64,000 nucleotides of DNA from Zygnema circumcarinatum SAG 698-1b. Taxonomy: Eukaryota > Plantae > Zygnematophyceae. Under the pieces are notes generated by a model. The model did not search any database, was not told the origin of the DNA, and saw only the letters and a list, made by a program, of their open reading frames with translations. The translations under genes and the position numbers were made by a program. Location: assembly GCA_037447605.1 (NCBI GenBank), contig CM074814.1, forward strand, positions 1,736,001-1,800,000, read 5' to 3'. Below are positions 1-64,000 of the stretch, one piece after another (positions within the stretch are counted from its first letter, which is position 1; the number at the start of each line of letters is the position of its first letter).

Positions 1-1771
1 TCAGTGCGTATAGCAAAGAGAAAGAGCAGTCTGGAGGGTTGAAGGAGAAGGCCAACGGAGCTGTACCTCAGAAACATGAGCCGAAGCCATTGAAGATGAA
101 GCCAAAGAGCGAAGATGTAAAGCAACCCAAAGAGCGAGTAGTTAGCGCTGTGGAGGATTCAAGTACTGGAGAGAAGAAAGAAGTGCTTCCCATGGTTGAC
201 ATAGACATAAAGCCGAAGTCAGAAGAGTCAGCAGTTAGTACAGAGGCTGCAGAACTGGCCAAGAAAAGGGAGGAAGAATATCAGGTTGCCTTGAAGGAGA
301 AAAGAAGGGAAGAGGCCTTCGCAAAATCTAAGGAAGCTGAAGAAAGGAAGAAGAGGCTGGCAGAGAAAGTGCAGGCAAGGGCTCAAGTCCGTGCTATGAA
401 GGACGCCGAGGAAGCTGCTAAGCGGCGAGAGAAAGTGAGTCTTTGCATGTTTTCAGTTTGCTGCCAGATTGGTGACTGAGGGGATTTATGGTCGTTTTAT
501 TTTGCGGGACTGTGTTGAGATAGTTTGGATAAAAGCAATTACGAAGGTCTGGAATAGCAACTGGCAACTAACTAACTGATGTCAGTAATGGGACCCCATG
601 CTTGTCGAAACAAAATCATTTAATTTCTGGGTCATGCTGCAAGATACTCTCTGTGCGAGGCTGGTGTGAGGAATGAGAAACTAGGGAAGTGATAAGTACC
701 TGCATGAGAACACAGTAGTCGCCAAGCTGTCCTGCGCGGCCTTCAGATTATCGCACACCGTATTCAAGGACTAGAAAGAAAGATGCATGAGGGACTGAAG
801 AGCGGCTGGAAGTGATGCCATTGAATTGAAATGACTCAGATATGATGAGGCTTATCTAAAGATATCAAACTTAGCATTAAGAGTGTGACAATGTAAAATC
901 TAATTATTTTTTTAGGCTATAAAGAAAGGAGTGCTGCTTATAGTGAGTTATGCGGCCACTATGGGGTAGAGCTAGCACGATAGATTTGGTGGAAAGTGTG
1001 AGACTTGCATACTTGTACGAGGCTGTTAAAGGTAGAAGAAGGTCCTATGTAGGCAGAACGAGATAGGTTTTTTGGCCTTGCTGGAAGATGGTAAGGCGTT
1101 TCGAGATGGGATTGAAGACAAACTAGCACTTTTTCGGTTTCATTATCTTAGAAACACTCAGTGTAAAACCTGTTGGTACAAATTGAATCCCAGAGAATAG
1201 AAGGAGAAGGGCCTGGGGTCCCAAACGAAAAGGAACCCCATGATCCACTCGGCGGCCCATGTGGCAATATGATTTGACTCTACGAATGGCCACGCTTGAG
1301 AAATAGACTTTTTAGACGCGTCTTCTGCGTCATCACTGTCTACTTTCACACTGTTGATCCAATCTCCTCCCGCATGTCTCCTGTGGCGTGATTTAGACCT
1401 CACGAAAGAGTCTCTTTCCTTTTTTTCTACAGGAGAAGCTTCGGAAAGAGCGTAAAAAGGCAGCTTCTAGTGCTGCTGCTCAGGAGTCCGAGGCCGCTGA
1501 AGGTACCTCAGAGGAAGTTGCTGAAGAAGGGTCTGCAGGAGAGCTGCCAGAAACAGTGCCAGCAGCTAAGGAGGACGACTTGTTGACCAGCCGACAGCGC
1601 AAGAGAGCTGCATTGCAGAAAAGGAAAGCAGGTCTTCCTGCAGGGAGGCCTCTGGAGACTGCGCTGGAGAAGCAGTCTGGAAGTTGGCCTCTATCACAGA
1701 TTTATGTGGCAGTACTTGGGGCTGCTGTGATTGTCGTCATTATCGCGGTATTTACTCTACCACACAGCTGA
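1..1771 (+). CDS. PPI1: Proton pump-interactor-like coiled-coil, tail-anchored protein (5' partial; last exons <1-434 and 1433-1771)
   Basis: EEAFAKSKEAEERKKRLAEKVQARAQVRAMKDAEE..REK|EKLRKERKK resembles the plant PPI C-terminal coiled coil; GT at 435 and AG at 1431-1432 join in frame; C-terminal hydrophobic anchor IYVAVLGAAVIVVIIAVF. Confidence 0.75.
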
Positions 1772-2960
1772 TGGGAATGCCTATTTCTTGGGTAAGGATG
1801 ATAGTGTGGCGGTAATTGAAGGTGTATTGGAAAGAACTGCATTGTATTCTGTCTGATTGCAACATAATGATCCTTTTCCCCGCTTGGATTTTCTGAGGTC
1901 ATTCTTGGGTTTTTTTTTTTTGGATTGGTGGGGGAACTCTAACCTCATAAAGTAATATGAAGTGTTTTGTTGCTTTCAAGCATTATATGTAATCCATTGA
2001 CTTTGGGACGTTGCTGAGGTGTATCTGCAGCTGCTTGTTGTGCGCGCATGGTCTGCTAGCGCCGGGGGGGCCAACTAAGCATTGAGGGGAGGGAGCTCCG
2101 GTACAAGCGGAGGCGTGCGCCTGACCTTGTGTTCTACGGAATCGGCACGACATTGTTGACTGCAAACTCAGGCCACAGGGCGGAAGGCCAGAATTTCCCT
2201 CCTGCTGGGAAGGCTTGGGAGTCTCCATGGCAGTCTTGTGAGGGATGCAACGAGAAACGAGTTGCACGCCCAACTCGAGGGCCAAGTTTTGGGATAGATG
2301 GTGAGAGGGCAACTCGGCTGTTGTATTGCGTCTGTTGGCATTTTGCCATGCAGAGGCTATCCATTTCATGCATTTTTCCTGTGATGATACACAACGTTAC
2401 CTGCAAGCTTTTGCAACTTCCAATGGCGATTCGCCATGTATACAAGTTTAACCTTAGACGCTTGTGGCTTTACGTCATTTGTATGTTGCATGCTCAAGAT
2501 CTCATTGAGTTCATTTGGCAAGTTGATGCATACAACGTGGATAGTGTATGTACGAGTGCTATTCTCAAACACGACAAAGTCGGACAGTCAGTATGGGCTT
2601 TTAGTATGTGCATACTTTTGTAAAGTACATGCAACTGTTACCGACTTTTCCGTCTGTGTCTTATTTGCCTTAAGATGATTGCCTCAGACAGGAACCCTGA
2701 CACCTGAAAATCCCAAAAAAAGAAATTAAACAGCCCAACTCCGGACAGTACGACCCACTTGCACTTGTGAACATGCGCACATTCATCTTATTCACAAAAG
2801 CGAGAAAAAAGGGAAGGTCCAATCGTGCTTGATACCCCCAATAGCTACAGCAGATCAGAATTAGCCAAATTAAAATCATAGTTCCCAAATTGGCTAATCT
2901 TAAAATCGCCTGAAGCTCCCACAACCCTAAAACTTAAACCAGAGGCAAAGACAGCTCCCC

Positions 2961-5900
2961 TTATTCCTGGTTGCTGGAAACCCGAAGAATCGATGCCAAT
3001 ATATCTCCCATGGTGTGGGCGTCGTCCTCACCAACGGTGGGCTCCAGCACAGCGGCGTCCAGAGTCAGTTTCCGTTGGGCGATGCCCAAGATGCTCTCAT
3101 CCACACTGCTTCGAGCTACAAGCCTGTCACGTCACATGACAGTTCCATGTCAGTTGAAAACTCCTACGAACTCTGGAAAGGTTATGGGAGCACCTCTGGT
3201 GACATTTAGTCAGCTGGCATAGCTAGAAAGGCAGCAATAATTCGGTCACTTCAGTCTTTTCAGTGGTCATACAGTCGTTCAGTTAGATCAGGGCACAGCA
3301 GTGGGCCAGTCTTTCCTGTCACGGGTATTGCAGGAGGGGGAGGAAAGCTTTTCAGAATGAAGACGATCTCTTCAAGTTGACGGCCAATGCATACATACGA
3401 ACTCGAAAGGCCTGGAGGGGATGTTTAGGAGGCCCTAGATGAAAGCTTTGACCAAAAAACTAGCCCAATTCTGGCGTCCTGCTATGCTGTCACCTTCATG
3501 AACATCGACCTTACTATGGAACAGCCGTCATATCAACAAATAGGTGGAAAAGCCCAATCCGTAGTGACAGCTATGAAAATTGTTAGGGAGGAGAATGAGG
3601 CAGCCCACCTATAAACAGTCACGGCTCGCGTCTGTCCAATTCGATGACATCGGTCCTCCGCCTGCCTATCCACTTGTGGGTTAAAATCCACATCGTGAAG
3701 GATTACTGTGTCAGCTCCGGTCAGGTTCAAGCCCTGCCCTCCTGCCCTTGTTGAAAGAAGGAAAGCGAAAATGGACTTGTTGGAGTTGTACTCATCCACA
3801 AGGTCCTGCCGATCGCTCACAGCGGTCCTGCAAACAGTTCGGCCCATTAGCAATGACAGTGCTAAACAATGCCATTGGTCAAAATTGTGAAGCGACAACA
3901 CTACTTATGGTGAAATTACTACAGCCGTCGTTGACATTCTTCGCAGAAAGTCGGCATGTGTCCGTTGCAGGAAAACGAAAAGCTTGCTCATTCTTATGTC
4001 CAAACATCAAACTCAGACATAGCATGCTCGCAGCTTCGAGATGGGGACACACAAAATTGAGCCTGAGAAAACTAAGTGGCAGATATTTTTAGTCCTTTGC
4101 TAGTGGACGGGCGTGTAGATATGGAGGCCAACTCTTACTTGCCATCCAAGCGTACGAATGAAAAACCCATTGTGTCCAGAGCAGCCTCCAGGATATCCAG
4201 AAGTTGAGTCCATTGGCTAAATATCAGCACTCTATGGCCGTCCTCTTGCAGTCGAGGAAGCAGGCCAGCAAGGGCCTGCAAGAACTCCGCACAGGTATGA
4301 GCAAAAATGCACATAGCCACCAAAAGGAGGTTCTTGAAAACATACATTAAATTTTTCAGCTCACCTGACATTTTCCTGAAGCAAGGATAGCTGTAGGCGG
4401 CAGTACTTTGCTCGCTAGTGACCCACCAAACGTGATACACAGCTGCAAACAGCCGAAAAACAGCAATATATGTCAGGATAGTGCTGTGCATTATTGGGCA
4501 TATGGAAGGGGGCCTACATGGCTGATAAAAAAATAAAACTCACAAAAACGACTGGCAAAATCCGAGGATGCACCATAGGGACTTCAGCTGGGCGATTGCA
4601 GGGTCTTACGGAAAGCTAAGAACTGCGATTCAACTTTTCTCGCTCCCAAAGAAACGTGCGCACAAGTAATTCTCTAAGCAGATTCCCATGAATCCTTCTC
4701 AGTGGGAATGAAAGCTATTAGGTTTGACACAAACCGTGATACAGCAGCATTAAGCTCCTCATTTCGCACGCTATTCTCGAAAAGTAATTGTTCAAAATAT
4801 TTCTCTTAAATGGATCCTCAAAGCAATGTATATTACACCACGATCACTCTTTACCTGATGGAGTCTAAAGTCGCTATATTCTCGAATCTCTTCCAGCACA
4901 CGTTGTTCTGTACATTCGCCACCAAAGTGTCGATGAGCATGTAGAGTTCGAGCTATCTTTGCCAATGCTTCGTCTGTGTATAGCCTTCTCAGAAGCAACG
5001 GATGATTTGCCAGCTGCAGATCAAAACATTACCTTTCAAGGTCATCTTCACATTGCAGTTATCATTTCATGTTGGGAAGACTGACTAATTAGGTGCCTTA
5101 CTAGCTAACTTCAACTTTCAGATTCAGGACGGAGGAAGTGACATGCACAGAGGAAAGGCATTTGAATAAAAGGAAACACAGGTGAAAATGGGGAATTTCG
5201 GCTGGTTAAGAGTACAAGAAGGTGTACGACCAATGAGCAATAACGTCCGATCAAACATAGACAACAGGCAGCCCATGCTTATTCTTGTTGCTGATATGGA
5301 CGCACTGAACAGAAACTTCATGCATTAGCAGTAGCAGAAAACCAGCCATCGCCAATACCACTATTAGGTGTGACGTTTTGTTTGCAGCAAGTGGAGGGTA
5401 ACTTGTTCTGCTCAACAAGCCTACAGAGGCGAATGAAATGCAACTCTCACTTTCCGTAGGTGAGTAAAAATGTTCGCTATTTGCCGCTTTGGCAACAGGT
5501 CCACCATTTTCCCGCAATCAGCATCTGCCTGGATAGCTGCCCTTGCAGCCACAGCGCGCCTGTACTCTTCTACTGCTTCTGAATAGCCCTTAGCCTGCTC
5601 AGGAACCATATCGAGAAGTTCCACCTGCCCATGCATGCAGAAAATGTTAGGGAGTGCCGGCACAGCCATGCCTTCTCGGCCTTGTACAGTAAGTCCATGT
5701 CCTAACGTCACTCGTTGCTGTAAAAAACACATTCTAGTCCCATGCAATCCGTACATTTGACATAGGTCACACCTATGCACCAAACTGTGGAACCGTAGCA
5801 AAGTTTCAAGTGAGCGTGTAATATCTCTAGACTGTTTCACTGGATGTGCATGTAACTGAACAAAACCGGCACAGAGAAATCATGCCATATTTTGTGGCGA

Positions 5901-8900
5901 CTTATCGACTACTAATTAAACAGCACATGTAGCATATACTCCACCTGCCAAGCTTACTACAGAACGTCCAAGCAACACATATGCCAGGTGGCAAAACGTT
6001 TTAGTTATCTTAGCAATCGCATTTATGATTTGAAGATAACATCAGTGAGCCATACACGCAAGAAGTCTACTTCTGAGAAAACCTCTATGTGCAAAATCTC
6101 CAGAAGAAAGTTCAACCGTGTTTACCTTCTGGACCTTTGGAACAAGCTGACTCATGACATCTGCTTTCATTCGACGAAGCACAAAAGGCCCCAAAATGCC
6201 TTTCACTCGCGCAATCAGATCACCTTTGGCCAAATTTCCAGCATCTGCTCGGCTGCCCAAATATTGACTGAGGTCATAGCCTTTCGTAGTAAAAATGGCC
6301 GGCATTAGGAATTCGAGAAGGGACCACAGCTCCTGCAGAAGTATGAGTGTCAACATATTGACGAGCGAAAGCCAGTTGGATTTGTTGAAAATCATGGCGA
6401 AAGTTCCCTTCGCTTTCCAGTGCGGAAGAAAAAGAAATAAGCTTGCGATGGCAGAGACGATGCACCATGACGCTCTATGAAGTTGATGACACTTAAGCAA
6501 CATCTCAGCTTACATAACAAACAAACACGGGTCCAGCAAGTTCGATATGGCTTGTTTTCCAGCATCTTCTAAGAAAGCATTCAACACAAAACCAAATGTT
6601 GACATTCATAAATACCTGAAGATCATTTTGCAAAGGAGTACCAGTTAGCATGATACGATGACGCGCAGTTCCAGCGATATCACGTAATTTCCGAGTGCGT
6701 GTAGCAGATCGGTCCTTGAGCAGATGTGCTTCATCCATCAAAACACAGGAGAATGGCCACTTACGAAGAAACTTTCTGTCATCTTTCTGTGCGGGACTAT
6801 TAACAGCCAGCACCACGATTGCTTGTTGTGAGAAGCTGCCAGAGAAGCGACACAATTGCTGAAATTCCAACAACCTATCCTGCTGAATGCAATCATGTGA
6901 GCGTTCACATGGCTCCACCCTTCCCAGCCTCGCTCAGGGAATCGTAAACTGTGGGGTGCAATCTTGCGCTCTTCCTGTTAATTATACTTCCATCTACAGG
7001 CCCTGTTGACTTCAAAAAATAACTAGGGACTCGAGGCATCCCAGCCTAAGGTATCCATGGATGTGTAAACCATCTTATTTCCGCCATCACTTGTTATCAC
7101 TGAACAAATGCACCACTGCTTTAAAAATAAAATAAAAACGGGTTGGTACATGGTACTTGGTAGTAGCATTGCGGATGGCAAGCACATAAGGCCTTACCTG
7201 TCGCGTTCAAAGAGGGAGTAGCAAGTCAACATGACATCAAAAGCCTTCTTTCGAGACGCTGCTGTACTGGAAAGCTCATGACGTATAGCGCTCCGCTCGG
7301 CACCATGATAAACGACCACACAAAGTGAAGGGCACCAGCGCTTCAGCTCCCGCTGCCAATTCTCCAACAAAGAAGCTGGTGCTACCACAAGATGTGGCCC
7401 TGGATCCTTGTCTATTTGAGCCAATAGAGCGAGAAAGGTGATGGCCTACGTCAATGAAATAGAAAACAGAGAAGGTTAACATTGCCACCTGGCATCAAAC
7501 ATTCAAATGCTTGGGTAACAGTGGACAAACGATAGAAGATTCTGTTTCAATAACAAACATTCCTTTCTCTAAAGGAAGCACAAAGGTCGATGCAACAGAG
7601 GATATAGTTTGTCTACCTGCACTGTCTTTCCAAGTCCCATTTCATCCGCCAGGATTGCTGCATAGTACCACAATGATATCGAGGTGTAAGCAATTTCGTT
7701 GGGAATGGATGGTATAGAACACTAACATTTAGGACCGAGACAAAAAGCCACTGACATTATTAGCAAGCACACACCAAGAAAAGAGATAGTCATTAAATTC
7801 AGGGAGCTGTGCATCAGGTACAAACCTCCTCCAACCTTCTGACGGTAGAGCAGAAGCAAGAAGTTGACCCCCACTAACTGATAAGGTTTCAACTCCACGC
7901 TGCCATGACCACATGCTCCGTCCACGTCCCTCTGCAGCGTAACCTCTACCTGAAGGTTAGAAAGATTTGACAAATCGTCTGTACCACATGGTTTTCACTT
8001 TGGACCACGATAAAAAGAAGCAAACTACACAACTGCAAGGACGCATGAGAACCACGAAGTGCACAACTAAAGTCTGTGCAGGCAAACACCGAGCGGGGGA
8101 GTATCTGCCAACCTGCGTGACGAGGCAACTCGGGGATGGGTTGATTTCTGAACAAAGATCCAAGCCTGTTGAGTCACTGCTAGAAATCGACGAAGACAAA
8201 ATTTCCTTCAAGTCGAGGGCAATTAACTCACACGTCCGCATAACTGCTTGTACTGGATCCAGCTCCTTGTCATTCACTTGATGTTGTAGCTCAGAAATCC
8301 GTGTGCGATCCCGAGATGATTTCAAGTTGCTTGGAACATTTTTACTCTGGGAATATGGGTTGCCATTAGTACCTAACACTTGGCTCAGTTTCTGAACGGT
8401 TCCATTGCCCCCAGGCTCTGTCGTATTTCTTGAGCGTGTCAAAGTGACTTTCATGGAAGCGTTTAAATACTTGTTATCTGCTGTTTCTTCCTCGTCACTA
8501 TCGTCAATAACTACTCTTCTCTTTGCTAATTTCACCTTCTTTGCTGCCCTTCCTAATGGCAAGCTGCTTTCAACTCCGTCGTCTTCTATGTCAGTGGAGC
8601 TTTTTGCTGCAACCTCAGACTCCGGTATCAATACGCCTATTGTGGGAATAGCACGTTGAACATCGCGAGTCCTCCCCTTTCTAGGTATTATTTCACCTCG
8701 AATGAACTTAGAATCAGGCTGACCATGACCGTTTGCCTCCTCTACGGCTTCTCTGCTTTCAGTAAACTTCCCCAAACAGTCTCCTCCAGAGAGCCGACTG
8801 ACGGCTACCCAGCCTTCAGCTTGCTTTGACGCTTGCTGATCATTGACCCCGCACCGACTTCCTCCAACATGCTTCACGGCAGCATCATGTGCAAAGCGAT

Positions 8901-9267
8901 CAAATGAGGGCAGCTGCGACTCTGCCACAGACTTGGCAGCTGCTTCACTCCTCGCTGACTCACTATTTGATGTAGCAGTTCTCCTTCGTTTGCCAACTGT
9001 GACCTTCTCCTTTGGCTTCTCTCCTTGATGAGACCTCTGCTGCTGTGTGTGCACGCGCACAGGACCAAGAAGTCGGGACGCCTGCACGCTGATGTGACTC
9101 CCTTCAGGAGTCTCCACTTCATCAACAAGGTCAATTACACTCGGCGTGCAGCGCTGCTTTGGCACGACTGGGCTGTTCTCTTTTTCCAATAATCGCAAGT
9201 CGCTCTTTCCAGTAGGAGGGTTGTATTTGCTTATGGTTGGCCTCCCCCTGCTCCCCTGGACATTCAT
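2961..9267 (-). CDS. CHR19: SNF2-family chromatin remodeller, CHR19/ETL1 (SMARCAD1-like), multi-exon; start codon approximate
   Basis: Exons encode [121 protein letters not shown]; final exon [26 protein letters not shown] ends at TAA 2961-2963. Confidence 0.9.
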
Positions 9268-10218
9268 TGTCGAGCAGGCAAGGCAGCACAAGAGCAGCCA
9301 GCCTTTTGCAGACTGGCGGTGAAAGATGGATCAGAAGCCCGACCGCAGTCAGGCTATAGTCCAAAACTCGTCCTTTCCAATCACGCGTTGTGCACTAGAC
9401 GCGCGTGAAGAGTCATCCGAGCGTCAATTTCAGCGACGCGAATTTTATGTCAAATGGTTTAAATAGGATAAAAGCAGCCCGAGCATCCAGGTAGTGATGT
9501 AGCCTTAGCTGATATTTCACTGTCATCCAGAAAATGGAAGCCTGTGCTTGCCGACTGGCTTCAATATGGAGCGTTTGGCAGCCATGCCTCGGCTGGGGAC
9601 AGCCCTGGAGGGAGGGAGGGAGTCACAGCAGGCTCTCAATTTCTGTGAAGTACTAACTGCTTGCTGGGCTGCAGCCAAGAGAACATTTCCCTCTGCCCGG
9701 AGGAGCGGGCAGCCTGAAAACCCTGGCTCTTTCTCTCCTACTGCTCGAATCGGCGGGAAAAAACGCTTTTAAAAAATAATTTTAGAGTCACCTTAATATT
9801 TACTGAACTGGTCTCTAATGCCTGTCCGTTTCTGCGTGCCCTGCAGCTCCAATTCGGCGTCACATGCCGCAGTTGAAACAGCGTTCACCATTACTGCGCT
9901 AACGAAGGGTTCCGTGCAGCGAAACCACCCACCTTGTCCATGGGGGTGGTCTCATTTTGTCGTATGCGACTTCGGCTGTACGAAACCATAGTCGTGACCA
10001 CTTTCTGGACCTTAGCGACAGCCATCCGCCAACCACAAAGCGCCACGTACGCACTAGTCTGTACGTGGCGACCTGCCATTGGGAGATGCGCGACTACAGC
10101 ACGCAATGGAGAGGGGCGTGAAGAGGGAGGGGCTCCGAGAGCTTGCGGTTGAAACTTCGAACCTGCCGACCCGCCTGGGTGGGAGAAAGGGAGGGAGGAA
10201 GAGTGCGTGGCTGCGGCC

Positions 10219-11022
10219 ATGGCTGATGCGAGCCTCTCTCTCAGTCGGCGACCATGGGATATTCTGTACATTGCTTTCTTCGCATTGCACATTCCCACCA
10301 CGGTGCTGCTGGATAGCCAGGTGGTGCTGCCACGCCGCCTCTACCCACAGCCGATCGTCGATCTCCTTGATTGGCACATCAGAATCAACCAGGACTTTCT
10401 CTGCGGTACTTGCTCACTGCCTCACGAGCGGCACCTATGTGTCTCGCCGAATAAATGTTGCATTGGTTCGCACTTTCCAACAGGAGAGTCAAGCAGTCAG
10501 CGGTCCACCACCTTGAAAGCATCTTAATGAAAATCCTCCCGGAATGCCTCCGTATTGACCGGAAATGTTGCTCAACAGTTGGATTTTTCCGAGAGCCACC
10601 TAAACACCTGAAGGATTGAATCCAACTGGTTCACTTTTAAACTATAATTTGCGAGTGTTGTGGGCGTCCTGCTTAACCTGAACAGCGAACTTGCTTTTCG
10701 CAGGAAATAAACCTCGGTGGTTTGTTGCCCTTTGTGCCGGCGAGGTTGTCCTGCAACTGCCGTACTTCTTTGTGGCCATTTATGCTTTCGTCTACGGTGC
10801 GATAAAAGAATGCCTTGGCCTATGCGTCCCGCTCTTTGTTCATATTGACAAGAAACTGTTCGACTTCCTACGCTTCCGCTTGATTGAATTCGAGGTCCTT
10901 CCACTTTCTTGGGTTGCAGGCAAGGAATGGATACGCGTGCCATCGATAATCTATGCAGCTCATGTTGTGACCACAATGGTGAGTGGTTGTAAAGTTCAAC
11001 TTTTCAAAATTGACCTTCCAAC

Positions 11023-11053
<31 letters not shown>

Positions 11054-11378
11054 GGGAAAGGCCATAGATATTTCATCCAGTGGTCATCTCAGTATGTCCT
11101 GAATGCCGCTGCTCCCCCTCCTTTTCCTCGTATCTTGCCACTTACTTTACTGCCTTTCCTCATGCTGTGATTCCCGATGATATCGAGCGTGCCTGTTTCC
11201 ACATGCGCAGATTCCTATTCTTTCTGAAATCGCGCTTTCTTCACTGGCTCTGCCAGCACGCTTGAATCTGCTGGCTGTATACTTACCATATCTTCTCATC
11301 CCGCTGGGACTTCTTTTCAGAGTAGGCTTGTACAATTCGTTGTTTACCCAATCCCAGGATAGAGTGAAGTCTGAGTGA
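10219..11378 (+). CDS. EXPERA-domain membrane protein (TMEM97/MAC30/sigma-2 receptor-like), multi-exon
   Basis: RRPWDILYIAFFALHIPTTVLLDSQ..., PRWFVALCAGEVVLQLPYFFVAIYAF, KEWIRVPSIIYAAHVVTTM, LLAVYLPYLLIPL follow the TMEM97/EXPERA pattern. Confidence 0.85.
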
Positions 11379-11621
11379 TCATGCTTCTGTATAGGAGGGG
11401 CCATTCTTCATTTCGCTTAGTGAAATACGGCAAGTTTTTGCGTTGATAAGGTTGTAAATTGTAGTTTCATTCCAGCACATGATAGTCATTCCCAGAAGCT
11501 GAAAAATGTACACAGAAGCTTTCCAGTAATGGACAAGAAAGCGGAGAAAAAGAAGACAAAGATAAATTAAATGCAACGTTTCTGTGACGGGTGAGCTATT
11601 TTTTATCATTGGCGAGGACGT

Positions 11622-14358
11622 CTATGCCGTCAGTCCGCGGGCGTGCCGACCCAAAGCAGCAGCTACAGCTGCCTGTCTCTGTATTGCAGAAAAGTCCCCT
11701 TCCGCAAGAGCTTGCGGGTGGAAAATAGCATCAGAGAGAACCACTGCCGAGGCTCCAGCACTGACGTATGTACATATCATATCTGCAAGAAGGTTTGCCT
11801 CAACTGAGTTTGTCAGACAGCTCTGCATGAAGACAGTGTCAATAACACATGAGAGAGACACAGATATGTGACATGCACGAGCACCTGACCGCGAGCATGA
11901 GGCTGTCGATGTGGACGAATGGACTCACCAGAAGTCACCTTGTGCGCTGCCACTAGCGGAATTGTGGGCATGGACCGGCGCATGGCACGGATAAGGTCAG
12001 TACCTCCTGCAGGGCCGATAGGGAACACCTGCGGAACCAGAGGCAAGGGGAAATGCCAGTCGGCTGACAGTTGGTGAGTCCAGAATGTGGTAAGCGGTGA
12101 ACTTTGCGCGTTTGAGCTTAGGATTGTCTCTCAGGTCTTCAACAGCTTATCACTTTCTAATAATAGAGTCACGAGCAACCAAGCTGGTCCCTTACCTTCA
12201 CCATGCGGGCTCCAAGCTTGTGTGCTCGCAAGATCTGGCAAGGCAAAAGAAGGCTCTCAGAAGGAAACTAGCAGAACAGGACGATGGCATTTCCCCTCCG
12301 ACAGCAGCTTAACAGTTGGCAGCCTTCTCGTTGTGTAGCAGGACTGCACCTCTGTTGGAGTCATTGCTCCTGGGATAAACACTGACGGTCCAGCTCTCAG
12401 ACGAGCAACAAGGTCCTGCACACGGAGAAGTAGATCACGGCTAAAAGCTGTAATGGAAGCATCGCTTACATTCTCAAGTGAAAGTTATGCAGAATCGCAA
12501 CTGAATATGCAGCATTGTTGTGAAGAGATGAGCTCTAAAAGCAAACTCACTACCTCATCAGTGGCAGGACTCATCAGAAACTTGGCTCCGGATGCCAAAG
12601 CACCTGCAGCACCTTCCTCTGAAAGTACTGTGCCTGCCTGCAAACAAAACCCTTCGTTAGTTCCAACCAAACGCTTCAGCGCGTGCAGAGGAGTGTATTT
12701 GCATCATCTTATTAAGCTTTGGCGAACTTATTGGCTAACTACTGCTACTTGGCTACCACTTGGCTACTACTTGGCTTTTGCGGCCATCATAAAAAAGCAA
12801 CAAAACTTGTGATGAATTTTATGCAGTGCAACTTGACTAACTAGATGTCTCTGAGCAGCTCAAATCATCGCGTTTGCATTGCTTTAGGATTAACTTAACT
12901 TCCCCTTGAAAGACGGAAGAGGACGGATACTGATGCCAAGATACTAAGTTTATAATATGGACGAGCAAACGTGCGATGCCCATTCATGCACTGTCGGTTA
13001 ACTCAATCGCAAAATCGAAACTTGTGCTCTCACGAGCTCATCCACTAGTCAACCCTTATCGCATTTGCATCTACAGTTAGATATTTGCCACGCCCACTCG
13101 AGAACTGACCCCAATGATTGCTCCAGGGTACTCCTTCACAAGCGCCTCGATCACCTGAAGGCCAGTCCAACCAAAACAAGAAAGGACAGGGAGGAGTTGG
13201 GAAGAAAAGAAGGAAGAAAGAGCCTGGATTTTGTGAGTTTCATGAGTGCCAACAAAAATGGAAATCTATAAACGATTGAAGCGATGTATAGATAGCAGCA
13301 AAATCTACTAACCTCTTCGGCAGAAGGAGTTGTAAGTGTAATTTCCAACTGTCAGCCACATCAGCCAAATGCCACAATTAGTTGTGAAAGACTTAAGTCA
13401 TGACAAGCATCAGGCATTGCATGGCTCATTAAACTTCAACACGAATACTACAGAAGATATCATCCAAACCAGCGAGCTTCTTAGAAGCACCACCTACATT
13501 AAGTATTCGTAGACCAAATACAGACACGCCTAAGCTCACTTTGCCAAATGAGTTTCCTATCAACTTGATAAACATACATGAATAGAGGGTTGAAAATTCG
13601 TGGGAACATTTGTCCATTCATAAGCCCTGTCCAAACGTTTGTAACCCAGGACGATTTTTGGCAAGTTACTTGAGGACTCTGTCAAAACTTCTTCCTGATT
13701 TACGAAAACTAGCAACAATAGTCGATAAAAAATAGTGATAGATGTTTTATTCATCATGTCTCCTTACTGTGGAGCTACAAAACGAGCCATGCACATCATG
13801 TTGTCACTTACCACTAAGATGCCGCCATTCAAGGCGCTTCTTGCTGCTTTCAAAGCCGTCTCTGGTCTGCAAGCCCCCTGAGAAACATTAAACCCTATGC
13901 ATATTGTGCATAGACGAATTAATTTGCAACTGCGCTCGATCTCCTTTCTCTTTGCTCCCTTCTACTTCAAAGGAAGCCAAGTGTTTGAACCGCTTCGCAT
14001 CACGCGCCAAGCAAAGAAGAGGAGAAACTAGGAAGTACCTTTCAGCGCGTACACACGCTATGACTGCTGTTTCATGTATCAAACGCACAGTGGAGAGTGC
14101 TCCTGCCTCGCTCCGTTGCGAATCATCACTTGCAAACGTCTCCGCAAAGGGAGCAGCGAGCAAGTCCTGGTGGCTCTTCCTTGAATCGACAATTGACATT
14201 GACTGTATGGCGGACATGCTTCTCACTCGTCCTCTCCTCCATCGCCGCGAATGCACGGACTGAACAGGCGGACCTTTTCCACGAAATGCATCACATGCCG
14301 ACTGCAGACAACTGTCATGGCATGCTGCTACTACATGCCTCCATGCCAGAGCCACCAT
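11622..14358 (-). CDS. EDA: KDPG/KHG aldolase (Eda-like), probably with an organellar transit peptide; start approximate
   Basis: Spliced exons VIACVRAE, PETALKAARSALNGGILV, LEITLTTP, AGTVLSEEGAAGALASGAKFLMSP, FIPGAMTPTE, ARMVK|VFP (Schiff-base Lys), AGASAVVLSDAIF. Confidence 0.88.
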
Positions 14359-14699
14359 GAGGCAGTACAACACCTCCTTCAGGATGTAGTAGATTCCTCT
14401 CGCATCAGCCTACGACCGTGAGGATGACGCCATATGACTGTCACTGGGCGCGCTACCGCTAGGCGCCGCCATGGACCAAGCTTCAGGCCTGCCTGACCGC
14501 AACGCCACGAAGGATGCATGGGCCCATCATCCATGGCATGGCATGGCATGGCACGGCTCGGAGTCATCCGCCCCCGCACGAAGTGTTCACATGTGCCAGT
14601 TCGGGCTGAAATTCGATTTGAACACCTCCCACATAGAAACGTGCAAAGCGTGTTGTGGCCGTCACCTGCAACCGTTCTATGCCGTCAAATTCTGCCAGC

Positions 14700-15012
14700 G
14701 TCATTGCTGACGCGTGGCGGCGCAAACTTGGAAACCTTCAAACTTTTTACAAGGGCAAATTTTTCGACGTGTTGCTTGCTGACACGTGGCTGATACGTTT
14801 TGCTTTCACGGTTCTAAAAGTCCGAGTTTTAAAACGAAATAGAAACAGGTCGCACTTGCGGCCATCCATCTTTTTGCTGACACGTCACGGCTCACATTTG
14901 CAAACTAACTTTTGCATTTGCAAACTTTTTACAAGCGGAAAATTATTCGACGACTTGCGTGCTAACACGTGGTAATGAAATCACTCAACGAATTCTATGC
15001 TGACACGTGGCA
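14700..15012. promoter_or_regulatory. Cluster of ABRE/G-box-like ACACGTGG motifs in degenerate short repeats
   Basis: TGACACGTGGC at ~14780 and ~15001, TAACACGTGG at ~14963, variants at ~14708 and ~14878; CAAACTTTTTACAAG occurs twice. Confidence 0.4.
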
Positions 15013-15063
15013 CACTTTTGCAGATGCACAAACGACGGCACTTTTCTGTCGTCTGCAAATTGT

Positions 15064-15137
15064 CCGTACCGGATGGCTTTGTACCGTACAGTACGGTACC
15101 ATATCCGTACTGTATGTTGCCGTGTGTTGTCCGTACA
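15064..15137. promoter_or_regulatory. Dense GTAC/CCGTAC cluster (SBP/SPL-type binding cores)
   Basis: GTAC at 15066, 15081, 15086, 15091, 15096, 15107 and 15133; palindrome GTACCGTAC-A-GTACGGTAC at 15081-15099. Confidence 0.5.
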
Positions 15138-15415
15138 GTGACCATACAGTAATCAGTTGCAGGATCGGTTGGCCCGGCCGTGTGCTCGATGACGTCACTC
15201 ACACGAGGGTCGCTGTATCGCCATATCGCGATATCCTTCCCTCTCCCTCTCCGGTTGAGCGAGGCGCAGAGGGAGAGAGAGGGGGGAGGAGCGGAGCGAC
15301 GCGGGAGGGGAGAGGAGAGGCCGCGCACGCTCAAAGGTCGTGGGAAAAATCGCACATTCTCACTCATGCACTTGAATTTCGCAGTTCATTGTCAGTGGAT
15401 TCATTGTTTTTTCTA

Positions 15416-15456
<41 letters not shown>

Positions 15457-15935
15457 GTTTTTACGTGCTTGTTTATTCTCCTTGATCAAGGCGAGTTTGC
15501 TCGGCCCTCTGTGTCTCCGCTTCTCCATTCGCTTCCGCACGCATTCCTCAAACACATCTTCCTCGCACATTTTTTTTCTCACACATTACCGTTCTTTCTG
15601 TATTAACATAGCATAGCTTATTCTTCCCTGCTTCTGCCTCTTTCACCTTCAATTTTATTGAAAACTCTTTATTGAAAGAAAAAAATACGACGTGTCTGTG
15701 TGTGAGAGACAGGCGAGCGGACGCCAATGGTCTGCCTCCGGTGATGGTCTGCACTACTATGGAGCCTCCTGCAAAAGCAAAGGACGACTCCTGGTGGGAG
15801 GCCATTGTGTTGGGCATCTTCGCCTCTGGCGTCAATGTGGGTTCAATGTCCCTGCCTGCCTTTGCCCCTTCATTCTGACTGCATCGCTGAGCGAGCAGTG
15901 ATGGAAAACAAAGGAAAAGGCCGTGAGACAACCTG

Positions 15936-16175
15936 ATGAGCCTCACAGAGAGGTGTTGTCGCTGTGTGTGGTCTGCAAGACAGAAGCCGACGGCAATTGC
16001 TCTCAACGTGGTGCTGGTCGTTCTCCTCGTGGTTCTGCTGGTTCTCTGCTATGTGGCCGCGGGCTACGGAGGTTGGCTGGTGCTGCATGCGCTGTTCTTA
16101 CTATCCCTAGCAGGAGGGCTATTGGTGCTGATAAATTGGTGCGTTCACAAGTCCAGAGCTCTTAATCCTGGTTAA
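15936..16175 (+). CDS. Putative small two-TM membrane protein (79 aa), function unknown
   Basis: ATG-initiated ORF with Cys-rich N-terminus and two hydrophobic stretches, downstream of a CT-rich 5'UTR-like tract; no family recognised. Confidence 0.35.
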   Translation: MSLTERCCRCVWSARQKPTAIALNVVLVVLLVVLLVLCYVAAGYGGWLVLHALFLLSLAGGLLVLINWCVHKSRALNPG

Positions 16176-17510
16176 TGCTGGTTGATTGTAAACCAAAACC
16201 TTCAGTTTGCCTTCATTGACTGAAAGTTTTGATTCCAGGGCGTCAGAGTTATTGCCGCTTTCCATAAGGTGTGCATATCATTGTAATTGGTGTTTCTTTC
16301 AACCGCAATAGCTTGTTCCTTTTGATTGATTGGCTGTCCTTACATGCAGTAGCCCAATTTAAACAGGTTTGAATGCTTTATCTGTATGAGAAACTCCATT
16401 CCATCGTCATCACCATCGCAGCAAGTCACCTTATCAGTTGAGGTTGCTGTGCAGGTTCATTGCAGAGACAGGTCTCGTGTCAACGGGTGAGCAAGCATTG
16501 GAGCTCCAAGGTCCCTCTGAGGGCGTTGCTGCGGTTCACGCAGAGAGATTGAACTCTGACCAAACAAATGACATTTTAGAGGCAAAAAAAAGCCAATAAC
16601 TTCTGCAACCTCAAGGTGGGAAAGAACATTCTGCAAAGCAGTGCTCTCGGGTACTTTTGACTTTCGAGCTAGCCTTGTCTTTTAAAGGACTCTCCAGGCT
16701 ATTGAGCTTCATGCTCTAACACAGTATGAGGATAGCGCAAATTATTTTCATTTTTTTTTTTTTTTTTTTCTTATGTTGATCAACAGGATTGTTTAGTCGA
16801 CCGAACTTTAAAAAAAAAAAAAGGGGTCTAATGTACAAATGTATCCACTCCCAATTTTCCTTTTACGCAAACGGCGGGCCACGTTTTTTTCATAGCGGTC
16901 ACTCTTGAAATATTCAATGCTTATTTTTCATTCAGTCAAAATAGCTTGCCATTACAGTTTACTTTTACCTCGATGACCACTAAGTTGTTGAATAGAAGAT
17001 TCTTGAGAGCAGACTATCTATCTCCGACTTGGAATGCTAAAGGATTTATTCCCAGCAGAATTTTGAGCTGTTTGAAACAAGTCATACATTTTGACCGCTA
17101 AAAAATCACCTGTCCTTCTCGACGACGAAAGTCAATGGTGCTCTCGCTCTTATTTCTTGCGTTTCCTCATGATTCTACGCTTTTTGGCCGTGTTAAAGTT
17201 ATTTCTTTCTATGACGGACCTGTTAGCGAGGGCTCCAAACAAGTGCCAGACGATTTTTCTTTCCCAAAGAATACGCACAGAAAGTAATAGGAAAAAATGG
17301 AGCACTCTTTTTTCAAAAGAGGCACTTAACAGGCTGTGCTTTTCACCAGACAGTGATAACTGCAATCTACTTCATAACAGACTCGCGTTGAAACTGCACT
17401 TTGAGTGAGAGATTGAGAGCGCGCGCGATAGAGAGAGAGCGTGTGATAGAGAGAGAGAAAAAAAGCGATCGATAGAGTGGGAAAGTGCGCAATTGAGAGA
17501 GACGGAAGGG

Positions 17511-20500
17511 CTAAGAACTTGTAGGAGTGACTAAAGGTTGCAACTGCCGGAGCCGATTCCTCACAATGGCGAGCTTTTCCTCCGCCTCTGCCGCCTGTCC
17601 CCTCACTCCCTCTACCACCGCTGCCGGAGCCTTCTCCACAAACTGCATGTCAGACGAGGGAGGGAGTCAGCAGGCTGAGAGCAATTATGGTTCTCTTCTC
17701 TCCAACAGGGGATTGCAGACTTCAAAAAACGATGCGGAATTTCTCCTGAAGGAAGTTCTTATCATTTCGGCGTTACCACGATGTCTTGGGACAGCGAGTA
17801 GCGATTTCGAATTCCAAAAGTACGACTTTTTTCTACGACTGCGACCCCCTATTGGAAACGACTTTTGAACTGCTCCGAACAGAAGGGGATAAGGGGATTG
17901 GAGGCCGTACCGAGGGAGAGGAAAGACGGCGAGCAAAGCCGTCAACTTCTGCCTGAAGCTTGCCAGCCTGCTTGCCAAGGCGGTCCACCTCCTTGCTGAT
18001 GTCCACCATGCCCGCAAGCGGAAGGTACGCTTCCAACCCCTCACTAACAACCAGATGCACAGCTTCCTGTGTGTCGGCTGCATTCGGATTCCGTTTCCCC
18101 GTGTTAGGTATGGATGCAAAGAAATGAGACAATGAAGGGCAATGTTGAACAATTGCCAAACAACATGCTGAATTTGCTTGGTTCAGACCGCACATGGCGA
18201 AAGGACGTGCGTTTGAGACTGCGTTTCTTAGAAGACGGCGTGGTTTGGACTACCTGGGGTGGTGCTGGTGATGTGCAAATGTTCGGGATCCAATCGTGAA
18301 AGGGACGCAATCACTGCTCTCTCCTCCTGCATTGTTAGAAAACCGAGTTCGCAATGCTATGTAAGGAACAGATGGCTCTGCTGGTGAAAGGAAACATCTT
18401 TGTTCCAGTTTCCTTTGTTTCTTCAGAAGCTTCTAAGGAAATCACTGATAAATGGCAGCGATCAAAGTCATTACCCAACAGTCAGAAAGCAAAGGCCATA
18501 ACGAGCGAGCCGGGTAATCAACGAAGTTGTTAAGGCTGAATTACAGATACAAACAATACCCTGTGAGTGGTCTTGTGACATACCTCAATAAATGGGAGTG
18601 ACGAAGGGCGAGCAACAACGGTCGCCGCTATCCTCTTTGCTGGTTCGACTGTATACTCAGCTCGAGCATTTCGCACACTTCGAATCTGAATTCATCGACT
18701 CCCCACTATGTTCAAAATGAGGAGTGACGAACAGTAGAAGGAAACGAGGTACCCATTTACCAGAACCACAGAGAATGAAGCAGCAAAAATGAAATGAACA
18801 TTTCTCACCAAGCTCCATAGGAAATTACCCTTTCTACAGCATTCTAAAGAGGCACTAAACCTGAGGTAGCCAGCAGCTGGCAAACAGCAGAAATTGAATT
18901 TTTAAACAGCCCATTTGGTGACGATGAAGGTAAAGGCAAAGGCGAAGGCGAAAGCGAAGTACGCACAAGGTCTCGAAGCTCCTCAAATTGTTCTAATGAA
19001 GCTGCTTCTTGCGGAAGGCCCTGACTGGGCCATGTCGCAATCACAAGGGCACTTCCCCGATGAGGCATAGCCTGCAGCCAAACATACCGCAGACTAGCTA
19101 AAGTATGTGAATATGTTCGTAAGGCTCAACATATAGCATATAGGAGGGTAAGAAGTAGTTCTCGAATGCATAGTCCACTTGAATAGTGAAGCATAGCATG
19201 CCTTGATCATCCGGCAGAGGTGCACCCCACCTGCCATAGTCTCTCGGTGACATAGGGCATGAAGGGATGCAGCAAACGGAGCACGGTGTCGAATGCATAC
19301 ACCAACACACTCTGCGCTCGGGGTGCTGCATGAGGGTCCTCATTCTTGTATAGGCGGGTCTTGCTTGCCTCTATGTACCTGCGCATAAATGCAGCTCACT
19401 CTCAGCTTCTTAAAGTTGTATAAGTGTTTCAAATGTCCGAAGAGAATGATCATCTACGAAAGTGCCTTACCAGTCTGCAAAGTCGCTCCAAAAGAATTCG
19501 TACAAATCGCGGCCCACTTCGCCAAACTCGAGCTTCTCGTATGCTATTGTTGTTGAGTCCACAAGGCCATGGAGTCGTGTTAACTGCAACAACGAACCTC
19601 ACTGTTATAAACAAAAGTCTACACTATACATCAAATTATGCGAGGGGGGTGGCATGAAGAAATTCCCGTATAGCAAGTGGAGATCGAAGAGCCTTACCAC
19701 CCAGCGCTCAGCAAGTGGAAGGCTGGCAACAATCTCGGGCTCGTCAAACTGCACACAGACAGAATATGGATCACCTTAGCAAACTTATGTTGCAGAGTAT
19801 ACTTATACTTCCATTTCAGGGAAAGACGAGAGCCAAGACAAGGAGCCGATGGACTACATCTATGCATCGAACTCCAATGACTCACACATAGCTTGCTATA
19901 ATGCAACTGCAATCGAACATCAATTGCAGAACTAGAAAAGAGGGACATGCTTTAACTGTCAGAATTCAGATAGAAAGGGAAAGAGCGGGAAGAGAGACCA
20001 CCATCTATGAGAGTATGTGTTCTCACTTTGACTGACCGTAGAGATTCCCATTCACTGGATGATCTCTCCGGCAAGTTTTGTAGAATGAACTTTGCAGCAT
20101 TCCACAGCTTGTTGGTAAACGCCTTGTTTGCACCCAGTCGCTCCATTGATAGATTCACATCCTGCCCCAAGGTTATGTTTTGCATGTCATTTTCCAAATG
20201 GCACAATTCAGCTTTTGAGAACTCCCTCTGCCAGCCCCCCTTTCTTCACATGCGCTTGCCATTACTTTCTGACGAAGGCAAAAGTAGTTTGAAGTCGCAA
20301 CAGACCTGGCCAGGTGTTGTGCCAGTAGCAAGGGTGAAACGCAGAGCATCGGTTCCAAATTCTGCGATGGTGTCTAGAGGGTTGATTACATTTCCAAGCG
20401 ACTTCGACATTTTACGTCCCTGCATTCAAAGACACAAACTTTCCTGAACTTAGTCTCTTCTCCTCACCATTCACTTCAGCATTCAACCATCATCACCAAC

Positions 20501-23500
20501 GACAATGGCCTCTTCTTAGTAAAACGGGCGGTCCATTAAGAGTGGTTGCACCCACCTGCGCATCTCGTACAAGACCATGGAGGTAGACGGTCTGGAATGG
20601 CGGCTGACCAGTGAACTCAATGCCCATCATAATCATTCGAGCGACCCAAAAAAAAAGAATGTCGTGTCTGCATCATGACCACCGACGTTAGCTTTAGCGG
20701 CAATAACTGCAGGACGAGGAAAACATCCCGTCGTGTAGACCTTACGGATTCAGATTCATATGCGCTAATACAAATAAGATAGAAGGCTTTCACTTCTCTG
20801 CATTCAATCTTCACGATAAGGCCGACTTACCCTGTCTCCAGAACGGAAGCTGGATAGAAACGCGCAAAATCCTTTCCAGTTTCATCAGGCCATCCCACAG
20901 TGCTGAATGGCCACAACCCACTGAAACCAACATCCAATTTTCCAGCATGGTAAGCCAAAGGATTAAAACGATTACTAACGAACAAACAGTACAAACAATC
21001 TCCTCCACCAACCCTTTGTTCTCGAAGGCTTTTGGTTTTCTTTTGGTTTGGGGATATAATTACCTGGAAAACCACGTATCAAGCACATCCGGATCCTGCT
21101 CCAATGTCACGTCTGCTCCATACTTAGCGTAAGCTATCTTGTAGGCCTCTTCTTCGCTTCGTGCCACCACAAATTCCTCATTGCTTGCTGAATCCCCCTC
21201 TCTTCTCACATACCACACAGGAATCCGATGGCCCCACCAAAGCTGTCGACTGATGCACCAATCCTTCACGTTCTCCAGCCAGTAGTTATAGATCTGTCAC
21301 AGATGATGTAGCCCATATTTCCGTACTTTAGAAATCTCCAATTGATAAATGGGAAGCAATGCTCCATGATTGTATGTATACCCCCGCATTCTCGCCGTGG
21401 TTACAGCTCTAAGCAGCAAATCAACACCTTCACATCCTTCAATAATTCCATAATCTCACCTTCTCAAACCGTTCTGGAATTATCCGCAGGCTGCCATTTC
21501 GTACCGCTTCGAGAGCGGGCTCAGCTAATGGCCCCATCTTTACAAACCACTGTCTGCTAACAAGAGGCTCCACAACCTGCAGCAGGACAAGCTGCCATGT
21601 CTTCAATTGTTCTAAACACAAAGAGTGGGACTTCAACCAAAGTGACCTGCCCTCAGCCTCAAGAATAGGACCATAGACTATGGCTTAACTGCGGAAACAT
21701 AGCATCCTGTCGAATGCTCTGACCTTCAGAAAGTGGAATCTATTGGAATCTATGTTTCCTACCTCTCCCCCTCGCTGTGACCGCGGAACTCGCAGATTAT
21801 GCGGCTGAGTTTTGATTGCAAGTCCGGCTGCCTCAAGGTCCGCCCACAGCTTTTCCCTTGCCTCAAACCGGTCCATTCCACTGCCAACAGCATGCCCATA
21901 ACTCATTAGAAAAAAACCATACGTTGAAGAATGAATGACCTCTAACTTCAACGTGAGTCAGCCCAAACTAGCTTCCAGAGATGTCTTTTCCCAATCAGTA
22001 TGTGAACGAGTACACACCTATAGGCCCCGGCATTCTCATTGAGGCTGCCGTCTTTTGCCATTATGTTGATGATCGGCAGACCGACACGTTGCCCAATTGC
22101 ATAATCATTTGGATCGTGTCCTGGAGTGATTTTCAGAGCTCCCGTCCCAAACTCGCGATCTACATACTGTTCCCCATAGCACAAAACTAGCCAGTGTAAG
22201 TATACCAGCAGAAAACTGCTGGCCTACAGAGAAACAACACATAATCCTGGGGGTTGAACTGCTGCTCTTGGCAAAGGACTCCTGTGTTGTATAGGTGAAA
22301 ATCAGACCTCGTCTGCAATAATGGGAACTTCACGCCCTCCACTCATAGGCACGACTGCTTTCCTTCCCACATATTGACGGTAGCGATCGTCCTGTTTCCA
22401 AATCCGAACAAACCCTTCACACGCTCAGAGCAGAGAACTTGAAAAACCAGAACAACCAGACGTAGCAGCAACTTGAAAGGTTGAATCCTCTGAGAGACAA
22501 GGAGTTGTAACAAGAATGCATAGCTTTGCAAAAGTTTCTCTCAGCAAGAAGACACCTCAGGATGAACTGCCACAGCAGTATCTCCCAACAAAGTTTCCGG
22601 ACGAGTTGTTGCCACAGGAAGGTAGTCTTCTCTGCGAATCACATAACACAAAAGTAAATGCTTGCTATACAGACAACATCCAGTCGTTGCAGAAGGCTCT
22701 TATATTTTTTTATATGTGCCACTGAGCCTGTAACTAGCTTACAATACAATAGAAGCAGCCTATGAAGCCCAGAAAAGGGAACACTTACTCAGATCCTCCA
22801 GCAACAGGGTATTTGAAAAAGTACAGACGACCCGCCTCCTCGCTATATTCCACTTCCTGCCGGTATCTGCCATCCCCAGTGAGCTCTTTGGTGTAGGTCC
22901 TGATTCGGCATGCTCAGAGAAGGGAGTGTTCTGCATCTCACGACAGCTGAGAGGCAGGGGAATGACGATAACAGTGCTTTACAGACAGTGGTTTTGTCCC
23001 GCAGTGCTGCTCATACTTAGAAGTGCACCATGGCTGAGCCTCTTTATAGTCAAGCAGTCTATTCTTTGCCATTCTGTTCGCTACACCGAGGGAGCACATT
23101 CACCCACCAGGTCTGAGACGGCTGTTTGCAGATGGGGTGACCAGTTCACCATGTAAGTTCCTGCAAGCCTCATGTCACAAATTGCAAACATGATTACACG
23201 AGCAGCAGGAATTAGACTTCTGCTTCATAGAAGATGCAGCACAGCTAACTTTCGCTAATGGCAGTCTCAGCAGGTCCTTACCGCGGTAAATGAGACCCTT
23301 CTCATGCAGTCGCCAGAAGGCCTCCACAACCGCTTCTGTTGTCTCAACCGCCATATGGAGCACCCTGATTAGCACAAAGGATTCATCACAAAAGAATCCC
23401 TAACGACCTCTGAAATGGTTTTCTTTAATACTACAATAACGAACTCATGCTCTATCTCTTCACTAATGGTATGTTGGGTTTGAGGTATTACATCATTCCT

Positions 23501-26500
23501 CCATAACTTCAGATAGATGCTCCGGAAATTCTCAACAAGCAACTAACAGCAATATAAAGCACTCACTGCTGAGCTGAGGATCAAGAGTGAAGCGCTCTCT
23601 CGACCAATCACAAGAAGCTCCTAGACGACGAATTTGGCCAGCAATAGTTCCTCCATACCTACAACAAAACAAAGCTGCACTTCAGCAATTAGAAATTTAA
23701 CCAAAAGTTTAGTTTCTAACTTTAGGAAGGTACAAGCAGATGGCTGTTGAAAAGTACTCCTGACAAACATGAAACTCGAATGCAAAACTTACGTGCACTA
23801 CCTGCAGCAGCATTGAATGGAGACACTGCAGTCCGACAAGATAATGCTGTTGGATTATGGCGTTTGCAAGGTTTGTGCTCAACTTAAATCTAAAGACTCC
23901 TTATCGTCAGGTGAGAATAGGATCCGCGGAATACCAGAATTCAAACAAGGCATGCTTGAAAAGCTAGCAAATATGAACCAAACTTTGCCCGCAAAGCTCC
24001 TGTGCGAGAGAGGAGGGAGTTCTTCAAGGGCAAAATCGCAAATCTCACTCTTCTTTCCACTGCCACACACGTCGAAGGAACTCCTCGCGGCCGAGCTCTG
24101 TCCGTTTGATGCCCTGCGCAGAGAGCATCTTCTCCACCACAAGCTGCAGAGTCCACCCCTTCGTTCCCCCAAACGTCATTCAGTTGTACACCCGAGTCAT
24201 ACATAGACAGCACAAAGGAAGAGTGGAAATGACTCAAACATGCCAATGAGGAAGAAGACGAAAGTGAAGTTGAGGTTATGCAACAGAGGAGAGGCTACAA
24301 TCAGCAAAGAAGGAAAGAGCTTGTTAGTGAAATGAATAACTTACTAAAAAAAAACCAACTGCGTAAAGCCAAATAGACGACAACAAATGCAGGAAAAGGT
24401 GAGATAAGAGAAGATCCCCAGCATGTAACGACGATAGCCACCCAAGGAAGCATGATTTCAAACAACCATCACAACAAAAAGTCCTTTCCGTTACAGCCCA
24501 TTGTAAAGATGCAAGCACAAAGGACTGCCCTTACTGTGAACCAACTCGCAACGAGAGCACTTTGAGTATGTTGCAATTGCTTCATACCTTAGCCTACGTC
24601 ACAGGATAGGTTTTTTTTTTTTTTGGATAAGGTATTGACCACCAATGGCTGCTTCGTGGCTCAAAGGGAAGAGCGATTCTTGAAGTACTATAAAACTACC
24701 CTTTTTGAACATTTGGATTTTGGGCACTTATTTTTGTCCACTCTAATCGAATTAAATTGAACATGGGATTCGGAGACTTGAAATTTTCTTGTGTTGAAAA
24801 TCACAATTTTTTTTGTACAGTAAAGGAAAACTTTTTGAACAGTTGAACATGTTTTCTCGCAATTATTGTTTGTTCGGTTTAATTCATGAGATTCAAAGGT
24901 TTGGATTTTCTTAAAGTGAAATATTTGATCTTTTTCATAATTGCTTCAAATATTGAATCGGGTATGAAGTAGGTATTCAATTGAACAAGAAAGGATAACT
25001 ATTTGTTCAATACCAAGCCAATTCAAATGAAATTTGTCATGACATTCTGGCTAGAAACTACTGAGACTTGAGACATTGAAAATAAGTACTTAGTCAAATG
25101 TTCGAAAATATTAGTTTTACGGTAGCTCAGGAGTACTTGTACATGGTCAACCAGAGCTCCACATACATAGACTTCAGGGTTAGGGTTAGGGTTGAGGGTC
25201 GAGGGTTAGGGTTAGGGTCCCCCCCGCCCCAATGCAGCCAATGTTGCCAGCACCTGTGTGGCGATGCCGGCGTGGTCTGTCCCGGGAAGCCAAAGAGTGG
25301 GACGCCCCCGCATGCGCCAATGGCGAGCCATAATATCCTGCGCGCTCCCAGAGTTACCCTCTCCACTTCAGCATGGAAACAGCTTCAGTTGCCACTCAAT
25401 GCCATTAATGCTGCTACAAGGTGTAATTTCACAAGCAAAATTGTCTCAATGGGTTTATTGCAGTCCGCTGGATAAAGACTGTCCACCATAAGCATGCCAC
25501 ATCGATAAGATATGTATTTCGGCAGATAATATTGCCTGTAGCGTGATGTTCTGTCAGGACAGAGAAGAAGCTGACCTCAAGGGTAACAAACATGGCGTGA
25601 CCCATGTGGAGTGCGCCAGTCACATTTGGTGGCGGCATCGGGATTACAAAGGGCTCCCCTTCACTTTCAACTGAAGGGGAGAAGTATCCCTGCGCCTCCC
25701 ACCTGCTCCTCCCAGTACGCACTACGCGCCGTCAGTTGATGGCAACGCACCACTCAGCAATGTCATCTAGCGCCCGAACGTGAAAGCCTGTACATTGGCC
25801 GCTTCGACTTCAAGCCGGAAACGTGCAAATGTGTTACAACAAACTCGTTGCTAGAGGAAGAAAAATATATGCTCAGGTGTCAATTGGCTCTTCAACGACA
25901 AGAAGGAGGAGCCTACCATTGGTAAATGCTCTCCTCTTCCTCGAAGCTGAAGATTTTAGGTAGCTCTTCTCCTATCGGGAATGCAATTGCAGGGCCTGCT
26001 GCTCACCGGAAAAAAAAAAAATCAAAATGCATGTGAACTAAAGCTTTACAAGAGAGCCGGGCTATGCAATCGTTCAAGTCTCTGCAGACTGACATAATAT
26101 GGAAATCAAGCTAAAGTAAGCAATTAATATCAATTCATTATTAAAATACGATACGCTTACTGCCTGCATTGGACCATCTGTCAGACGTGCAGGGGAAGGT
26201 GACCGGGTTAAGCTCCTTCACCTGCTGTGGTCTGTCGCGTGGCTCCAGCAGCCATTTTCGCATGAACGCGTCTATCCCACCTACGAGCTCCCACTGCATT
26301 TTCTCTATTTGCACCCCACAGCAATTCTTTCGACCTAGAGCCAAATGATACGTCCCTGCAGATGCTTGTGGAGCCACAGCCATGGCTGCTGAGGGTTCTC
26401 TTGATAGAAAAAGAAGTGAGTATTGATCCTGCAGCCCTGGTGCGCTGTAATGCTCTGAGAGCCGGCCGAAGGAGGCGAGTGGGCCGACAGGCCCCTGCTT

Positions 26501-26531
26501 GCAGGGAGGCGCAGGCGTTGAGCGTCGCCAT
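17511..26531 (-). CDS. ValRS: Valyl-tRNA synthetase, organellar (plastid/mitochondrial) type, multi-exon
   Basis: Transit-peptide-like first exon; [92 protein letters not shown]-terminal [14 protein letters not shown]; stop at 17511-17513. Confidence 0.95.
25173..25218 (+). repeat. Interstitial telomere-like TTAGGG tract inside a ValRS intron
   Basis: TTCAGGG TTAGGG TTAGGG TTGAGGG TCGAGGG TTAGGG TTAGGG. Confidence 0.7.
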
Positions 26532-27107
26532 GTCGGGAGGGAGGGAGAGCCCCTGGAGGGAGGGGCTGCGTCTAGCTCCAGGCCGGACGGTTTCAAGGAT
26601 CCACCTCCAGATCGGACTCCCAAAAAGATGTGGATGTGGATGCGGATGTGGACTCCGACGACTCTGGACCTTTGAACAGTGTTCGATTGACTCAAATTGG
26701 AGTTGATCCCTGGCCCATTTTGGAGTTACTGTACTGTACAGTATTCAGGGCTTGACAGTTGGATCCACTCTTGACCAATTAACGTACAGAAACTATCCTC
26801 GCCGGATGGGGCACGGCAGGTCAACTTCTGCTTTTGGCCACGTGGTGGCAGCTGGTTCGTCCACGTGGCGTCCTCGTGGCGGTCACACTTTCTTGAAAGA
26901 CGCTGCCACGTGGCGCCTGCGGAAGGTGCGGAGGGGGGTGAGGAAGGTTGGGGGTGTTCAGGGGGCGCAGAGAAACCGTCTAGCTGGTTAGGGAACAGGC
27001 GGGGAGAGAGAGAGAGGGAGAGAGGGAGGGAGGAAGGGGGAGGTGGGGGAGGTGGGTGAGGGGGAGGTGGGGGAGGGCCAAACAGGCAGGCAGGCAGGCA
27101 TGCAGGC

Positions 27108-30100
27108 ATGGATGCCAATGGATCACCCCATCGGGGAGGGGCAATTCAGAGGACGGGTTCGGCGCCATGGATGCCGCAACTGAGTTGGAAGTGGAGGTGG
27201 CCCTGGCTGGACAAAGGGAGGAGGGAGGAGGAGAAGAGAGGCGCAAATAGGATGAAGGAAAAAGTTCGGGCTCTGTGCAAACTGCTGAAGGCGGGGAGTC
27301 GCGAGGATCTTGAGGACATTTTAGGGGCAATGGTGCTCTCCGAATGTGTGTACAAGGTGAGAGGTTAGGGTGCAAATAAAGAGATGATGACTTGGCTGTC
27401 CCTCTGGATCGCTTGCCTTAATCTGACTATGGTTTTAGGGTGAACGATGCAGCCTCACGCGGAGCTTATGGAGAAGGTGAACCAGTTCAAAGCCGATTTT
27501 GGAGGGGATCTTGTCCGCCTGGAGACTGTGCAAGTCTCTTTCAGCCATGCTCCGCATCGGTCAGCTCACTGCCTCCTTCCGCGCGAGGCCAGAAGTATAT
27601 GAAGGTGAAGGAGACAATTTGTTAGATCGGAAATCTCCTTTCACCTATAATTAAAAGGACATCTGAAAGTGTAAAAGACCGTCAGGGAAGGCAGAATCAT
27701 CATAAACAGGAAAAGAGTTCAGTTCTTGTCGATTGCAAATCTGAGCAGTCAATTGGTGGGTTGATCATGAAACGGTTATCTGTCAATCTAACAACAGTTA
27801 AAGTCAAAGCGGAAAAGAGAAGATTACTAGACAGTGACCGAAGCCTATACGCAAGCATACAAAGCAATTGCTTCTGAGATTATGACTGAGGATGGCCGTG
27901 GAAAGTGCAAGCGCAAGTGATAAAGTTGCAAAGGATTCATTCAGTCCAAGACTATTTGTTAATCGGAAGTGGGAGATTGACTACAAGGCCCTATTGTAGC
28001 ATGAATTCTAAAGCATGAAGAAGCTACCAAAGGTGCTTTTTGATTGAAGGATACAACTACTATTCATGAACCCTGTGTGACATCTTGAAACAAATTTGGA
28101 ACATGCAGATATGTCCTCGCGCAGGCTGACAAAACTCTTTTCGCCGCATTTATCGGCACGAAGCAATACAGGTGGGTTGGCAAGGTCTCACTGCCCCCGC
28201 ATCCGAGTACTTTTCTATGCCTATTGCAATCCTCCCTCTCATACAGCCTCCTTGTCCATTATGCGTCCGTTAATCGTCTGATAAAATGGCTACTGTACGA
28301 TTACTGAAGATGTGTATAGTATTTATATCTGTAAATATATTCACTGGTTGAAGTTGCCCTCAAATATAACTTACCTGAGTCGTCCGGGTGCTTAAAGTAG
28401 GAGCATGGTTTAGAATTATGAGTGCTTGTTGTGGATGAGATGTCTCCTAACTGCATGCTAGTCAACAGAACTGCTAGAAAGCGAAAAGGCATAAAGGAGC
28501 TTTTCTCTGTTATGCGGGGCTTTCAGCTTTGAAGTATGTGCACTTTACGCGCTCTTTTCTGCAGTAGGTTTCTCTGATTTCCTGTAGTGAGACCCATTGC
28601 AAAGTGGATATTGTCAACGACCTAGGCTGTCTATCATCAGCTTGGGAGGTCTCTGGACGTGTTCAGGCGCTAAGTGAAGCGTGGGAATGCAGGGACTTCA
28701 TAGCAGACGCCAATGTTCTACAGGAACCCATACTTCCTGATGACGAGTCGAATGCATTTGAAACGTCTCTGGCCCTCTCATCATCTCCTGCAACAGACTC
28801 ACCTCCCTCAGCCATTGCAGCAAGCCCACCTGCGATACCAAATAGACGGCAAAGAAGGCCTAAACCAGCAGCACATCGGGTAAGGAACCACATTGTCCAC
28901 CCTGTGTAGAAACCAGTCTCGTAAGCCTGTCTTTTCAGACTATTGGGAACTGTAGTCTTCAGGCTTGTGTACTGCGCTTGCTCTTAGAGGGGCACCCTGT
29001 GCAGTATTTTCTACTATCATAAAGGCTGCCCCAGCTTGTTGTGGCGGGGAGGGAACTAGAGTTGGGCATAGAGAGTCACTCTCTGGCTGCAATGGCGTAA
29101 ACGCCGTTTACATTATGGCGTATACCATGGTTTATATACCATAACGCTTTCTATAGGGTAGTTTCGCCGCATGACATCGCAGAGGCTGTTGCATATGCGG
29201 GAAGGGGAAAAAAGTAAAAAAATGTTGTGTCTTCTGGCTATGAAATGGTCCTCGCCCGCATGAGACGAGTAGCATCTTGTGGTGTTTCCTTTTCCCTAAC
29301 ATTGCTGCGCTGTTGGGGGCTGGCAGGGCTTTCTTGCACGTGCTAGAGGTATTCCAGCTTTAGAGCTGTATCGATTAGCGCAGGAGCAGGATCGGCGACT
29401 AGTTCTTTGTGGGCATTCACTTGGTGGGGCGGTGCGTACTGTCTTCAGCATTCAACCTGTCTCTGATTATATTTGAAACTGTGAAAGGGAGAGTAGTATT
29501 CCGTTTGGCAACTTTTTGGGACCCTTAACAGTGCCGTTAAGGTTCGTAATGACAGCATTGAGTTCATGCTCATCTTGGTTTAGCATGCCGGTTATGGTGT
29601 TGTGTCATGTGCAGGTGGCGGTTTTGACAACTCTCACCATCTTGCGAACCCTGGCAACTCTTACTAGGAAAGGAGAGCAAAAGCAATACCCAGAAGTTAA
29701 ATGCATCACATTTTCACAGCCACCGGTGGGCAATGCTGCTCTCAAAGAGTAAGCACCTCTCAGCCAGTATGCTCGTGAAAGTCTGATCTGCAGTGCTTTT
29801 CTGAGCTGGTCAAGGAGAATAGAAGATTGACGACTTTTGCGGAGGGCTGGACTGGCAGGTATGTTGTTAGCAAAGGATGGCAGCATCATTTTCGCTCATA
29901 CTGCATACCGGAGGATATAATTCCACGCATTCTCTCCCCTGCTTATTTTCATCACTACAGGATGCAGGCGGCAGCCCTGGCAGCTCTTGCCCCTGGAGAC
30001 ACTCTCCTTTTGCCACAAGAGCCTTTAGTAACAGCAAAAAGGGAGATCAAGACTTTTGAAGAAAACAACATGTTGAATGGTAGCACAGAGGGAGGGAAGG

Positions 30101-33100
30101 GAGCGGAACAATCAGCAGCAATGAAGCGCTCTCTATGGCGAGTGCCCAAGTTGGCGCCACTTGTGGAAAGGCAGGATTCCATCTGGTGGTTCAGAAATAG
30201 GCCTGCGGTTGTGTTTCGCCAGAAAAATGAAAATAATGTGGTAGCGATGAACGGAGGACAAGCGGCAGAGAATGGCACGGACATGAGACTAACGAAACCT
30301 GGAGATTCTCAAGACTGTGCAAACACAAGTATTGAGATTGAAAGCATGGATATTCTAGACACAGCAAGAGAAGGTTGGATTGGAACAGTCAATGGCGTTT
30401 TGGGACAGAGTGTGGGAGATAGTTCAGGACAGGTGGGAGGCAGTGAGAGTGCGAATGCCGGCTCTGAACTTAATGTTGCCGGAACTTCTTTGCCAGAAGA
30501 GAAACGGGCACAAGGGCGGCCTTGGCAGAGCCGGCTTGCTGTACTACCATCATATGTGCCTTTTGGGCAGGTATTGTTCCTGGCATGCACATGGAGTCGG
30601 GCTTGTTGTTAAAGGAGCAATTTCATGTGTCTTTGTGTGATTGAGTTGGCTGAATTTATCCACCTATTTGTTAACATAATACAGAGGATAGCGACGTAAA
30701 ACGTTTTGTTGGGCCAGCTCATTTGCTGAAATGTTCAGCTATTGAACTTGGTGAGGAAGGAGGGAGTTATGATGCAGCTTTATCTTCTGGGGTTTAACTC
30801 CGCTGAGCAACTATCATCCTCCGAATTCACCAAGCTGACCACGGTATGTGGCTCACGTTAGCTGCTGGTTAAGTTACAGTCTGCTTGCAATAGAGAGACA
30901 GAAGGTTTTGCGGTAAGGGTACTGCAGCTGGAAAGTGGAGTAGCTGCTGATCGAAGATAAGTTATGGTACAGGTGCGTGGGATGCTCTCAGAACTTCGAA
31001 GCCGTTTCCCCTCCCACACCATGAAGTCTTACCGAGCACGCTTTCACAGGTCAGTTATCCACCACTCTACTGCTGCTGCTGCTCTTTGGTGCTGCTCAAC
31101 TGACAGAAAGCGGCTCAGATGTTTATCACATAGATTAATATAAGATTTTTCGTCGTTCTCAATATTCACTCTGAAGAGACAGCAGTTTGAAGCATACTGA
31201 ACTTCCGTCGGAAGATTTTGTTAACTGTCGATGGAGCTTCAGAGCACCCCATTATAGCATCGATGCGTAACTTAAGCTGACATGACATACGTGCCCTTAA
31301 TCTGGGGTCTGCCAGCATATACGGCCACTGCATGACGGAAGGTATCCCCTTCCCTGCAGCAGTGTTGGAGCAGCTCCCACATCTCCATGATTGGATGGCC
31401 CGTCGTCCTGTCTACGTTGCCTCTATCTCTCCCCCACCTGCCATACATACCGCCACTACCGTAGTCCCTCTCGGTTGGACCGGCATGCCCGGGGAAGGGA
31501 ATTCGTCAGCTCTCCGAGTGGATGTTCAAGGAGTCGGTTTGCACCGCTGTTCCAAGGCTCGAGCATGCATAAATGGGCACTGGTAGGTCTTTGTTTTCGA
31601 TTCTACGTTGCACTCGGAAATTCGCAGCCTTCCCTTCTTCATTCTGAAGAAGGGACGAGCTTTCTGACTGCAGGTTTCCAGCAATTATTGAGCAAGCGGC
31701 TCTGCCCCCACCAGAGGAGCAACCAACTGGGAAAGAACCGTCATTGCAGAGCATGCGTCTCAAAGTTCTTCCTCGCAAGGCTTGGCCCCGGCCTGCTTCA
31801 CCCCCTGATGTTGTTGCTGCCACGTCATCATTGAGTGCAGCAGCGATAACCAGCAACTCCTTAAGCAAAGAATCTTCTGCTGCCACTCAGATTACAACTG
31901 TCGGGAGAGCTGCAAGTGTTCCTGGGCAAGGTTTCACGTCTGGGATTGTAGGGCAACTTCGAGACGGTGGAGGAGTGGACACTGAAGAGAGATGCTATAC
32001 AGAGGCCATTGATAGGGGAAAGGGCCAAGTTTTAAGATGGCCAATGCTAAGATTTTGGCCTTGGAAGGAGCCTTCCGCAGTGGGATCTACTTCTGGGTTT
32101 GGGGCATTCATGGCATCATCGGGGATGGCATCGTTAGGAGACGAGGTGGTGGGAGAAGTGGTTATTGAGTGCAGTACTGATTTTGACTTCGCTGTAAAAC
32201 ACGTGTCTATGCGCTTGAGACGAGTACGGATGGTTGGATTAGAGGTGGAAACCTCCTCCCACCTTTATAAATTCCCTTTTAGACTGAACTTAAGGAAGAT
32301 TTGGAGGCTGGCTGCTAAGCTTATGTTTCTACTGTGCTCAGACATTCTGCTTGCTGTTTCGCTTGTTTAAAAAAAAAAAAATCACACACACACACATCAC
32401 AGGTTCACAGGTTGCATGCTGCTGAGTAGTACGAAGTTACAGTTCAAGCCCTACCCTAGGCAATTCACAGCCGTGGCTAGGCTCTTAACGTACGGTAATT
32501 GTTTGAAATGGGACAGGGTGCTGGCAAGTCATCTCTGTACTATGCTCTTCTCGGAGATGAAGGTGACACAGTGTCGAGCGGCTGGCATGGGGGCATACTG
32601 CCAGATAATGAGTGGCGAGAAGGGGTGGTGGCAGGAGTTGGGTATATGGATGGCTCAGGAGTGAGCTTACAGGTGAGAAAAAATTGTATCGGCATCTTTT
32701 TCCTTTTTCACATGGAGTCATTGGTGGTACCAAAAATACTCTCTCCAAGGCCCGTTAACTGTGTTAACTGTGAAGGAGAGCAATCTGTTTGCATAGGAAT
32801 TAGTCAATTTTCTTGTTCGTTGTGATGTGTTCTCATTCCTATGCTACTGTTCTCGTTTGCATTGCAGCAGAATTTGGAAGCAGAGCTCGATCAGTTCCGC
32901 CAGGAGCTAAGTCCTTTTGCCGGACCGTTGGGCCAACGGATCGACCTTGTGCTTTTGGTCCACAACTTGGCACACAAAATCCCAAGACTTCGAAAGCTTC
33001 AGCAACCTCCTGCTCGCCCTGCATCATCTCTACGAGCAAAGGGTCTTTCTTCTTTCCTTCGAGTCTCCAGTTCTCTATTTCGGGCTCTCCCATTGGCTTC

Positions 33101-34061
33101 AATGTCGCGCCAAGCATTGGATCATGTCCAAGAAAACGGAGCTTCAGAAAGTCACCAAATGGTGCAATTGGGGAGTGGTGGGTCTGCTGAGGCAGGTGTA
33201 ACATTACCCTCTTTGCCCTCTCTGGATATAGTGTCTGTTCCTGCCCTCGCCCCCTTCTTGCGTGAGGCAGAGGCTGCAGGTGTACCTGTGCTCTTAGCTC
33301 TCACCAACAAATTTGCAACGAGTGCGGATAGACGCCATCTTGCAGCAGCTGTAGCCATGGAAGTGTATGGTGTCCCTGCCGAACACACCGCAGTTGTGAA
33401 TTCTCAGCCATACAGTGTGTATGGAAGCGGAACACTGACGTCAGAGGAGATTGTGAAGGCAGTGGAGTTAGCGAGGGCTGCAGAGGCAGCAGGTTCGGAG
33501 AAAGCAGGTGGAGGAAGCATGCCGAGGCTCGTGTTTGAGTTTATGCAAAGGCCGTTCAAGAGGAGGGAGGCTGTCCTTCCAGTAGAAGGGGTGAAGGAAT
33601 TGCGAACACTGATTCATAACACGTTGCAAAACAAGGAGGAAGCAGCACTGAAGGTGACAAAACATCAATTTCCTTCTTTGTTTCGCCCTCCCGTTGCCTT
33701 ATTCCAGTATTTGAGGTTCACATGCGTTGATGGTTTCTTTTTCCTTAGTTCCTTTTCGAGGCACAACCTGTCACAAGGCCTCCTGCATGGAATGGCGTAC
33801 AGGACTTCTTTCCTCTCTCTCACTCTCTTTCTGTTTTCTCTTCATTTTTTTGCCGTTGTGCAGGCTGTAGCGGAAGCTGCGATGACCCGGGAAAGGGCTC
33901 TGAAAGCCATTAAAATTGCTGAAATGAAGAAGCAAAACTTTAGCAGAGATGCGCAGCCTCAGAATGTGGCAGCAGTTGCCGCCATCGGCGCTGCCCTTGG
34001 CACTTCTTTCGGAATCATCGTCGCCGTCCTTACTGCAATTTCAAGGAGTGGAAGGCCATGA
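27108..34061 (+). CDS. Class 3 lipase family protein with C-terminal P-loop-like region (At3g07400-like), multi-exon
   Basis: WKWRWPW..DLEDILGAMVLSECVYK, LVLCGHSLGGA|VAVL nucleophile elbow, KCITFSQPPVGNAALKE, SYCIPEDIIPRILSPAYFHHY, IDLVLLVHNLAHKIP; divergent from ValRS with ~580 bp between starts. Confidence 0.85.
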
Positions 34062-35347
34062 AATATATTCCCTGGCAACGATTTTGAGATTTCAGACAGA
34101 AGATCGAATGTGGAGGTATGCTGTTCTGGACTGCTGCGGACTTGTCTGAGCTGTGGTTGTAGCCTTCCGTGGAAAAGGAAGATGTATCTTATAAGTACCA
34201 GTCAATAAATGTACATAGTTTTTTTGTCAAGTTTGAACCTTTTTTAGCTTTGATTGTTCGATGAAATAGAAAATCAGTCTCGTTCGCGTCTTCGGCAGTC
34301 CTCTTCCACCAGGAGTAGAGGGCCCTTGCAGCATTGTGCTTGGCTCCTCGCCCTATTGGTAGGGTTCCCAAAGCAGATCGATAGAATAAATTTCAGTTGT
34401 GAGGAGGGAAGGGTCGGAAAGTAGAAATGAAATAGTAGAGAATAGCTACAGCGGTCAATTCAGTCGCAGAGTCAGAGGGGGGCTGGCTTTACATGGGAAG
34501 GGATGTAGTCAGTTCAGCTGCTGCTGCACACGCGTTGTACGTGAATACAGTTATACAACGAAAGGCTCCTCGATGGTGAGGTCATTCATTTTTTTTTTTT
34601 TCTGATTTGGAGTTTGGTTTGAACATCACAGTTTGAAGATCCAGTCATCATACAGAGTTCAATGCAGGAGAAGGAGTCATTGCATGCGAGAATACAACGC
34701 ATCCATGGTGTTACTGGATATAGTAAGTGCTTAAAAATGCCACGAAGAACCCCAGAAATGGTGAGAGTACATGGTCAAGAAAAAAAAAAGGGTATGCTTC
34801 GACAATATTTATGCAGACTGACGACCACCTTTGCAGCATGTCAGCCTCAACACAAGCCCTCAGAGGGTTCTTAGGCAAATACAAGTTGCTCAACTGAACT
34901 GCAGTAAAATGTCTACCTCTACTTCCCTGAACGATGAAATATGCTTCACTAAATCCTTCACATCATGCGCCATTGCGTCCTTCAGTCCTTTAGTTGACTT
35001 TGCGGTCTTGCTTTAACCCGTAAAGCGTCGGCAAAAGCTTCAATTTCGACGAGCATCTGCAGTGCTGATCTCAAATCGAAACCAATTTTGCTTAATGGTG
35101 CTCCTGCAGCCAAAACATGTGAAACCTTCAGAAGTTGGTTTAAGCAATACGGCCAAATGCCAAAGGCTTGTCTAGTTGACCCATTTACCTGATGGCGCCA
35201 AGAAACAGGCAAGAAACGCTTCACAGGAAAATGCCCCCAGCTGCGGCGGCATGGTACAAGAAATACTACATCCTACATGACTAAAGGTGGAGGCTACAGA
35301 AAACAACCCTCCGCCAAGGAACACAGGCACTCTCTGTTTAACTTCCC

Positions 35348-36643
35348 TTAAAGTCCATGAGAAGTAGAAATCCAATAGTCTCTTTTCGCAAAGAAATGAA
35401 ACCAGCCAAGCAAAGGAGAGACTAAGCAGCGTGGGACTCCTCTTACTTCGCCATGTTCTTCATGTGCTTCATCTCCATGACCATGACCATGGCCATGACC
35501 TTCCCACGGGTGACGCCACCCCTGTGGAACCAACATGGCCGGTTCACCTGAAGTTAGTAAGATCACTTGAGGAAAAAGACATCCACTTCGCAAAATAGCA
35601 AGGGTCTGTAAGACCCCTATTAGCACAAGTCGGTCCCAGAAAGTCACTTCCGCCAGGTGCAGTTAACGGCTGTTGGTTCTGCAAATGCATTTACTTCAAA
35701 CAGCCGACGATAGAAACCTGCCCGACAACTGGTGAAAGAACGGTTCTATTCATCGCAGAAACAAATAACGCGCCCAAACAACGAAGCGGAAATCCCCATA
35801 AGTGCCTAAAATTCTTAATCAATGGCATTCTGAAGTATGGTCTGAATAAAACTCAAGGATGTGTTGGGACCTGCACTGCATAACTTTAAAACACACGTTT
35901 CTTCGTAGACGTAGCTTACCATGAGAACTGGACCATCCTCCTTTGCCCGGTAAAGAATCCAAAACCTGCAAACTGCTAAACAATCAGTCCCGTTTCGTGG
36001 AGGTGATGAAGGGTGATAGGCAGCAATCCAATACATACTCGTAAGCTATCAGTCTCAGACAGCAGAGGAATCTGCTACAAATATAAGTCATGGAAGGACT
36101 CGGTCACACTTGCGAGCATTATTGTGGTAGACATTGTGTGCAGACATAGAATATCTAAACGCATACGCGCACATCTGCTCTGCAGCCTCATGTGAATCTC
36201 TAACCCTAAAACCGGAAAAAAAAAAATGGAGGCGAATGTCCGGTTTCTCTCCTCTCTCTCTCCCTCCCTCTCTTCCTCCTCCTCCAACTTCCCAGTCACA
36301 GCTGATTTTGGCGTACCACAATTGGCGTACAAAAGAATCTTTGCTAAAGGTGTAATCAACGAATATTAGGATTGCAGGTTCACACTCCAGAAGTGGAACC
36401 CATACCTAAAATGTCCTCAAAACTTGTGATCATTCGAAAATCTACATCTGCCTATCATGAAAAAGGCTATCGCTTTCACCCTGATAATAAAAAGGAGGGT
36501 CGTATGTACCAAGAAAGAGGGAAGCCTCACCACATGATGGAGGCCATGCCGGTGCCCCACATGCGGTGCCATCTCTTGGGCGGATGCAGGGTTAGGCCTT
36601 CGTATGTGATCCCGTGCCCGTTGCCTCCGTGCCCACCCGCCAT
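35348..36643 (-). CDS. NDUFB2: NADH dehydrogenase (complex I) subunit NDUFB2/AGGG, plant type; 3' end uncertain
   Basis: Exons 36643-36531, 35965-35920 and from 35521 give MAGGHGGNGHGITYEGLTLHPPKRWHRMWGTGMASIMW-FWILYRAKEDGPVLM-GWRHPWEGHGHGH, matching the plant subunit. Confidence 0.9.
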
Positions 36644-36880
36644 GGCTGCCCCCCTGCGCTCGCCTGCTGCGCGATGGAAAAGCAGAAATTTCTCACTTCC
36701 TCTTCCTGCCACTGCTCTGAGGGGTCTTCGCTTCAGCTCTGTGCGACGACTTGCGACATAATGCGACGGTTTATATAGGGTAATATTGTCGCATGGAGTC
36801 GCATGTTGTCGCAGAGGCTGTTGCTCCGCGTGAGGGATGGAGTGCGCCCAGAGCAGAGTCGCTTGCTGGAGGTGGAAGGA

Positions 36881-38447
36881 ATGGCGTCGGAGGTGAATAA
36901 GGAGGTGAGTGGAATGAGCTTCTTCTTCAAGAAGCTTCTTCTTCTATCTTGTAATTGAAATGATTTTCCTTGGAATCCACGGATGTTGCAAGCATGCTTA
37001 TGTTGTATTGGAGCTTCAGGATTCGAAAAGGTGTGCAAGCAGATGGCTTGCTGAAGGGCCCTTTCCACGTGCTGAGGTGAAGCAGGGATGCTTTCCAGGC
37101 CTTCGTGGAGCTGCAAGGTCGGCTTCTCACTACCGACAGGCAGCTGAAGCAGGTGATAATTCGTATCAATTGACTTTCTATGCATATAATTTGAGCATAT
37201 CTCCATCTAGGCATGCATCGAGGCTTCTTAAGATTAAACTGTATGAATAGGAATCGGTCCAATGTATTACGATCATTCATAAATTGTTTGCACTCTTGTT
37301 CTCTGCTTTTGAATGAAATACTGTTCGTTTATTTGGCCTGAACTTAATTGTAGCGAGACTATAGGATTCTCGGAGCCTGCTGCGAGCATCGGTCGTGACG
37401 TGTCGTTGCGTCATTTGTGTCAATGGAGTAGGTTGTCGCACAAACGAGGTTTCATGAGGCAGAAAGAAAGCGGGCGTTCCTGACGTTACAGGAGCTTCAA
37501 GAACTTCCTGAAAACACAAAAACGTACAGAGCTGTAGGTGAGGTCCCGTTTCTTTGGAACTTACAGAACAAGCTGATGTGAGAATAAGCTGATCATTCTT
37601 TTGCATTAGCTCGCGCATTGTACAGAAGTGTATGTGCTTTGCATTCTACAAAGCAGAAACTCACGGCAGTAGGAACCGTTTTGTTGGCCGGCCTTTCACG
37701 CTGCATACGTTGGAGTTCTATTGAGGTATTTCATGCAGGGGATACTCTTGGTCTGCAGACCAGCGGGGGAAAGGCCGGCCGCCCAAGAAACGACGATCTT
37801 TCTTTTTGTAATGCTTACCTTGTTGCCAGCTAATGTATTTGCGCCCCGTTCTGATTGAATGTATTGGCATGGTCGTGTTGCCGTGTTGTGCAGGCAAAGC
37901 GTAAGTTCGTCATCGCACAAGAGTACCTTGAATTAGCTGGTTTTGGAGAGGAGCTTGGAGGCTTTGTCGGGCTCAGTAGGAGTCCCTAATTACTCTGCTT
38001 CTTTTGATTCACCTAAACATGCAGTGGAGAAGGCGCATCTTTTCCCTACAATGATTTAGGAGGAACAATGTTTTACAGATAATCGTTTTGGAACACTTTG
38101 CAGGTTTGTGCTCCAATCGATTGATGATTTGCGCAAGGAGTTAGAAGAAAAGGCAGAGGAATCCACGAAATCCTTAACTGGTTTGCAGGTGAGTTGAATC
38201 CGAGAAACTATCTGTCACTCATTTTAAGTTACGTTGCTGATGGCTTTTACGAGACAGTATCCATGTCAAACTCATCGTGGATCCATTGAGAAGATAGTGT
38301 TGAATCGATCGTGTTCGCGGTTGAGCTCTGCAGGTCCGGAAGGAGCACTTGGAGAGGCTAATGAAGGACGTCGAGACCAATTTCAAGGAGCTTATTGAAC
38401 AGTCACCTGCTTTGATTCAGCAAGTGGCAAGGAAAGCCATGGCTTGA
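36881..38447 (+). CDS. PFD1: Prefoldin subunit 1, six exons including a 7-nt microexon (37894-37900)
   Basis: MASEVNKE|AFVELQGRLLTTDRQLKQ|VVAQTRFHEAERKRAFLTLQELQELPENTKTYRAVG|KA|FVLQ..LQ|VRKEHLERLMKDVETNFKELIEQSP; all GT-AG junctions. Confidence 0.9.
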
Positions 38448-39002
38448 GTAGATTTGTGTGAGTCAAGAGATGCAAGAACAAGAGCCTCTTTCATAGAGGA
38501 GCTGCTAGGCCGCCTTTTGTAGCACTTCCATTTGCTCATGATAGACAAAGATAGTACCGAAACTTCAGGTGATTCATTGTAGTCAGATTCTAACAAGGGG
38601 AATCAGAAGGAAGAGAAAGCGAAGGTGGGAATGACCGAGAGGTATTTTCGGTCGATTTAAAGTTAGAGCAAAAACATCCTTACAACTCCCCTGGAGGCTT
38701 TCACGGCAAGTAAGCGAATGGTCTGTAGTACGCAGAAGGAAGAAATGATGCGGAAGGCTCTCTCGGGGCTATCTGACCCGCCTTATAGATGCGAAGTGTG
38801 TCTTCGTACAAGTGGTTTGCATGAAGAAACTAAGAAAATGCTCTCTGTGTGCTCGAACAGGGAGACGAAGTACGTCGTCAGTGTAGGCAGCGAAGTATTT
38901 GAGGGGTTTGAGAAGGTTCGGACTCACTCCATGCAAACCGTGGCGGCGTAAACGCTCTTCGTCTCCTTCGCCGAGAGTCGCTTCGTGTCATTCCATGCGC
39001 AG

Positions 39003-39455
39003 TCGAGGGATGCAGACCTCGCGTGGACCCCCCCCCCCTCTCTCCCCTTAAGGGTTTCGCCCTCTCGGTGCATGCCAAGGCGTCACAGAGCGAAGTGCTT
39101 CAAAAGATGGTGGTGCTTGCTTTTGGTGGTCTCTTCTCTTTTTTTCCTTGCTCGTTTCGTTTTTCATCGCTCGACAACATCATGTTTGGAAAGGGCTAGC
39201 AATAGATAAACATGTGCTTGTACATGAAGGTCTTTTTTTGGGTTTTAAAATACCAAAAAAAAAACAAACGTCCATGTTGCTGGCCTATCCGAACACCGCA
39301 GAGCGATGAAGGTGGAAGCGAACAAGAAAAAACAAGAGTAGACTGCCAAAAGTAAGCACCACCATCCTCTGAAACACTCCGTTTTTCAGCCTCTTGGCAT
39401 GCACTGAGAGGGCGCTAGAGAGAGGGTAAAAAGGGCGGGTATTCCACGCCATGTC
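39003..39455. repeat. Diverged inverted duplication (~170-bp arms) between PFD1 and AAED1
   Basis: + arm AGGGATGCAGACCTCGCGTGGA..CGCCCTCTCGGTGCATGCCAAG..GATGGTGGTGCTTGCTTTTGG..TTCATCGCTC matches the reverse complement of ~39297-39455. Confidence 0.75.
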
Positions 39456-39657
39456 CGCAGCCCTAGCTCTCTCACACAGAGAGCGAGACAGAGAGCGAGA
39501 GAGAGAAGACTCTATTGCGGAAATGCGGTTGGCTTTCCAATGGCAACTCGCCACGTAAGCAATTCATACACGTGCCTACTTTCATTGGTCGACTTCAGTT
39601 CGCTTTCGTGAGAAGGGCTCGCATTCCTCCTCGAGTCAGGGTGCTTTCTCCTCCGGC

Positions 39658-42261
39658 ATGGCGGCCATGGCGGGCTGCTCCGCGGCTGTCGCCTGGGGAG
39701 GGCCGTGCAGAGAGGGGCTCCTTCAAGTGAGCACAGCCTCGTCGCCTCCCACAGGGGCGGCTGCTTCCAATAGGTCTTCTCTATGCGTGCGAACTGCTCG
39801 CTATGGGTTTGTGCTCGCTGCTACTCCAAAGTATGTGCCCAGGAACGTTTGCTATCGGATATCGGCATCGCAAGGTTCTGGTTTGTTTCTTCCCTCTCCA
39901 GTGCCGTTGAGGGCCATGCTTGTGAAAATGCTGTTGTTCCTCCAAGCATGCATGCAGCCGTAGGAAAGGTCAGTGTGTCTGTATTGAGCGGCTTTTAGGT
40001 TTGTAGAGCCAGTGAAGAATGTGAAGGGTAAGAAATTATGAGGCAGAAGTAACCCATTAATTACCAAGAAATTTTTAAGTAAAATAAATGCACCTAAGCG
40101 AGTAAGGCTGTTTATTTTGAATTTTATTATTTTTGGCATATATGCTCTGGAGCAGAGGCCGGCCAGAGCGCAGTGAGTGTTGTCAGCCCCGGCAATCCCA
40201 GCAGTCTGTCTTCTTTGTTTCAAGGAGTTGAAGTCCTGAGTACAACTGGTGAGCGGCTGCCTGTGCTCGACCTCTGGCGAGAGCGAAGGGTTGTAGTAGC
40301 TTGGGCGCGCCATTTCGGGTAAGATGCTTTAATACCAGGGTTCAAAATGCAAAGCATAGCACTCTATGCGCCTCTTGTTATGTGGGCATAGTTCCTAGAA
40401 GGACTTAAAATGTACATCAAGTACGTACTCACTCTTCACTGTCGATGAGGTTTTATATGTTGAATGGCCAAAGTAACAACTTCAAATTGTGTGTTTTGGG
40501 AGATCCAGTCCATTTCCACAAAGTAGTCATTTTTGAAAATGAGTTGTGCAGCATGTATTCAACTTTTGGGCCCATCAAGCACGTGCTGGATTTTAGAATA
40601 ATTTTAATGATACTGACTTGATCTCAGTTTCATTGTAAGCTCCTAAAGTAACCAGTCAATGTCCAACCCCCACTTCTATACATGCTACAAGTCTAAGTTT
40701 AGGACACATTTGCCTGAGGGACTTGCTTGTTCATGAGTAATATAACGTTTTTCGTGTAGGATGACGTTCCTTTGACTAAAATAGCTGTTGTTATGTCGTT
40801 TTGCCATCCTCCAGTTGCCTTCTGTGCAAGAAGAGGGCAGTACAACTCCTCCAAAAAAAGGTGTATTTTCTAACTGATGCTCTTGTTGAAGCCAAGACGA
40901 TGGAGCGAAGGCCTTCGCACAATAGATTAGGATACATTTTATGAGAAATCAAAATCTTGAGCACTTTGCACTAAAGGGAGAAGGCAGATTACAAGAGTTC
41001 AATATTTGTTCTGGAGCACTGGATTTTGAAGACAACAGCTTTCAAATGAGTTTATGCGACTGTACACAGTCCTGCTGCAGGATGATTTGGAAAGGGCAGG
41101 GGTAGCCCTTATCATTATTGGGCCTGGGAGTCCGGAGCAGGTGTGTTCGCTTCTCCCCGTCCTTTTCACCTGATTGATTGATCTGCATACTTTTGGCTGG
41201 CAGACCAGCATTTGGAGCTGTTAGGCGCAACCAGGGCAAGTAGCATGTAGAGGTTATTGGAGCATGCTCTAATTTCAAGCTATTTCCAAAACATCACAAT
41301 GATTCTGAAGGGAGAATAGGGCCGGCTGATCTGTGGTTGTTGCACAGGCCGAGTCCTTCAAATATCAGACCAGTTTCCCAGGAGGTGAGGAGCTCCCTGT
41401 CAGAAAAAGGGAAACTAATGGCAATCTGTTGGATAGGTCGAACCCTCCATGTTATCCTGGTGAACTAGCTCGTTTAGTTGACACTTAACTGCGACAGTTA
41501 TAGGGCTGCCTCTTGGAGTATTCTGAGCAGGGAAGGAAGAGGGTCTGCAGAGGTATATGCTGATCCGACCTTTGCAACTTTCAAGCAGCTCGGCTTCGTG
41601 TCCGGTTCAGGCTCCGTCTTCACGCCAAAGGTAAGGATTCCCGAATAGTCCAGAAAACCTGACTTTCAAAGGCCACCACTACGGCATGTTGTGATAAGAA
41701 ACCGCCTGAAAATACCCCTCCAGAATGAGCTGTCCTTTTCTATAGAATGCTAATAACTAAGAGCTAGCGGGCCCGGCTGCAGGCTTTGGTCAATCTCATA
41801 GGCGCTTCTTTGGAGGGTTTCCGGCAAGACTGGGGGCTGTCCCTGCAGCGCGACACCGTGTTTAAGGGGGCGTGGTGGGCATCCCCCCCCTCTCATCCGC
41901 CAGGCAGAACGTGCCAAGCTGCCACCGTTCAGTTGACGCATTAGGATCTCATGGAAATCGGGACTTCTCTCCTGTGCAGGCAGCAGGGCGGCGTCATGGT
42001 GGCAGGGCCCGGCACAGACCGTCTGCATTTCCTCTTCAAGGTTGGTCTATTGCTTTCGTTGTCTAGGTTTTCGCATTTTCATTAGGCATGTCTGTTTGCT
42101 TTTTTGTTGAGTTGCGAAAGCGTCTGAAAGAATGAGAGGACTCCGTTGGAGAAATGCTGCAAAATTGACGTTGTCTGATGGTGCTTCATTTGCTGCAGGA
42201 TGCGGAGGCGGGGGATGAGCCTGACTGGGAGGAGGTGACGGCTGCAGCGCTGCAGGACTGA
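39658..42261 (+). CDS. AAED1: AhpC/TSA-like redoxin, AAED1/PRXL2C type, probably chloroplast-targeted, multi-exon
   Basis: LDLWRERRVVVAWARHFG|CLLCKKRA, VALIIIGPGSPEQ, EVYADP..FKQLGFVSG, QDWGLS, QQGGVMVAGPG, DAEAGDEPDWEEV*. Confidence 0.85.
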
Positions 42262-42576
42262 GTATGGCTGCCTGTGTGTCCGTTGCACATCACGGAGGCT
42301 GTAATTCAATCTTGAAGATCGGCCTTCAAACAACTAAGTGTATAGTAGGCTTTGCAAACAATTCATTGTATAAAAAAATTATTGTTAAAATTCACGGTGG
42401 AATCCCGCTGTTTTGTATAAAATTGAAAAGGAGCTGTCCAGCAGGCAGGAAGAAACTTCGTTCAACTCCTCGAATCGAAATTAGCTACAAACGTTCAAAT
42501 CTCATTCCGCCACTTGAATTAGTCGAAAAATGGTTATCCAATTGCGGCACAGAGTACGGCCTGCAATAACCATTTG

Positions 42577-42668
42577 CTGCGCCAATCCCGCTCTCCAAAA
42601 GGTTTCACTGTGGGCCCACCGCCTGCGCCAATCCCGCTCTCCAAAAGGTTTCACTGTGGGCCCACCGC
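42577..42668. repeat. Perfect 46-bp tandem duplication over the QTRT2 stop codon
   Basis: CTGCGCCAATCCCGCTCTCCAAAAGGTTTCACTGTGGGCCCACCGC twice (42577-42622, 42623-42668). Confidence 0.9.
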
Positions 42669-45600
42669 CTCCTCCTCTCCTCTCTGCCTCAGCTGTAAGA
42701 ACCAGCTCCTGTACTCCTCAAAGCGTCCCTCCACAATAGCCTCACGGATGTGCCGAAAGAATCCCAAATAGTGATGCGTGTTGTGGCTGCACGCCATGTA
42801 TACGTAAGGCATGTAAACTGTGCATGAGAGGCGTGAAGGAGAGAAAGGAGGGAGACAAACCGAAACATGGAGCAAAATGGAATGGGGGAGGTTCTATCGA
42901 AAAGCGCAAGCAGACATTTGGGAAGCAGGGTGTCTTGAACTAGAGACAATTGAATGAAAAAATTGAGGGGGACTACTTTTCTGGAGGGTTAGGTCCGTCC
43001 GGAATGCCAAATGTTGGCGATCTTGTTTCTGTTGTTTGGGACCGAGCTCTGAAACCACTCGGATTCAGTGAACCTATGTGAGATCCTTGAGGGGACAGAA
43101 AGGGGTCTCACTCACATATTGAGAAGAACTTCCGCCAGCATTTCATGGGTGTTCAGGAGATGATGAATGTATGCGCGCGTATGGGAGCGGCATGCGTAGC
43201 AGGTGCAGCCTTCCAGGAGGGGAGCCCGACTCAGCCTATCAAGAGGTTCATCAAATGGTGCCACATAGCCAAAAAGAAAATGAGATGATGCTGCTCTACA
43301 ACGGCGATTCGTATGCATAAGCGAAAGGAGCGGAGGGAATATCCTTCAAGCGGCAAAATACCAAAAAGAGGTGGAGGGGGAATGTGACAAGTTGAAGCGG
43401 TGAGTATACTTATAGGAGAGGGATCGAAGGTTTATCTTCATCGAATCAGAACCCTCCCAGGCATCTGCAGCTCTTTGAGCAGCTTCCTCCTTCTCCTCAT
43501 TCTGCTCTCTGAGCGGAAACACAAGGGCATATCCAGCCATTGTGAGGTGGTGCGGATACCTGTCTCCACAGTTAAGTTTCAACTTCAGGAAACAGGAGCA
43601 ATCATGCAGAAAGGACTCGTTCAGCAGTGCAACATGCAGTCCACAAAGGAGGATACGTGGAGTCAAAAAGGTCGAGGCCATGAGCGACACCTTGAAGCAC
43701 CTCCTCTGCAGTCACAACATTAGGGACAAGCCATAAACGTCAGAAAAAACATCAGTTCAGAGCGTAGATGTAAAACTGAACAGAAGGTCTTAGGCAATGT
43801 TCGGGAGCAAAACAATGACTGGAACGGATCAAAACAACTTTCTACTCAAACTGCCTTAATACAATTCTGACGTTGCGCATTCAATTAGGCAATGGAGAGT
43901 GAAAGGAAGCTATCAGAATTGGCAACCTTAAACGCTGTTATAGCAGGACAGGACTTTACCAGGCATGCCCAGGCCTCCTACATGGCGTACTTTTGATGCT
44001 GGTAACACCTCCTGCGTTCGACAGCAGCAAACACAAGCACAGCCAATCACTGACTATGGAATTAAGTGAGAAATACTAAACAGTAAAAGATACTGACCGA
44101 AGCAGAAACCGACTCAAATCTGCTGTGTGCGCTTCAGGCGTCTTCGCTGTGTTCCGCCTTTATAAATTTTCTGTGCACCGTTGTATGCAGTCCTGTCTTA
44201 ATGAAGGTTCGAACCAGATCTTGACTTATTCTTTAAATGATTAAGTCTCTCATGCATGAGTCTTTGTCAAAGAATACATTTGACCTATAAAGCACCCTTC
44301 TGAATTCACCCTTCTCACCCTACATAGTCCACTCTATTCACATGTCCCTCGAAGTTATGCAGCTAAAATTGTAAGCCGTTACAGCCTATCTGGTCCTATC
44401 TGGTCCTTCTGCTTACTGTTGTTCCATGCTCACAATGACCGCCTGAAGAAGAGAGGCACGCTCGTCCAGAGTTTCTCCCAAACCGAACCCCGCCAATTGG
44501 AAGCCTAAAAGCATAAACGCACCGTGCATCAGACAGTAAGGAACAGTCATTTACTCTCGTGCATTTGACAGGTCAGAGACTGGCAGATCATAAACTGAAA
44601 AGTTCCCGGAGAGTTCCGAATATACAAGGGATCAAGGGATCTACAAGGGATCTACACGTAATTCCGCCGAGAGTTCACGACCAGCAATGGCCGACAATGG
44701 CTGCAGAGACCTTCGTTGGCCTCGTCAACATCTCTCTTTATAAGAACCATTTTTTGACGCAATTGACTACACCATTCCAAACTTAACCTTCAGAAACTTA
44801 ACCGATGAGTTATGTGCCAACTTGCCCTTGCACGCAGTTTCTGGCCAGAGGGATACCTGCAACTGGTCTTTGCACTGTTTCAGTTGCAGAGAGCCGTCTC
44901 TCAGCCGCAGAGCTACCACCGACCACCACACCGAGCAAGTTTTTTGTGTGCACCTGATCACTTCAATGAGCACAAACATTCCAAAAACGTCCGACTGGCA
45001 TTACTCACACCAACCCGGCATGGTTTTTCTATCCTTTTTCCTACTCCTCACATCCTTTCAGCAGCTTGACTAGTGAAGCACGGGAAACCAATGGACTGTT
45101 GACTGTACATTACGGCACTCATTTACTGGACTACAGAACTCTTGAAAGGATTGGCGAGGCTTTTGAAGTAGATTCAAAGTAGTCAGAGTCCCACAACCCC
45201 GCATTTGCCTGAGAAGGCATATACCCCTATGATTAATTCGCATAAATTTGTAATAATCAAAGCATTCTCCTTGAAACTCTTCACACAGTGCGTGACAACA
45301 CAATGCAGGCTTACCGTTCTCAAGCTCAAACACTTATCCAGCCATTCTAATGTCCTGCTGACAGACAGTCGCGTTCTTTTCAATGATACGCTTGTCTCAA
45401 CCTCATCAGGCAGAGCAGCATATAGATCCGGTCGAAGCGCGTTCACCACCTCCATATACTTCTCACAGTTGATCTGAAAACAAAGGAGAAACATCACGCT
45501 GAAACTTACATCAGACCTCCACCCAATTTCCAATTCTTCAGGACACAAATGGAAAACGCCACCCTTAATATTCTCTCCTTAGCATGCACAATTTCATGAC

Positions 45601-46636
45601 ATAGAATAGAAGAGACACATACTTGGCGGCGGCCAGCAGGTGTATTGAAGCTTGGCCCGCCCTTATTTGTGGATGGCAAAGCTCCTTCAAATAGCAATGA
45701 GTCTCGTGCAGTCGCCACATGTACATAGTCGGGCATTGCCACGAATTGCGTAATTCCTCCACTGAACTCTGAGACTTGTTTGTATGATGGGCTCTCTAGG
45801 CTGCACGGACAACTCAGTCCCACGTCATAACTAACCTGACATGATCAAAAGGCACATGTTTTACAATTGCTTCATAACTTCCTGGAGACGTTCAATTATC
45901 TCATATATGATTTTGAGCGTTGGGAAGACGAGTTTCAAAGCGGGTAAGGATCTTGAGAGTTTTGAATGCGGTAAAAAATGACAATTGTTTAATCCATTTT
46001 TCTTTAGTTCACCGATTGCGAAGATAAGATTCATGGTGAACTGGCTTTGCACGTTGACATGGGCAAGTTCAAAAAACGGATGACAAGTGCATCTTTAATG
46101 CATAATTGTCTTGCCAAGCACAGTCTTTAGCTTTCCTCGTTGAAGTAAGACCTCTGTTGTCGAAAATGCATCTATTTGGCTCATTCGTTTCGAGAAGCCC
46201 ACTAAACACTCGCTGGCTATTCACTCATCACTGCCGCCCAAGCAGAGCAGAGAAAATTTCTAGAGAAATCGCTTCAATGAATTTGGACTGACGAATGGAA
46301 GAAGGGATGCGCTTCCTCTAAGTTTGCAATGGTCTCAATACGGCAACACGCGGTCTGAGCGTTGCAGAGTCACTCCGCAACGCTCAGACCTCACCCAAAA
46401 CGCCCTCCCCTTCGCCTTCATGTTCAGCTAAATACGCACAAGTGAAGCGTGCAGATTTGGAGAGCCATGGCCTCTTCCGGCACAAGCTTGTCAAGAACGT
46501 CCGGCGTGAGGTGAATAGGAAGGCCGCGGCGCGTGTACAGCAGAAGCGCGGGCGTGTTCAGGCTCTGAGAGCGCCACGGGAACGAGAGCACGCCGGCCCG
46601 CGCTGCGCCAGCTGTCGCCAGCAGGGAGAACTGCAT
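42651..46636 (-). CDS. QTRT2: Queuine tRNA-ribosyltransferase accessory subunit 2 (QTRT2/QTRTD1), multi-exon
   Basis: [112 protein letters not shown]. Confidence 0.9.
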
Positions 46637-46732
46637 GGCGGGGGCCGCCGCATCTGGCGGGGAAGCGGGAGAGGGAGGAGGGGGAGGAGCGGGAGGGACC
46701 TGCGCACAGAGAGACGCCAGAGCGCCTGCGCA

Positions 46733-46765
<33 letters not shown>

Positions 46766-46964
46766 GTGAGGCCCTGCTGCCCAGCGGAGGGAGGAGGGAG
46801 AGGGGGGGAGGGAGAAAGGGAGAGGGGTAGAGGTATAGGGCGAGGGGGATAACGGAAGAGTGAGGGAGAGAGAGAGAGCGATGGCGGCGAGAGGACTCAA
46901 GAGGCTATGTCCGTACATGTACGGTAATCAGACGATTATGGTAGGAAAATTCTAGGAAAATTCT

Positions 46965-47910
46965 AGGAAAACACCTTTTTTGTCTACACACAGTCCTTTT
47001 TTCGTCGGGCAGGTTCTATTTTAGAAAAAAAAAGGATTAACAACGAAAATGCTTTTTTCATTCCTTTCTGGAATCGATACAAACCTTTTTCCGTCGGGCA
47101 GATTTTACCCCTGATTTTGTTTTTGGAGAGGAAAAAATCGGCTTGCCCAAATCCGCTGGGAGCGGAAGATCCGTTTGCCACGAGATCGTTCACGGGTGTG
47201 CGTTCTTCGCACGTGCGGTGAATCTCCGCCGTCAACTAACTCGCAGATCGCACCACACCAGATCATCGTTCGATCTGCAGTTGGGCTCGATCCCAGCGAA
47301 TGGCACGGGCCCACGTGTCCCGCCAAATCCGGCTCAAAGTGGGTCCATACAAAAACTGTACGGTCGCAGTTTCGAGGCAAGGCGAAATACCGTACATTGA
47401 ATGCCTGGACCAATTATAATTTGCCACGTGATTAAGGGTACACGTGGCAGATGGTGATTGGCTGTTAGTTGGCGAGCCGCCGCAGGCTGGCCAGTCAAGC
47501 TCATATTTTGTGGAGATCTCGGGCCGAGGGACGCGCGCTCTAGCACGTGCCAGCCGGCTTTGGTGGGGCACGTGGGCACGTGCCATTCGCTGGGACAGAG
47601 CCCAACTGCAGATCGAACGGTGATCTGCCGTGTTGCGATCTGCGAGTTAGTCGACGGGGGAGATTCAATGCACGTGTGAAGGACGCACACCCGCGAACGA
47701 TTCTCGTGGCGGACGGATCTTCCGCTTCAGCGGATTCGGGCAAGCCGATATTTTTTTTCACTCCAAAAAAAAAAATCAGGGGTAAAATCTGCCCGACGGA
47801 AAAAGGAGTGTGAATAGACAAAAAAGGTGTTAAAAAAGCATTTTTCGATTTTCTAAAATATAACCTGCCCGGCGAAAAAAGGTCTGTGTGTAGACAAAAA
47901 AGGTGTGAGA
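46965..47910. mobile_element. Non-autonomous foldback/MITE-like element (~370-bp imperfect inverted arms, ~200-bp spacer)
   Basis: Left arm ACACCTTTTTTGTCTACACACAG...GATCTGCAGTTGGGCTC..GGCACG matches the reverse complement of ~47545-47910; a degenerate partial copy lies at ~48550-48700. Confidence 0.7.
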
Positions 47911-47989
47911 ATAGAATTTCACACCTTTTTTGTCTACACTATAGGTCCATATGTATCGAACGCGTATATAATGCGTGAGGGAAATGTCA

Positions 47990-48205
47990 TTGAACTCACG
48001 ATGGCGAGGCCATCAAAGGGACATGGACAAAAGCATGATGTGGAACCACGAGGGACTGGTCGTCAAGGACCGAAACACAATAAAACGAAGCTAAGCGCGG
48101 AAAACTACGCCTAGGCACAACAACGCAGCCCTCCCTAGAAGCAGCCGCGAAGGTCACCGATGTGAGGCACGTCGCGAGGAGGGAGCGCCGGAAGTCCACC
48201 AGCTT
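47990..48205 (+). repeat. Left copy of a ~215-bp dispersed inverted repeat (TIR-like)
   Basis: ATTGAACTCACGATGGCGAGGCCATCAAA..CATGGACAAAAGC..GTGGAACCACGAGGGACTGG..ACGCCTAGGCACA..GGAAGTCCACCA matches the reverse complement of 54525-54753. Confidence 0.75.
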
Positions 48206-49147
48206 CCTTCAATGGATTCAAAATTGTACGGTCGTACGTCTAGAGTTCTGGCCTTTTGGGTCCGGGCTTTTGGAAACAAAGCCGGCGCCACGTGGCATGT
48301 GACGTGTACCTACCATTCAAACATTATTGAAAACATGTTCAAATTGTGCTTCAAATTGTTGTGCTTTCTCCTTCGCTTTGTCACCGAACCACAGTCCAGC
48401 CAACAAACAAGCTTAGAGGGCTTGTGGGGCGTGTTTATGTGAAATAAAAAATGGAGAATGATACGCCCCCCCGTTTTTTTATATCCCGATATTTTTTTGC
48501 GAGAAAAAAATATCGCAAAAAATTATCGGCCTGCCTGAATCTGCTAAGTAGGACACGTGGCAGGCGGTGATTGGATTTCAGTTTTCCGCAGGCTGGCCGG
48601 TCCAGCTCATAGTTTTGCGGAGATCTCGGGCCGAGGGACGCTCGCAGTCGCACGTGCGAGCCTGACGGATCTTCCGCTCCAAGCGGATTCGGGCAGACCC
48701 AAACATATTTTTGTCTTTCAAAAGAAATTCAGGGGGGGGGGGGTTACTATTCTCCTAAAAAATGTGGTGTTTCATGACATCGGTGGTGGTGATGTTGTTG
48801 TTGTTGTTGCGCAAGTTATTGTTCATGAAGTTGTTGTTGTGCCGATTGCTGGAAATGTCGGTGGAAATGTCGGTCTCCTCATCCAACCTAAACATGTCGG
48901 CGCTAGCTGCAACTGTCGGTGGCCGCCCCAGGTCTCACCGCCAGAGAGGACGATACCAGAGATGCGCCAGGCGGTCTCACACGTGCGCGCGGCAGGCGTC
49001 GAGCTGTGGAGGTGGCTCCACGTGGCAGCGCGCCGTCCGTCCACGCCAGAGGAGCCAGCCGCAATCCTTATCGGCGGCTGGCGGAGGGGAGAGGAGGGGT
49101 CGCGCCCCCTCGCAGATCGCGGCGGGTGGGCCGTGACGGGGCTGAGG

Positions 49148-49365
49148 GGAGGGGAGGAGATCTGGGGTTGGGAGGGGAGGAGATCTGGGGTTGGGAGGGG
49201 AGGAGATCTGGGGTTGGGAGGGGAGGAGGAGATCTGGGGTTGGGAGGGGAGGAGATCTGGGGTTGGGAGGGGAGGAGATCTGGGGTTGGGAGGGGAGGAG
49301 ATCTGGGGTTGGGAGGGGAGGAGATCTGGGGTTGGGAGGGGAGGAGATCTGGGGTTGGGAGGGGA
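49148..49365 (+). repeat. 23-bp G-rich minisatellite, ~9 copies
   Basis: Unit GGGGAGGAGATCTGGGGTTGGGA in tandem; one copy has an extra GGA. Confidence 0.9.
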
Positions 49366-49857
49366 GAGGGAGAGGGAGAAGGGAGAGGGGACTGAGGGGA
49401 TGGAAGGGTAGGGGCGCGGGGCGGGCAGGGCAGGGCGCGGCATGGCATGGCATGAGGGCATGGATGGGGCCGCTCTGTGGGGGGCTGCGTGTGCGCCGAG
49501 GATGGCGGGAGTCAGGGGAGGGGGAGTGGAGGGGAGGGGAGGACTCAGGGGATGGGAGGAAGGGGAGAGGAGAGGGGACTCAGGGGAGGGGTGGACTAAG
49601 GGCGCGACACGGCATGGCATGGCATTGGGTTATGGGGGATGGGGTTATGGGGAGGGCGCTCTGCGGGTTCGTGCGTTTGCGCCGAGGATGGAGGAGTGCT
49701 CTCTCGAACTTTGCTTTTTCTATTTGCTTTTGGTCGTCGTCGTCGTGCTCGTGTTTACTTTTCTTTGCATTGGCACTTTTTCGGACCTTGTTGTGAAGAC
49801 GATGCTTGCGTGGAGGCGGTCAGCGTGTTAGAGCAGTGATGAGGATGAGAGATGAAG

Positions 49858-49930
49858 ATGAGTGTAGCTCCACTGGGAGAGCAGCGGTTCTGTTAACCGA
49901 AGGTTGAGGGTTCGAATCCCTCCACTCAAA
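49858..49930 (+). pseudogene. tRNA-Asn(GTT)-like relic or tRNA-derived SINE head
   Basis: Acceptor TGAGTG/CACTCA, D stem GCTC/GAGC, T arm GAGGG-TTCGAAT-CCCTC and CT-GTT-AA are present, but the anticodon stem is out of register for a 7-nt loop. Confidence 0.55.
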
Positions 49931-51060
49931 TCACGCCACCTCTGTCATTGCCATACATCTTTGATCTTGTTGGTGCATGCGTGCATGCAGGATGGGTCAG
50001 GTGATGTCATTTTCCGGCTAGAAAGTCCATGGTTATGCAACACCATTTTGCGCTTTGCCATGATCTGTCGGCTTTGTGGGGCGGATGAGTGTGCTTGCAA
50101 TCTTGGGTATGTTCATCTACTTTGTTTCTTTTCTTCTTTCTTTCTTTCTTGCTTGAAACATTTATAGTCATGTTAAAAGGACTCAGCGGTTGCCGTTGTG
50201 TGCACTGTAGTGCATGGTTGCGTGCTGCGTTCCATGGGACTTCATAGAACCGCCGGCTAGTGATGCGGTTAGACTTGTATGGGATCGATGTCGCTCGCAC
50301 GCTGTGCCATGCCATGCTGAGGCAGAGAAACTTAGGCGACGCGTGTGGGCCATTCGATTGTAGGATGCATAGTGTCGCAGGTCGCACAAAGGGGTGTTAC
50401 GTGGCGTTTGCGTGGCGATGCCACATCAGTACCACAACGGTGAGGCGATTCGTTGCGCCAATTAGGTAGAAATCGTACTTTGCAACCTCTTTTTTTTGCC
50501 CCTTTCCATGCGCTAAAATCTGTTGAACCAAAAGGTTTAGCGGAACGTTACACATGACACTAATATTTCACAATCAAAATTTCACTTTATTTTTTAAAGT
50601 AGATTTAATTTCCAAAATTTTCATTTTTATTGCCTCTAGTAGAGTTCTAGCTAAAAATTTGTTATGTCATGCAATAATTGGTGGTTTTGGCCCTTAAGAA
50701 AAAAATTGCTTGGAATTTTTTTTGTCTTTCTTGGACATTTTTTAACTGATTGTAATAAAATTTGATTTCTAGTTATTGGTTGGTTTTTTAGCATCCTCAA
50801 TATGATAGTAATTCTTGAATTGTTGGTGGGTGTATTTAGAGTATTTTGTCGTGTGTTAAAGTTTTTGCCGTGTTTGCTGATGTGGTGTTGTTGTGGACTT
50901 GGTAACGACTAAAGCGTGTTGCCATTGGTGGAGAGTGATGGAAGCGTGTCTCTATTGGTGGAGAGTGATGCGGGCCTCTAAAGGTGAGAAGGTACTTGTT
51001 GCTACTTTTGTTTTTCATTTTCTTTCTTTTTTTTCAACCCTAGGCAAGAGAGGATACTCA

Positions 51061-52080
51061 ATGAAAAGGAAAGCAGAAGGAAGTAGGGAAGAAGGGAGAC
51101 AAATGGAGAAGAAAACAAAAGTTGAAAAAGTTGAAGAGAAAGAGCCACAAAGAACAATACGTAAGTATTTAGGAGTACGAAAGTGGAAACATTGCTGGTC
51201 TGCAGGAATTAGGGTTCCAGCAGGGTTTGGGACAGAGGGCTGGTCTTCGGGACATAAGGTTCCAGCAGAGTTTTGTAAAGACGGGGAGAAAGGAAAGCGC
51301 CTTTGGCTTGGATCGTATGACAGTGCAGAAAAGGCAGCTCATGCATATGATGTGGCTGCCCGAGCTATAAAAGGATCGCTTGTTTGGACAAATTTTCCAG
51401 AGGAAGGAGTTTCTGTGGTGTATAAGGGCAGAGGAGGAGCAGTGTTGAGTGAGGGTGTCGACAATGCAAGATATAGAGACGAATTTAAGGCTTTGTTAAA
51501 TTCTTGCAAGAAGAGGCGAAGACGGAGTTCGCATAGAAAGGCCGGTGGAAGCAAGGTAGAGGTAGAGAAGGTAGAGATTCAGGTACTCGGTGAAAATTTT
51601 GACGAGCTAAAGAAGCTGGAGAAGGTGAATGTTAAGGTGGAGAAGGTAGAGATTAAAGTGCTTGGTGAAAGTTTTGACAAGCTAAAGAAGCTAAAGGAAG
51701 TGAAGGTTGAGGTGGTGAAGGAGAGGGGGAGGGAGAGGGAGAGTGTACAGGATACGAGTGAGAAATCGGTGTGTTTGGAATACGGCGTCTCGAGCTTGTC
51801 AGAGTGGGAGCATCGCCAAAGCTTGTCTGAGGAGGGACCCCTCTGGGAACTTTCGAGCAGTGAAGATTTTGGGGAACTGATGCGATGTGAGATGTCAAGC
51901 GATCCTTTCCGCAAGCTTCCGGAGGTGGATGAGAGCTGCCTCGGATTCATGACGGAAATCGACGACATTCTGCACCTCGACGGCTGGGGTGAAGACTTTT
52001 GGGATACTTCATCGAAATTCCCTGAGTTAAAGATTTTTAAATCCACTTTTGTGAGCTTAAGTTTCCTGTTCAACTTATGA
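51061..52080 (+). CDS. Intronless AP2/ERF-domain protein with a divergent, internally duplicated AP2 domain (ORF open from 50893; likely ATG at 51061)
   Basis: KYLGVRKWKHCWSAGIRVP...KRLWLGSYDSAEKAAHAYDVAARAIKGSLVWTNFP; basic RRRR stretch; acidic C-terminus. Confidence 0.8.
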   Translation: MKRKAEGSREEGRQMEKKTKVEKVEEKEPQRTIRKYLGVRKWKHCWSAGIRVPAGFGTEGWSSGHKVPAEFCKDGEKGKRLWLGSYDSAEKAAHAYDVAARAIKGSLVWTNFPEEGVSVVYKGRGGAVLSEGVDNARYRDEFKALLNSCKKRRRRSSHRKAGGSKVEVEKVEIQVLGENFDELKKLEKVNVKVEKVEIKVLGESFDKLKKLKEVKVEVVKERGRERESVQDTSEKSVCLEYGVSSLSEWEHRQSLSEEGPLWELSSSEDFGELMRCEMSSDPFRKLPEVDESCLGFMTEIDDILHLDGWGEDFWDTSSKFPELKIFKSTFVSLSFLFNL

Positions 52081-52879
52081 TAAGGTACGATGTTGTTGCA
52101 GTGCATTAGGGTTCAGAAGACCGTGTAGGAGATCTTTGTGGAGAGAGGGTGTAAGGGAGAGGCGATGCAAATATCCATACATCGTAATTTTTCGATATTG
52201 TCGTAGTCTATTTCAGGGAACATAAGTTGTTCCTTCCTTTCATTTATGTTCGATCGGTCGAAGAGGATTTGTAGAAGCAGCTAGGTGGACTATCACTGTA
52301 TACCAGTTTTGACCGTGGGTGTCGTGACATTGACATTCGTTTCCCTTTGGAACTGTAACTATTTCATTGATTCTCTTAGAATTAGGATTCAGTCTTCCAG
52401 GGTTCAGGGTTACACTTGCCGTATCAATGCAGGCTTGTCTGATTGTCTGATTGCAATGAGCCTGCAAGCCTTGCAAGGAGTCTGCATCTGGAAGTGCGGC
52501 AAGGATTTTTCAAACCTTGCAAGGAGCCTGCACCTGAAAGCTTTGCAAGGAGTCTGAACCAACCTTTGCGTCGTTCACTCAAACATTCAATAATGATGCA
52601 GAGTTGGACCATAGATTCAGTATTGTTAATGGTCTCGAAACGCCCTTTCAGAAGTGTATCAAAAATGCTCGCGAGAAGTTGCAAAATGTTGGATGCATAG
52701 TTATATTTTTTAGTGTTTCAGTTTCGCGACAATTGCTCGCAAAACTTTTCCAATTTCAGTTGGAGCGCTGAAAAGTCTTTTGAACCTTCTTGTAAGAACT
52801 GCAGGATAGAAATTGATCGATATGTCAGTCGCAAGCTTGAAAACGTGTAGGAAAAAATCAGAATACACAACGAATGTTC

Positions 52880-53320
52880 CAAATACGATTCCCACTTCTT
52901 TGAACGTGTGATTAAATTTTGAGGGAACCCGTGTTTTGTCAATGGCTTGATCGGCTTTGCTCATGATCTTTGTCCCGTCCAGCTTAACTTTTGCAGATGA
53001 ATGCCTTGATGAAATCATTTTTCTGACTCGCCTCCCTTCCCATTCCAAATATCAGTGGAATAAGAGAGAGTTAGAAAGAAGTTCTCATCAAGGCATTCAC
53101 ATGCCAAGGTTAAACTTGGACATGACGGGGATCAGGACCAAAGCTGACCAAGCCAAGCCAAGCCAAGCCAAGCCATTGACGAAACACGGATTATGGACTG
53201 TAAAAAAAAAAGGAGTGTTGTAAAAATATCAATGGACAGTCTGAAATGGGAGGGTAGGAGAGTCAAAAAATGGATTTCATCGAGGTATTTACCTGCAGAG
53301 ATTAAGCTGGACTGGGTTTC
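52880..53320. repeat. Three diverged copies (one inverted) of a ~90-bp apparently protein-coding relic
   Basis: Minus ISSRHSSAKVKLDG..QAIDKTR; plus FSSRHSHAKVKL..QAIDETR; plus WEGRRVKKWISSRYLPAEIKLD; several differences are synonymous. Confidence 0.5.
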
Positions 53321-54524
53321 TGATCCTTATACCGCGATGATATATGGAAGGAATTTTTTGTTTTTGCTTGGGAAGAACAAAACCTCTGTAAGCGAGCGAG
53401 AGTTGCTGGACTTTTGAGGGCACGGCAGACACAATGCAGACACTTCTAGGGTTTCAATGCATACAGGTATTGAAACCGAGTGCCTTAACATAGACACAAG
53501 TTGAAATCAGCTTTCTTAGGTCGTTAAAAGGCCGATTGGATAGACATAGGTTAAAAGTAAGGCAGTTCCACAAATCTGACGAATCAAACAACGGCCTATA
53601 AATAATTAAGGACTTTATGGAGTTTCAGCGGGACATTACGACGAGTCAGATTTGATGTTTCCTTGGCGAGTTGAGCCAAACAGCTTTTACCGTAAAAAAA
53701 AAAAAACGATGCAAAGTTAGGTCAGAGCCGTGCTTGAAGGCCGCGGCCAGAAGGATGACGACAGCGCAGCTTGTACATATTTTATATTTCGTGCACAGTA
53801 ATCTTTATTATAACTTCTATATAATTTCACAACATCCCCACGGTACTTATTACAACAACTTTAGAAACGTGCTTCGTGAAATGATTGTGCGAACATTTAG
53901 AGCTACTTCAAGTAAGTTGCACGCAGGATATGGTTGCTTTCAGTACAAGAAATGGCTGTCAAGGGCAAAGTCTCACCAATTAGAATCGTGAACGGTGAAC
54001 TCAAAAGATCAACGAGATGTAAGAAAAGATTGAAAAGAACTATTATGCAATTTGACAAATCTAATATAGCAATGCCAGTAATATTCTCCTCATAACAAGC
54101 ATATCAAACAAGCGCTGCACTGCTTTTGAGCAGCAATTGCAGATGCCGCACGAGTAGCCTGCAAAGGCTGTCTAAGTTATTTCAACTTGGAGCTGTTTTC
54201 GTTCATCCATCTTCTTCGATGCGCACACGACGGCGAACGTATTTTGGCTCATAGTGTTGTGCGCGATGCGATTGCTGCGGTGGCTCAAGAAGCTAACTAC
54301 CTTGTGCGACGGGAGGCGAGCCACCTTGTGTCCCCACGACACAAGGTGTACCTTCCTTCGCCAGTGCGCCCATCGCTCCTTCGAGATACGCGCACGGCCC
54401 CGGAAGGAAGGAAGCCCTCCTCCGGCGATCCTGGCTGGCTACTGTACCTTTTATCGACAGCGCATTTCCGTCGCCCTTGAGCGCTGCCGTCCTCGCTTCT
54501 ACGCTTCTTCTTCGGCGTGAAGCT

Positions 54525-54753
54525 GCGGGTGTTGGTGGACTTCCCGCGCTCCCTCCTCCTCGGGATGTGCCGCACATCGGTGACTCACCTTCGCGGAGGG
54601 CTGCGTTGTGTGCCTAGGCGTACTTTTCCGCTCGTAGCTTATTTTACGTTTTATTGTGTTTCGATCCTTTGCTACCAGTCCCTCGTGGTTCCACATTTTG
54701 CTTTTGTCCATGTACTGTACATTTATTTGATGGCTTCGCCATCGTGGGTTCAA
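54525..54753 (-). repeat. Right copy of the dispersed inverted repeat (partner of 47990-48205)
   Basis: Reverse complement reads ATTGAACCCACGATGGCGAAGCCATCAAA..CATGGACAAAAGC..GTGGAACCACGAGGGACTGG..GGAAGTCCACCA. Confidence 0.75.
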
Positions 54754-57548
54754 TAAAAGTTTCCGCACAAACAAAATAATAAGAAAAACAAATGAAGTCC
54801 TTGCAAAGCAGCGCTGGCTTTCCCCTGGTCTACTTTTCGATATATTAGAACATCGAGCTGACAAGAAGTACAACAATTGACTTTCTATCCCATTAGTTGA
54901 TCACAGCTCTCAATGAACATACCTCGCCCTCCTTTCCCTGAGCGCAGCACGTTGTCGAGAAATCCCCGCAACAAAGGTCTCTCGCCATTTAACATAGCTT
55001 GCAGTTCTGCCCCTTAGACATGTGCAGCTGTCATCCTTCCCTCGTCAACAAAAACGACTAAAACAAGGAAAGTGGCGTGGGGGTGGTAGAGGGAGTGGAA
55101 AAGACAACGGGAAGAGTGGGAGAGAGAGCGAGAGTGGGAAAGAGACGCCGGCTTGTCTATGAGCTCTACTTTTTAAGACAATCCTCCAAGCTGGCACATC
55201 TAACTGCCTCAATGCGAAACATAGAACCCCCTTCCCTCTCCCCGCTCCCCCTCCTCTCTCTCTCTCTCCCTCACTCCCCATATATCTCTCCCTTTCTCCT
55301 TCGCTTCTACATTAGCCATTTCCCTCGCACTTCCCACTCTCCCTTCTTCTCTCACCAGCCAGAGACTCCCTATCCATTCCCTCTCGTCCTCCCCTTTCTC
55401 CACACACATCAAAACCAAACCATGACAATTTCCATAACCCTGAAACCTACAAGCCCTAAGAGCATTCCACCCTAATGTTCCCCCCTCTCTCCCACTGTCC
55501 CTACTCTCACCCTGCCGGTGTCATATGCAACACGGTGTCGTATCTCCCTCCTCCTCTCCATGGTAGCCTACACCATCTCTCTCTCACCGAAAATCCGAAC
55601 CCTCTCCCTCCCCCTTCCCCAGCATAACTCTGCTGATATCCTCCTCCTTGCCCGTATTGAGCACCGCTCTGTCCATACCTGTAATTACTACCACTCTCAC
55701 TACCACTACCACTACTACTACTACCAGTACCAGTACTACTGCTATCACTACCACTGCTGCTATTGCTCGTTCTGCTCTGCTGTTGGCAGTGGCCAAGTGG
55801 CAGCTGTACGACCTCCCTCTCTATTGTACTGCGCTCGGCGGCTATCATCACTACAAACCTGCGGCATGTAAATGGCTATGCTGAATGCTTGAGATCGAAT
55901 AGAGATAAAAATCAAAATGGAAGTAAATTCATATCAGTACCTTCTGTGCCATCTATCTGTTCATGAACAATACGAACTGATGCATGGAAATGAATGCTCG
56001 TTTCCAAAAAGCTATCACTTTTTAACAGAAGTTACAATGTTCTGTATGGTCTTTTTATTCTTCTTTAAATTTTCAAGTTACAATATACGATAAGATTACC
56101 TCATACGCTTCTGCTAACTCTTTGAATCGCGCTCCAATTTTTCCCAAAACCGCTCATCTCCGTGCATGTGTCGGTCCGGGTGCCATTGGAGTGCTAGCTG
56201 GCGAAATGCTGTCTGTTGAAAGCCAACTTAAAAAAAGAAATTTAAAGGTGAAACTAAACGGAGATAACTGTTAACAATTATGCAAATTGTAATGCCAAGT
56301 TTTAGACACAAATAGGACCCGTGATTTATTTGAAATTGATGCTTTCCTATTTAACACTATTTACGCTCAGAAAATACCCCACTTGTTCAGCAAAATGCGA
56401 GTCTATACACTATCGCTTTCCTCTCCTCTCCCTCTCGCTCTCCCTCTACCCCTATCTCTCTCTCTCGCTCTCGCTCTCGCTCTCTCTCTCTCCCTCTCCC
56501 TTGTTCAGCAACATGCGAGCTCCTTCNNNNNNNNNNCTCCCCCCTCCCCCCTCTCCCCGTCCCCCTCCCCCTCTCCATATCCCTCTCCCTCTCTCCCTCT
56601 CTCTCACTCTCTTTCAATTCTTCTTCGATCTGTACACGCATGCCTACCACATGTCCGATCCCCTGCCTCCCACAGCTTGATCTCTTGAGAGGTCGCCTCG
56701 CGCTTCACCCCCAGCACGCGGTAGTATTCCATGGAGAGGCAGAGCAGCGAGGGAAACAGGGAGAGGCAGAGCGAGGGGGACAGGGAGAGACAGTGGAAGG
56801 GAAAGGGCGAGGGCGAGGGAGAGAGCGGGAGAATGAGAGAAGGGAAGATATAAGATACCGGCAGACGACGAGAGATAAAGGAGGAGACAGCGGGGAAGGG
56901 AGAAGGCAGGCCCTCAAGGGTAGGGCGGCAGCCATGGCTGCAGGAAGCTTGCCGCGCGGACGCTCAAAGGGACGCCTCACGAGAGGCGGAGTGGGAGCAA
57001 CCAAGGCGTGACGTAACTTGACGTGACGAGACGCTACTATGTGACGTTCTGTGACGTCCTTTAAATATATGACCAATAAACGCTCGCCATGTGGTCGTGA
57101 TTTGACTCTGACCTTTACCGGCGGTCACCGCGGTCGATGGCTGAGAGCCAGCGTGGCAATCGTATCCTATGTGGCAGAAGTGTGTTCACGTGACGTCTAC
57201 CGATTGGATAATTTAAAAGAGAGAGAAAAAGAGAGTTTAAAAATGATGCATACGTGGCTGCCACGTGGGCGACTCGTCGGCAAACCGCGCCATGGAACCC
57301 GTGAACGCGTCGTGCGGAACCCTTTTTCGCTCCATAGAGCCTGTAGATTTTTGCGCCCATGCCATGCCATACATGGGCCAAAAGCGGGTTTCGTTGACTC
57401 TTTCCATGTACATCAGTTCCAGTTCCCGTGAGAATTGCACGTTTTTTTTGTAACCGGATCTAGTTACCGCCGGAGTCCTCGCACATGGAACCGTTTTCCT
57501 GCTTGGTCCAAAAGTACCCGTCGGCCTGAAAGGGCTCCCTTGGTCCCC

Positions 57549-58286
57549 TTAGGACTTGGCACGAGTTAGAAGCATGCCAAAATTGCGTTCTTTTCGTGGA
57601 GTTGTTAGTAAGAACTCGAGCAAGTTCGAATGAACTGACGAATTAAACGAGCTTTGCAAGGCGTTAAGTCCGCGCACGAGGACTTGTCCGGGCGCGCACA
57701 AAGCGTAGCCGTTAGAGCCCATAATCCAGGCGCGTAAGACTTTGGTGCGTGAACCAAAGGTCAAACCCAGAACGCGCTCTTGTTCATTTAAGAGAGTGTT
57801 CAAGCGCCCTGTGTTAGCACAAGGAACACGTAGGATAGCGCCGTCCGTGTTTGCTTGCAGGATGTCGGAACAGGATGAGAGCGATTTGAGCACCTCCAAA
57901 AGGATTAGCTGCCCATTTATGGTGATGCTATAGTACAGCTTAGGATTGTAAAGCAAAGAACCAGAAGCATTCAAATTGCCAACAATCGAAAGCAGAAGCA
58001 CTTTGTATGTGATTGATCGTCTCCGAAGCTCAATCTCGGGTGAAGCTTTCCACTTCAAGCGCAAGTCCCGCCATTCGCCTAGCTTGGCCAATAAGCGCTT
58101 AGCATAGTCTTGTGAAGAACCGATTATGTGGAATTCGGAGCCCTTCTGCAACAACTGAATAAGCAGTTCAATAGAAAACGCGGTAATGTCGATATGAAAA
58201 ATAGCATTCTCTGTATCGCTTTCAAACTCAACAATAGCCTGCTTGTTTCTGTGGATAGAGTGCAGCCCACCTAGCCCTACCTTGAA
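57549..58286 (-). CDS. Phage-type PolB copy truncated at its 3' end (..TRAKS*) by the junction with flanking DNA; 5' end in gap
   Basis: Same sequence as the N-terminal part of the full copies; stop TAA is created at the junction 57549-57551. Confidence 0.7.
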   Translation of the reverse strand, partial: FKVGLGGLHSIHRNKQAIVEFESDTENAIFHIDITAFSIELLIQLLQKGSEFHIIGSSQDYAKRLLAKLGEWRDLRLKWKASPEIELRRRSITYKVLLLSIVGNLNASGSLLYNPKLYYSITINGQLILLEVLKSLSSCSDILQANTDGAILRVPCANTGRLNTLLNEQERVLGLTFGSRTKVLRAWIMGSNGYALCAPGQVLVRGLNALQSSFNSSVHSNLLEFLLTTPRKERNFGMLLTRAKS

Positions 58287-58298
58287 TNNNNNNNNNNA

Positions 58299-59411
58299 TT
58301 CAAGGTAGGGCTAGGTGGGCTGCACTCTATCCACAGAAACAAGCAGGCTATTGTTGAGTTTGAAAGCGATACAGAGAATGCTATTTTTCATATCGACATT
58401 ACCGCGTTTTCTATTGAACTGCTTATTCAGTTGTTGCAGAAGGGCTCCGAATTCCACATAATCGGTTCTTCACAAGACTATGCTAAGCGCTTATTGGCCA
58501 AGCTAGGCGAATGGCGGGACTTGCGCTTGAAGTGGAAAGCTTCACCCGAGATTGAGCTTCGGAGACGATCAATCACATACAAAGTGCTTCTGCTTTCGAT
58601 TGTTGGCAATTTGAATGCTTCTGGTTCTTTGCTTTACAATCCTAAGCTGTACTATAGCATCACCATAAATGGGCAGCTAATCCTTTTGGAGGTGCTCAAA
58701 TCGCTCTCATCCTGTTCCGACATCCTGCAAGCAAACACGGACGGCGCTATCCTACGTGTTCCTTGTGCTAACACAGGGCGCTTGAACACTCTCTTAAATG
58801 AACAAGAGCGCGTTCTGGGTTTGACCTTTGGTTCACGCACCAAAGTCTTACGCGCCTGGATTATGGGCTCTAACGGCTACGCTTTGTGCGCGCCCGGACA
58901 AGTCCTCGTGCGCGGACTTAACGCCTTGCAAAGCTCGTTTAATTCGTCAGTTCATTCGAACTTGCTCGAGTTCTTACTAACAACTCCACGAAAAGAACGC
59001 AATTTTGGCATGCTTCTAACTCGTGCCAAGTCCTATCGCAAGTTTTGGGAGTTTGCCTGTGCAAAACGCAGCGCGAGCGAGTTGCCAGTGGTTTACATGT
59101 GTACGCTAGCGCACCGGGATGACATTGTTGTCCTTGAAAAGAGCGGAAAAGGCAAATTCCTTTGTTTGGTTTCCAAAGGCTCGCCCTTGGGTAGAGTAGA
59201 ATATTTCAAGTACATCTCAACTCAGTACGACTTCAAAAGGCGAGAAATTGAGTATGAGAACACTTTGCTCAATTCGGTGCCGTGGCGTTGCGTGGAGGCG
59301 AAGCGCAAATACAAACAGAAGTATACTGCAGACTACCCGCTTGAATCGCAAGAGTCTTTGAGGAAGTTTCTCGAGTTGCTTGAAGATAGGGACAGCTGCG
59401 CAAGGGTCTAA
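58299..59411 (+). CDS. Divergent family B DNA polymerase, tailed-phage (crAss-like) type, polymerase domain; 5' end lost in gap (at least 370 aa)
   Basis: Frame is open back to the gap: FKVGLGGLHS..HIDITAFSIELL (motif A region), YKVLLLSIVGNL (motif B region), LLYNPKLYYSITINGQLILL, ILQANTDG (motif C); intronless. Confidence 0.8.
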   Translation, partial: FKVGLGGLHSIHRNKQAIVEFESDTENAIFHIDITAFSIELLIQLLQKGSEFHIIGSSQDYAKRLLAKLGEWRDLRLKWKASPEIELRRRSITYKVLLLSIVGNLNASGSLLYNPKLYYSITINGQLILLEVLKSLSSCSDILQANTDGAILRVPCANTGRLNTLLNEQERVLGLTFGSRTKVLRAWIMGSNGYALCAPGQVLVRGLNALQSSFNSSVHSNLLEFLLTTPRKERNFGMLLTRAKSYRKFWEFACAKRSASELPVVYMCTLAHRDDIVVLEKSGKGKFLCLVSKGSPLGRVEYFKYISTQYDFKRREIEYENTLLNSVPWRCVEAKRKYKQKYTADYPLESQESLRKFLELLEDRDSCARV

Positions 59412-59770
59412 CGTTCAAGGAAGAGAAGCATGGAGCAGTCGTCTCGAGTCGCGAACTTGCTCTTGATGACAGCGGTGTTAAAGCAGTGCTCACGATGCGC
59501 ACTTAAGGGCGAGGTTTTGCTCGTAAATAGAAAGCTTCGGAGCTTGTGGACTTTCTCAATAGGCACGGGATTCGGGAATACACGCATGGCAAGTGTTCGA
59601 CTAGGATTGACAGCAACTATTGTAAGAACCAGACGCAACAAGGTGTCGCTCCGGGGAGTTTTCCGCTTACGGCTGACGTATTTATGGTTCTCACCCTTTT
59701 CACTGAGTTGGACGCTGGCTTTGAACCAGAGCGGATTTAGTACAGAGTTTATAGAAACGCTTCCAGCCAT
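59408..59770 (-). CDS. Hypothetical 120-aa basic protein convergent with PolB (mirror copy 59987-60349 on +)
   Basis: ATG at 59770 just inside the hairpin; its TAG (59408-59410) overlaps the PolB TAA (59409-59411); no family recognised. Confidence 0.4.
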   Translation of the reverse strand: MAGSVSINSVLNPLWFKASVQLSEKGENHKYVSRKRKTPRSDTLLRLVLTIVAVNPSRTLAMRVFPNPVPIEKVHKLRSFLFTSKTSPLSAHREHCFNTAVIKSKFATRDDCSMLLFLER

Positions 59771-59771
59771 G

Positions 59772-59985
59772 AGGGCGACCAGAGGGCGACCATAGGGAGC
59801 TCGCGCGGCGCTCACTGCGTTCGCTTGTTTCACCGTGAGCTTCGCGAACAGGCGACCGAAGGGTGACGAAGTCACAGGCGACCGTTCGCTCGCGCGGCGC
59901 TCACTGCGTTCGCTTGTTTCACGGTGAAACAAGCGAACGCAGTGAGCGCCGCGCGAGCTCCCTATGGTCGCCCTCTGGTCGCCCT
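59772..59985. repeat. Imperfect GC-rich hairpin junction between inverted arms
   Basis: 80-bp asymmetric spacer 59839-59918 with GTGAC-GAA-GTCAC mini-hairpin; 35-bp segment repeated to form a local perfect hairpin 59888-59958; repeated GGCGACC motifs. Confidence 0.8.
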
Positions 59986-60345
59986 CATGGCTGGAAGCGT
60001 TTCTATAAACTCTGTACTAAATCCGCTCTGGTTCAAAGCCAGCGTCCAACTCAGTGAAAAGGGTGAGAACCATAAATACGTCAGCCGTAAGCGGAAAACT
60101 CCCCGGAGCGACACCTTGTTGCGTCTGGTTCTTACAATAGTTGCTGTCAATCCTAGTCGAACACTTGCCATGCGTGTATTCCCGAATCCCGTGCCTATTG
60201 AGAAAGTCCACAAGCTCCGAAGCTTTCTATTTACGAGCAAAACCTCGCCCTTAAGTGCGCATCGTGAGCACTGCTTTAACACCGCTGTCATCAAGAGCAA
60301 GTTCGCGACTCGAGACGACTGCTCCATGCTTCTCTTCCTTGAACG

Positions 60346-61458
60346 TTAGACCCTTGCGCAGCTGTCCCTATCTTCAAGCAACTCGAGAAACTTCCTCAAA
60401 GACTCTTGCGATTCAAGCGGGTAGTCTGCAGTATACTTCTGTTTGTATTTGCGCTTCGCCTCCACGCAACGCCACGGCACCGAATTGAGCAAAGTGTTCT
60501 CATACTCAATTTCTCGCCTTTTGAAGTCGTACTGAGTTGAGATGTACTTGAAATATTCTACTCTACCCAAGGGCGAGCCTTTGGAAACCAAACAAAGGAA
60601 TTTGCCTTTTCCGCTCTTTTCAAGGACAACAATGTCATCCCGGTGCGCTAGCGTACACATGTAAACCACTGGCAACTCGCTCGCGCTGCGTTTTGCACAG
60701 GCAAACTCCCAAAACTTGCGATAGGACTTGGCACGAGTTAGAAGCATGCCAAAATTGCGTTCTTTTCGTGGAGTTGTTAGTAAGAACTCGAGCAAGTTCG
60801 AATGAACTGACGAATTAAACGAGCTTTGCAAGGCGTTAAGTCCGCGCACGAGGACTTGTCCGGGCGCGCACAAAGCGTAGCCGTTAGAGCCCATAATCCA
60901 GGCGCGTAAGACTTTGGTGCGTGAACCAAAGGTCAAACCCAGAACGCGCTCTTGTTCATTTAAGAGAGTGTTCAAGCGCCCTGTGTTAGCACAAGGAACA
61001 CGTAGGATAGCGCCGTCCGTGTTTGCTTGCAGGATGTCGGAACAGGATGAGAGCGATTTGAGCACCTCCAAAAGGATTAGCTGCCCATTTATGGTGATGC
61101 TATAGTACAGCTTAGGATTGTAAAGCAAAGAACCAGAAGCATTCAAATTGCCAACAATCGAAAGCAGAAGCACTTTGTATGTGATTGATCGTCTCCGAAG
61201 CTCAATCTCGGGTGAAGCTTTCCACTTCAAGCGCAAGTCCCGCCATTCGCCTAGCTTGGCCAATAAGCGCTTAGCATAGTCTTGTGAAGAACCGATTATG
61301 TGGAATTCGGAGCCCTTCTGCAACAACTGAATAAGCAGTTCAATAGAAAACGCGGTAATGTCGATATGAAAAATAGCATTCTCTGTATCGCTTTCAAACT
61401 CAACAATAGCCTGCTTGTTTCTGTGGATAGAGTGCAGCCCACCTAGCCCTACCTTGAA
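60346..61458 (-). CDS. Phage-type PolB, inverted identical copy; 5' end in gap
   Basis: Identical translation to 58299-59411. Confidence 0.8.
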   Translation of the reverse strand, partial: FKVGLGGLHSIHRNKQAIVEFESDTENAIFHIDITAFSIELLIQLLQKGSEFHIIGSSQDYAKRLLAKLGEWRDLRLKWKASPEIELRRRSITYKVLLLSIVGNLNASGSLLYNPKLYYSITINGQLILLEVLKSLSSCSDILQANTDGAILRVPCANTGRLNTLLNEQERVLGLTFGSRTKVLRAWIMGSNGYALCAPGQVLVRGLNALQSSFNSSVHSNLLEFLLTTPRKERNFGMLLTRAKSYRKFWEFACAKRSASELPVVYMCTLAHRDDIVVLEKSGKGKFLCLVSKGSPLGRVEYFKYISTQYDFKRREIEYENTLLNSVPWRCVEAKRKYKQKYTADYPLESQESLRKFLELLEDRDSCARV

Positions 61459-61470
61459 TNNNNNNNNNNA

Positions 61471-62583
61471 TTCAAGGTAGGGCTAGGTGGGCTGCACTCT
61501 ATCCACAGAAACAAGCAGGCTATTGTTGAGTTTGAAAGCGATACAGAGAATGCTATTTTTCATATCGACATTACCGCGTTTTCTATTGAACTGCTTATTC
61601 AGTTGTTGCAGAAGGGCTCCGAATTCCACATAATCGGTTCTTCACAAGACTATGCTAAGCGCTTATTGGCCAAGCTAGGCGAATGGCGGGACTTGCGCTT
61701 GAAGTGGAAAGCTTCACCCGAGATTGAGCTTCGGAGACGATCAATCACATACAAAGTGCTTCTGCTTTCGATTGTTGGCAATTTGAATGCTTCTGGTTCT
61801 TTGCTTTACAATCCTAAGCTGTACTATAGCATCACCATAAATGGGCAGCTAATCCTTTTGGAGGTGCTCAAATCGCTCTCATCCTGTTCCGACATCCTGC
61901 AAGCAAACACGGACGGCGCTATCCTACGTGTTCCTTGTGCTAACACAGGGCGCTTGAACACTCTCTTAAATGAACAAGAGCGCGTTCTGGGTTTGACCTT
62001 TGGTTCACGCACCAAAGTCTTACGCGCCTGGATTATGGGCTCTAACGGCTACGCTTTGTGCGCGCCCGGACAAGTCCTCGTGCGCGGACTTAACGCCTTG
62101 CAAAGCTCGTTTAATTCGTCAGTTCATTCGAACTTGCTCGAGTTCTTACTAACAACTCCACGAAAAGAACGCAATTTTGGCATGCTTCTAACTCGTGCCA
62201 AGTCCTATCGCAAGTTTTGGGAGTTTGCCTGTGCAAAACGCAGCGCGAGCGAGTTGCCAGTGGTTTACATGTGTACGCTAGCGCACCGGGATGACATTGT
62301 TGTCCTTGAAAAGAGCGGAAAAGGCAAATTCCTTTGTTTGGTTTCCAAAGGCTCGCCCTTGGGTAGAGTAGAATATTTCAAGTACATCTCAACTCAGTAC
62401 GACTTCAAAAGGCGAGAAATTGAGTATGAGAACACTTTGCTCAATTCGGTGCCGTGGCGTTGCGTGGAGGCGAAGCGCAAATACAAACAGAAGTATACTG
62501 CAGACTACCCGCTTGAATCGCAAGAGTCTTTGAGGAAGTTTCTCGAGTTGCTTGAAGATAGGGACAGCTGCGCAAGGGTCTAA
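61471..62583 (+). CDS. Phage-type PolB, identical copy; 5' end in gap
   Basis: Identical translation to 58299-59411. Confidence 0.8.
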   Translation, partial: FKVGLGGLHSIHRNKQAIVEFESDTENAIFHIDITAFSIELLIQLLQKGSEFHIIGSSQDYAKRLLAKLGEWRDLRLKWKASPEIELRRRSITYKVLLLSIVGNLNASGSLLYNPKLYYSITINGQLILLEVLKSLSSCSDILQANTDGAILRVPCANTGRLNTLLNEQERVLGLTFGSRTKVLRAWIMGSNGYALCAPGQVLVRGLNALQSSFNSSVHSNLLEFLLTTPRKERNFGMLLTRAKSYRKFWEFACAKRSASELPVVYMCTLAHRDDIVVLEKSGKGKFLCLVSKGSPLGRVEYFKYISTQYDFKRREIEYENTLLNSVPWRCVEAKRKYKQKYTADYPLESQESLRKFLELLEDRDSCARV

Positions 62584-62942
62584 CGTTCAAGGAAGAGAAG
62601 CATGGAGCAGTCGTCTCGAGTCGCGAACTTGCTCTTGATGACAGCGGTGTTAAAGCAGTGCTCACGATGCGCACTTAAGGGCGAGGTTTTGCTCGTAAAT
62701 AGAAAGCTTCGGAGCTTGTGGACTTTCTCAATAGGCACGGGATTCGGGAATACACGCATGGCAAGTGTTCGACTAGGATTGACAGCAACTATTGTAAGAA
62801 CCAGACGCAACAAGGTGTCGCTCCGGGGAGTTTTCCGCTTACGGCTGACGTATTTATGGTTCTCACCCTTTTCACTGAGTTGGACGCTGGCTTTGAACCA
62901 GAGCGGATTTAGTACAGAGTTTATAGAAACGCTTCCAGCCAT
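62580..62942 (-). CDS. Hypothetical 120-aa protein, second unit (mirror copy 63159-63521 on +)
   Basis: Identical to 59408-59770. Confidence 0.4.
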   Translation of the reverse strand: MAGSVSINSVLNPLWFKASVQLSEKGENHKYVSRKRKTPRSDTLLRLVLTIVAVNPSRTLAMRVFPNPVPIEKVHKLRSFLFTSKTSPLSAHREHCFNTAVIKSKFATRDDCSMLLFLER

Positions 62943-62943
62943 G

Positions 62944-63157
62944 AGGGCGACCAGAGGGCGACCATAGGGAGCTCGCGCGGCGCTCACTGCGTTCGCTTGT
63001 TTCACCGTGAGCTTCGCGAACAGGCGACCGAAGGGTGACGAAGTCACAGGCGACCGTTCGCTCGCGCGGCGCTCACTGCGTTCGCTTGTTTCACGGTGAA
63101 ACAAGCGAACGCAGTGAGCGCCGCGCGAGCTCCCTATGGTCGCCCTCTGGTCGCCCT
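62944..63157. repeat. Second hairpin junction, same orientation as the first
   Basis: Sequence identical to 59772-59985 at offset 3172. Confidence 0.8.
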
Positions 63158-63517
63158 CATGGCTGGAAGCGTTTCTATAAACTCTGTACTAAATCCGCTC
63201 TGGTTCAAAGCCAGCGTCCAACTCAGTGAAAAGGGTGAGAACCATAAATACGTCAGCCGTAAGCGGAAAACTCCCCGGAGCGACACCTTGTTGCGTCTGG
63301 TTCTTACAATAGTTGCTGTCAATCCTAGTCGAACACTTGCCATGCGTGTATTCCCGAATCCCGTGCCTATTGAGAAAGTCCACAAGCTCCGAAGCTTTCT
63401 ATTTACGAGCAAAACCTCGCCCTTAAGTGCGCATCGTGAGCACTGCTTTAACACCGCTGTCATCAAGAGCAAGTTCGCGACTCGAGACGACTGCTCCATG
63501 CTTCTCTTCCTTGAACG

Positions 63518-64000
63518 TTAGACCCTTGCGCAGCTGTCCCTATCTTCAAGCAACTCGAGAAACTTCCTCAAAGACTCTTGCGATTCAAGCGGGTAGTCTG
63601 CAGTATACTTCTGTTTGTATTTGCGCTTCGCCTCCACGCAACGCCACGGCACCGAATTGAGCAAAGTGTTCTCATACTCAATTTCTCGCCTTTTGAAGTC
63701 GTACTGAGTTGAGATGTACTTGAAATATTCTACTCTACCCAAGGGCGAGCCTTTGGAAACCAAACAAAGGAATTTGCCTTTTCCGCTCTTTTCAAGGACA
63801 ACAATGTCATCCCGGTGCGCTAGCGTACACATGTAAACCACTGGCAACTCGCTCGCGCTGCGTTTTGCACAGGCAAACTCCCAAAACTTGCGATAGGACT
63901 TGGCACGAGTTAGAAGCATGCCAAAATTGCGTTCTTTTCGTGGAGTTGTTAGTAAGAACTCGAGCAAGTTCGAATGAACTGACGAATTAAACGAGCTTTG
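63518..64000 (-). CDS. Phage-type PolB, inverted copy running off the window end
   Basis: C-terminal part identical to the other copies. Confidence 0.75.
   Translation of the reverse strand, partial: QSSFNSSVHSNLLEFLLTTPRKERNFGMLLTRAKSYRKFWEFACAKRSASELPVVYMCTLAHRDDIVVLEKSGKGKFLCLVSKGSPLGRVEYFKYISTQYDFKRREIEYENTLLNSVPWRCVEAKRKYKQKYTADYPLESQESLRKFLELLEDRDSCARV

Follow-up and report, generated by a model that had tools for sequence, protein, structure and literature searches.

Layout of the locus

The window, meaning the whole stretch of 64,000 nt analysed here (Zygnema circumcarinatum SAG 698-1b, contig CM074814.1), ends in an assembled array of five intronless, alternately inverted copies of one polymerase-like ORF that are 100% identical to one another, as a sequence-only reading had stated. 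The same reading placed the array in a plant nuclear scaffold, and the flank supports this with intron-split matches to SNF2/helicase, EXPERA, AP2 and TGT genes together with a tRNA-Thr. The 64-kb window holds no organelle genes, and none of the nine window frames tested, ORF included, matches a Pfam family. The features are:

57549..57550, no strand: join of nuclear flank and element, gapless in the assembly and likely a false join from gap filling
57550-58287, minus, cut: ORF copy 1, first ~246 codons, a partial duplicate of the unit arm, identical in sequence to the final 738 bp of 58298-61459
58288-58297, no strand: 10-N scaffold gap, where the native sequence upstream of the ORF continues, absent from the window
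58299-59411, plus: ORF copy 2
58299..58922, plus: tailed-phage-type PolB palm and fingers, with GGLH, motif A DITAFS, motif B lysine, SITINGQL and motif C NTDG
59160..59740, plus: decayed C-terminal remnant from a primer-independent (piPolB-type) PolB, at first in frame with the palm and then broken
59771..59887, plus: GC-rich repeat cluster with four GGCGACC words (59774, 59785, 59851, 59877)
59888-59958, no strand: 71-bp perfect palindrome, 35-bp arms, centre 59923; dispersed-repeat member and likely assembler fold-back point
59959..61459, minus: the unit's mirror arm, an exact reverse complement of its left counterpart, likely an artefactual copy
60346-61459, minus: ORF copy 3
61460..64000, no strand: second 10-N gap (61460-61469), then the same contig placed again in identical form
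61470-62583, plus: ORF copy 4
63518-64000, minus: ORF copy 5, cut by the window end

As a unit, 58298-61459 forms a palindrome of 3,162 bp: its arms match perfectly over 1,541 bp, and the unpaired 80-bp middle contains half of the 71-bp palindrome. The fold z-score is -23.6. A first copy of the 35-bp palindrome arm lies at 59799-59833, inside the GC-rich cluster. Since the head-to-head joints are the two 10-N gaps, the array appears to be one contig placed repeatedly.

A phage-type palm with a foreign tail

The ORF is real and, judged by profiles and a predicted structure, its first ~235 residues are the palm of a tailed-phage-type family B polymerase, in agreement with the original assignment. 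It matches PHROG 1252 (profile E 8e-19) and the crAss-like phages cr273_1 and cr272_1 (32% identity, E 2e-9); its best profile match is P0017 (E 1e-17), to which the palm is 35% identical. The database protein P0001 carries 27 extra N-terminal residues that are encoded nowhere in the window; an N-terminal exonuclease domain, expected of this polymerase type, would lie farther upstream, past the N gap. Its predicted structure has pLDDT mostly above 80 at residues 21-235, Foldseek relates it to family B polymerases (best E 4e-8), and both the palm/fingers fold and the profile are those of a PHROG 1252-type PolB. ESM Atlas look-alikes are mostly from Uroviricota. No Pfam family matches the ORF at E 0.1, the pPolB core (PF03175) of protein-primed linear plasmids and Polintons included, and a PDB sequence search returned one match, judged to be chance.

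The motifs named from sequence inspection (GGLH, LYNP..SITINGQL, NTDG) are all present, and D60 (motif A), K122 (motif B) and N173-G176 (motif C) of P0001 agree with 21 of 21 relatives. Motif A itself is degenerate: P0001 has Ala63 and Ser65 at the positions where the relatives have Ser (20/21) and Tyr (21/21) in the pattern DxxS[FY]Y.

The last third of the ORF, together with 330 bp past its stop, belongs to a second, unrelated PolB family, the piPolBs, and is broken. A tblastn search of P0021 against the tail gives 40-53% identity (E 1e-51) in two frames, and P0042, P0084 and P0106 behave alike; all four bear PF03175 and SxTTDG, and identity to the C-termini of SxTTDG-type PolBs ranges overall from 37 to 53%. 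Aligning the palm family with the piPolB family by hhalign yields a probability of 12.6 and a poor alignment. Only a broken C-terminal piece is present, and not an intact piPolB with an SxTTDG motif C and TPR1 and TPR2 in one ORF; the breaks are a stop at 59409-59411, a frameshift near 59510 and stops at 59528-59530 and 59738-59740. Residues 263-378 of P0001 have pLDDT below 50. RNA editing was considered as a repair of the tail and dropped, a frameshift being beyond its reach. The ORF is thus likely a decayed fusion of two polymerases and, given the broken tail and the degenerate motif A, self-replication by the window copy appears doubtful.

The distribution of breaks is uneven, with 370 open codons followed by four breaks in the next 110 (chance 0.003 under even decay; 0.11 for the same pattern within the piPolB part alone), which leaves room for selection on the ORF.

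The palm has its nearest relatives outside the phages, among long PolB-primase(-helicase) fusions encoded by small contigs. The proposed check by profile search and PolB phylogeny gave both the PolB similarity above and a clade apart from phages: in a quick tree the window protein falls within a separate clade of 30 of 149 rows (SH-aLRT 94), and in a 61-row tree (27 clade rows plus L015, 28 other rows drawn at random, 5 viral loci) within a clade of 27 rows with support 89/96, whose labels may move one node on rerooting. The window ORF groups with this clade by its palm, as do L015, P0017, P0024, P0025 and P0031. The long members add an AEP primase-polymerase, and some an SF2 helicase; the predicted fold of their primase domain superposes on pRN1 ORF904 with Z 9.2 and rmsd 4.2 over 169 aligned residues. 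Similarity of the window ORF to the clade stops by about residue 255-280 in most rows, where the piPolB tail follows, and the ORF has no C-terminal primase-polymerase domain with DxD.

One relative, L015, is a self-contained contig of 5,575 bp. Both of its ends break off at the centre of one palindrome, and its interior holds a full copy of that palindrome along with 29-bp repeats. Its 298-aa ORF gives a weak Atlas lead to Integrase_2 (0.88) and no Pfam or PHROG match. L015 was the one clade member among 78 metagenome stretches scanned with the clade alignment. The 14 and 80 viral loci kept by such scans are ordinary phage polymerases by the clade profile, and among the 25 best rows none but L015 matches past profile position about 573. 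A pattern-limited scan of 185,579 prokaryote genomes found relatives neither of the clade nor of the piPolB tail; the tail alignment retrieved nothing from viral or prokaryote contigs, and scanning viral and metagenome contigs for exact P0001 peptides brought up no relative. Searches with P0001 for longer homologues returned none; they covered lengths outside 649-695 aa, and one, uninformative for that reason, covered 1,641 aa and above only. The phage-related PolB-primase family seems undescribed: titles and abstract openings listed in literature searches, covering few subscription papers, contain no description of such a fusion family.

Read contigs, the palindrome and the origin of the array

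Read contigs (unitigs, taken as listed from a filtered set) and depth were compared in six of the 24 listed runs. ORF contigs extend unbroken past the gap at 58288-58297 for 844 nt (X1), 619 nt (X4) and 2,072 nt (X6). Among the contigs listed, none in four runs bridges the host/element junction at 57549/57550 and none spans the hairpin turn; at the junction, contigs extend into sequence of the element itself. The depth of the junction bin without a bridge is expected to be 2865.9 in X1 and 2061.6 in X4 and was observed to be 2865.9 and 2061.5, and a bridge at depth 25 would have raised it by about 21. The bin is therefore wholly accounted for by non-bridging contigs in these two runs, so that reads lend the host join no support within this filtered set. 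The original view of the array and its dimer junction as replication intermediates is not supported, given the N-gap joints, the contigs running past the gap and the lack of a listed contig across the turn; the five-copy array is very probably an artefact of assembly.

The suggested comparison of depth with the flank revealed a high-copy sequence. ORF contigs reach 8,500-9,200 (X1), 6,100-6,800 (X4) and 4,700-5,200 (X6) against 26-52, 54-68 and 22-29 for flank contigs, so that the ORF stands at 100-360x flank depth in three of four runs; the exception is X7, where the ORF (5.8-7.4) is close to the flank (5.7), a ratio of about 1. Of the two placements originally offered, endogenised or extrachromosomal, the second thus gains from a high copy number outside the nuclear chromosome in three of four runs, and nuclear integration loses with its unbridged junction among the contigs listed. 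The ORF occurs in 20 of the 24 listed runs, from eight studies and all under one organism label, and so is no stray contaminant; contamination was one of the outcomes that would have undone the original proposal. The part of the ORF compared across runs differs by a single letter, in X7. The ORF-bearing runs listed include no RNA run and have no bearing on expression.

The palindrome had been taken for a hairpin telomere, and it proves to be a dispersed repeat of many copies. Contigs placed on the element stretch number 3,746 in X1 and 4,450 in X6, with nearly all depth on 59780-60003, and the summed repeat depth is ~325x (X1) and ~443x (X6) that of the ORF, an upper bound on copy number. ORF contigs end at 59957 and 59975. 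Variant repeat joints in X1 each stand at depth 8,000-9,500, the level of the ORF contigs, and in X8 and X12 contigs 790-2,246 nt long carry differing exits of 255 nt or more. Far from being confined to molecule ends, the palindrome thus belongs to a GC-rich family with thousands of short contigs, many variants and many different exits, which points to an organelle chromosome and not to a telomere. Rfam offers no family at gathering score, only generic miRNA-hairpin matches, and the 24-nt palindrome motif has no match in viral contigs.

An organelle-size molecule predicts that the ORF shares its depth with many other repeat-bearing loci, as is seen in X1 and X6 but not in X8 and X12, where ORF contigs lie at depth 4-16 and other repeat-flanking contigs at 56-87, a misfit with one molecule if both are DNA runs. 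At the ORF depth a 4-Mb genome would require about 37 Gb of sequencing and a 200-kb molecule 1.8 Gb, with 2-4 Gb of nuclear-genome sequence for comparison.

On balance we prefer to read the stretch as one locus of a high-copy, probably organellar host chromosome, with a likely decayed polymerase gene from two mobile replicons. Assembly software would have folded this locus back at the 71-bp palindrome and inserted it three times into a nuclear scaffold, and this too is likely. As the 35-bp arm occurs twice, a graph walk could enter the palindrome, exit on the opposite strand and retrace its path; the resulting contig, with two identical ends, would link to itself and be concatenated. A plasmid-like element with a PolB-primase fusion and a pipolin-like element may each have inserted into organelle DNA, where recombination would have put the tail of the second behind the palm of the first, with loss of the thumb end and the primase. 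That the locus sits on an organelle chromosome is probable, and we are equally confident that the window copy no longer replicates anything and would now be copied passively by the organelle's own replication. The mitochondrion is favoured by a GC content of 49% and by the piPolB ancestry; depth fits the plastid equally.

Much less probable, though the best of the alternatives, is that the chimeric ORF, at such a locus or on a separate organellar plasmid, is kept by selection as an active polymerase, exonuclease-less or altered. The long open frame before the breaks speaks for this, as do the retained catalytic aspartates of motifs A and C, the motif B lysine and the near-invariance across runs; the lost motif A tyrosine is presumably the 'steric gate', whose loss could allow ribonucleotide addition. 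The tail is however a foreign, broken fragment, unfolded in the model, a recent arrival of the palm accounts equally well for the open frame, and the sameness across runs may simply reflect one strain.

Rated just below it is a linear plasmid that replicates autonomously and whose DNA closes covalently into a hairpin at 59923, the palindromic contig being its end or dimer junction and the dispersed repeats being copies shed into the organelle genome or the ends of several such molecules. High copy number agrees with this, the four GGCGACC words and the doubled arm beside a perfect palindrome resemble an origin or telomere, and in X7, X8 and X12 the ORF and other repeat loci differ in depth; moreover, because unitigs fold at any palindrome, those seen here would also be compatible with a true closed end. 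The palindrome, however, amounts to hundreds of copy-equivalents with many exits at ORF depth, the window holds no resolvase gene, and the polymerase lacks both the motif A residues and the primase domain. L015, self-contained and ending at a palindrome centre, lends the plasmid a precedent but may also be read as a circle broken at the palindrome. The earlier proposal of a self-replicating hairpin-ended element is accordingly doubtful for the window copy and may suit the family better.

A plasmid or phage of a bacterium living with the cultured plant is improbable. The polymerase is of phage type, GC-rich palindromes occur in bacteria too, and weak matches extend to 190 phage records and four bacterial plasmids, one from the endosymbiont Ca. 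Megaera polyxenophila (26%, E 4e-7); yet every match is below 40% identity, the prokaryote scan was empty within its patterns, all 20 runs holding the ORF bear one organism label, and a repeat-rich bacterial chromosome is impossible at the ORF depth. Least credible of all is that organelle-derived or viral DNA truly inserted into the nuclear genome and was amplified into an inverted array: a left junction gapless in the assembly and the X7 ratio favour it, against identical copies separated by N gaps, exact depth accounting in X1 and X4 with no bridge among the contigs listed, and depth far beyond five copies in three of four runs.

A broader reading, which we put forward tentatively, is that algal organelles harbour small self-replicating elements of tailed-phage PolB descent, which would replicate by means of one protein, a PolB-AEP primase(-SF2 helicase) fusion, and have palindromes for ends or origins, as L015 does. 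The window would then hold a still-extrachromosomal hairpin-ended member or a fresh integrated relic, its primase swapped for the tail of a pipolin polymerase. In intact relatives, fold and motifs predict that the fused AEP primase would prime the PolB, with the SF2 helicase in some completing a one-gene replisome. If these relatives are organellar plasmids, phage replication genes would have a further, new way into eukaryotes, and the plasmids would offer a compact replisome made of one protein. For assembly practice, the locus flags a very probably false 6.5-kb insertion and illustrates how a high-copy palindrome can mimic a convincing but likely unreal 'hairpin replicon'.

Comparison with known systems

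GGLH, TxNGQL and NTDG are common to the ORF and to tailed-phage PolBs of PHROG 1252 (crAss-like, BcepB1A, Vibrio, Xanthomonas and Rhizobium phages), whose identity to the palm is 22-32%. Unlike these, the window ORF belongs to a separate clade, has a degenerate motif A and has no phage genes nearby.

Hairpin-ended linear replicons include phage N15, Borrelia plasmids and the hairpin chromosomes of Cladophorales. They have a palindromic junction such as the window assembly displays, L015 also having palindromic ends, and a raised extrachromosomal copy number is found here in three of four runs, with a ratio of about 1 in X7; in contrast to theirs, the window palindrome is not restricted to a single end, and no resolvase is seen. 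Dispersed palindromes of algal mtDNA, as in the LIMP of Lobosphaera (PMC4524435), and the stem-loop repeats of Chlorokybus organelle DNA (PMC1894977) resemble the window palindrome in being short, intergenic, present in many copies and prone to break assemblies; their sequences differ.

Foreign replication genes in high-copy green-plant DNA, adjoining dispersed repeats, are a trait that the locus shares with the dpoB/int insertions of algal organelles. Passages of the corresponding papers describe a plasmid-type dpoB, closest to the kalilo linear-plasmid polymerase, and an integrase in the Oedogonium plastid genome (PMC2442088), non-standard primase and PolA ORFs in Bryopsidales plastids (PMC5888179) and integrase ORFs in streptophyte algal mtDNA (PMC3814193); such passages on plasmid-derived genes of algal organelles contain no PHROG 1252-type PolB. 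Pipolins share the C-terminus of their piPolB with the window tail, which has none of the piPolB catalytic motifs, and piPolB is reported on pCRY1-like circular mitochondrial plasmids (PMC5695915).

The locus may add to this range. To our knowledge, organellar plasmid polymerases have so far been either protein-primed or primer-independent. Zygnema mtDNA itself reportedly contains, according to Orton et al. 2020, a mobile region of 50 kb whose ORFs include a polymerase and a primase, and these may be of the same kind as the window ORF. A tailed-phage PolB in high-copy green-plant DNA, with relatives that fuse an AEP primase and helicase on contigs of a few kb, would be a third organellar-plasmid-like type of polymerase and, should the broader reading be true, the PolB-primase elements of algal organelles would stand beside invertrons and pipolins in eukaryotic organelles as their RNA/DNA-primed counterpart.

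The mirrored unit and its polymerase-like frame

Three 10-N gaps occur in the window, and between two of them (58288-58297 and 61460-61469) lies a palindromic unit of 3,162 bp whose 1,541-bp arms match perfectly. Each arm carries one frame of 370 codons, running from the gap to a stop (59409-59411). A second start of the unit lies at 61470 and its final 738 bp at 57550-58287, both 100% identical. The five ORF copies described in the sequence-only reading are indeed present in the assembly, but their identity and the flanking N gaps indicate a single contig placed three times. Nor do the inverted head-to-head joints represent real molecule structure: contigs from the sequencing runs extend beyond the gap by 844 nt (X1), 619 nt (X4) and 2,072 nt (X6), so the molecule lacks this joint and part of the element lies outside the window. 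The X6 contig leading upstream of the gap is 2,527 nt long. On balance, we regard an assembly artefact as the most likely source of the architecture, and the ORF copy most probably as a relic within organelle DNA.

Residues 1-178 match PHROG 1252 (E 8e-19), and the AlphaFold model of P0001, a database protein matching the ORF with 27 extra N-terminal residues, has its confident part at approximately 21-235, with matches to polymerases of family B (best E 4e-8), which upholds the proposed tailed-phage-type PolB. A search of 1.84 billion representatives returned 403 matches at E 0.001, the best after P0001 itself being P0017 (1,760 aa, E 1e-17). Five relatives (P0021, P0042, P0072, P0084 and P0106) match residues 269-366 only; two of them carry PF03175 and three reach the motif, with SxTTDG, the mark of primer-independent PolB (piPolB) according to PMC5695915. 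P0084 matches plasmid polymerases of Fusobacterium and Staphylococcus. Similarity of piPolB type does not end with the ORF but extends as far as 59740, interrupted by a frameshift and two additional stops, with 40-53% identity to P0021. Judging from these alignments, the ORF protein is a chimera of a phage-type palm and a piPolB-type tail.

The same five relatives form a tight piPolB-type group sharing a long C-terminal extension, absent from prokaryote genomes and viral contigs in a pattern scan. At 4037-6110 of a phage locus (L014), the polymerase is encoded as separate exonuclease and polymerase genes; a palm without an exonuclease part, beginning at the same place as P0001, can thus occur naturally.

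Motif A has Ala and Ser in the window; the relatives have Ser and Tyr (20/21 and 21/21, respectively), the Tyr being what we take to be the steric gate. It is rather unlikely that the chimeric polymerase is kept by selection. The main point for function is the open frame, with no breaks in 370 codons versus four in the following 110; a difference in age between the palm and the tail would account for this equally well.

A dispersed palindrome at organelle-like depth

The middle of the unit is ordered as arm end, a 35-bp segment P, spacer, P, one base, P reversed and mirror arm, in which P, the single base and reversed P make a 71-bp perfect palindrome centred at 59923. As P is present twice, a walk through the assembly graph could enter the palindrome and leave on the opposite strand, which would yield exactly the mirrored contig observed. 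Across 59780-61459 we found 4,450 (X6) and 3,746 (X1) contigs with nearly all depth within 59780-60003, and the repeat reached approximately 440 (X6) and 325 (X1) times the ORF depth, both upper bounds because overlapping unitigs are counted twice. Variant joints in X1 have depths of 8,000-9,500 each, equal to that of the ORF. ORF contigs end at 59957 and 59975, and no contig spanning the hairpin turn is found among the matches listed. In runs X8 and X12, contigs of 790-2,246 nt lead from the repeat to unique sequence elsewhere. With its many copies, many variant joints and other exits, the hairpin is a dispersed repeat, not unique to the element end. We infer many such palindromes on a molecule at organelle-like depth; counting against this, unitigs fold at any palindrome and the contigs listed are a minority of the records. 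Reads needed at this depth amount to 1.8 Gb for a 200-kb molecule and 37 Gb for a 4-Mb molecule (nucleus, 2-4 Gb).

A live hairpin plasmid is unlikely. ORF contigs in X8 and X12 have depth 4-16 versus 56-87 at other repeat loci, a difference that counts against the organelle-repeat reading and would suit either RNA runs or a molecule of its own.

The stretch is contained in 20 of the 24 runs listed (11 with half or more of its words), from eight studies; all holder runs stand under one organism label, and five are possibly the source of the assembly. Contigs and depth were compared in six of the 24. Within 56600-58287, flank contigs have depths of 26-52 (X1), 54-68 (X4) and 22-29 (X6) and ORF contigs 8,500-9,200, 6,100-6,800 and 5,000-5,200, respectively, a ratio of approximately 100-360; X7 is the exception (flank 5.7 versus ORF 5.8-7.4, with patchy cover). 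The organism is the right source for this DNA, but the scaffold position is wrong, and a bacterial passenger is very unlikely. A nuclear array is highly improbable, and integration in the nuclear scaffold, proposed earlier, finds no support at 57550, where contigs of four out of four runs continue into the element's own sequence and the junction-bin depth in X1 and X4 equals, to one decimal, the sum of the listed non-bridging contigs, leaving no host-junction bridge, which would add approximately 21.

The flanking DNA is that of a green plant and rich in introns. It holds exons for SNF2 and a helicase, sequences matching EXPERA, AP2 and TGT, and a tRNA-Thr; domains were matched by 3/14 and 1/14 frames in one search and 2/7 in another. 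Its features are:

25177-25218, short TTAGGG-like repeat run inside the scaffold
46971-47906, inverted repeat with 364-bp arms (84% identity) and related pieces at 48586-48662, which looks like a non-autonomous DNA transposon
49144-49373, 23-bp G-rich tandem repeat
49858-49930, tRNA-Thr(TGT) gene
50881-52080, long frame matching the AP2 domain (E 8e-6, which falls short of the curated threshold), probably an AP2/ERF gene in a degenerate state

A clade of PolB-primase(-helicase) fusions and the L015 element

The lasting value of this analysis lies in a clade of PolB-AEP primase(-helicase) fusions and in L015, a metagenome stretch with one of its members. In a quick palm tree of 149 rows (20 of 169 proteins, without both anchor motifs, were left out), P0001 falls within this clade of 30 rows (SH-aLRT 94); in a 61-row tree, 27 clade rows group at 89/96 with no phage rows inside. 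Long members (850-2,000 aa, on contigs mostly of 3-18 kb), whose residue use indicates AT-rich DNA, share a DxD domain (pattern in 12 of 14 rows) and a C-terminal Cys/His motif, and P0017 and P0024 also carry an SF2-type helicase. The contigs that encode P0017, P0018, P0021, P0022 and P0023 measure 18-138 kb. Fusions of PolB, primase-like domain and SF2 helicase (1,700-2,000 aa) were seen in these two and, outside the clade, in P0052, P0069 and P0092, thus in more than one tree branch. Pattern scans found no clade members in prokaryote genomes or among the viral loci kept.

L015 (5,575 bp, 23% GC) encodes a 298-aa ORF with a weak integrase lead and a 1,409-aa PolB-primase fusion. The modelled DxD domain is predicted to be AEP primase-polymerase-like, matching pRN1 ORF904 (Z 9.2 and 9.0) and NrS-1 (Z 5.3); the best 12 Foldseek rows are all AEP primase-polymerases, none at E 0.001. 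At either end the sequence breaks off at the midpoint of one and the same palindrome. The terminal inverted repeat is exact over 45 bp, a complete copy of the palindrome lies inside at 116-215, and there are 29-bp repeats. L015 is self-contained, a small replicon of either circular or hairpin-ended form, and the best intact model of the clade. A PolB of similar type, distantly related (26%, E 4e-7), is found on a plasmid (CP113870.1) of the endosymbiont Ca. Megaera polyxenophila, a possible route into organelles.

Comparison with known organelle systems

Hairpins are known in N15, Borrelia and Cladophorales. Orton et al. 2020 reportedly described a mobile region in Zygnema mtDNA, and that description may overlap with the present findings. 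Several papers offer precedent for plasmid- and phage-derived replication genes and for dispersed palindromes in algal organelle DNA (PMC5888179, PMC2442088, PMC7902510, PMC5695915, PMC1894977, PMC3814193, PMC4524435). The polymerases named there are PolA, kalilo-like PolB or piPolB, whereas the palm in the window is of PHROG 1252 type.

Follow-up and report, generated by a model that had tools for sequence, protein, structure and literature searches.

An open, chimeric family B DNA polymerase frame on palindromic DNA in the assembly of Zygnema circumcarinatum SAG 698-1b

Palindromic units and the open frame

The final 6.5 kb of the window (the whole 64,000-nt stretch analysed) is a zig-zag of one 1.55-kb unit. 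The same reading frame, for part of a family B DNA polymerase (PolB), occurs about 4.5 times in the window, in inverted copies that are 99-100% identical. The features of this region, in window coordinates, are the following.

56537-57549, no strand: flank between two N gaps; the listed contigs cover 56620-57512
57550-58287, minus strand: partial mirror copy with codons 1-246 of the frame, abutting the flank at 57549/57550
58288-58297, no strand: gap of 10 N, the exact palindrome centre
58298-59849, plus strand: unit copy that carries the frame described here
58299-59411, plus strand: open PolB frame, 370 codons and TAA, covering the palm, fingers and thumb start of a family B polymerase
58395-58415, plus strand: motif A, D-I-T-A-F-S-I, with D at 58395-58397 and S at 58410-58412
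58581-58607, plus strand: motif B, K-V-L-L-L-S-I-V-G, with Lys and Gly kept, Leu for Asn and Val for Tyr
58734-58745, plus strand: motif C, N-T-D-G, which lies beyond the span 58299-58700 given in the initial annotation
59412-59740, plus strand: decayed piPolB-type C-terminal continuation, following the TAA at 59409-59411
59799-59958, no strand: palindrome turnaround, X-M-S-M-g-M'-X' in the layout of the assembly and not a simple hairpin centre
59908-61459, minus strand: mirror unit copy, 100% identical, with the frame at 60346-61458 on the minus strand
61460-61469, no strand: second gap of 10 N, between unit copies, also a palindrome centre
61470-63021, plus strand: third full unit copy, followed by a second identical turnaround
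63080-64000, minus strand: further mirror copy, running off the window end

The arms 57550-58292 and 58293-59035 form a perfect palindrome around the first N gap. At the turnaround, a 35-nt module M occurs three times: at 59799-59833, at 59888-59922 and, in reverse complement, at 59924-59958. A 54-nt spacer S occupies 59834-59887. Module M had no match in IMG/VR, and the terminal 186 nt folded no better than shuffled sequences (z -0.23).

The frame is stop-free over 58299-59408 on the plus strand, and the initial annotation was right in describing it as uninterrupted for 370 codons. Its upstream extension of the ORF did not hold, however: the extension runs into the 10-N gap at 58288-58297, at the centre of the perfect palindrome, and the frame is therefore a fragment. 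In relatives, about 255-290 residues with the Exo I-III motifs lie ahead of the point where the frame starts. No N-terminal or 3'-5' exonuclease domain (Exo I-III) is present in the 64-kb window or in P0002, the public form of the frame (397 aa, UniRef/NCBI nr), whose residue numbering is followed here. P0002 has 27 N-terminal residues more than the window frame; these align to residues 274-300 of P0021, a PolB of 1760 aa, and are not encoded anywhere in the window. No P0002 form that was longer (696-2000 aa) or shorter (30-217 aa) was found. The exonuclease domain could lie in the 620-2073 nt by which short-read contigs continue upstream (see below).

Three other features were seen elsewhere in the window. 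An ORF at 50881-52080 (plus strand) gave a weak AP2 match (E 8e-6, below the Pfam cut-off) and resembles a plant ERF domain by inspection (WLGSYDSAEKAAHAYD...NFP), which hints that the host is of the green lineage. A tRNA gene at 49858-49930 (plus strand; RF00005, 45.8 bits) is the sole Rfam match in the window. Region 48548-49796 consists of GC-rich tandem repeats with long repetitive frames on both strands (GEEIWGWEGRRSGVGRGGDLGLG units).

Fold, motif register and a clade with Leu in motif B

The frame matched the PHROG family phrog_1252, 'DNA polymerase' (E 8e-19), and an exhaustive phmmer search gave 631 homologues at E<=0.001. It matched no family in Pfam, nothing in NCBIfam and nothing significant in a PDB sequence search. 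An AlphaFold2 model built from 47 sequences (mean pLDDT 72.5, pTM 0.72) reached a pLDDT of at least 88 per 10-residue block at residues 21-70 and 91-230, and of 77-82 at 71-90. All the PDB matches listed by Foldseek were family B polymerases (probability 1.00, E about 1e-6). The window frame thus has the palm/fingers core of a family B polymerase. The fold and the catalytic aspartates of the domain are present; the steric-gate Tyr and the KxxxNSxYG motif are not.

The register of the motifs was examined in a MAFFT alignment of 166 sequences, made up of P0002 and 165 phmmer hits and cluster members; of the 167 proteins other than P0001, one had no phmmer match and was left out. D60, K122, G130 and N173-T174-D175 are preserved in P0002, and the motifs sit gap-free between invariant flanking columns. 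In the model, D60 ends the strand 54-61, K122-G130 lies within the long fingers helix 112-131, and the NTD residues are on the beta hairpin 168-173/176-182. The alignment and the model agree, so that the reading and its register hold, and a different register restoring Tyr and Asn was looked for and not found. The letters of motifs A, B and C were confirmed in both translation and alignment as first reported. A one-residue shift placing Phe64 at the gate, suggested by comparison with the 'GAYS' of piPolBs, was rejected since the alignment is gap-free.

The statement that both catalytic aspartates are kept is correct if it is taken to mean the motif A Asp and the single Asp of NTDG. D60 and D175 are invariant columns and are both retained in P0002, and the first Asp of a canonical motif C is Asn throughout the PolB family of the frame. 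According to the part of PMC7544198 used here, piPolBs also lack the first Asp of motif C and nevertheless polymerize efficiently. Twenty of the 23 columns conserved at >=85% among the other 165 homologues are retained in P0002, with GGLHS, TxNGQL, NTDG and the motif B Lys among the elements kept. The three losses are S63 to Ala, Y65 to Ser and K232 to Arg, all of them changes private to P0002. This number is inside the family range (median 1, maximum 4 losses per sequence).

The Ser at the steric gate that was claimed initially is real, and it proved to be unique in the alignment: Tyr65 is Tyr in 165/165 homologues and Ser in the window frame (1/166 overall). Codons 65 (TCT vs TAT) and 63 (GCG vs TCG) each differ by a single base from a codon that specifies the residue of the clade. 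In B-family polymerases this Tyr clashes with the 2'-OH of ribonucleotides, as described in the sections consulted of PMC10639073 and PMC5695915.

Motif B gave a different picture. In a FastTree phylogeny of 162 non-identical sequences and 197 columns (rows of <70% occupancy and exact duplicates removed), P0002 fell in a clade of 24 sequences with a support of 0.89, three of which came from one 90% cluster. The Asn site of motif B is Leu in all 24 members, and the Tyr site is Thr in 19, Ser in 3, Pro in 1 and Val in 1, the last being the window frame, so that the clade hallmark reads Lys-x-x-x-Leu-Ser-x-Thr/Val-Gly. The Pro of motif A is likewise replaced, by Val, Ile or Thr, across the whole clade, but the steric-gate Tyr is retained in the other 23 members. 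The window frame therefore belongs to this Leu-clade, as we define it here, by its placement, its Leu and its non-aromatic residue at the Tyr site. The Asn to Leu and Tyr to Val changes behind the earlier term 'rewritten' are thus real but are not private to this gene; as all 24 sequences share the change, it says nothing special about the window frame.

Full-length clade members have 575-1470 aa, and Exo I-III are all intact in nine of the 16 longer members examined, several of the others being cut at the N-terminus. Long members are found on contigs of 3-7 kb (e.g. 1203 aa on 3753 nt), and short fragments on contigs of 56-138 kb. One member, P0061, is annotated as 'putative DNA polymerase of type B [Treubaria triappendiculata]' under a RefSeq YP_ accession, a type that we take to mark an organelle record, and is hence presumably a green-algal organelle protein.

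The sister group (P0021, P0023, P0025, P0027 and P0040) has kept the motif B Asn (support 0.97). Two of its proteins, P0021 and P0025 (1994 aa), are fusions of the PolB core with a DEAD-like helicase region; both have lost Exo I-III and have canonical motifs A, B and C. The pocket has been rewritten a second time, independently, in three metagenome PolBs on contigs of 44-92 kb (P0003, P0004 and the 602-aa P0035), which have lost Exo I (TLSL for DxE) and carry KxxxTSxIG as motif B and NTDE as motif C.

Chimeric C-terminus, copy number and the scaffold join

The C-terminal part of P0002 is of another origin. BLASTP similarity to the PolB P0021 covers residues 2-225 (35% identity), likeness to PolBs stops at about residue 225-285, and confident structure extends to ~272. 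Similarity to the piPolB-type P0170 was detected by BLASTP at residues 315-384 only (44%). The switch to a piPolB-type C-terminal module is placed at about residue 273-283, that is, from ~59037-59064 of the window onward. The last third of the frame, together with the decayed tail, is 39-53% identical to the C-terminal module of P0026, P0058, P0125 and P0160/P0170, which carry W-K-T-R-G and T-T-D-G. Pfam PF03175 is matched by P0058 and P0160. P0058 and P0160/P0170 are on contigs of 2.7-3.7 kb and P0026 on contigs of up to 29 kb, and P0170 is 23-28% identical to polymerases of small Staphylococcus and Fusobacterium plasmids. Since the join is spanned by single contigs in two runs (X6, 58784-59052; X7, 58787-59385), the chimera is real DNA. 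The breakpoint of the left partial copy, 59035/59036 (mirrored at 57549/57550), coincides with the end of the confidently modelled PolB part at residue ~272-273, about 30 nt ahead of the first piPolB-type similarity.

The tail at 59412-59740 follows the TAA with a frameshift near 59510-59515, a TAG at 59528-59530 in place of the Tyr of homologues, and a terminal TAG at 59738-59740. Reassignment of a stop codon was rejected: one internal stop is TAA and the other TAG, they are separated by a frameshift, and neither codon occurs among the 397 open ones. Other piPolB-type genes that resemble this tail, and that have likewise decayed and carry stops in frame, were seen in another public record, at L081 (342-2388) and L082 (4634-5389). 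Decay with stops, raised at the outset as a possible objection, is accordingly borne out by the frame's own 3' tail and by the L081 copies, but not by the 370-codon frame, which is free of stops. The 397 open codons hold no disruption and the next ~110 hold three. By our arithmetic, such clustering has a p of about 0.01 if disruptions fall evenly over ~507 homologous codons, and of only 0.125 if the comparison is restricted to the piPolB-derived part. The former value is a hint that the open part is, or once was, under selection.

Copy number was estimated from Logan short-read contigs aligned to the window; as these are contigs and not reads, the depths are approximate, and X1 to X5 may be source data of the assembly itself. 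The depths were as follows, with the flank taken at 56620-57512.

X1: unit 9205; flank 25.6 and 51.9
X4: unit about 6100-6800
X6: unit 5047; flank 22 and 29.2
X7: unit 5.8-7.4; flank 5.66
X8: unit about 4.2; flank without cover

The unit is thus roughly 100-350 times as deep as the flank in X1 and X6 and about equal to it in X7. The near-flank depth in X7 and X8 is a poor fit with an organelle DNA of constitutively high copy number. X1, X4 and X6 have the same unit sequence, from which X7 differs by one non-synonymous change. Contigs extend beyond 58299 by 845 nt (X1), 620 nt (X4), 2073 nt (X6) and 657 nt (X7); because those of all four runs continue, the centre of the N gap is not a real end. 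At the other end of the unit, 59757-59907 collects thousands of contigs (2778 in X1), many of them M-spacer-M variants. The summed depth at 59811-59864 is up to 4.4 million in X1, and that of the module M region is 11,000 in X7. Depths as high as these show that module M is common to far more DNA than one unit.

The junction with the scaffold is where a nuclear origin can be judged. If the frame were a PolB fragment that had been domesticated as a nuclear gene at this place, the inverted copies would be a true palindromic amplification of the chromosome. The unit does adjoin scaffold sequence at nuclear depth, it has about single-copy depth in X7 and X8, and a protein model exists in the databases (P0002). 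Yet junction 57549/57550 is bridged by none of the listed contigs of four runs, and contigs from either side continue into other sequence: in X1, X6, X7 and X8 a unit contig passes 57550 into the unit's own sequence (the reverse complement of ...YRKFWEFACAK), and in X6 a contig from the flank side diverges from the window into other sequence at 57551. Two of the palindrome centres are N gaps past which real DNA continues, and the excess depth in X1 and X6 also argues against a chromosomal locus. We consider this explanation very unlikely. The unit probably belongs to a DNA of high copy number, 3.6 kb or more in length, and its join to the scaffold is probably an error.

The unsupported join, and a PolB part whose nearest relatives are phage-type polymerases, would also suit contamination by phage or bacterial DNA, or a pure artefact of sequencing, that was placed on a eukaryotic scaffold by the assembly. 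Against this, 20 listed runs from 8 studies contain the unit. All of them carry the same organism label, and no RNA run is listed among them. The clade pattern and the piPolB-type C-terminal module are both absent from 185,579 prokaryote genomes. The module was not found in IMG/VR either, and the clade motif B occurs in none of the best 80 IMG/VR loci, all 80 being canonical. One clade member, P0061, presumably comes from a green-algal organelle. Contamination or artefact is therefore extremely unlikely.

Interpretation and comparison with known systems

Taken together, these features make it somewhat more probable than otherwise that the frame is the open middle of a chimeric PolB gene, a decaying remnant on a high-copy, probably extrachromosomal hairpin-ended DNA, and not a working replicase. 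The sequence of events may have been as follows. A plasmid-type PolB gene of the Leu-clade would have lost, or parted from, its 5' half, recombined with a piPolB-type gene and then lost the reading frame of that tail, and it would have picked up a handful of point substitutions, Tyr to Ser (TAT to TCT) among them. High copy of the carrier DNA would be maintained by other means, with enzymes of the host or of other elements copying it. It may be a linear molecule that folds back at its M-module end, as the turnaround in the assembly suggests; read-through sequences would then be perfect palindromes ending at the shear point. Such a DNA would be an organelle DNA or a plasmid in a eukaryote of the green lineage, and the polymerase frame may still be open since constraint was lost recently. 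Counting against the remnant reading are the 20 of 23 conserved columns still kept, both catalytic Asp included, the clustering of all three disruptions beyond the open codons, the unit's occurrence in 20 runs from 8 studies with a nearly constant sequence, its near-flank depth in X7 and X8, and the upstream DNA, which could hold an exonuclease domain.

The same conserved positions could instead point to a working polymerase core, perhaps the replicase of the element, in which the gate Ser and the Leu/Val motif B would relax sugar selection and allow use of rNTPs or priming-like synthesis. The two aspartates, the motif B Lys, GGLHS, TxNGQL and NTDG would all be in place for it, 397 codons have stayed open beside a decayed tail, a high-copy DNA needs a replicase, and clade relatives with the same motif B retain Exo I-III and so look functional. 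The known clash of the Tyr with the ribonucleotide 2'-OH, in the parts drawn on of PMC10639073 and PMC5695915, would also agree with a relaxed gate. Nevertheless, neither the window nor P0002 holds an exonuclease or N-terminal domain, and from about residue 273-283 onward a foreign module, itself truncated, takes the place of the thumb. Loss of a Tyr that is invariant in 165/165 relatives more often marks lost function, and those private changes whose codons were read are single base changes each. A working core is for these reasons rather unlikely. The more specific proposal, in which the core with the Ser gate and the Leu/Val motif B would tolerate ribonucleotides or prime itself as the replicase of a hairpin-ended, high-copy mini-replicon in a green-lineage eukaryote, seems quite improbable.

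Between the two outcomes first proposed for the frame, an enzyme of altered specificity or a repurposed inactive polymerase, the inactive or repurposed one is the better fit, given a frame that is both truncated and chimeric. The 20 of 23 columns and the unique Tyr to Ser change speak for altered specificity.

Among known systems, the phage PolBs of PHROG 1252 (crAss-like and others, with NTDG) have the palm/fingers core, GGLHS, TxNGQL and NTDG in common with the window frame, at a tblastn identity of 22-32%. They differ in their length of 600-650 aa, their exonuclease domain, SFYP in motif A and KxxxN[SG]xYG in motif B. The crAss-like PolB group is described in the text seen of PMC7544198 as profoundly different in MotifC and KxY. 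The Leu-clade members have the Leu motif B of the window frame and differ by the Tyr gate (the other 23) and, in full-length members, by Exo I-III.

KTRG is a hallmark of piPolBs, which also occur on single-gene circular mitochondrial plasmids, according to the excerpts available of PMC5695915. The C-terminal module of piPolBs, from pipolins and circular mitochondrial plasmids, resembles the last third of the frame and its tail. The core of the frame is nevertheless not a piPolB: it is without KTRG, MAFFT setting the KTRG columns against only the T-R of the window's TRAKS, and its BLASTP similarity to P0170 is confined to residues 315-384. The dpoB of the Oedogonium chloroplast is likewise a foreign PolB from a mobile element or plasmid in a green-algal organelle, the organelle setting being a probable one in the case of the window unit (PMC2442088, in the sections consulted). 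By the same sections, dpoB differs in being closest to the kalilo linear plasmid, which belongs to another PolB group, and they contain nothing on motif B, hairpins or high copy number.

Plasmid-origin PolB remnants in organelle settings (PMC2442088) and the steric-gate role of the Tyr (PMC10639073, PMC5695915) are thus already known from the portions of these papers used here. Our literature search, together with passages of PMC7544198, returned no description of the Leu-clade motif B, of a natural gate Ser or of a chimeric high-copy palindromic DNA.

Three points hold whatever the fate of the window frame. First, a clade of PolBs that look competent for proofreading has swapped the Asn and Tyr of motif B that contact the incoming nucleotide. 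Second, PolB pieces of two unrelated lineages are combined on a small DNA (3.6 kb or more), which stands at about 100-350 times the flank in some samples and about equal to it elsewhere, in one organism. Third, an assembly that includes such DNA acquires perfect palindromes and false joins, and from these come 'genes' in public protein sets, as in the case of P0002.
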